A stretch of 45,222 nucleotides of DNA from Octopus sinensis (taxonomy: Eukaryota). The position numbers and the translations under genes are program-made. The notes beneath the pieces were generated by a model. The model was not told where the DNA came from. It did not search any database and was given only the letters and a program-made list of their open reading frames with translations. The DNA lies in contig NW_021834818.1 in the NCBI RefSeq assembly GCF_006345805.1, forward strand, positions 1 through 45,222. The letters run 5' to 3'. Shown piece after piece: positions 1 to 45,222 of this stretch (position 1 is its first letter; each line of letters begins with the position of its first letter).

Positions 1-803
1 GTGAACCTTCGGTGAGGTTCACATCAATTTCGGGTTAATATGTTATCATTAGAGGTGAAAACTGCTTAAAGGCATTGTTGTTGGTAAGTGAGTGTGCTCA
101 GCAAACCTTATTGGATATTATGGACTGAGGTTCTAAAATTTGATGCAAATGAGTCTGTGTAGTTGGTGAAACAGTATGTATTCGGATACAGAATCGGATT
201 AATGATTAAACTATCTGAGTGAAGATTGCATAGAAAGGGATTAGAAAATAGGATTTCATAGGAATTTATATTATTAATTGGATACGTCAATAAGCAATAA
301 CAGTTTGAGCACATTGTGCTGCACTTGGTTTTTAATTATATAATTAGTATTAGTTGATAATTTTCGGGCAAATTGTAGTTGTCCTTCAGTTTTATTTTAT
401 ATATAATGTATATTTGGAATATACAGAGATAAGAGAATCAAGAAGAAAATAAGTGAATTTGTGAGCTTCAGTTGAAAGAAAAAGCTTGGGAGAAATTACG
501 GATTTTTTTATCATTAAAATTACTTTGTAGTAAAAATGCGTCAAGTCTATATAACTGTCCAGAAATATATAAGAATCTGGTCTTTACGCATTTATAATAT
601 ATGTGCTAACATGACTGTGAACTGCTGTTGAGGTCTTTGATACCAATTGACATCAAAACATATATTGGTATACTGTTTAAACTAAATACAGTTATCTTAA
701 TCAAAGCCGCTTTTATCTTTTAACCAAATGAATAATGTTGTCTAGTATATGTAGTTTCTTCCTTATTTAGTTGATGATTGACATTCGTTTTATATGACAT
801 GTA

Positions 804-1045
804 CTCTTTCACTCTTTTCCTTGTTTCAATCATTTGACTGCGGCCATGCTGGAGCACCGCCTTTAATCGAGCAACTCGACACCGGGACTTATTCTTTTGT
901 AAGCCCAGTACTTATTCTATCGGTCTCTTTTGCCGAACCGCTAAGTAACGGGGACATAAACACACCAGCATCGGTTGTCAAGCAATGCTAGAGCGACAAA
1001 CACAGATACACAAACACACACACACACACACACACACCACACACA

Positions 1046-1117
<72 letters not shown>

Positions 1118-1296
1118 TATATATACACATATATACGACGGACTTCTTTCAGTTTCCGTCTACCAAATCCACTCACAAGGTTCTGGTCGGTCCAAGGCTA
1201 TAGTAGATGACACTTGCCCAAGGTGCCACGACGTGGGACTGAACCTAGAACCATGTGATTGGTAAACAAGCTACTTACCACACAGCCACTCCTGCG
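804..1296 (-). mobile_element. tRNA-derived SINE, family 1 (octopus-type), with internal (TA)n/(TG)n
   Basis: Head gcaggagtggctgtgtggtaag...ggttcagtccca-like box, then gtggcaccttgggcaagtg; near-identical to 11046-11493. Confidence 0.85.
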
Positions 1297-1367
1297 TGTG
1301 TGTGTGAGAAAGAGAGAGAGAGAGAAAAACGAAGAGAGGGATCGAAAGAAAATACATGCTAACTCAC

Positions 1368-1474
1368 AGCTCTAGATACGTTTTCTGTGGTGTTTACATT
1401 TTCAGTTAACTTCTTAAAAGTCGAATATGCGTCCACGGTAAAAATCAGATGAAGTTCAAAGGAATGCGTCCAAC
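1368..1474 (-). CDS. Exon after the LU domain: (G)WTHSFELHLIFTVDAYSTFKKLTENVNTTENVSRA; domain unassigned, weakly SEA-like
   Basis: tttcttttatgttcttgaatag| ... |gtgagt; 107 bp, open in the phase-1 frame required by the upstream exon; two N-glycosylation sequons. Confidence 0.75.
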
Positions 1475-2166
1475 CTATTCAAGAACATAAAAGAAAAACC
1501 TAGACATTGCAATTATAAATGAGACACGTGCCACGGATGCACTGAGTGGCATATACTATGAACATAGAAATATATATTTAACAGTGTGTTGTTATATAAT
1601 CACGGGTTATTTAATACCCCGTATGAAACCAATTGCTAATATCAGTTGTAGTCGGTCTATAATACCGTATACTTTCATTAATATAGCCAGTCTACGGACA
1701 AATATGCAATTGCATAATTGTTTGGCTTATGGATTCTTACACGAGAGAGATGGATGAAAATATAGGATTATTTCAATATTATTTAAATATGATTCATATG
1801 CATATGTATATTTTCAGTGTGTGTTTACTTTTGTAACTGCCTTTGTGCGATGCGTTATACCCAGTTACCTTTAATATGTTCTGCCTAAGGTCTTGTATGG
1901 TTGAGAGAGTCACTGGCTAGATTTCACTTTTAGGCATAGGAGATTGGAGTGTAGGTAATATGCATATGCAGGGTTTACTCACGGATATGTGTGTATGTAT
2001 ATACAGAAGTTCAGCAAAAATTTAGATTCAAATGAATATGGTACTTAATTGGCTGATGAGTACTCAGCATTTTAAAACTGTTGTAATACTTACAACATTT
2101 AATAAAATGATGTAGTACGAAACGATCGTACCAAATTACCGGAGTCATTCTTGTTGCTTATTTTGA

Positions 2167-2205
<39 letters not shown>

Positions 2206-2207
<2 letters not shown>

Positions 2208-2327
2208 CGTTACTGTGTAGTAGATTTGCTTCCCAATCGCAAAGGATTCAGTCCCACTGTGTGGCACATTGAGCAAGTGTCTTAGCCTTATTAGTGGATT
2301 TGATAGACACAAAGTGAAAGGAGCCCG

Positions 2328-2332
<5 letters not shown>
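2206..2332 (+). mobile_element. Degenerate SINE family 1 head
   Basis: gattcagtcccactgtgtggcacattgagcaagtgtc...gtgaaaggagcccgtca. Confidence 0.65.
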
Positions 2333-2396
<64 letters not shown>

Positions 2397-2780
2397 CATA
2401 TGCATACATACATATATGTACATACCTACATCTATATGTATATATGAAACACGCATTGAGTCGAAGCAGGGGCAGCTGATGAAGGGGAATATTCCTAGTA
2501 TTGTTTGTCTTGTACTCTGTTTTTTCGTTGTTAAAAAAGTCCGTTTTCTTGTTTGGTTTTATGTTTTCGTTTCTCGTTGTGTTCTACGTTTATTTGTGGT
2601 GTCCTGTACTCATATATGCATGTATATATACATATAGATGTAGGTATGTACATATATGCATGTATATATGCATATGTTTTATTTATTAAATTGTTATTAT
2701 ATGATTGAACGCCGCGCGTTATTTTCTTCTTCTCCAAGTAAGTTTATATATATATATATGTGTGTGTGTCTGTGTGTCTT

Positions 2781-2813
<33 letters not shown>

Positions 2814-3028
2814 GGAGAGAGAGAGAGGAGGAGGAGAGAGAGATTCAATTAAAGGTTAGGTATCTCTTTAAGTAATAAAACATCCGATGAAATCATTGGT
2901 GTATGACCTAAGATAACTGCTGAGATATTATATTTAATATTCAACCATAAGGTAATAGAATAATCTGTGGTATACGATTGTTTAAAAATAATAAGAAAAC
3001 AGAGATAGACAAATTAATAATTATTTAT

Positions 3029-3351
3029 TAATTACAGAAATAGACATAGTCTCTGACAGCTGTTTCGGAGTTAACAAAATGAATATAAATTGATATCTAT
3101 TTATAGAAGTTATAAATATAAATATAAATACAAATATACCTCCTCACCCCTTATAAGGTTTATACCATGTTCTTTCTATAAAACAATATTCAGTTAGCTG
3201 TCATGCTCTGTACACTAAAAAAATCATGTAATTGTATATCTTTTTGCTACCTTTGTCGAGATTGAACTTTATAGTGTTTTAAATTATTCTAGTTAATTTC
3301 TAAAGATCGAATCGAAACAGCTGTCAGAGTCTATGTATATTTTTGTAATTA
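3029..3351. repeat. 39-bp inverted repeat (3029-3067 / 3313-3351), possibly Penelope-like termini
   Basis: ...ctctgacagctgtttcg / cgaaacagctgtcagag... Confidence 0.7.
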
Positions 3352-3384
3352 ATTATTAACTTTTCCATCTTTCCATCTCTATTA

Positions 3385-3387
3385 TCT

Positions 3388-3419
<32 letters not shown>

Positions 3420-3612
3420 CATACATACATACATACATAAATACATACATACACACACATATATATATACACATATATATATAGACATACATACATACAT
3501 ACACACACATATATATGTACACATTTATATATAGACATACATACATACATACATATATACATACATACATACACACATATATATGTACATATATATATAT
3601 ATATACACACAC

Positions 3613-3643
<31 letters not shown>

Positions 3644-3745
3644 ATATACACATATATATATTCAAATATATATATATACACATACATACATACATATATA
3701 CATACATACATACTACATACATACATACACACACGCACACACATA
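3385..3745. repeat. Compound (TA)/(TACA)/(CA)n microsatellite
   Basis: Direct reading; similar tracts at 10240-10720, 22490-22600, 22955-23060 and 28890-29090. Confidence 0.95.
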
Positions 3746-3763
3746 TGTAAAGATGCGTATACA

Positions 3764-3912
3764 GGTGCAGGGATAGCCAGATGGTTAAATGGTTCGACAC
3801 ATACTTAAGAATTCAGTCCTACTGCGTAGCACCTTAGGCAAGTGTTTGCTACTCCGGCCGATCAAACCCTGATTTGTAAATTTCAGATATCTAAACTGAA
3901 AAAAGCCCTGTA
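3764..3912 (+). mobile_element. Degenerate SINE family 1 head
   Basis: ttcagtcctactgcgtagcaccttaggcaagtg...aactgaaaaaagccctg. Confidence 0.6.
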
Positions 3913-4218
3913 TATGTCCATATATGTGTGTGTTAAAAAACGTACTCTTTGTTAAAAAACGTACTCTGAAAATCGCAAGCGCTTTTCCTGTCAACAAATC
4001 ATTCAATCGTTCCATGCATTGGAAGAAATGTAAAATAAGAAATTCGTTACCAGAAAATGCGTAAGCATTAGTGATAGGAATGGCATTCGATTGTAAAACA
4101 ATTGTTGTATAGTATATCCGTCTAACCCATGACAACATGGATAACGGTCGTAAACCCAATGAAGGTGCAATGCATGCATACTTGATATATAAATGTGTGT
4201 GTGCGTATTTGTGTGAGC

Positions 4219-4260
<42 letters not shown>

Positions 4261-4550
4261 TGAGAGAGAGAGATTTGTATATATGTGTGTGTATATCTAT
4301 GTATATATATATGTACATATAGGTGTATGATATACATACAACACTCACACACATGCGCATATATATTATATATTATATAGTATATATGTGAGTATATGTG
4401 TGTGTGCGTTTGTGTTTGTGTGTGTACACAGTAACTCATTTTATCATATATCAACTATTATCCAATCTTCATATTAAACATCCATCTATAAATAAATCAG
4501 AAATATTAAATTTCTAAATATCTCATAGAGATATGTACGGTGGTGGAGCG

Positions 4551-4764
4551 ATAGAGTGGTGGTTGTATACTGTCAAATTAACGTGACAGCCCTGTAAGGG
4601 ATTTACACCACTGCTGTTTAGCCCTAGGAAGCATCGACGCTTCCTGTCGGCCTTGACACATTTAAGGCCGACAGGAAACGTCGATGCTTCCTAGGGCTAA
4701 ACATCGGTGGTGTTATTCCCTTACAGGACTGTCACGTTAAGTTGGCAGTATACAACCACTCTAT
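4551..4764. repeat. Long near-perfect inverted repeat (foldback/MITE-like hairpin)
   Basis: Arms 4551-4654 and 4664-4764, 9-nt loop. Confidence 0.92.
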
Positions 4765-4808
4765 AAATAAATCAGATGCGATTAAACCAAAGAATTAACA
4801 ACACTTAC

Positions 4809-4992
4809 CAGGGAAATCATTCTTATTGCATAAGTTGTCTCTGCAACAAGCAACACAAGCAGTGCCATTGGACCAATTTTTGCATGTAAGGGAATTGTTT
4901 CTGAAAGCTTCAAGGCAGTTGTTGTATGTGCTGCAGGATCTTTGAAACTTCAATGTACTGCCATCCACTGATAGCCCATATTGGCAGAGAGG
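4809..4992 (-). CDS. LU/Ly6 domain, C-terminal exon: PLCQYG...CVACCRDNLCNKNDFP
   Basis: cttcattgttacag| ... |gtaagt; 184 bp, phase 0-1; CCxxxxCN signature. Confidence 0.92.
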
Positions 4993-5022
4993 CTGTAACA
5001 ATGAAGATAACAGCCATATAAT

Positions 5023-5252
5023 ACTTATTTCTTTATTACCCTCAAGGGGCTAAACATAGAGAGGACAAACAAGGACAGAAAAACGGATTATCTCGATTAT
5101 ATCGACCCCAGTGCTTAACTGGTACTTATTTAATCGACCCCCGAAAGGATGAAAGGCAAAGTCGGCGGAATTTGAACTCAGAACGCAGCGGCGGACGAAA
5201 TACCGCAAAGCATTTCGCCCGGCTTGCTAACGATTCTGCCAGCTCGCCGCCT
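5023..5252 (-). mobile_element. tRNA-derived SINE, family 2, with 15-bp target-site duplication
   Basis: ggcggcgagctggcagaatcgttagc...gttctgagttcaaattccgcc; TAACAGCCATATAAT at 5008-5022 and 5253-5267. Confidence 0.9.
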
Positions 5253-5599
5253 TAACAGCCATATAATGCTACCAAACGAACGTCGACAATAGCAACGCAG
5301 GATTTTTAGCATGTAAAAGTCAAATCTTTACTTCAAAAATTATTCAAGACAACAAATGAAACTGAAACAAAGCTGTTGGGAGATGAGTTTCAGTCATCCC
5401 CTGTATAATATATTGACATATTCCACTTATACATGATGCGTTATAAATGCTTACACTATCCACCGTTATCATACGGCCGATGAAGTACGGCACATATCAA
5501 TACCACACCTCTTCCCCACCCATAATAAAGCGCAAAATATTACAACTTACTCTGATACAAGCAGTATTCTTTAGCCATAGCTGAATAGCGGAATGGACT

Positions 5600-8500
5600 T
5601 TAAATTTTGTGCACAAAACACACGAAAAACCACGCGTGCAAACCTCATGAATAACAGAAAAAAGACAGCGGCACACGTCACAGAAAGCGGTTGTCTTAAT
5701 AGGCTCCTCAAGCCTTGCAATGCAAAAGCAAAGACATGTATAAATTGATACCGGATATATATGTTTCTATTCTACGTGTATATTTTATAGGTACGGAGTA
5801 AAATACAATTTTGTCGCATGAAATTTGGAGAGAAAATCGCCCTCATAACCGGGTAACAACAAACTTGTTAGCATAATACTGTATATCTTCAAAACGCAAA
5901 TAATGTCAGAAATTGAAGAGAGTATCACAAAGGAAGGATACCTGTTCTCATACCTTTCGTTCCCATCAACACAACTCTTTCACTATACTACCAGACAGAA
6001 GAAAGCTGCCTAGCCTGCCCGGTAGAAAGAGGTCAGTGAGTCAATCCTCGCGATAGACTTCGCTATTAACCGGATATGTTCCACACGTGATGGCAGCTGT
6101 TCCATAACTCTGCAAATCAGCTTTGCCCAGACACTGAGCATGAGGAACGATTTCATCTCTCTGCGCGCCTCTCAGACGGCCTCATTTAATATGTTTCTGT
6201 ACTTGCAGAGTTTAAGTCGCACCTGAAGCATCTGTTCGCAGCACATGTAAAGCAAAGGCTTCTGCCAATGTCCCATTGAAGACTTCGATCCGAAACTCCT
6301 CCGGAACGGACTAGGCAGTCCATTTCTATCAGCACCCAGAGATTCAGCGAGAATATAGTTACTCTTCTCCGCCGTTAAAACTCTATAAGTTATGGAGAGA
6401 AACATCTATCGATTTCGTTATCCGCATATCTGGGGGGTTTGACCACCTGATGGCATCGTAGATATCAAGGGCAGAGTTTCGCTCTTTGCTTTATTAAGAT
6501 GGAGCACCTGATGAACGGAACACGTCCCTTGCACGACGTTCCAAAGCGATCGCGTGGAAACTGGATCTAGGCACTATTGTCTGGCTAAACAATAACACAA
6601 GCAAGGTGAGACTTTATCACGTCTGCCAAGATTTCACAGGATTTTTCAGACCATGTTTGGATAAGACTGGCGACCCTGCTCATTGTTATATCTCAAATTT
6701 TGTCCGCCTGGACGTAAAAAGCTGTCCAAGCCCCAAGTAGCTTAACCGGTCTGTAAGTCCAGCATAGCACGACGCCCTTCCCCGGCATGAACATACCTCT
6801 CCAGAAGCCGAGCTACAAACTCGCAAGATCTCTAACTTGTCTGAGTAGATTTTAAGCCTTGCCATCTTTCCATATAAACTTTGAAAATATAGCAAACTCT
6901 TTCCCATCGGTGTTATCCGATACCATGGCGATGACGTGGTTGGCATGTGCTGGCAAGGCTTTTGCTGTTTGAAAGTTATGCCCCTCAACTATTCTAGCTT
7001 CTCCTGTAATGGATCAACAGCCAGGACCTACAAGAGAGGCAAGAGGGAGCAACCCTGTTGAACTGATTGAATTTAAGTTTTTTAAGAAGTTAGCCTTAAC
7101 CATAGTGCAGGTGTTGCAGTACATTGCAGCGATTCAGCTTGTGAAAATAAACAGGATCGAACTCGCCAGATTTTAGTATACGTTCGAAATAATGATTGTA
7201 GACCCAGTCGAAACCTGTTGATCAGGACCATGTTTGAAGCCAGTTTTGTTCCATCAATATGATGCATGAGTTGGCAGGTTTCCAAGGTGGACATTTTCGT
7301 GATAACATACTCTTGCACTTCCTCGACCAGATCACTAAAGGCAAGCACCACCCATTTTGCTAACACCTTGGCTAAACTATTATACTGTGTTTAGCGGAGT
7401 TATTGGACAACAATTGTTAGTTACGTCTCCCATAATGACCTCTTTTCTCAACAGCGTTAACACTCCCCAGCTCATACTGCTAGGGATTCTCCCGTTCAGT
7501 AGCCAACTGCAGTAGACGTCTTTCAAAAGGTCATCATAGAAATCTGACATGAATTTGTAACACTCGGAAGGCAGACTATGAAACCCGAGCTGTTTGTGCC
7601 TTGTGCAAGCGCTCGTTACCTCCAGTATTTCATATGCTGCAATCGGCTTTTTTTCCTGCAACTCATATCTGTGTCGGTAGTCATTGAAGTAAACAATGAA
7701 GTACACCTGTCTTCTCCGATCTACGGTTTGTTCCGAACACTCACGGAAAGTGCAGCTGGAAAGCTGCACATAGTGTTCGGAACCGACCAGCATGTAGCCG
7801 TTTCGATCTCTAAAAGATCAGATTGTATTTTTGTTGCCACGTTGCTCATCTTCCACACGAGCCGAACGAACAGCTTTTGTTCCTTCATATTTTAGCGAAG
7901 AAGCTTCTACTCTGAGAGCACAGTCTTCTTGCTTTACAAGGAAACATTTGTCAATGGTCAAAGTCGCTACTAGCATGTCGGTCGCGATGCTTCTATCAAT
8001 TAATTCTCTTCTAATGCTCATTAGATCTCTCTTCACTCTATTTTCTTCTGTCAGTAACACGTTGCTAAATGCATTCGATTCTCATTTAATCGGCCTCCTA
8101 AAGACATCCGACTACCAACAACTGATGGTCACTTCCATCAGTTGCTACTTAACGAATTTATTAATCTTGTTCCTGTAAAATTATTCTTGCTCCTTGTCGA
8201 GACACTTGTAACCTGCAGTAACTGTGTTCCCGTTTGAACCTGGATTTAGTTGACCGCGTAGATCAATAATTTGTCTGTTTTGTAGACTTCTTTGAAAAAA
8301 AGATCCCACACTCTCCTTATCCTCTGGCCTAGCACATTACTCTTTCTCAGACGATCTGGATAGCCCACTCTTGTTGTCCGATGTTCACACTGGCGCAGTT
8401 GAAAACTTCTAAGCGGGATTTTGACGTTTTTGTAACCTCTTCATTGTTATTGCGTTAGTATTGCGTCTAAATGCAGTTCCAAATACCCCTAGTAAATATC

Positions 8501-8680
8501 AGAACGTCCCTAAAAAAGCTGCCAGACGTCAGGAGAAATCGAGACGTCCTTTTTTTCTGTTGTAGCATACACAGCCACTCGGCACCCTCGCTGTGCAGTG
8601 GTTGTGCTTTCAGATCTTTGTGCAGCAGGGGCCAAAAGAACTGCTTATACTATGAAATTTAAGGATTTCCAGTATAACAA
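5600..8680 (-). mobile_element. Decayed Tx1/L1-clade LINE ORF2 (APE-RT-zf remnants)
   Basis: Fragments such as GRIPSSMSWGVLTLLRK...CPITPLN match the RT at 44200-44320; the C-terminal part matches 14420-14700. Many stops; boundaries approximate. Confidence 0.75.
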
Positions 8681-9106
8681 TGCAACCCAATCGCCCAAAC
8701 ACAACATTTTACGAGATAAGAATATATTAGCCATCAACTATGAACGTGGGTGCGAGCGGTCCAGAGGTCCTGCCCCGCTAGTCGCTACATTTATGTAGAG
8801 GGATTTGTATTCAAGCTGATTCCTGGTTACGTACATTCATACACCCAACTGAAAGTGATGTTTGCCTGAGACAAAGAGAAAAAAGTCAAGTCTGAAGCTT
8901 GTGGTTTCGATTCCCGGACCGGTTGATACTTTGTGAATTAAACACGACACTTCCTCATATAGTGTTCCAGTCTGCTCTGTTGTAAACGAGTATCAGCTTT
9001 GAGTTGGTCGTCCCTCTCTCTCTCGCCTTCAATTCTCATATCCTTGGCACCCAACTGAGTCGTGAAATTGGAATACCGAGAGAGTGTTTTCCTTCTGACT
9101 ACATAT

Positions 9107-9337
9107 ATTTCTTTATTACCCACAAGGGGCTAAGCATAGAGGGGACAAACACGGACAGACAAAGGGATTAAGTCGATTACATCGACCCCAGTGCGTAACT
9201 GGTACTTAATTTATCGACCCCGAAAGGATGAAAGGCAAAGTCGACCTCGACGGAATTTGAACTCAGAACGTAGCGACAGACGAAATACCACTAAGCATTT
9301 CGCCCGGCGCGCTAACGTGTCTGCCAGCTCGCCGCCT
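9107..9337 (-). mobile_element. SINE family 2, second copy
   Basis: Near-identical to 5023-5252; no clear TSD. Confidence 0.9.
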
Positions 9338-9453
9338 TAGTCACCGAAAACAATTAGCAAAAGCATGGTTCAAGCTACCTGGTCATACTGAGTTGCTATT
9401 GACGGTTATGGACATATTTTGATAGAGAGGAGGAAAGTAACATTTCATTTTAC

Positions 9454-9545
9454 CAGTAGTCCTGGACAACTTCTCATTTGCGAATGATCGCAAATCATCC
9501 CTGAACATGTTTGACACTGCAAATTCTTTTGAAATAAAGTCTTTC
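9454..9545 (-). CDS. LU/Ly6 domain, N-terminal exon: KTLFQKNLQCQTCSGMICDHSQMRSCPGLL
   Basis: ttttatattctgtag| ... |gtaaaa; 92 bp, phase 1-0; LxCxxC start typical of LU domains. Confidence 0.88.
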
Positions 9546-9829
9546 CTACAGAATATAAAATAATATAGTGTTGGAATCAATGTATGTTAGATAAATAAAG
9601 GAAATAATCAATTATAACTATGCACGTCTTTTTTTTTAATTATCTTTGGGAAATGTTTCAGTTTTGTCACAAATTCAACTAAGAAAATCATGCAACCTAA
9701 TTGCTGTGTTGCTTCTATATCCCACTTTCACAAAGACCTGCAATTATCCAAAGAGGGAAATTACTCCAAGTTATGATTACGCTGCTATAGAGTTAGCTTC
9801 CGTTAAAACCTGGGAATATCTTTTAAATT

Positions 9830-10230
9830 ATGTCACAGGCAGCTCCTTCACAGTGTCCTCTCAGGAGAAACCGCCTTAACACTTTCCAAGCGCGACCAAC
9901 TAAGACTATGTATATCATCCAACCACCTTGCTTTGTTCTACTCCTAGGCCCCCAAAGATCTGCTTCTAAGTCCCCGGCACAACGAATCCATCATTCTTGC
10001 ACTATTTTCATCTTACATCCATAGTACCGGAGCTGTGACTTCTCAATGATCTCCTTGCTACCCTTCACTTCTTTATTATTCGGCAGTTAGCTACTTAATT
10101 CCTTAATTACGAAATGTGTTTCCTTATCAGTCATTCACTCACTATGCAATGGTTGTCAAAACATTTCCTCCTCAATAGCAAGTACTCTCTACTCCAGGTT
10201 AGTTTTAGATATGTCGTTTGTCTGCTAGAC
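9830..10230 (-). mobile_element. Degenerate RTE-like LINE 3' fragment
   Basis: KSQLRYYG ... G.RSRTK.GWLDDI-like motifs across broken frames. Confidence 0.45.
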
Positions 10231-10237
10231 TTTTAGT

Positions 10238-10292
<55 letters not shown>

Positions 10293-10512
10293 ATATATAT
10301 ATATATATATATATATAAAGAGATAAGTGTATTTTTGCCTTGTTAAAAATTAACACGGAAAAAATAAATAAATAGTAACCAGGATAGCAAAAGATCACAC
10401 GAGTAAAGTGGTTGTAACTCGTTTTTAAAGGTAGAAACTTCGTCTTTACGTGAAATTTTTTGTATAAGAAAAATAAATAAATAAATGGATTTTAACGAAG
10501 GTAAACTCCACT

Positions 10513-10545
<33 letters not shown>

Positions 10546-10546
10546 G

Positions 10547-10585
<39 letters not shown>

Positions 10586-10605
10586 TATGCATGTATGTAT
10601 GTATG

Positions 10606-10645
<40 letters not shown>

Positions 10646-11045
10646 CATGTATGTATGTATGTATGTATATATGTATGTATATATATATGTATGTATATAT
10701 ATGTTATATGGATGGCGATGGGATTGTGAAAGAGAGAGAACGAAAGATAATAAGAGACAACAATAAAGGAGACGGAGAGAGAGGGTATGTGCATGTGTGT
10801 ATCTGTATATGTGTGTGCACGCTTTTATACATGCAGTCACTTTGGTGGCCGTGTGCGCGGATCTATGTTTGTGTGGTACAGTTGATTCTGTGAGTGCTTT
10901 AGAGAGAATATGAGTGTTTGTCTCCGTGTGCCGCTGTGTGTGTGTGTGTATGTGTGTATGCATGTGTGCACGCTGGTTCATGTGTTTAGTGGGTGGGGGG
11001 CGTGGTATTTGCGAAGGGTGTGGATGGTAAAGCGTTCTTTATATA

Positions 11046-11294
11046 CTCTTTCTCTCTTTTTTTCAGTCTTTTTACTTGTTTCAGTCATTTGGCTGCGGCC
11101 ATGCTGGAGCACCGCCTTTAATCGAGCAACTCGACCACGGGACTTATTCTTTTTGTAAGCCCAGTACTTATTCTATCGGACTCTTTTGCCGAACCACAAA
11201 GTAACATGGAGATAAACACACCAGCATCGGTTGTCAAGCAATGCTAGGGTGACAAACAGACACACAAACACACACATGCATATATATATAAATA

Positions 11295-11333
<39 letters not shown>

Positions 11334-11671
11334 GACGGGCTTCTTTTCAGTTTCCGTCTACTAAATCCACTCACAAGGCTTTGGTCGGCCCGAGGCTATA
11401 GTAGAAGACACACATTCCCAAGGTGCCACGCAGTGGGACTGAACACGGAACCATGTGGTTGGTAAGCAAGCTACTTACCACACAACCACTCCTAAACCTA
11501 TAATATATACGACAGGCTTCTTTCAGTTTCCGTCGACTAAATCCACTCACAAGGCTTTGGTTGGCCTGAGGCTATAGTAGAAGACACTTGCCCAAGGTAC
11601 CACGCAGTGTGACTGAACCCGGAACCATGTTGTTGGTAAACCAGCTACTAACCACACAGCCACTCCTGCGC
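11046..11671 (-). mobile_element. SINE family 1: full copy (11046-11493) plus a second head (11505-11671) in tandem
   Basis: Two consecutive copies of the head/core sequence seen at 1135-1296. Confidence 0.85.
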
Positions 11672-11784
11672 CTTTATCTTTTGGCCCTGATTCAAAACAT
11701 AATTTGAGTAGCAGAGAATGACCTGAAGTTTTGTTATTGGTAAAAGTAAAAACAAACAACAGAAGTAAGGAAGAGTTTACTAAC

Positions 11785-11951
11785 CTTTACATTGTGAATA
11801 TTTCCTTATAGATATTAATTTATCTTTAGAGCCTAAATTTGTGTGACACTTGCCCTGAATTTTCACAGTTCTGTTGTATGTATTGTTTATATAATTTAAC
11901 ATAGCTGGAAGTTGACATCCACACATCATGTCTGTATTGTTTCTGAGGTCA
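11785..11951 (-). CDS. Last LRR plus LRR C-terminal cap (LRRCT) exon
   Basis: ttataattacag| DLRNNTDMMCGCQL...GKC...QCK |gttagt. Four-Cys CxC...C...C cap pattern; phase 2-1; overlaps ORF 11780..11968. Confidence 0.9.
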
Positions 11952-12010
11952 CTGTAATTATAAGACAACTTTTTAAAGTTATTATCATTATTATTATTAT
12001 TATTATATTA

Positions 12011-12319
12011 TCATTGTCATTTACTTTTAATCTGCATGTTTGATGCAATCACCTGCCGGGGCACACCCAGCGCCCTAGGGCAAGTGAAGGTTAAGAGTTG
12101 TTGAAATATAGCTGAAAGCTTGGGGAGGGGAAGTAGAGATATATCTCCATGTAATGCAAACACAAACATTTACATTGATAGGGTTTTTCTAAGGATGTGG
12201 GCAGTACTTGTTAGCACAATCTTTTGGATTTCCTTGAGACATGGTTTTCCAGGGATATTGTCTAGGTGTTTCTGACATCCCTTTTTTATCATACCTAGGG
12301 CACCTACAATAACCTACAA
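12011..12319 (-). mobile_element. R4/Dong-like LINE, extreme 3' fragment with (TAA)n tail
   Basis: IVGALGMIKKGCQKHLDNIPGKPCLKEIQKIVLTSTAHILRKTLSM*, homologous to the C-terminus of ORF 15471..16160. Confidence 0.8.
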
Positions 12320-12386
<67 letters not shown>

Positions 12387-12404
12387 ATTATTATTATTAT
12401 TATT
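12320..12404. repeat. (TAT/TAA)n microsatellite
   Basis: Direct reading. Confidence 0.97.
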
Positions 12405-15128
12405 CTTTCTTTCAACGCGGATGGACGTGTCTCCGGAAGCTCCGTGATTTTTGTGGCAATTTCATTGGAAATTTGTTTGTGAGTTGAAATATTTTTTAAT
12501 ATTTGTGTGGCCAAGCCGACTAACTTTTTACAGAGCTAGTTGGCTAGGCAAAATTTTACCCCTTTGGGGGTGAAATTACTGTTTATATTATTGACATTCA
12601 CATTATTTTGCACACACACAGTTCCAAAATGTCGTTAAAAAGAGCTGCTGGCTCTTCCCTCCTTGCAACACCACCCCCTCCACAAGAAGAAAAAATTTTG
12701 TCAGCGGTTCCGAACCGCCCATTTCAAGCCGTGAAAGGCAAAGAAAACATTACAATGGAACGTGCTGAAAAGCAAAGCGTTCCAAATAAGAACAAAAAAG
12801 ACGGCGTGTCTTGCGACGTCATTTTAGATTTCCCCCCTCTACCTTCAATTAATGTTATAGTACCGAAGGGGGAGGAAGGGAATGATATGAATAAGAGAGA
12901 AATAAACAAAGAAACAAAAATTGAAGAAAATTCCAAAGGTTTTGCTTCAGCTGCGAAGCAGATTTCGGAAGAGATACAAGTTTCGATGGAGGATATTAAA
13001 ATGGCAAAAGAGTTGTTGAGAAAAGAGGGAAACAGTGTTTTCCTCAACACACCTCAACAACTCATACATGACACCAACAAAAAAACAATTTTCTACAAAG
13101 TTTTCGAAAAGAAAACTAAAAGACTGGTTAACGCCACACCCCAACAGTTAGAAATGGCTCTGAAGCCCATTTGGGGCCAAATGAGCTATGTGACAAGAGG
13201 GAAGCGATTTGGAACCGTGGAGGTTCGCTTCCCAACAGAGGAGCAAGCAAGGGCGCATGCCATTTCGCCCTTGCAAAATGAACATTTGTTCCTCGTTCCG
13301 ATGTACCTCGGGCGTAAGGTCCAAAAAATAACAATAAATACAATACCCCACGAACTGAATATCTCATGGCTAGTGGCGGCTATCCTCTATGGCATAGAGG
13401 ACACTGCCACTATTCTAAATGTTCGGAGGGTAAGAGAAAAGAACTGGTCAGGTATGGGTATTGAAATGCTGGTACAGAGCCAGCAGGAAAACATCAATGC
13501 CATACATGACTTTGTCATTTTACTAGATGGGATCAGGCTAAACGTTACTGTAGAGGGGCGAAAGCCAAAATGTTTCCTCAGCAGTAGCGAAAGCCACCTG
13601 AAGAGGGACTGCCCCATTCAAAAAAAGAGAATGGAGGAATACAGCAAGAGGCAGCAACAACAACAACAACAACAACAACAGAAACAGCAGAAACAGCACG
13701 AAACACCAAAGGCTGCCACACTACCAACACCATCACCAGCACCAAGACGAACAACACCACCTCCAGCAACAACAACCACCAAACCAACACCAACACCAGT
13801 ACCTAGAAGGTCGACAGCAGCACCATCAACAGCAACAGGAGCAGCGGCACCACCGATACCGGCGGAACCAACGACTTTTCGTCCTGCTGCTGAAGCAGAC
13901 CCCTCAACCATTCCTTTGCCGGATGAAGAGTACTCGGATTGTGCGAGCTCTGATTCCAACAACGGAGAATGGAGCACAGTGCTTCCAAAAAAGAAAAGGA
14001 GGAGAAAACAAAATGACACACAGGGGAAGCACGAACAAATAGTGCTTCCCAACATCAAAAACAACAACAACAACACATACTCACAACAACAAACAACAAT
14101 AACACTTTCGACACCACTACTGCCATTGCCACTGCCACAGACACAAACCCACACAGACACAATTACATCAATAAATACAAGAAACCAGGAACTGGTTGAG
14201 TATTTGAAAGAAAAAACAAGTACAAATATAACGGATTTCGTTATACCAACACAAAACACACCACCAGCACACATTCTCTAGGCGTTGAAGATGACGAACT
14301 GAGCGGTCTGTTCGAGAGGACTTTCGGGCCGGTGCCGATGGATAATTTCCAGAGGTCGCTCGCCTGGCAGTGCTACCGAGGGGCTCTGCCTGTTCGAGAT
14401 AAACTCTACTTGCACGGAAGTGCCGTCAGCCGGGCCTGCCCGAGGTGTTGCCAGGACGACGAAACCGTTCTGCACGCACCCGTCCAGTGCCCGAGTATTG
14501 CTGAAATATGGGTTTATGTCGAACAGCTACTGTCACGTGTAGGACGGATCCGACTATCGGCCGAATCCATAGTGAAGATTGTCCCGCCGACCTCCTTTAA
14601 CAAGGAGGGCGAGGCCGTTTTCTTGTGCCTAGTGGCTGTGGCGAAAGAGGTGGTGTGGTGGACTCGTTTGAAAGGGCTAAAGTCAGACACTTTCCTCTTT
14701 GGTCAAGGCCTCATCAACTTTTTCAAGTTTCACTTGAAAAGGAAGATGAGGTTAGAGAGGAAAGTGCTGTCCGATAGCAAGTTTTATGAAAGGTGGGTGA
14801 ATTGTGCGAGACTGGCCAGTATAAATGGACCAGTTCTCAGGTTTCGCCTGTGATTTCAAAAGGGTAATATAAAAGGAGAAAAAAAGGGACTCTCTACACC
14901 CCTTTTTTGGCCAGACTCCCGTTGGCTTTTGTAGGGTTTTTTCCACCAGGAACCTTTCGTAACGCCTCCCCCTTTTGGGAGTTTTTCATTGTTTTATAAT
15001 TATTGTTATACAGTTTTTACTCGGATTTTTTAACAAACGGACAAAACCCTTTGTAACCTTTCGTCCTGTTTTGTCCCTTTATGTTTCCAATCATGTGTGT
15101 CAGCCCTTGTGGCCAATAAAAAGAATTA
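12405..15128 (+). mobile_element. Tx1/L1-clade LINE derivative: intact ORF1, ORF2 deleted except its C-terminus, 3' UTR with AATAAA
   Basis: ORF1 abuts LGVEDDEL...CPRCCQDDETVLH (zf-RVT-like) at 14281; AATAAA at 15115; flanked by (TAT)n on both sides. Confidence 0.85.
12608..14281 (+). CDS. LINE ORF1-like (gag-like) protein, 557 aa
   Basis: RRM-like region, degenerate Zn knuckle KPKCFLSSSESHLKRDCP, low-complexity Q/T/P tail; homologous to the broken ORF1 at 40852-42723. Confidence 0.8.
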   Translation: MHTHSSKMSLKRAAGSSLLATPPPPQEEKILSAVPNRPFQAVKGKENITMERAEKQSVPNKNKKDGVSCDVILDFPPLPSINVIVPKGEEGNDMNKREINKETKIEENSKGFASAAKQISEEIQVSMEDIKMAKELLRKEGNSVFLNTPQQLIHDTNKKTIFYKVFEKKTKRLVNATPQQLEMALKPIWGQMSYVTRGKRFGTVEVRFPTEEQARAHAISPLQNEHLFLVPMYLGRKVQKITINTIPHELNISWLVAAILYGIEDTATILNVRRVREKNWSGMGIEMLVQSQQENINAIHDFVILLDGIRLNVTVEGRKPKCFLSSSESHLKRDCPIQKKRMEEYSKRQQQQQQQQQQKQQKQHETPKAATLPTPSPAPRRTTPPPATTTTKPTPTPVPRRSTAAPSTATGAAAPPIPAEPTTFRPAAEADPSTIPLPDEEYSDCASSDSNNGEWSTVLPKKKRRRKQNDTQGKHEQIVLPNIKNNNNNTYSQQQTTITLSTPLLPLPLPQTQTHTDTITSINTRNQELVEYLKEKTSTNITDFVIPTQNTPPAHIL

Positions 15129-15373
15129 ATTATTATATTATTATTATTATTATTATTATTAATATTATTAATATTATTATTATTATTATTATTATCATTA
15201 TTATTATTATTAATGTTGTTGTTGTTGCTGCTGCTGCTCTTGCTGTTGTTGTTATTGTTATTATTATTATTATTATTATTATCATTATCATCATCCTCAT
15301 CATCAACATCATCATCATTATTATTATTATTATTATTATTAATTTTATCATTATTATCATTATCATTATTATT
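15129..15373. repeat. (TAT)n compound microsatellite
   Basis: Direct reading. Confidence 0.97.
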
Positions 15374-16193
15374 CAGTAGTTTTATTTTTATAGCGTGCTT
15401 TCACTTCACTACCGAGCGCAGCTCTGTGTGCCTTGGGTATGTGCTGTGATTTGTTGTGATGCTCTGATGGTTATTGTATGGAAAGTGTTCTGCGTAGGAT
15501 GTGTGCAGTGCCTAGTAGTGCAATTTTCTGTATGTTATATGTGTTTGTAAGTCCTGGTGTTTTTGTTATGTATTTGTCTGAATATTTTTTTATCATGCCT
15601 AATGCACCTACTATGATAGGAATTGTTTCCGTTTTCAGATTCCACATTCTAGTTACCTCTATTTCCAGGTCTTTGTATTTTGAGAGTTTCTCCATTTCTT
15701 TTAGAGACACGTTGTCATCTGCCGGTATTGATACATCAATTAGAAAGCATTTTTTTTCTTCATGATCTCTGACAACTATATCTGGTCTGTTGACCTTAAT
15801 TTCTCTATCTGTGTGTATCGGCATATCCCAGAGTATGGTTGCTTTCTCGTTTTCTGTGACCTTTTCTGGTGTGTGCCTATACCATCTTTTTTCTGTTGTT
15901 ATTCTATAATGTTGGCATAGCTTCCAGTGTATGTAGGTTCCAACTCTGTCATGTCTATGAATACATTCCTTCTTAGCCAGGACTGGGCAGCTAGAGATAA
16001 TATGATTTATTGTTTCTTGTCCATCTCCACATATTCTGCAGTTACTTGTAATATTTCTTTTCATTACATGTTTTTGGTAATTTCTGGTGGGGAGGCTTTG
16101 GTCTTGTGCTGCAATTAAAATCCCTCTGTTTCTGCTTTGAGTCCTGAGCTTCTCAACCATTGCTGGGATTTTTCTTTGTCTATTTCTTTTGCG
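15374..16193 (-). mobile_element. 5'-truncated R4/Dong-like LINE (CCHC knuckle plus restriction-like endonuclease)
   Basis: CRICG..ETINHIISSC, RHD, RPDIVV...LIDVSIP; lies between two (TAA)n tracts. Confidence 0.9.
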
Positions 16194-16272
16194 TTATTAT
16201 TATGATTATTATCATTATCATTATTATTACTATTATTATTGTTGTTGTTGCTGATGTTGCTGTTGTTTTTAC

Positions 16273-16327
<55 letters not shown>

Positions 16328-16456
16328 ATTATTATTATTAATATTATTATTATTAATATTATTATTATTATTATTGTGATTATTATTATTATTGTTGTTG
16401 TTGTTGTTGTTGCTGCTGTTGCTGTTATTGTTATTATTATTATTATTATTATCATT

Positions 16457-16534
<78 letters not shown>
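16194..16534. repeat. (TAT)n compound microsatellite
   Basis: Direct reading. Confidence 0.97.
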
Positions 16535-16535
<1 letters not shown>

Positions 16536-19500
16536 TATGTTTGACTTTTGCTTTATATTTGTACAAGTTGGCTCCAAGTCTCACCCAGAGACAACATGAT
16601 CAATGGTTTTATTTTGTCGTCGGCATACACGGCATGTTGGGCCACTGCCTTTCTTTAATATGTTGACCAGGTAGTTTCTTGTTAGTCGGCATTGATCTTG
16701 AGCTGCTATGATAAACCCTTCTGTTTCAGATTTTAAGCCAGAGGCCATTAGCCATTGATGGGTCAGGGCTTTGTCGATATCTGCATTATTCGCTCTCTTT
16801 GGGTATTTGCCATAGAGAGTTTTTTCATGCGCCTAGCTTTTTCTGTGCTTGTTTCTTGTATGTCTATCTCTAATTCCGAAATTTGTTGTATTCGGAATTC
16901 ACTTAGATATTCCTTTGCCTGTTTCGTTACTGAGTATGATGCTTTCTTGTTTTCATGTTTTGAGACAAGTTTTAACATCCAGTCCTCAGACTTTTTCAGG
17001 TAGGTGTCTAGGCCAATTGTAGCAATCTTCATTGTTATTGCCAGTTGTAAAAGACCACGGCCTCCCTCTTTTCTTGGCAGATAAAGTCGTTCTGTATCTA
17101 CCTTAGGGTGGTGCATTCTATGCATTGTCAACAGTTTTCGTATTTTTCTGTCGAGCTGACATATTTCAGTAATTGACTAGTTAACGATATTGAAACTGTA
17201 AGTCACGACTGGTATGGCTAATGCATTGATCGCTTCGATCCTGTTTCTTGCATTCAGCTCTGTCTTGAGTATTGCTCTCACTCTTCGATAACATTCTCTC
17301 CTGATCCTTTCCTTCATCTCTGAATGCCTTATTCCGTTCCCTTCAATTACCCCTAGGTACTTGTAGCTCTCCGCTGGGTCTAGTTCTTTTATGACATTCT
17401 GCTGGTCAAGGTTAACGTTAGATATTTCTGTCATTTTTCCTTTGATAAAGGTAGCTTTTGCACATTTATCGAGGCCGAATTGCATTCTGATGTCGTCACT
17501 GAATTGTTTGACTATCACTACTAAGCCCTTGAGTTGTTGGTCATTTTTTGCAAAAAGCTTTATATCATCCATGTAAATGAAATGATTTATATTTTTATCA
17601 AACATTTTATACCCGTACTGCGCGTCATTGAGCAGTTTTGAGATAGGTATTAAGGCTAAACAAAAGAGGAGTGGTGACAGTGAGTCACCCTGGAAAATGC
17701 CACATGAAATGTTTACATCACCAGCATTTAGGGATTCATTGTCACTGTTCAGAGTTAGTGTGGTTCTGCATGATCTCATACTTACAGTCAAAACGTTTCG
17801 CAGAGTAGGTGCTATCTTATACATTTCCAGGCATTTCCTAATCCAGCTATGTGGTAGGCTATCAAAAGCCTTTTTATAGTCCATCCAGGCTATTGATAAG
17901 TTTTTGTGTCGTTTGTGACAATCTTCTAAGATCATCTTATTGATGAGTAGTTGATCTTTACAGCCGTAGGATCCACGTTTTTACCTCCTTTCTATTCATT
18001 AGTGAATATGCTGCTGTCTGTTAAAAACTATAAGTATATTCCGTCAGGACAGATTTTAGCGTTTTATACATAGTTGTTAAGCAGGCTATGGGTCTATAGT
18101 TTTTTGGTTCATTTGTTTCTTTACTTTTTGGAAGCAGAAATGTTAACCCATTAACTAGCCAAGGAGGCATCCTACTAGGGTGTTGCAAAACATCATTGTA
18201 CAGTTCTGTTAGCAGTTCATGGCTCTCTGGGAAGGCATTCAGCCAGAAGTTAGGAATTTTATCCTTTCCTGGAGACTTCCATTTGCTTGACCTCCTGAGA
18301 GCAGATCTTATATCTTCTACCTTGACACCCTCCCACTTCTGCTCTTCTAAGGAGTCCAGTTCTGTAGATATTCTGTCAATCCAGGGGGCCTTTTCGTTGT
18401 GTATTTTTTCTTCTGCCCAAATTTTATTCCAAAATCCCTGCACTTCTTCTTTTGATGGTACAGACCTTACAGTAAACGCTGTTTTTCCTATCTTCCTGTA
18501 AAAATTCTTGGGGTTATTTTTGAACATGTTGTTGTCCTTGAAAAATCTAACACGCTTTTCATACCTCGCTATGCGGGCAGCTTTGGCAGATACCTTTTGT
18601 TTGATGGTTTCTATGGTGGCATCAATATCAAGTATAATTTTCATATTGTATTTTTTCAGTATTTTGGGGTTTTTTGTAGGTTTGGTAGTCTTGTGAACCG
18701 TAAGGTTTTTCAAATATTCAATGTCAGATCTAAATAGTTTAATTTGTTGTTGCAAACGCTCTTGCCAAGAAGGCTTTTTGTGGGAATGTTGCCGTTTTCT
18801 AATCTTTACACCACATAGGATCGTTGAGATTTTCGCGGATGCATAGTATAGGTGGTTGAGATTTGTGATAGCTGAAATTATATCCTTAAGTGCAAGCCGG
18901 ATTTTACCAATTATTTTCATGTTTTGGTTAGAGTTGCGGATTTTAGGGAGTGTATCACGTTCATCCATGCTGGTTGCTTTAATTTTCAGCCATTCAATCA
19001 TGAATTATCTATTTGATGTTCATCTGTCTTAGTGTTTATGATTGGTTCAGGGAGTGTTTCACTTTGCCTATCACTTATACTAACTCTTTCAATCCTTACT
19101 TCGTTTTTATCAGCCCTGGGCTGCTCTATAATTATTTCCTCTGTATTATCTTCTCTAGCTGCAGCTTCGTTCATTTTATCCGATATTGCTTGTCTAACTT
19201 GATCAATCTCTACTTCAGTCAGTGATTTTTTCTTTTATAATGTTTCTTCTGACGTTGGCAAGTTTGTTACTGTCTACGTAGGGTCCTACTTCAGGGTGTT
19301 TCTGTCTCCAGTTTATGTAGGTTTGTACAGTGTTAGATTTATCTGTGGGGAAATATATGGCATGGTAGAAGGCCGCAAGAACTTCTTTATTATCTTCCCT
19401 AGACCATTTTTCCTTCTTTTTCTTTTGATTATTTGGTGACGAGCATGGATGGCCATTTGTTGGAATATTGTGGGGTACGTCCAGCTCCTGTGTGTTGGGA

Positions 19501-19932
19501 AGATTTGATCCAGTAGCTGATTTTTCAATCAGAATTTGGTTCAATTTTCGGGTACGTGGTCTTTGTAATCCGCGCGATGACCAATGCGGTTTTTAGTTTG
19601 ATTTGTTGACATTGAAGCATGACGAGCTTCCACTCTTACATTAGGAGATGGATCTGTCAGTTTAGGGTTCTCTACACGTAAGCATTGCTCGTAGCGCAGC
19701 TTCTTATGGCTAGTAGATCTGTATTCGTCTGTATCTATTTTGTTGATAGTTTTATCTTCGAACATTTTTTCCTTCTCTTCCTTTTTTCCTCTCTCTTTCT
19801 TTCTTTCTCCTTCTTCCCCTTTTTCCTTCCTTCTCTTCCATTTCTCTTTTAAACTTATAAAAGGCTCACTCTGCCTGTATTAGTTCGAAATAATGAGAAT
19901 AAAATACGAAGGAAAAAAAGGAAAAAAAAGGG
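16535..19932 (-). mobile_element. Near full-length R4/Dong-like LINE, pseudogenised, endonuclease region deleted
   Basis: KSPGKDKIPNFW, NYRPIACL, DYKKAFDS, GIFQGDSLSPLLF, YMDD, YKYLG. After CRVC..TIDHVVSG the sequence jumps to the 3' UTR and (TAA)n. Confidence 0.92.
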
Positions 19933-20099
19933 ATTATTATTATTATTATCATTATTATTATGATGATTATTATTATTATTATTATTATTATCATTATTAT
20001 TATTATTACAATTATTATTGTTGTTGTTGTTATTGTTGTTGTTGTTGCTGTTGTTGTTACTGCTATTGGTTTTATTATTGTTATCATTATTATTATTAC

Positions 20100-20138
<39 letters not shown>

Positions 20139-20166
20139 CATTATTATTGTTATTATTATTATTATT
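19933..20166. repeat. (TAT)n compound microsatellite
   Basis: Direct reading. Confidence 0.97.
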
Positions 20167-20639
20167 CAGTGAGAGAGCAGTGCATTCCATCAAAGTAGCA
20201 CTGGGGTAAATTATATGAAGCCCAGCATACCTATCATGACTACCCGTCATTCAGAACTTTATCTGAATACTCTTCAGACAAGAGAAAAACTCCTGCAGCA
20301 GTTGACAACAAATGATGATTAATATAATTTCAGCAAGTGTATAGGAGTCACGACATTCATGTTCTTTCTTTCCATGTGTTAATAACAACAAAAAGAGAAA
20401 TGGTTCTCGTGAAAACTGAAAAGTTGTTACATCGCTACATTCTAATAGCCTACAGCTTGAATAAAAAAGTGTCACTTTAAATAAGAAGAAAATTCATAGT
20501 CACTTGAAATTACTTCATTATATCGTAGATTAGGCATATTTTGGTGTCGAAAATTTGATGGTTGTGATTTCAAAGTGTCTTTCAGAAGAGCAGTTTAGAC
20601 GGAATGTTTTGGTGCTAGGATAATTGTTTTATTCTACGT

Positions 20640-21290
20640 AACAATTGGTCTTAAAGGAATGCATGAACTGCGGTAGAAACAATAAAAGCAACGATTTGCA
20701 CTTTCAGTTTCTGAGGCATACGACAGTGAAAGAATACTCATAATAAACATGGGGGAAAATTAATAGCGATATATTTTTCGCAAATACAGGGTATCAGTTT
20801 AGAGACAGTAAAGGAAAAATTAACAGTTGCTCTTCATGGATGATCTGAACCTTTTTAGCAAGAATAAAAAAAGATATTCTTTAAAACAAACTGTAAAACA
20901 CTTCAGCAAGTTTATAGATATAGGATTTTTCATGGATAAGTGTGCAGTATTAGTCATAAAACTGGACAAGTGGTCAGCAATAAAGTCTCCAATTACTAGA
21001 TGACAAGACTTTAAAATCACTGAAACAATGCGAGAGTTATCTGTACCTAGGTGTACTAGAATCTCACAATGTACTAACTATAGAAATTAAAACGGAACTG
21101 GAGAAGGCGTAAATAAGAAAGGTGAGGAAGCTAATGAAATCATAGTCAAATGGGACGTATCTAGTGAAGGCTGTAAATACATGGCCACTAACGTTACGTG
21201 TATTTACATGGATTAAGTTAGATCAAACCAACTGTCATGCAATTCAAAGCAGACTTTACAATGACTGAACACAATACTCGGAAATAATCA
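20640..21290 (+). mobile_element. Old R4-like RT remnant
   Basis: AYDSV, GYQFRDSKGKI..FMDDLNLF, YLYLGVLE motifs in broken frames. Confidence 0.55.
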
Positions 21291-21436
21291 TTTCGACTTA
21301 TTAAAATGTAAACCAACACATCATTATTTATTGTCAACTGCATTAAATATTTGTGAATTTGATAATCTTTCTTTATGCTATTAGATTTACAAAGTGTTAA
21401 ACTTTTCCAAGAAATAAAGAGTATTATTGTACATAC

Positions 21437-21505
21437 ATCTCATTTATGCTGGAAAGGTATGAGAAAGCGCCATCAAATTTTTGTAAACGGTTGTAGCTCA
21501 AATTT
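21437..21505 (-). CDS. LRR exon (69 bp): NLSYNRLQKFDGAFSYLSSINEI
   Basis: tttgattctttcag| ... |gtatgt; phase 2-2; LxYNxL motif. Confidence 0.9.
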
Positions 21506-21989
21506 CTGAAAGAATCAAAGATAAGTTAAAATACGTAAAAATAAAAACAAACTGTTTTATACCGTAAAATACTTTCTAAATTTCTTTTTTCTCAAATGCA
21601 GGGTATCCGTTTAGAGACAGTTTAGAAACAGAAAAAGACAGTGTGCGTGTGTGTGTGTGGGTGCGTGTGCACACACCACACACACACACACACACGCGCA
21701 TACTGTCTTTTCTCTCTGTGTCTGTCTGTGCTATTTTCTCTCTCTTTTTCTCTCTGTCTCTCTCTCAATCTCTGTGTCACACACTTTTGTGTTTCGCTCA
21801 CCCCATCAATGTGCTGATGGGGTAAAAGAAAACGCATACACACACATACACACAGACACACACACACAGTGTGTCTTCCTCAATGTTTCTGTATGACACT
21901 GTCTTTCTCTCTCTTTCTCTCTCTATCTGTGTCTCCCTGTGTGTCTCTCACTGCAACTCTTTTCAATTGCAATTCCTCGCACAAAACAA

Positions 21990-22420
21990 TCCGTCGGCAG
22001 GAGCACTACGACACATAACAGTGGTATCAACAAGCTTCTCAATTGTTCGATGACTGTTCTCCAAGATGAGTTCATGAACTTTTGTGATGTTTTCATTCTT
22101 TCGGGAAGTCATTGGTCGCCCTGAACATAGTTATTTTTCAAGCGACAAGTGACCGTTCCTGGAGTGTGGAAACAACTTGTAAACTTGTGCTTTGCTCCTG
22201 GTAACGTCCTTGTCAGTTGTGTCAAATATGACAATTGTTTCGGCTGCCGCTTTCCCCAGCAGAAATCAGAATTTCCCGGATGCACGCTGTTCCTTCGTTT
22301 CAGCCATCGCAAAAAAATCAATAAACAGAGGAGAAGCACTGCAAAACAACGATACATCACGTGGCAGTACGAGTCTAAATGACAATGCCGGTCGGCACAC
22401 TGATGTCTGATAGTGGCTTC
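21990..22420 (-). mobile_element. Mariner (Tc1/mariner) transposase N-terminal remnant
   Basis: MAETKEQRASGKF*FLLGKAAAET...SKAQVY...SGRPMTSRKNENITKVHELI...RTIEKL. Confidence 0.8.
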
Positions 22421-22495
22421 TAGCAGAGTAAGACTGAACTACAACTGGTTTACCCAACAGAGATAATTTCGGTTACTTTTAGGTACCTCATGTAT

Positions 22496-22549
<54 letters not shown>

Positions 22550-22685
22550 ATTATATAATATATATATATATTATATATATAATATATATATATATATAAA
22601 TATAATGTAGGATAACATTTTTTCGGGAAAAACATTTTATCAATGGCCAGCATATCAAAAATACCTTTAAAGGTTACGTTTATAA

Positions 22686-22950
22686 ATAATTTACAAGATA
22701 AGGGCAAAAGAAATATTTTGTAATGCCAAATATGCCGAAAAAAAGACAAAAATTGTCAATAACCATTATAATTTATGCGTCTCGAAACAAATCGATAGAA
22801 ATTTCAAAAAAATTCGTTATTACCGTATTGGTCCCAATTTCGGGGATAATTCATAAGAATTTTCACTTCATCAGCGATAAATTTTAGTCTTTTTGTCTTT
22901 CTTTCGGCATATTTGACATTAGAATTTTCCTTTGCCCTTATCTTGTAAAT

Positions 22951-22953
<3 letters not shown>
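22686..22953. repeat. ~65-bp inverted repeat (22686-22752 / 22890-22953)
   Basis: ataatttacaagataagggcaaa... / ...tttgcccttatcttgtaaattat. Confidence 0.75.
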
Positions 22954-23023
<70 letters not shown>

Positions 23024-23238
23024 ATATATATATAATATATATATATATACATATATATATGATACAAAAAAGAAAATGGAGAAACAAATTTAGTTTGTTA
23101 ATCAACTTTCATATATTAGAATGTTGGATCATATATTCATTTAACAAAATGAGAAACTTAATAGCATACATATATATATCTTATAATTCAGTACATATAA
23201 GAATACAAATTATAAAAATCATAATATATTATTGTCTA

Positions 23239-23282
<44 letters not shown>

Positions 23283-23415
23283 GTTTCTGTATATATCTGT
23301 GAACATGTGTATATATATTTGCATGACTATAGTGTATGACTATAAATTGTGTTGTGGTTGTGTATGTGTGTTCGTGTTTGTGTGTGAGTGTGTGTGTGTG
23401 TGTTTGTGTGTGTGA

Positions 23416-23462
<47 letters not shown>

Positions 23463-24166
23463 TCTGTATCTGTAAATCTGCCTCTCTGTCTGCTATTACA
23501 AAAATGTTATTGAGTGCAACGAAATTCAGTTTACAATTCAGATTCGTCATATTTTTATTTATGTACAGATATATGTGTGTGTATATAAGCATTGTATCTT
23601 TGTGTTTGCATCTATGTTACCAACCTTAAGTGTTGCTCCTGCTACATCTGTATATTGAAGGTTTTATCAATGTTAATAAAATAGAAACAATTGTAGGCTT
23701 TATACTGAGCAAACTAATAAACGCCACTGTCTCTATATTTATCGTTTCTTGTTAGAAAGTCTGTGTTTCTTTCCGAATTCTGCCATAGGATATTTCTATT
23801 TACTTATCATACAGGAGGAATTCACCTGGATGTGTATTCTACTTCTTATTACTGGTGCCTAATTGTCGAATATTGTTAGATCTGAATCTCTGGATTCCCC
23901 TCGTTGTCCTACATGGCTTTTCCCTGTATTTGGGAAAATTTGTCTTTAATTGTTAATTGTTACGTTGTTCACATTAATTTATATAAATCACATCACAAAC
24001 GTAAACGACAAACACTCATTTTCATACCCGCGCGCACACACACACACACACAGAGAAAAAGTGAGCGTCTGTTTGAGAGGATGAAAGAGAGAGCGAAGAT
24101 AGAAGGGAAGACAATATATATAGAAACATACAATTAGATTAATAATATCAAAAAGATCAAACTTAC

Positions 24167-24238
24167 ACCCTCTCTAAATTGGTGAGACCCTCGAACGATC
24201 CATGTTCAATAATCGCGATTTTATTATTGGCTAGATTT
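24167..24238 (-). CDS. LRR exon, array copy A (72 bp): NLANNKIAIIEHGSFEGLTNLERV
   Basis: ctctcccaaattacag| ... |gtaagt; open frame, phase 2-2. Confidence 0.9.
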
Positions 24239-25325
24239 CTGTAATTTGGGAGAGAATTGGTGAGAAATGGTATAAAAATGATTAGTCACACAATTTTAAA
24301 TACGCATATGTCTAATCAACTGGATGTAGATGTAGAAGAAAAGGAAGTAGAAGTGCAAAAATTAGATGAAGATGAAGATAATGAGGAGTGAAGGTTATGA
24401 TGATATTGATAATGATAACTTGTGACGCTATTGACTGATGAGGAAGATGATGCGAATGATGATGTCGTTTATGATGATGATGATGAGATGATAAGGAGTG
24501 TGGTGTTGAGGACGGTTAAGCACGTTGATGGTCGCGATCATGGCCATGATGCTTATGATGACAATGAAATTATAGAGGTACAAAAAACACAATTTGAAGC
24601 GGAGATTACAAGAAAATTATGAATTGAAATATGCATGTTTAAATCTGCCTCTCTGTCTGCAATTACAAAAATGTTATTGAGTGCAACGAAATTCAGTTTA
24701 CAATTCAGATTCGTCATATTTTTATTTATGTATAGATATATGTATGTGTATATAAGCATTGTATCTTTGCGTTTGCATATATATTACCAACCCAAACTGT
24801 TGCTCCCGCTACATCTGTATATTGAAGGTTTTATCAATGTTAATATAATAGAAACAATTGTAGGCTTTATACTGCGAAATCTAATAAACGCAACTGTCTC
24901 TATATTTATTGTTTGTTATCAAAATGTCTGAATTTTTCCGAATTCTGCCATAGGATATTTCTATTTACTTATCATACAGGAGGAATTCACCTGGATGTGT
25001 ATTCTACTTCTTATTACTGGTGCCAATATTGTTAGATTTGAATCTCTGGATCCCCTTGGTCGTCCTACATGGGATTTCCCCGTATTGGGGAATTTTGTCT
25101 TTAATCGTTAATTGTTACATTGTTCACATAAATTTTTTAAAATGACATCACAAACGTAAACCACAAACACTCAGATCCTTAATCATTTTCGTACCCGCAT
25201 GTACACACACACAGACAAAGTGAACGTTTGTTAGAGAGGATGAAACAGAGAGTGAATATAGACGGGCAGACTTTATATGTAGAAACATACAATTAGATTA
25301 ATAATATCAGGAAGATCAAACTTAC

Positions 25326-25397
25326 AACTTATATAGATTGGTGAGATCTTCGAACAATCCATGTTCAATAATCGCGATTTTATTATTGGCTAGTTTT
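25326..25397 (-). CDS. LRR exon, array copy B (72 bp): KLANNKIAIIEHGLFEDLTNLYKL
   Basis: aaattacag| ... |gtaagt; open frame, phase 2-2. Confidence 0.88.
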
Positions 25398-25814
25398 CTG
25401 TAATTTGAGAGACAATTGGTGAGAAATGGTATAAAAATGATTAGTCACACAATTTTAAATACGCATATGTCTAATCAACTGGATGTAGATGTAGAAGAAA
25501 AGGAAGTAGAAGTGCAAAAATTAGATGAAGGTGAAGATAATGAGGACTGAAGGTTATGATGATATTGATAATGATGGCTTGTGACGCAGTTGACTAATGG
25601 TGAAGATGATGCTAACGATGATATCGTTTATGGTGATGATAATGAGATGATAATGAATGTGGTGTTGAGCATGGTGATGACCGCGTTCATGGCCATGATG
25701 CTTATGACGACAATGAAATTATAGAGGTACAAAAAATAGAATTGGAAGCGGAGATTACAAGAAAATTATGGAGTAAAATATACATATATATATTGTGATG
25801 GATATATATATATA

Positions 25815-26232
25815 TGTCGGTCCCATAGGGGATAATGTTACAGTTGTTTATAGCTCCGGGATCATATCTCCGCTAACTGCCAAAACGACACAGCACTTGT
25901 GTCTTACTTGTATTTGCAAACTAATATCATGGTTCCCGTCTCTGGTTTTACGTAATAAACACAGGCCCTGATTTCTGGGTAGTAACTCGTCATCGAAACA
26001 CGGGTGTGTGTGTATCACGTTAGGCTAGAGATGGCAATGTTTTTTTCCTTTCACATATACTAATCAGACACAGACAGTGTGTCATTAGCCAATTGGAGAA
26101 GATGTTCTCCTGGGGCTATAAAAACTAGAAGCATCGTTCCCTATGGCACTGACACGTTTACGTGGTAAATATACTTTACGATTCCCTGCTACTACTGTTT
26201 ACGTCTCACTCACAGATTTAATATTGCTTTCA
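25815..26232. mobile_element. Candidate solo LTR in (TA)n, unit B
   Basis: ~418 bp, TG...CA termini, flanked by (TA)n, internal TATAAAA; no coding part. Confidence 0.4.
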
Positions 26233-26242
26233 TATATATATC

Positions 26243-26274
<32 letters not shown>

Positions 26275-27558
26275 AAGGGGCGGGCAACAGGTTGCTTAGC
26301 CACATAGCGAAAAATTAGAAATAGCAGACAAAAACTGTTTATTTCTGTTTTCTACTATCAGGGGGGAAGGGCATAAGTTTTGATAAAAAATACAAAAATC
26401 GATTTCAGGTGAGTATGCGATCGATAGAGCTGTGGGAACGTGCATTTGTAAAATCGTTTTTCTTGAAATAGAGTAAAGTCTATCTTTATTTCTTCTTTTG
26501 CTGGAGTCTGAAATTTGGGTTAAATCAGAGTTTCTGAAAGGGAAAGCCTATGAGACGGTCGCACAATATTTTTGAAAAACTTTGGTTTTAATATTTGACA
26601 CCTCAGCACCGTCCATGGGATGGGGGGCGTTGTGTATATATATATATAAATGTATGTATGTATATATACACATATATATACATATAATATATATACACTA
26701 TATATATATATATGTTTGTGACACATGTTTATTTACTATATATATGTATGTGAGACTGTGTATGACTACAAATTGTTTTGTGGTTGTGTGTTGTATATGT
26801 GTGCGTGTGGTGTGTGTGCCTCTCTGTGGGTGTGAGGGAGAGAGAGAGCGAGCGACTGAGAATCTGCATTTTAAATCTGCCTCTCTGTCTGCAATTACAA
26901 AAATGTTATTGAGTGCAACGAAATTCAGTTTACAATTCAGATTCGTCATATTTTTATTTATGTACAGATATATGTGTGTTGTATATAAGCATTGTATCTT
27001 TGTGTTTGCATCTATGTTACCAACCTTAAGTGTTGCTCCGGCTACATCTGTATCTAAAGGTTTTTTAAATATTAATATAATAGAAACAATTGTAGGCTTA
27101 TACTGAGCAAACTAATAAACGCAACTGTCTCTATATTTATCGTTTGTTGTCAAAATGTCTGAATTTTTCCGAATTCTGCCATAGGATATTTCTATTTACT
27201 TATCATACAGGAGGAATTCACCTGGATGTGTATTCTACTTCTTATTCTGGTGCCTAATTGTCGAATATAGTTAGATCTGAATCTCTGGATTCCCCTCGTT
27301 GTCCTACATGGCTTTTCCCTGTATTTGGGGAAATTTGTCTTTAATTGTTAATTGTTACGTTGTTCACATTAATTATATAAATCACATCACAAACGTAAAC
27401 GACAAACACTCATTTCATACCCGCACACACACACACATACACACCACCAGAAAAAGTGAGCGTCTGTTAGAGGGATGAAGAGAGAGCGAAGATAGAAGGG
27501 AAGACAATATATGTAAAACATACAATTAGATTAATAATATCAGGAAGATCAAACTTAC

Positions 27559-27629
27559 AACTTATATAGATTGGTGAGACCTTCAAACAATCCATGTGAA
27601 TAATCGCGATTTTATTATTGGCTAGATTT
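27559..27629 (-). pseudogene. LRR exon, array copy C (71 bp): 1-bp deletion causing a frameshift, or an assembly error
   Basis: Splice sites intact. Plus strand reads ccatgtgaataatc here versus ccatgttcaataatc in copies A/B. Confidence 0.75.
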
Positions 27630-28027
27630 CTGTAAGTTGGAAGAGAATTGGTGAGAAATGGTATAAAAATGATTAGTCACACAATTTTAAATACGCATAT
27701 GTCTAATCAACTGGATGTAGATGTAGAAGAAAAGGAAGTAGGAGTGCAAAAATTAGATGAAGTTGAAGATAATGAGAAGTGAAGATTATGATGATATTGA
27801 TAATGATGGCTTGTGACGCAGTTGACTGATGGTGAAGATGATGCTAATGCTGATGTCGTTTGTGATGATGAGATGATAATGAATGTGGTGTTGAGGACGG
27901 TGATGGTCGCGTTCATGGCCATGATGCTTATGACGAAAATGAAATTAAAGAGGTGCAAAAAAACAGAATTTGAAGCGGAGATAACAAGGAAAATTATGAA
28001 GTGAAAATATACATATATATATGTGAA

Positions 28028-28084
<57 letters not shown>

Positions 28085-28088
<4 letters not shown>

Positions 28089-28492
28089 GGTCCTTAGGGG
28101 ATAATGCTACTGTGTTTATAGCCGGGATGATATCTCCGCTAGCTGCCAAAACGACACACCACTTGTGTCTTACTTGTATTTGCGAACTAATATTATGGTT
28201 CTCGTCTCTGGTTTTACGTAATAAACACAGGCCCTGATTTCATGGTAGTAACTCGTCATCGAAACACGGGTGCGTGTGTATCACGTTAGGCTAGAGATGG
28301 CAATGTGTTTTTCTTTCACAAATATTAATCAGACACAGACAGTGTGTCATTAGCAAAGTGGAGAAGATGTCATCCTGGGGCTATAAAAACTAGAAGCATC
28401 GTTCCTATGGCACTGATACGTTTAGTGATAAATATACTTTACGATTCCCTGCTACTACTGTTTACGTCTCACTCACAGGTTTAATATTGCTT

Positions 28493-28496
<4 letters not shown>
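28085..28496. mobile_element. Candidate solo LTR in (TA)n, unit C
   Basis: TGT...ACA termini; paralogue of 25815-26232. Confidence 0.42.
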
Positions 28497-28526
<30 letters not shown>

Positions 28527-28969
28527 GGGGCGGGCAACAGGTTGCTTAGTCACATAGTGAAAAATTAGAAATAGCAGTCAAAAACTGTTTATTTCTGTTT
28601 TCTACTATCAGGAGGTGGGTATAAGTTTTGAAAAAATTACAAAGATCGATTTCAGGTGAGCTGTGCGATTCGATAGAGCTGTGCGAAAGTGCATTTGTAA
28701 AATCATTTTTCTTGGAATAGAAAAAAGTCTATCTTTATTCTTCTTTAGCTGGTGTCTGAAATTTGGGTTAAATCAGTGTTTCTCAAAGGGAGGGAGGCCG
28801 ATGGGACGTTCGGACAAGTTTTTTGAAAAACTTTGGTTTTAGTTTTTGACACCTCAGCACCGTCCATGGGATGAGGTGGCCTTGTATATATATATATATA
28901 TATGTAATATATATATATAATATATAATATATATTATATATAATATATATAATATATATTATTTATATA

Positions 28970-29027
<58 letters not shown>

Positions 29028-29176
29028 TATATTATATATAATATATATATATACACACATATGTATACATATATATAGATAAATATACATCTATATTATG
29101 TTTGTGACACATGTATATTTACATATATATATATGTATGTCAGCATGTGTATGACTACAAACTGCTTTGTGGTGTG

Positions 29177-29208
<32 letters not shown>

Positions 29209-29958
29209 CGAGAGAGAGAGAGTCTGCATGTTTAAATCTGCCTCTCTCTCTGCAATTACAAAAATGTTATTGAATGCAACAAAATTCAGTTTACAATTCA
29301 GATTCGTCATTTTTCATTTATGTATAGTTATATGTATGTGTATATAAGCATTGTATCTTTGCGTTTGCATCTATATTACCAACCCAAACTGTTGCTCCCG
29401 CTACATCTGTATACTAAAGGTTTTATCAATGTTAATAAAATAGAAACAATTGTAGGCTTTATACTGCGAAATCTAATAAACGCAACTGTCTCTATATTTA
29501 TCGTTTGTTGTCAAAATGTCTGAATTTTCCAGAATTCTGCCATAGGATATTTCAATTTACTTATCATACAGGAGGAATTCACTTGGGTGTGTATTCTACT
29601 TCTTATTACTGGTGCCTAATTGTCGAATATAGTTAGATCTGAATCTCTGGATTCCCCTCGTTGTCCTACATGACTTTCCCCGAATCGGGAATTTTGTCTT
29701 TAATTGTTAATTGTTACGTTGTTCACATTAATTTTATATAAATCACATCACAATTCAAAACCACAAACACTCATATTCTTAATTATTTTCATACCCGCCC
29801 GCGCGCACACACAACACACGCGCACACACACACGCGCATACACACAGACAAATTGAAAGTCTGATAGAGAGGATGAAAGAGAAAGCGAAGATAGAAGGGA
29901 AGACATTATATAGTAGAATATACAATTAGATTAATAATATCAGGAAGATCAAACTTAC

Positions 29959-30030
29959 AAATTGTATAATTTGGTGAGACCTACGAACGATCCATGTTCG
30001 ATGATCGCGATTTTATTATTGACTAGAATT
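29959..30030 (-). CDS. LRR exon, array copy D (72 bp): ILVNNKIAIIEHGSFVGLTKLYNL
   Basis: caacttacag| ... |gtaagt; open frame, phase 2-2. Confidence 0.88.
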
Positions 30031-30443
30031 CTGTAAGTTGAAAAAGTATGTGAGAAATGGTATAAAAATGATTAGTCACACAAATTTAAATACGCATATG
30101 TCTAATAAACTGCATGTAGATGTGGAAGAAAAGGAAGTCGGAGTGCAAAAATTAGATGAAATGAAGAGAAATGAGGAGTGAAGGTTATGATGATATTGAT
30201 AATGATGGCTTGTGACGCAGTTGACTGATGGTGACGATGATGCTAATGATGATGTCGTTTATGATGATGATGATGAGATGATAATGAGTGTGGTGTTGAG
30301 CACGTTGGTGGTCGCGTTCATGGCCATGATGCTTATGACGACAATGAAATATAAGAAGTACAAAATAGGATTGAAGCGGAGATTACAAGAAAAATATGAA
30401 GTGAAAAATACATATATATATTGTGAAGGATATATATAATATA

Positions 30444-30845
30444 TGTCGGTCCCATAGGGGATAATGCTACTGTGTTTATAGCTCCGGAATATCTCCGCTA
30501 GCTGTCAAAACGACACACACTTGTGCCTTACGTGTATTTGCGAACTAATATCATGGTTCCCGTCTCTGGTTTTACGTAATAAACCAAGGCCCTGATTTCT
30601 GGGTAGTTAACTCGTCATCGAAACCTGGGGGTGTGGTATCACGTCAGGCTAGAGATGGCAATGTTTTCCTTTCGCAATACTAATCAGACACAGACAGTGT
30701 GTCATTAGCCAAGTGGAGAAGAGATCTCCTGAGGCTATAAAAAGAAGAAGCATCCTTCACTATGGGACTGATACGTTACGTGTAAATATACTTTACGATT
30801 CGTGCCACTACTGTTTACGTTCTCACAGATTTAATATTGCTCTTA
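30444..30845. mobile_element. Candidate solo LTR in (TA)n, unit D (more diverged)
   Basis: Paralogue of the B/C copies with many small indels. Confidence 0.35.
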
Positions 30846-30850
30846 TATAT

Positions 30851-30907
<57 letters not shown>

Positions 30908-31292
30908 GAGAGCGAGAGAGAGAGAGAGAGATAGATATATAAAGGGGCAGGCACAGGTTGCTTAGCCACACATCCGAAAAATTAGAAATATCGGTCAAAA
31001 AACTGTTTATTTGTATTTTACTATCAGGGCATGCATAAGTTTTGAAAAAATTACAAAGATCGTTTCAGGTTTGTGTATGCGATCGATAAAGCCGTGGGAA
31101 CGTGCATTTGCAAAAATCGTTTTTCTTGGAATAGAAAAAAGTCTATCTTATTTCTTCTTTTGCTGGTTGTCTGAAATTTGGGTTAAATCAGTGTTTCTCA
31201 AAGGGGAGGCCTAGGGACGGTCGGACATGTTTTTGAAACACTTTGGTTTAATGTTTGACACCCCAGCACCGTCCATGGGAGGGGGGGGTTTG

Positions 31293-31325
<33 letters not shown>

Positions 31326-31327
<2 letters not shown>

Positions 31328-31500
31328 TACCGGAGTAAACACATAAATGTGAAACAAGGTGGAAAAAAGGTACTCAAATACCAGTGGTAGAGAGAATATG
31401 CTTTATTTAAAGCAGCAGAAAATTCAACAAACCTGTTACTCTGAGTTTCACGTTGCCGTTCTTCGGACAGTTTTTGCTAGAATAGAACCGATACGTCAAT
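31326..31500 (-). mobile_element. Possible Penelope-like terminal fragment
   Basis: Minus strand ctgtccgaagaacggcaacgtgaaactc resembles PLE terminal-repeat motifs; no coding evidence. Confidence 0.3.
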
Positions 31501-31614
31501 TCTATCCAGACTAGTATAAACGCTACACCTTTGAAAATTGACTTGTTTGATTGGTCCTTTACAAATAACTGTGAATTTTCGAGTGATAAACAAAAAGGAG
31601 CTCAAAAATATATA

Positions 31615-34297
31615 TATCACCCAGGCATGTTTGAAGACTGCCTAACAAAAATAGAAGAAGTCCTCACAAACCTTGAACAACACTTCATGGGTGACATTAA
31701 CTTCCCCAATGTGGAATGGCCTGGGGCGGGGCAGATGCTCCCAGTGATGACACACCATCAGCAGGCACAGGCAGAGTCCCTGCTCCATCTCACAAATGCC
31801 TCTTTCATGGAGCAAATAGCTCTGCAACCAACAAGGGCAGATAATATACTTCACAAACAATATGTATATTATCCATAATGTTAAAGTGATGCCGACAATG
31901 AGCTCGGATCACAACATAATAGAGCTGTCTATGTATGGACCAAAAGCCCCCGTAGACACACAGCCTATACGAAGCATCCACCATCTCTCCAACTTAAACT
32001 TTCATAAAGCAAACTGGAAGTTGATTGCGAAAGAGATCCTCAAACAGGATTGGCCTAAATGTCTCTCCACACTGGACATTAACATGAAGCACAAACACTT
32101 CATGTCCATAATACAAGCCATATGTGACAAATATGTCCCAGTGTACAGGGCCAGCACACACAAAAACAAAAACAGGATCCCTAGAGAAAGGAGGATTCTT
32201 ATGAGACGACGGACAATGATTGCGAACCGCCTGAGCAAGCACACCAAAGGTGGTGAGAAGTCTCGGCTCGAGAGAATGCTAATGGAAATTGAGAAAGTCT
32301 GCATCAATCTCATGAAAAGGAGAGAGCAGATAAAGAAGTTTGGGTAATAGAAAATATAAAATCAAACCCTAAAGCTTTCTTTACGTTTGCCAAAGAGACA
32401 GCCACAGTGCACCAGAGAATAGGACCTCTCTTCCAAAAAGATGGCTCTCTCACAGGAAACCCCACGAGGATAAGTGAAATACTGAACGAACATTTCCAAA
32501 GTGTGTTCACTACATCTCTAGGACACAGGCAAGTAAACAACCCAGAAGAATTCTTTGCCACTTTACCTGCGTCCAAAGAGGCAAAAATTGAGTACATCAA
32601 CATTGAAGATGATGATATCACACTAGCCATAGATGAGATTGACACAAACTCAGCTGCTGGACCTGATGGATTTCCAGCGATCCTTCTCAAATCGTGCAAA
32701 CGAGCCCTTGCAAAACCGCTACAGCTTCTTTTTCAGAGCTTCCTTGCAAGTGGTAAGCTCCCAGTCAAATTGAAAGAGGGTGTAGTATGCCCTATCCATA
32801 AGGGAGGTAGCAGAGCAGATGCTGAAAATTATAGGCCTTTCTCTCTGACCTCACACATCAGCAAAGTCATGGAACGAATAGTCCGCAAGAAACTAATCAT
32901 GTTCCTTGAAGAAAATGACTTGCTATCTGACACCCAGCATGGATTTCGGCCAGGCAGAAGCTGCTTAACAAAGCTCCTGCAACACTATGACTGGGTGTTA
33001 AAACAGCTACTAAATGGCTCAAATGTGGATGTAATATATCTCGACTTTGCAAAGGCCTTTGATAAAGTCGACCATGGTATGATCTGTCACAAACTGCGTG
33101 GTCACGGCATAGGCGGAAAACTTGGAGAGTGGCTGCACAACTTCCTAAAAGACAGAAGACAGGCAGTTGTGAGCAATGGAGCCACTTCCAAGGAAACACC
33201 AATAACAAGCGGTGTTCCACAGGGCACTGTCTTGGGGCCACTGCTGTTCATAGTGGCCCTTTCAGACATGCCTTCAGTTGCTACGATGGCCACCCTTGCT
33301 AGCTATGCAGATGACACAAAAATCTCCCACACAATACAAAACCCTGAAAATATTGCGCATCTGCAACAGGAGTTGGATAAAATATACAGGTAGGCGGAGG
33401 ACAACAACATGCAGTTTAATGCAGGTACGTTCCAGGCCTTGCGTTACCGTCACACAAAGGTAAACGACGTGCAGACTGGATACACTGGCCCAGGAAGAAT
33501 TGCAATCCCTGAGTCAAAATCAGTGCCTGACCTGGGCATTGACATGAGCAATGATGCATCTTTCCAAGTGCATATTACTAATCTGGTGATAAAATGCAAA
33601 TGGCCAGCTGGATGGATTCTCCGAACTTTCAGAACAAGAGAGAAGGAGACACTGATGGTCCTCTGGAAAACATTCGTCCTCAGCCGCTTGGACTACTGCT
33701 CCCAACTATGGTCACCACACAATATAAAACTAACAGCAGAACTTGAAGCAATTCAGAGAAGCTACAAAGAAGATTGTCTCAATGTAAAATATCAGCTACT
33801 GTGAAAGACTGAAAGTATTAAACCTCTTCTCCCTAGAGTGGAGGCGGGAGAGATATGCGGTGATATACACATCAGGAAAATCCTGGAGGGTCTTGTCCCA
33901 AACTTTGGCATTCAAAGTTACCCCAACCGCAGAACGGGGCGCCACTGCATGGTGCCAAAGATTCCAACATCACCATCAAAATACAGGTCCAGATACTGCA
34001 ACAGCTTGGGTTTTAGAGGACCACAGCTCTTTAACATCCTCCCTAAATGCCTAAGACACTTACATGGTGTGGATGTGGGTTTCTTTAAAACTAAACTGGA
34101 TCTCTTCTTGTCGGGAGTCCCAGATGAACCTACCACGACAGGAGACGCAGATGCGGGCAGCAGTATCGAACTCCCTTGTTGATCAAGTGCCACGTATCAG
34201 AGGTGGATTCACATATTAGTGTAGCTCATTCAGCGGTGGTGCCCCAGCATGGCCGCGGCCTTCGGGATAAAACATTTTTAAGGATTTTAAGGATTTT
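31615..34297 (+). mobile_element. 5'-truncated CR1/L2-group LINE (partial APE, RT, 3' short tandem tail)
   Basis: GDINFPNVEW, SDHNII, AAGPDG, NYRPFSLTS, YLDFAKAFDKVDH, GVPQGTVLGPLLF, YADD; ends in (ttttaagga)2; several stops and frameshifts. Confidence 0.92.
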
Positions 34298-35329
34298 ATA
34301 TATATAAATAAAAAATATAAAATTCGAGGAAAAACCTTTTATTGAATAAAATACATATTGTCATTAATAAAGTAAATATAATTAATACATGGAAATTGAG
34401 ATTAAAATGTTAAAATGCATTAAAATATTACACGGCAGTACATATTCATATTAAACTATACATATATACATCAACATACACAGATAGATGCGTGCAGACC
34501 GCATACATATACAGACGTATAAATATAAAGCTAAAATATACACACAAATGCATGTACACATATGCATACGCAATCTAGTTCGCACGCAAAACCACTGTAT
34601 CTATAAAGACTATAAGCTAAAATCATGGATGGGGAAGGGGCGTTCTTATTTACGATATAAAGTTGAAGACATGGGTAAGGGAAGGGGGGACGTAAAGTTA
34701 CAGGACTCTACAAGTAACGGAAAGTAAGATAGAGAAAACACGAAAGAAAGGAAGAGAGAGAAAAAAGAGAAGAGAGAGAAAAAAGAAGGAAAAGAGTGGG
34801 GACGGAAAACGAAAGAAGAAAAATTATGTATACAAACTTCGTAATCACATATACTGACACATATATATAGAGACAAGTACGCAAACACACAAGTTCAAGT
34901 GGATACATACACATACAATCGTGTATGTATGTGCTTAAGTACAAACATACGCTCACTTACACATATACAAAGACGTATACTTACAAATACATATTCGTGG
35001 CTATACACATATTTACATCAAAATGCCTAGGTTCTGACAACATTGCTTTTTAAAAATGGTGAGTGTAATAATAAAAATTATACGAAAGACATGTAAAATA
35101 TAACACCCTATTTCGGATCATCTATAAATTAAATATCAAAGTAAGCCTATACAATATAATAACATGAAATAAACTAAGTCGAAGGTATTTCCTAAGGAAT
35201 ATGTAGAAATATTAACAAAATAAACAAAATATATGCACGAGACTTTGCTATACGGAATGAAATCTGCATAGCGCGAAACAAATCCATCGGTGCGTTTACA
35301 GACTAGTCCAAGAATCAAAAATCAAAATT

Positions 35330-36243
35330 TCAAAATTCAAAACTACAAAACAAACAAAATATACTCTATCCATATGCCACATTTATGTTTGACATTTTAA
35401 ATTTGGTTGCGTGCCTGCATAAGTTCATCAGCTCACTTCTTTGATTCAAAGAATTATTGTCTTTGAATAAAATATACAGTTTCTCTAACAGGCAAAGATT
35501 GCACTTAAAATTTTTTTCTTATGCGCTCCATGTCTGTATGGTACCGTTCTGTCCAGAATGCTCCATGTCACGTTGAAAGGTGGTGTTTCCTTTTCTTTTA
35601 GTTCCCAAACATATTTTGCTAGGCTGGTCCTCTTCCTATTTTCTGGGTATCTAAATGGATTTTTATGCGAATAAAATCGCGTTTTAAATGAATTTTCTGA
35701 AGCCCCTGTATAGGTCTAGTATTCCGATGAGCCTTCTATTTGTACCTTGGCTCTATAAACGATCCCTTTTACTAGACATTTCCCTCCCAACGGACAGGAG
35801 GATTCATTTTTGAAATTGCATTTCTTGAGGGGCTCGGCACCATGCTTAATATCAATCAGATTCCTATTATGCTGGCTAATATAAGAGGCGAAATTTCTGC
35901 AACAAGAATAGCTAACCTTAAGGGTTCTTTTATTAAATATTCTTTAGAATTTAAGGTCCAGCTTAAAATGCCTAGAGACTAATTTCAAAAATTCCTTACC
36001 TATATTAGTCTTTACGGCCAAATTGAAAGCCGGGTTGAACCACAAAACTTTCCTTCGCGCAGCATTATTACCAGCATTAAGCTGGTTGTACTGGATCTTC
36101 TCAGAGAATCCACCATTCCTTAATGCGCTATCGTAATACGGTGCAGTATTATGGAATGCTGCCTCATCCGAAGAAATTGAAGATATTCTTCTACCTACAT
36201 TGCTGACTAAGTTCCTAAGGATAACTGGCGGATAACTGCAATG
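35330..36243 (-). mobile_element. Penelope-like element remnant (RT thumb, linker, GIY-YIG endonuclease)
   Basis: SYPPVILRNL...YDSALRNGGF, RKVLWFNP...KTNIGKEFLKL, CN..CPLGGKCL..VYRA..YTG..FKTRFYSH..TSLAKYVW, CNLCLLEK. Confidence 0.8.
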
Positions 36244-36244
36244 G

Positions 36245-37530
36245 CAGGTGTCTACAACAAAGGGAAGAAGAACGAGATGGTTCTTTGCCCTGATAAAATG
36301 TGGGGGTCACGGCAATGTTGAGAAGGAACTCGAAAAAAATGTATTTGATAATAATTTGAGACCCGTAATTAGGCTAAATGCCGAAGATTCCACATCAAAA
36401 TCATCTAAGCACAGCAGGTTCCTGCTTGCACAGTACATCACAGACAGAATGAGTAACAAATGCGTTCTAATGAAATCCTAATTTTGTGTTAGTCAAATGC
36501 CACCTGTTGGCGCCTGCACTGAAGGAAGCCGGATTCGGTCCTGTTTCCAGAGGCTGGATCGCAGTAACCTACGACAAATTGTGCTTGTTGGAACCATTCA
36601 AATGAACTGGAACTAAGAAGACCTGGCGAACAGGCTATAAGCAGAGAGGTAGTGTGGTGGAGAATACAGAACAATTGAAGAGAGAGAGATAATACGATCA
36701 AACTCTCATCGAAGCCTTAAAATTCCATTTAAAATTACAGTGAGGGTGGAGTGAGAGAGAAATCTACACCACCCAAGTAAATGTAGTGAAAAGTGGGGGA
36801 ATACTAAACTGCACCTGTAAGCTGAGTCATACCGAGGACGATGGAGTACTTGTAGTCGTAGTCTTGACCTAACTTTCTTTACAACATCTGCCATAATGGC
36901 ATGGACGATCCTAAAATTACTTGAGTAGTTTATGACTGGGAGTTACATGAGTTTCAACTTCGTCAGTCAACAATATTGGCCTCAGAAGCGGTCAGAAGCG
37001 GTCACTTACTATCCGTCATCTAGAAGACAGTGGAAAACCTGGGGAAGGTGTTTAAATTTAACCGGAGTGACACATAATCTAATTGTGAAAGCAACAAGGA
37101 TTCTGAAAGGCGACTATCTACAGTGGCCATGTGATGTCTCCCAGTAATTTTAAGACCTGGAGTTAAAAATAGAGCATCCGCCATGGATCATTTGGCAGTT
37201 CTCCGTACATGACATTTCAATATCCTCATTGAAGAGAAGGAAGCGATTGCCTGTGAAAAAGGCTGAGCAACGTAGTCCTGAGCGGAAAATACAATTTAAA
37301 GCACTTCATAAGCAGCCTCAGAGAAAGCTTGGTTCTCTGTGATTAGATGTTGCTATTGCGAGGCTTTCGGTACGAGGGCAATACATCACGGAATTGGAGT
37401 GCGGTGGAGGATTTCCTGGCTTCACATGTATGTGATGAAAAACCTGATTTGGGTAGCACCACACCACCTCACTGTGACAAGTGGCCAGAAAGGTATAGGA
37501 AGTTACTGAAAAAGAAAGGTGTGTATGTCT
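36245..37530 (+). mobile_element. Scrambled Tx1-like ORF2 fragments
   Basis: HLLAPALKEAGFGPVSRGWIA matches 44530-44600; 36640-36800 matches 14640-14810. Confidence 0.55.
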
Positions 37531-38049
37531 TACTACTTTCATACTAATACAGAGTCTATGATTTCCTTTTGTTTGTCATCTAACCTTATGGTTACTCTTA
37601 TTTTACGAGAGTGGCAGAAGCTTTTGCGCACTCTTACATCCTCACGTGGGACGTATAGTTTATTTATATCAGCCTCTAGGAGATGCATGTAGTGTATCGT
37701 GACAGAATTGCTTTGTTTTGATTCGGTGATACACATCTCATTCGTGGATCATTTTATGGTATCAAAGCTGCTGCCTAGAGGACCTATATATAAGGTATTC
37801 ATTGCATCAGTCTTTTCTTCAAATGGAAATAGGTTTTTATAGTGGCGGCTCATAAGAATGCGGTGTGACGCGAGAGAAATCATATCAGCACATTCAATAA
37901 TAGAAGAGACTAGCCATAACAGTTTTAATATATCGACGGAATTAAATGCAGGAAGATAAGGAAAAAAATGCGGTGTTTGGGGATTTCATGAAGGAGATGA
38001 CCATAATGATGTTCAAAGGATATGAGTTTGTCATAAAATTTAAAATTAA

Positions 38050-39470
38050 ATACACAGTATTTTACGTAGGATATGGGCGGTTCCGATTAGCGCTATCTTT
38101 TGAGTTGCTGCCATTTTGGGGTTTCCTAGTATCTGAGATGGTATGATTCAGGCCTTTTGCTATAATTCCTCGGGCAACTATGACAACAGGCATTGTTTTA
38201 CTTCCACATTTTGCTAATTTCTATTTCAAGATCTTTACACTTGCTCAGTTTTGTAGGTTTTGATAGATACTTTTTTTGTCGATTGGGACAGTTTTAAATG
38301 AGGAGGCATGGTTTTTTTCCTGTAGTTTTTCTATATAATGCCTGTTCTATTCGCATCTATCTTTCTGTCACTTTGAATGGCAAGGTTCTAGAGGTTAAGA
38401 TGCGATCATCTTCAAGAACTGGAGTGTGTTCGGGTCCCCAACCGATTGTATCATGTGGCACGTGTATGTTTTTGCAAATTAACTAGTAAATATGATGTGC
38501 TGCTCAATCATGCCTGTTGAGATATTCTGTATGCACAAGAAGACTGCACATGGAGACAACATGATCAATGGTTTCATTTTGTTGTTTACAAGACATGCTG
38601 GGTGACTGCCGTTCTTTAATATGGTAGTTTCTTGTAGGTAGGCCTTGATCTTGAGCTGCTATATTAAATCCGTCTGTGTCTGATTTTAAGCTAGAAGACA
38701 CTAAACATTGATGGGTAATGGCTTTATCCACATCGGCACTATTAGCTCTCTTTGGGTATTTGCCATTGAGCTGTTTTCTTTGTCATTTATCTGTAAGAAT
38801 ATCTAAGTCAGATTCTTTGCATGTACTTTCATTCGCTTAGCTTTTTTCTGTGCTTGCTTCTAGTACGTTTAATTCTGGGAATTGTTGTATTTGGAATTCA
38901 CTTAGATATTTCTTTGCATGCTTTGTTACTTTGTATGACACTTTCTTGTTTTCGTGCTTTGAGACAAGTTTTAATATTCAGTCATGAGAGTTGTTTAGGT
39001 AGGTGTCACGGTCAATTGTGGCACTATCCATTGTTAATTCCAATTGTAAATGTTACGGCCACCCTCTTTTCTTTGCAGGTAAAATCGTTCTACATCTGTT
39101 TTAGGGTGGTGCATTCTATGCATTGTCAACAATTTTCGTATTTTTCTGTCACGATTACATATTTCAATAATTGACCAGTTAATGATATTGAAACTGTAAG
39201 TCACGACTTGTACGGCATAGGTACTGATCACTTCGATCCTGTTTCTTGCATTCAGCTCTGTCTTGAATATTGCTTTTACCCTGCGATAATATTCATCACT
39301 GAATATTTGATCATGTCCACTTCAAATATCGATAAGTACATGTATCTCTCCGCGTGTTCTAATTCCATTATGACATTCTGAGGGATGTTTCTGTCGTTTT
39401 TCCTTTGATAAATGTAGCTTTTGCCCATTTATCGAGGTAAAATTGCAACGTGATATCATCAAAGAATTGT
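38050..39470 (-). mobile_element. Older 5'-truncated R4/Dong-like LINE
   Basis: Nucleotide similarity to 16600-17500 (e.g. ctgtttcttgcattcagctctgtcttga), plus C..C..ETIDHVVSMC, RHD and RLE motifs. Confidence 0.85.
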
Positions 39471-39789
39471 TTAGTATCTCCCGCCCAAGACGAAACACTA
39501 AAGGACTATATATTTATCCACACATTTCAGGAATAAATATACATATGACTATATACGCACTTTTCACAATATACCAAACAGTGATGTAGAACACAAAGAC
39601 TTATGTAAACACACATCGTCACACACAAACACGCTCAACTCACACACACTCACATACATATATATATAGAGAGAGATAATGTGAGGTAGAGAAGGGCAAC
39701 CGAAGGTTAAGAAAGTAAGATGGAAAGGTATTAAATTTCAGGAAATATATACTCAGGAATATAGTATGAACAAGACTGGTTCAACTTAC

Positions 39790-39861
39790 AATTCACCTAA
39801 GTTTGGAAGATTTGCAAACGATCCATTTTCAATTTTCACGATTGCATTACTGGAAAGATCT
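39790..39861 (-). CDS. LRR exon (72 bp, phase 2-2): DLSSNAIVKIENGSFANLPNLGEL
   Basis: Acceptor ttatctttcag|, donor |gtaagt; 24-aa typical-class LRR. Confidence 0.92.
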
Positions 39862-40408
39862 CTGAAAGATAATTCATGAAGAACAAGCATAGAAGTGATT
39901 AGTCATATATTTCAAATATTATGTCTAATGAAATAGCTGCTGAAATAGAAGAAAAATAAGTACAAGTGAGACAATTTGGTGAAGACGATTATGAAAATGA
40001 TAAGTGAAGATTATGAAGATAATGATGAAGATGTATGGCATTGTGTTAAGTAATGATGAAAGCGATAATTATTATGATGAGGGCATTGACGGTGACGGAT
40101 TTGGTAGTGATGAAGTTCTTTCGGTCTGCTGGCATTGCACTTGTGGTTCCATATTATGACTGATAAGGATGATGATGATGGTGGATGATGGTTACGACCA
40201 CCACGAGGACGTAGACGATGATTATGATGACAATATTTACTGATGGTGCTCTTAATATTTGGAATGATCATGTGGAGGATGACGCTGATATACAAAGTTG
40301 AAACTATAACAAAAGAGAAGGATGAGAATAAGAATAAAATTAACGACCAGCAGTAATTGATAAATGAGATTAAAAGGGTAAAGAAGACTAAACTAGAACT
40401 GGCGATAT

Positions 40409-40561
40409 GTATCTATCTATCTATCCATCTATCTATCTATCTATCTATCTGTCTACTTATCTAACAATCTATCTATCTAACTATCTATGTAGCCATCCAT
40501 CTATCTCTCTATCCATCCATCCATCTATCTATCCATCCATATATCTATCTATCTAGCTATT

Positions 40562-40631
<70 letters not shown>

Positions 40632-40654
40632 GTATCTATCTATCTATCTATCTA
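40409..40654. repeat. (CTAT)n microsatellite
   Basis: Direct reading; abuts the 5' end of the Tx1-like element. Confidence 0.97.
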
Positions 40655-43600
40655 CGGACGTGCTGTCACTTCGGCTCCGAAGGTAATCGTTTATTTTGAC
40701 TATTTATAGCCCATATTTTGTGTATGTTTTTAAAAATAAGGTGTGTAAGGCACCCAACTTTCGTTTGAGTGCGTTTCCAAGGGAGGAATTCGGCCCTAGG
40801 GGCTGTTTCAACCCCATTTCATTTCTGTAATTTTCTTCTCGACATTAGAAAATGCCGAGAAATTTTATTGTAGAACGCTGGTCGCGTTCCTTTATGGACC
40901 AGCATTTTCCTAGTTTGGAAACGCTAGGAGAAGAAAAAAAGAACTCATGCACGCAAAGTGCAAACATGAATATCGTTGGAATGAACGCTGCAACCACGTG
41001 CGGTAACAGCCCTGTCACCACCGCCACCACCACTACAACAACAACAACGAAACTGCTACTGCTACCACCCCCATCCACCACCACCACCACTACCAACACA
41101 ACCAACATAAATGATAAAAATGAAACTCACGCGAATACTATAAGAAAAACAACAACAACAACAACAACAATAAAAATGAACTATCTAATAGTGAAGATGT
41201 TAATACAAAAAAATCAACAACACCAGTAAATTTCGCTGACACTCTGCGTCAGAAGAAAGAGATTGTAACATTTACAAATGAAGAGCTCATAGAAACGAGA
41301 GCTCTCTTTACAACCCGTGGGCAAGATTTAGTGCTACATACACCTCAACACATAAAGCAAGAAATAGAAAATAAGACAATTATATATAAAATTATAAGAA
41401 AAAACAAAAAACTAAATGAGCAGATTACAGAAACAGATGTAGAAAAATGCTTAAAAAGCATAATGAAAGAAAAAGAATATATAAACTGGGGTCCAGTTTA
41501 ACACAGTAGTGGTCCGCTTCCCTAACTAGGAAGTGGCAAAAGCTCACTCTACTGAGTCTCGGGAATTGATGAAATCATCATGGTCCCATACTATAAAAAC
41601 CAGAGAGTGAGTCGAATCACTATTAAAAATGTACCTCCCGATCTTCCTAACAAATGGATAATAGGGGCAATCTGTTACCATTTAAAAAATATCAACATTT
41701 TGGAAACCGCCGTGTACCTTCGCGACATTTGGGGTGGGAAGACAATAGTGGTGACCATACAGATTGAGGGGGCCTCTATCGAGAGCCTACCGGATAAGAT
41801 CCACTTGGAAAATGTTGTAGCAGAAGGCAAAAAACCTAGATGCTACAACTGTGGCAGCCCCGAACATTTAATTGCCAAGTGCGCTCTGGTACAGAAAAAA
41901 CAAGAAAGAACAAATCAGAAAACAAATAAAAAAACCCTTGTTGCCAACACCAACATCAGCACCAACACACTCAATTATGGAACAATGCCAAGAAAAACAA
42001 CAAACCAGCAAACAAACCCCAACAACATCACAAAGAAAAGAAACAGTACCAACACAATCACCGTTCACGTCACAACCAATTCAACATGCTGAACCAACAA
42101 AAAATAGACCAACACCAACACCGAGAACGGCAATTAAAAAGACAGAAAACAGTGACGAGAAGACAAATTCTACCCCTAACACCACAACAACACAAACACC
42201 GCACAAAACATCAACAATTTCTAAAAGCATACATAGTAATGCAAATGCTTTGCCTTTACCTCCTACTGATACGTCGGACGACGAAAGTTCGACGGAATGG
42301 CAAATAGCCACAAGGAGTAAAAGGAAAGGATTCAAAAAATCCACCAAACAAGGAAGTAAAGCAGGGAGATATCTAACTCCGGACAACATCCCCCTAGACA
42401 ATCAAAAAAGCAATGAACCCGTAAAACCACACACACAACTAACTGCAATAGACACAGTCAATAAAGAATTAATGGACTACATCACATCCAACACGGACAT
42501 CTGTGAAGATGACTTTAAGACAAACAATCATCCGCACACCACACCACCGAAACACATCAGAATTTTACACATAACACAAGCACAACACCACATACTGAAA
42601 ACAATATTTCCGAATGCGGTAGGCGGGTTTCAACGATACCTGTCCAGAAAACTATACAAACACCTCATCAAAAACAATACAAAAGAAGAAGAAAAAAATG
42701 AAACTTTTAAAATGAGTAAGTGACCTCCCTCTTGCCTCTTGTCTCTTCTAATGTAGTGAGTAAAACACAATTTTCGTAAATGTCAAGTATGCTTAAATTA
42801 GGTTGTGTGAATGCGCGTGGTTTGGCGTCGGCTTGGAAGCAAGGTTACCTTCTAAACGACATCAAGTCACTGAACGTGGATATAGTAGCTATCAGTGAAA
42901 CCAGACTCAGTAAGCCGCGGGCCCTCGAGTCCATGTTTGGCAATCAATTTGACATTTATTTTTCTCCCTGTCTGCCGAACATGGGTGGTGGATATACCGC
43001 GGTGCTTTTTCGAAAGAGTCTAAATGTAAAAGTAAGAGCAATATTCCTAGACCCGGAGGGTAGGCTGGTTGTCTTGGACGTGGATGGCAGAAATGGGTGT
43101 GCATTCCGTCTGATGGCAGTTTATGCACCCTCATTAACGGGTCGGGCGGATTTCTTCAGACGTCTAGAGGTTTTCCTGGGTACGTCTAGACCTTTACTGT
43201 TAGTAGGGGATTGGAACGCTACCTTGGACACGCATCTAGATTATGTGGGAAGGGATAGGAATAGAAGGGGGTGTAAGAGCCTCTAAGACCTGCTCAGACG
43301 TTTCCATTTGTCTGACAGGTTCCGACTCGACCATCCGAACGTGCCAACGTGGACTTGGACAAACCGCATCGGATCGTCGAGATTTTATCTAGATAGAATT
43401 CTATGCAGGACAGCGGATAGGGATAGTGTAGGATGTCCACAATTTAAAATAGTCAGCTACACAGATCACAAATTTGTTACGTGTACGCTCGACTTAGATA
43501 AAACACATAGGCAGGGTCCCGGTTACTGGAAACTGAACACGTCGCTGTTAGCGCGACAGGTTTACAGGAACCGGATTAGCGAGTTAATTAAGAGGGAACT

Positions 43601-45222
43601 GACGGGAGCCGTCGTTAACAACCGCTGGTGGTACGCCCTGAAAATGGCAATAAAATCGGAATCAATTAGGTTTAGCAAGGAATTAGTGATAGAACGAAAT
43701 AGAGTAGAGGGAGACTTGGTTAAGAAACTAGAAGAGGCACTTACCACTGGCAGCGCAACCAACGTGCTGGCTGCGTCAGAGCTAAAATGCGTGCCTTAAG
43801 GAACGAAGGGATCGAAGCTGCGCGTGAGGCCCGGGTAGCGGAGGCGCAGCGTGGCAACAGAGCCACCATTCGGTCTCTAATAGATCAACAGGGATGCAGT
43901 TTACTCTAACCCGAAAGGATGTGTGAGGCCTTTCAACAGGACTTTGCTCGACTGTTTGGTGCGAGTGGTGGGTCGGAACGCGGGATGGATTTCAGTGCCT
44001 ACCTGACCGACCTGCCACGGCTCTCGGCAAGAGAAGCGGAGTGTTGTGAAAGTCCCATCACAGCCGCTGACGTGTGGGATGCGATGGCGGGCTGCGCGAG
44101 GGATAAGTCGCCTGGATTGGATGGTTTACCCTACGAGCTGTATTGTCAAATGCCAGACTTGTTTGGCGACCTCTTCGCATCAGGCTACTGCAACTGGCAA
44201 CAAAACGGGAGAATCCCCGGTTTCGTGAGCCGAGGTGCAGTGACGTTGCTGAAGAAAGACCCAAACAAGGGGAATTTTATCGATAATTTCAGGCCCATCA
44301 CTCTGCTCAACGCAGATTTGGAAATTTTGGCCAAAGTAATAGCCGAGAGGTTGGCGCTTGTCATTGGTAAACTGGTCGACAGGGCGCAAACATGCGCCGT
44401 GCCGGGCAGAACCATACATGACAACCTCCATCTGATGCGCTACATTGTGAACAGGGTAGTTAAGGATCCTGGCATGGGTGGGGCGCTGATAAATTTGGAT
44501 CAGTCTAAAGCCTTCGATAGGGTCGACCATCGGTACTTGGCGGCCGTCCTCAGGGCGGCTGGCTTCGGTCCCGTCTTCCGCGGTTGGATCGCTGCCTTGT
44601 ATAGCGGCATCCGATCGGTGATTCGGTTGAACGGTCACCTGTCGAAACCGTTTGACATCACGCGTTCGGTCCGTCAGGGGTGTCCCTTGTCGGCGCTTCT
44701 GTATGTATTGACTCTCGAGCCGCTACTGCGGAAGCTGGCGACACTGAGGGGCATCCCATGGGAACTGGGTTGCGGGACGAGCGTGTCGGCATATGCGGAC
44801 GATCTCACCGTCATAGTGTCGAGCGACAAACACATCCAGATGATAGGCGAGACACTAAGAAAATACGAAACGGTGACGGGAGCAAAGATTAACCCGGAAA
44901 AGTCAGTGGGTTTGCTACTCGGCACCTGGAGAAGCATGCCCATGCCGTCCGACTGCGGCTCAGTAGTGGGACGCTGGACGGACGGACCGGTTAAATTGCT
45001 CGGGGTCTGGTTCAGTCCGGACCTCCAAATGGATAAGAACTGGGACGAGATCATGAGTAGAGTGGTCGCTCTCAGCCAAACATGGGCCAAGAGAAAGCTG
45101 TCTCTAAAAGGCCGGGTGGAGGTGGCGAACGCGTACATCGCATCCGTCATCGATTACCGCCTGACCGTCGTACCTTGTCCCGACAACACCATCACCAAAC
45201 TGGAACGCATACTCTTCCGCTT
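40655..45222 (+). mobile_element. Tx1/L1-clade LINE with disrupted ORF1 and ORF2, running off the window
   Basis: ORF1 pieces 40852-42723 (CYNCGSPEHLIAKC). APE motifs NARG, SET, VGDWN, TDH at 42780-43500. RT open from 43919 to the end: KSPGLDG, FRPITLLN, LDQSKAFDRV, RQGCPLS, YADD. Confidence 0.93.

What the first reader, a model, noticed from the sequence alone, without database searches (positions are those of the whole stretch)
23280..31295. LRR number is growing by tandem duplication of one-exon units
Seen: each of the four units carries one LRR exon with its full intron context (branch-point-like TGACTAAT, acceptor, donor). All LRR exons are phase 2-2 and, except C, a multiple of 3, so gain, loss or skipping of a unit keeps the frame. 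Inference: the array can expand and contract by unequal crossover, giving alleles or isoforms with different solenoid lengths. This would be a germline route to variable LRR receptors, loosely analogous to plant LRR resistance genes and unlike somatic VLR assembly.
Basis: partly seen in the sequence, partly recalled or inferred. Interest (0 to 1): 0.8.

Follow-up and report, generated by a model that had tools for sequence, protein, structure and literature searches.

The report
Duplicated LRR exons in octopus receptor
Four tandem copies of a 1.2-2.4 kb intron-plus-exon unit, each carrying one 72-base leucine-rich-repeat exon, sit in the extracellular part of an octopus-specific adhesion GPCR gene; this is a real case of a known way of lengthening LRR domains, and there is no evidence yet that it produces variable receptors.

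Summary
The gene is on the minus strand. Window 23237-31329 holds four tandem units (A, B, C, D). Each carries one LRR exon with an AG acceptor, a GTAAGT donor, phase 2-2, and TGACTAATCA 48-50 nt upstream. A, B and D are 72 nt. C is 71 nt, and including it creates a stop codon.

The window is a whole Octopus sinensis contig. The gene encodes the ectodomain (LRR, LRRCT, three-finger-like domain) of a member of the octopus-specific adhesion GPCR expansion, whose members carry 3-14 LRRs.

- Units differ by 5-18%, more than the 4-6% sinensis/vulgaris divergence, so the duplications are old. "Has grown" fits better than "is growing".
- Patches of 0.7-2% divergence show exchange between units.
- O. 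vulgaris keeps only the D exon, after an out-of-register 4.3 kb deletion.
- A second O. sinensis contig is identical across the array, so no polymorphism is seen.
- Type II exons diverge about as fast as their introns.

An upstream family of LRR exons (eight copies in O. vulgaris, in 6-16 kb units) is more interesting. Those exons are 2.6 times more divergent than their introns, mostly at concave-face codons.

One-LRR, 72-nt, phase-2 exon arrays are already known from brown-algal ROCO genes and gonadotropin receptors. I file this as a new member of a known kind, of moderate interest.

The parts
29231..31329 (-). Unit D: 'extra' segment plus core, the first array unit in gene order. It has an orthologue in O. 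vulgaris.
   Evidence: It is collinear with L001 98195-95141 at 93.8%.
29959..30030 (-). LRR exon D, 72 nt, phase 2-2, encoding ILVNNKIAIIEHGSFVGLTKLYN. It is intact but was not used in the RefSeq model.
   Evidence: The O. vulgaris orthologue at L001 97155-97226 differs at 4 of 72 nt.
26870..29230 (-). Unit C: 'extra' segment plus core.
   Evidence: Its 'extra' segment is 2-6% from the O. vulgaris remnant unit.
27559..27629 (-). LRR exon C, 71 nt. It is frameshifted but its splice sites are intact. Including it gives a stop at the junction with the next exon.
24638..26869 (-). Unit B: 'extra' segment plus core.
25326..25397 (-). LRR exon B, 72 nt, phase 2-2, encoding KLANNKIAIIEHGLFEDLTNLYK. 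It is used in RefSeq model P0008.
23237..24637 (-). Unit A: core plus microsatellite junction, without the 'extra' segment. It is the last array unit in gene order.
24167..24238 (-). LRR exon A, 72 nt, phase 2-2, encoding NLANNKIAIIEHGSFEGLTNLER. It is used in RefSeq model P0008.
39790..39861 (-). Upstream 'type I' LRR exon, 72 nt, phase 2-2, encoding DLSSNAIVKIENGSFANLPNLGE. It belongs to a second, larger array of 6-16 kb units, with eight copies in O. vulgaris.
21437..21505 (-). Last LRR exon before LRRCT, 69 nt, phase 2-2, encoding NLSYNRLQKFDGAFSYLSSINE. It corresponds to the last LRR that ends with the shared DGAF-x-x-L core (mostly YEDGAFLFLPS) in every family member listed. RefSeq model P0008 skips it.
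11783..11951 (-). LRRCT exon (DLRNNTDMMCGCQLPAML...). Its phase-2 acceptor is in frame with every LRR exon.
9454..9546 (-). First exon of the Ly6/uPAR-like (three-finger) domain.
   Evidence: The domain profile hits LYPD chain 6zss_A at E=0.002.
4807..4995 (-). Second exon of the Ly6/uPAR-like domain, ending in CCRDNLCNKN.
1368..1475 (-). Next coding exon of model P0008. The gene then runs off the contig towards its GAIN/GPS and 7TM parts.

Best explanation
The region is part of the 5' half of an Octopus sinensis adhesion GPCR gene on the minus strand. The deduced domain order is LRRNT, LRR(n), LRRCT, a Ly6/uPAR-like domain, then GAIN/GPS and 7TM. The GPS and 7TM parts lie outside the window.

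In this gene family each LRR is encoded by its own 72-nt exon flanked by phase-2 introns. Any whole exon-plus-intron block can therefore be duplicated, deleted or skipped without changing the reading frame.

The four units arose by segmental tandem duplication of such a block. The unit boundaries lie in compound (TA)n/(TG)n/(GA)n microsatellites. I infer, but have not shown, that misalignment between these tracts started the duplication.

The duplications happened before O. sinensis and O. vulgaris separated. Since then the units have exchanged sequence by gene conversion or unequal crossover. One exon (C) has died by a frameshift. O. vulgaris has lost exons A, B and C through a 4.3 kb deletion. 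This is birth-and-death turnover of LRR modules.

The functional consequence is inferred, not shown: a different number and surface of LRRs in the ligand-binding solenoid of a receptor whose family is expressed in axial nerve cord, suckers and skin. For these four type II exons the sequence data do not show selection either way.

The upstream type I exon family behaves differently. Its excess divergence at concave-face codons suggests selection for new binding surfaces.
For: Identity of the window:
- It is O. sinensis contig VCDQ01005335.1 and carries RefSeq protein P0008.
- P0008 joins the type I exon, B and A to the LRRCT exon and the Cys-rich exons.

Identity of the gene:
- In O. vulgaris the orthologous LRRCT exon starts a gene model whose product has GPS and 7tm_2.
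- Full-length relatives that are 45-50% identical across LRR, LRRCT and the Cys-rich domain have LRR_8, GPS and 7tm_2. One also has a Death domain. This matches 'group 3' of Ritschard et al. 2019 (PMC6408891).
- The Cys-rich domain profile hits a Ly6/PLAUR protein at E=0.002.

Exon structure:
- An O. bimaculoides paralogue also has 72-nt phase-2 one-LRR exons before its LRRCT exon.

Unit history:
- Orthology of D, of the C 'extra' segment and of A's 3' core with O. vulgaris, and the absence of window 23880-28190 there, are.

Type I exons:
- Pairwise diversity is 0.162 in the exon, against a mean of 0.067 and a maximum of 0.140 in 23 flanking 72-nt windows.
- Concave-face codons have diversity 0.32, against 0.061 for structural codons.
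- 11 of 36 site pairs fail the four-gamete test.
Against: - No transcript evidence was reachable, so which of D, C, B and A are spliced in is unknown.
- The only annotation, P0008, skips the intact D exon and the family-conserved last LRR exon. It may simply be a poor model.
- Type II exons are as divergent as their introns. The whole ectodomain has dN/dS of about 0.83 between the two species. Both fit relaxed constraint or even a decaying gene.
- Exon C has intact splice sites yet breaks the frame. This is awkward if the array is spliced constitutively.
- The GPS/7TM part of this particular gene is outside the window and was not read.
- The direction of change was inferred from divergence ratios, not from an outgroup genome.
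Confidence: 0.75

Rival explanations
1. The type II copies are dispensable or dying pseudo-exons. After duplication, A, B and C added nothing that selection keeps. They drift, one is already frameshifted, the sister species deleted three of them, and the receptor works with D plus the last LRR alone.
For: - Exon divergence is equal to or greater than intron divergence for all type II pairs. Nine of the ten pairs are not significant, and only A-C reaches a nominal p=0.04 with no multiple-test correction.
- Among type II exons pN/pS is about 0.65.
- Exon C is frameshifted, and including it gives a stop.
- O. vulgaris lacks A, B and C.
- Between the two species dN/dS is 0.83.
Against: - A, B and D keep a 72-nt open frame, every LRR structural residue (L, N, I, F) and consensus splice sites, despite 11-17% divergence.
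- The RefSeq model includes B and A.
- The differences among them fall mainly at LRR positions 2, 3 and 5, the pattern seen in the clearly diversifying type I exons.
Confidence: 0.3
2. The array is a cassette set for alternative splicing. Because every exon is 72 nt and phase 2-2, different subsets are spliced in, giving receptor isoforms with different LRR number and surface.
For: - All the exons are frame-compatible with each other and with the LRRCT exon.
- Both available gene models skip intact exons. P0008 skips D and the last LRR. P0001 uses 5 of the 8 type I exons.
- Exon C can only be tolerated if it is skipped.
- Brown-algal ROCO genes with the same exon design do show such splicing (PMC11378527).
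Against: - There are no transcript data.
- Exon skipping in gene predictions across 100 kb of repeats is a common annotation error.
- The last LRR skipped by P0008 corresponds to the last LRR present in every family member listed, so that skip at least looks like an error.
Confidence: 0.15
3. The array is an assembly artefact, in which one unit was expanded by misassembly.
For: - The contig is a small unplaced piece of 45 kb, rich in microsatellites.
- The second contig is identical across the array and could be a redundant copy of the same reads.
Against: - Units differ from each other by 5-18%, with distinct indels and one unit lacking 1.1 kb. Artefactual copies would be near-identical.
- O. 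vulgaris independently carries orthologues of D, of the C 'extra' segment and of A's 3' core in the same order.
Confidence: 0.03

Closest known systems
Octopus-specific adhesion GPCR expansion ('group 3' of Ritschard et al. 2019, PMC6408891)
   Same: The family has GPS plus an adhesion-type 7TM, with LRRs at the N-terminus of some members and a Death domain in one. Its genes are co-localised and positive selection has been reported. Relatives of the window's protein show exactly these domains, and the O. vulgaris orthologue continues into GPS/7tm_2.
   Different: In the passages I read, the paper does not describe one-LRR exon arrays, multi-kb tandem exon units or LRR-number turnover. Membership of this particular gene in their group 3 is inferred from domain content, not from their gene list.
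Brown-algal LRR-ROCO genes (Zambounis et al. 2012; Teng et al. 2024, PMC11378527)
   Same: Each LRR is encoded by a separate 72-bp exon in phase 2. Exons are duplicated or shuffled in tandem. Diversifying selection falls on concave-face positions. Alternative splicing of LRR exons is reported, and the authors propose a germline route to diverse receptors.
   Different: Those are cytoplasmic LRR-ROC-COR GTPases in stramenopiles. This gene is an extracellular LRRNT/LRRCT-capped domain of an animal adhesion GPCR. The units here are 1.2-16 kb long and include transposon fragments. The origin is independent.
Glycoprotein-hormone receptor / LGR LRR exons (Koo et al. 1991, as cited in PMC11378527)
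   Same: These are animal GPCR ectodomains with one LRR per similar-sized exon and all introns in phase 2. They are the classic case for growth of an LRR domain by exon duplication.
   Different: They are class A GPCRs with ancient, fixed exon numbers and no recognisable intron homology between units. Here the intron homology is still 80-98% and the copy number differs between sister species.
Tetrahymena 90-bp-exon LRR gene arrays (Xiong et al. 2019, PMC6564038)
   Same: They are tandem intragenic exon-plus-intron repeat units detectable at the DNA level, with an extreme phase-2 bias. The paper proposes clonal expansion by unequal crossing-over, and LINE-like elements lie nearby.
   Different: Those exons are 90 bp rather than 72 bp, the organism is a ciliate, thousands of genes are involved, and the introns are very short.
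Lamprey VLR and plant NLR/RLP LRR diversification
   Same: Variation is concentrated on LRR concave-face positions, and the number of LRR modules is variable. This comparison rests on my own knowledge.
   Different: VLRs are assembled somatically from flanking cassettes by gene-conversion-like copying, and nothing here suggests somatic change. Plant R-gene LRRs mostly vary within large exons and by whole-gene unequal crossover.

Membership tests
Adhesion GPCR (class B2) | GAIN/GPS autoproteolysis motif next to a secretin-like 7TM domain | tested here: inconclusive
   These parts are not in the window, because the contig ends after the exon at 1368-1475. The O. vulgaris gene model that starts at the orthologous LRRCT exon has precomputed GPS and 7tm_2 hits. 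Relatives that are 45-50% identical over the window's ectodomain have GPS plus 7tm_2 above the Pfam cut-offs.
Adhesion GPCR (class B2) | Long N-terminal ectodomain with adhesion-type modules | tested here: met
   P0008 matches LRR_8 at E=3.5e-21. The LRRCT Cys pattern is present. The Ly6/uPAR-like domain profile hits 6zss_A at E=0.002.
Extracellular LRR domain with one LRR per exon | 24-residue LxxLxLxxNxIxxI repeat, one per exon | tested here: met
   Exons A, B and D each encode xLxNNKIAIIEHGxFxxLTxLxx, and the junction codon supplies the L/V at LRR position 4. The family shows a strict 24-residue period.
Extracellular LRR domain with one LRR per exon | Symmetric intron phase (2-2) and exon length a multiple of 3 | tested here: met
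   The type I exon, D, B and A are 72 nt and the last LRR exon is 69 nt. All are phase 2-2, and the LRRCT acceptor is phase 2. Exon C, at 71 nt, fails this test.
Tandem exon-unit duplication (intragenic segmental duplication) | Homology extends through the flanking introns, head to tail | tested here: met
   The four units align over 1.2-2.3 kb at 78-98% identity in well-aligned blocks.
Tandem exon-unit duplication (intragenic segmental duplication) | Duplicated exons are included in mature mRNA | not testable with these tools
   No RNA data were reachable. RefSeq model P0008 includes B and A only.
   The only second O. sinensis sequence, L003, has zero differences between window 20137 and 33323. 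It may not be an independent haplotype. A difference is seen only between species.
Diversifying-selection LRR receptors (ROCO-like or VLR-like pattern) | Excess change at concave-face codons relative to neutral sites | tested here: inconclusive
   The feature is met for the upstream type I exons. Exon diversity is 0.162 against 0.067 for intron. Concave-face codons have diversity 0.32 against 0.061 for structural codons, Fisher p=0.01. It is not shown for the four type II exons of the finding. The numbers are small and the copies are not independent.
Ly6/uPAR (three-finger) domain | Ten-cysteine pattern ending in CCxxxxCN, with a three-finger fold | tested here: inconclusive
   The Cys pattern is invariant in 9 relatives. 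The profile hits LYPD chain 6zss_A over the full length at E=0.002, followed by activin-receptor ectodomains. Pfam gives no call. The AF2 model is unusable, with pLDDT 36.

The most novel reading that the evidence does not exclude
This octopus-specific adhesion GPCR family may use long arrays of interchangeable 72-nt phase-2 LRR exons as a diversity generator. There are at least 8 type I plus up to 4 type II exons in this gene, spread over about 100 kb. On this reading, diversifying selection and short-tract conversion reshape the concave-face residues of each cassette. Cassette gain, loss and alternative inclusion would then give receptors with different LRR number and surface in suckers, skin and the arm nerve cord. 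It would be a germline and splicing-based counterpart to protocadherin or Dscam-type diversity, or a recognition repertoire.
Probability: 0.12. Interest if true: 0.8.

Novelty: new member of a known kind. Interest (0 to 1): 0.4.

Why it matters
The locus shows, at base-pair resolution, how the ligand-binding solenoid of a lineage-specific octopus receptor family changes length. Whole exon-plus-intron blocks are copied, exchanged, disabled and deleted within the divergence time of two sister species.

If the cassettes are expressed, and especially if they are alternatively spliced, this family would offer a tractable example of rapid ectodomain diversification. The family is already linked by others to suckers, skin and the axial nerve cord.

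If the cassettes are not expressed, the locus is an ordinary case of exon birth and death.

The locus also exposes annotation errors. The gene is split in two in O. vulgaris, and the RefSeq model in O. sinensis skips a conserved exon.

Tried and rejected
- A plus-strand reading of the LRR exons. The motif scan found them only on the minus strand.
- Further hidden exon copies. Low-stringency blastn with exon plus or minus 60 nt found none beyond the type I exon, D, C, B, A and the last LRR exon in the window, and none beyond 8 type I, 1 type II and the last LRR exon in O. vulgaris.
- The 1.1 kb 'extra' segment as a dispersed transposon. It has no copies outside the array in the 45 kb window or in the 117 kb O. 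vulgaris locus.
- An intronic RNA gene as the reason for unit conservation. Rfam and tRNA scans found nothing.
- A structure prediction of P0008 to test the three-finger domain and map variable sites. With only four sequences the model had pLDDT 36 and was discarded.
- Pfam on the Cys-rich domain gave no hit. A profile search against PDB sequences gave only a modest Ly6/PLAUR hit.
- Finding the O. bimaculoides orthologue as an outgroup. Only paralogues at 55-62% identity were returned.
- A rescue of exon C by another donor. A GT four bases downstream would make a 75-nt in-frame exon. It is a weak site next to a consensus GTAAGT, and the encoded peptide is no longer LRR-like, so I rejected it as unlikely.


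Full report
**What is in the sequence.**

The window is AT-rich, full of microsatellites and LINE fragments, and clearly eukaryotic. Between 23237 and 31329 there are four head-to-tail units:
- A: 23237/23471-24637. It has only a ~1.17 kb core.
- B: 24638-26869.
- C: 26870-29230.
- D: 29231-31329.

B, C and D each have the core plus a ~1.1 kb 'extra' segment. Each unit boundary lies in a compound (TA)n/(TG)n/(GA)n microsatellite.

The LRR exons are on the minus strand:
- D: 29959-30030, 72 nt.
- C: 27559-27629, 71 nt.
- B: 25326-25397, 72 nt.
- A: 24167-24238, 72 nt.

Each exon follows ...ttacag and is followed by GTAAGT. One base completes the previous codon and two bases begin the next, which is phase 2-2. 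That junction codon supplies the L or V at LRR position 4.

TGACTAATCA sits 48-50 nt upstream of each acceptor. Two further phase 2-2 LRR exons flank the array: 39790-39861 (72 nt, 'type I') and 21437-21505 (69 nt).

**Which gene this is.**

The window is the whole of Octopus sinensis contig VCDQ01005335.1. RefSeq protein P0008 ('egg-6-like, partial') is encoded on it. That model joins, in order:
- the type I exon, B and A;
- an LRRCT exon (11783-11951);
- two exons of a ten-cysteine domain ending in CCxxxxCN (9454-9546 and 4807-4995);
- one more exon (1368-1475).

A profile of the cysteine-rich domain hits a Ly6/PLAUR protein over its full length at E=0.002. Pfam does not call the domain, and the structure model was unusable.

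The orthologous O. vulgaris locus, L001, is 92-97% identical in DNA and shares transposon insertions with the window. It is annotated there as two genes:
- an LRR-only model, P0001, spanning 97 kb;
- a model beginning at the LRRCT exon whose 899-residue product has GPS and 7tm_2.

Relatives that are 45-50% identical across LRR, LRRCT and the Cys-rich domain are full adhesion GPCRs with LRR_8, GPS and 7tm_2. One also has a Death domain. This matches the octopus-specific adhesion GPCR expansion described by Ritschard et al. 2019. In that family, 5 of 22 members have LRRs, one has a Death domain, the genes are co-localised, positive selection is reported, and expression is in axial nerve cord, suckers and skin (PMC6408891).

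Family members have 3 to 14 LRRs at a strict 24-residue period. Several contain near-identical neighbouring repeats. An O. bimaculoides paralogue has the same 72-nt phase-2 one-LRR exons.

**History of the array.**

Windowed divergence between units is a mosaic:
- Typical values are 10-18%.
- A and C differ by only 0.7-2% in three stretches.
- B and D differ by 3-5% in the 3' core.

Orthologous divergence between O. sinensis and O. vulgaris is 2-6%. O. vulgaris has an intact orthologue of unit D and a remnant unit. The remnant's 'extra' segment is 2-6% from C's, and its 3' core is closest to A's. The sequence corresponding to window 23880-28190, which holds exons A, B and C, is absent. A 5.4 kb insert with a mariner-like fragment is present instead.

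A is closer to its O. vulgaris counterpart than to B, and the same holds for C's 'extra' segment. The four units therefore predate the species split. The copy-number difference between the species is a loss in O. vulgaris, by a deletion whose ends are not at homologous unit positions. The near-identical patches show that sequence exchange between units continued afterwards.

A second O. sinensis contig, L003, is 99.8% identical overall and has no differences at all between window 20137 and 33323. No allelic copy-number variation is visible.

**Are the exons used?**

A, B and D keep open 72-nt frames, all LRR structural residues and consensus splice sites. Any combination of the type I exon, D, B, A and the last LRR exon reads in frame into LRRCT. 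Including C gives a stop at its junction with the next exon.

Type II exon divergence is not lower than flanking intron divergence. Nine of the ten pairs are not significant; only A-C reaches a nominal p=0.04, with no multiple-test correction. Among type II exons pN/pS is about 0.65. Over 255 orthologous codons of the ectodomain dN/dS is 0.83. These figures fit either relaxed constraint or a mixture of purifying and positive selection.

P0008 omits D and also the last LRR exon. That exon corresponds to the last LRR present in every family member listed, so the model is probably imperfect. No transcript data were reachable.

**A stronger signal next door.**

In O. vulgaris the type I exon occurs eight times, all intact, in tandem units of 6-16 kb that are 92-97% identical over 3-9 kb. 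The nine type I exons, counting the window's, behave as follows:
- They differ by 16% on average, while their flanks differ by 6%.
- The exon is the diversity maximum among 23 non-overlapping flanking 72-nt windows, which have a mean of 0.067 and a maximum of 0.140.
- Diversity is 0.32 at codons for LRR positions 2, 3, 5, 7, 8 and 10, which form the concave face. It is 0.061 at structural codons.
- 11 of 36 informative site pairs fail the four-gamete test.

This is the pattern expected for diversifying selection, with short-tract exchange between cassettes. The sample is small and the copies are not independent.

**Comparison with what is known.**

- One LRR per 72-bp phase-2 exon, tandem exon duplication, concave-face positive selection and alternative splicing are all described for brown-algal ROCO genes (PMC11378527).
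- Phase-2 one-LRR exons are classic in gonadotropin receptors (cited in the same paper).
- Tandem exon-plus-intron LRR units are described in Tetrahymena (PMC6564038).

The mechanism is therefore known, and so is the receptor family. The following may not yet be described, as far as my searches show:
- the occurrence of such arrays in an animal adhesion GPCR;
- the multi-kb unit size;
- the turnover between sister species;
- the excess of exon over intron divergence in type I.

**Verdict.**

The array did arise by tandem duplication of one-exon units, and its units do exchange sequence. However, the expansion is old. The only change dated since the split is a loss by an out-of-register deletion. 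One copy is dead, no polymorphism is seen, and expression is untested.

I rate this a new member of a known kind, with interest about 0.4.

Noticed in passing
L001 15682-87341 (O. vulgaris) and window 36237-43775: A second, larger array of eight intact 'type I' LRR exons (..NNAI.KIENG..ANLP.L..) sits in 6-16 kb tandem units that are 92-97% identical. The exons are 2.6 times more divergent than their flanks, mostly at concave-face codons. An RT-like ORF fragment (NIRQNVIKELEPAERYMYLSVFE) lies about 470 bp downstream of five of the eight exons (15682, 23030, 34569, 57627, 87270). This suggests, but does not show, that the insertion predates those duplications; the other three units were not checked.
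   Followed up: partly
window 1117-45222 = L003 (VCDQ01010816.1): A second O. sinensis contig duplicates almost the whole window at 99.8% identity. All differences cluster at 6.6-20.1 kb and 33.3-44.2 kb, and there are none across the array. It is either a haplotig or redundant assembly.
   Followed up: partly
window 21437-21505; L001 10001-107623 and 109392 onward: There are likely annotation problems. The O. sinensis RefSeq model skips the last LRR exon, which corresponds to the last LRR found in all family members listed, and also skips the intact exon D. The O. vulgaris annotation splits the gene into an LRR-only model with a short hydrophobic tail exon (equivalent to window ~20640-20725) and a GPS/7tm_2 model that starts inside the LRRCT exon.
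   Followed up: partly
window 12021-19933: About 7.9 kb of LINE-type sequence (RVT_1 at 17177-17935, zf-RVT at 15471-16160, a 557-aa ORF at 12608-14281, and long (ATT)n tracts) is present here. The O. vulgaris orthologous interval is only about 0.9 kb, so this is a species-specific intron insertion.
   Followed up: partly
window 31531-34200 and 41580-45222: Two more non-LTR retrotransposon copies lie on the + strand, antisense to the gene. The first has RVT_1 at 32407-33393. The second has zf-CCHC at 41580-42092 and an endonuclease at 42780-43286. The first is shared with O. vulgaris.
   Followed up: partly
window 22640-22950: An inverted-repeat element of about 300 bp, MITE-like, is bracketed by long (TA)n tracts just downstream of the array in gene order.
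   Followed up: no
window 11321-11667, 807-1296 and 11070-11493: A SINE-like repeat of about 174 bp occurs as two tandem copies at 11321-11667. Further copies are elsewhere in the window and in L001 (109626-110215 and 116141-116528).
   Followed up: no
window 27555-27629: A GT four bases beyond exon C's consensus donor would give a 75-nt exon that restores the downstream frame. The donor is weak and the second half of the peptide is no longer LRR-like.
   Followed up: partly
L001 98195-103635: O. vulgaris has a 5.4 kb insert between its two type II units. The insert is absent from the window, is internally repeated, and contains a mariner-like HTH fragment.
   Followed up: partly
window exons against L001 exons, 255 codons: The ectodomain evolves nearly neutrally between O. 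sinensis and O. vulgaris (dN 0.055, dS 0.066, ratio 0.83). All cysteines and LRR structural residues are nevertheless kept.
   Followed up: yes
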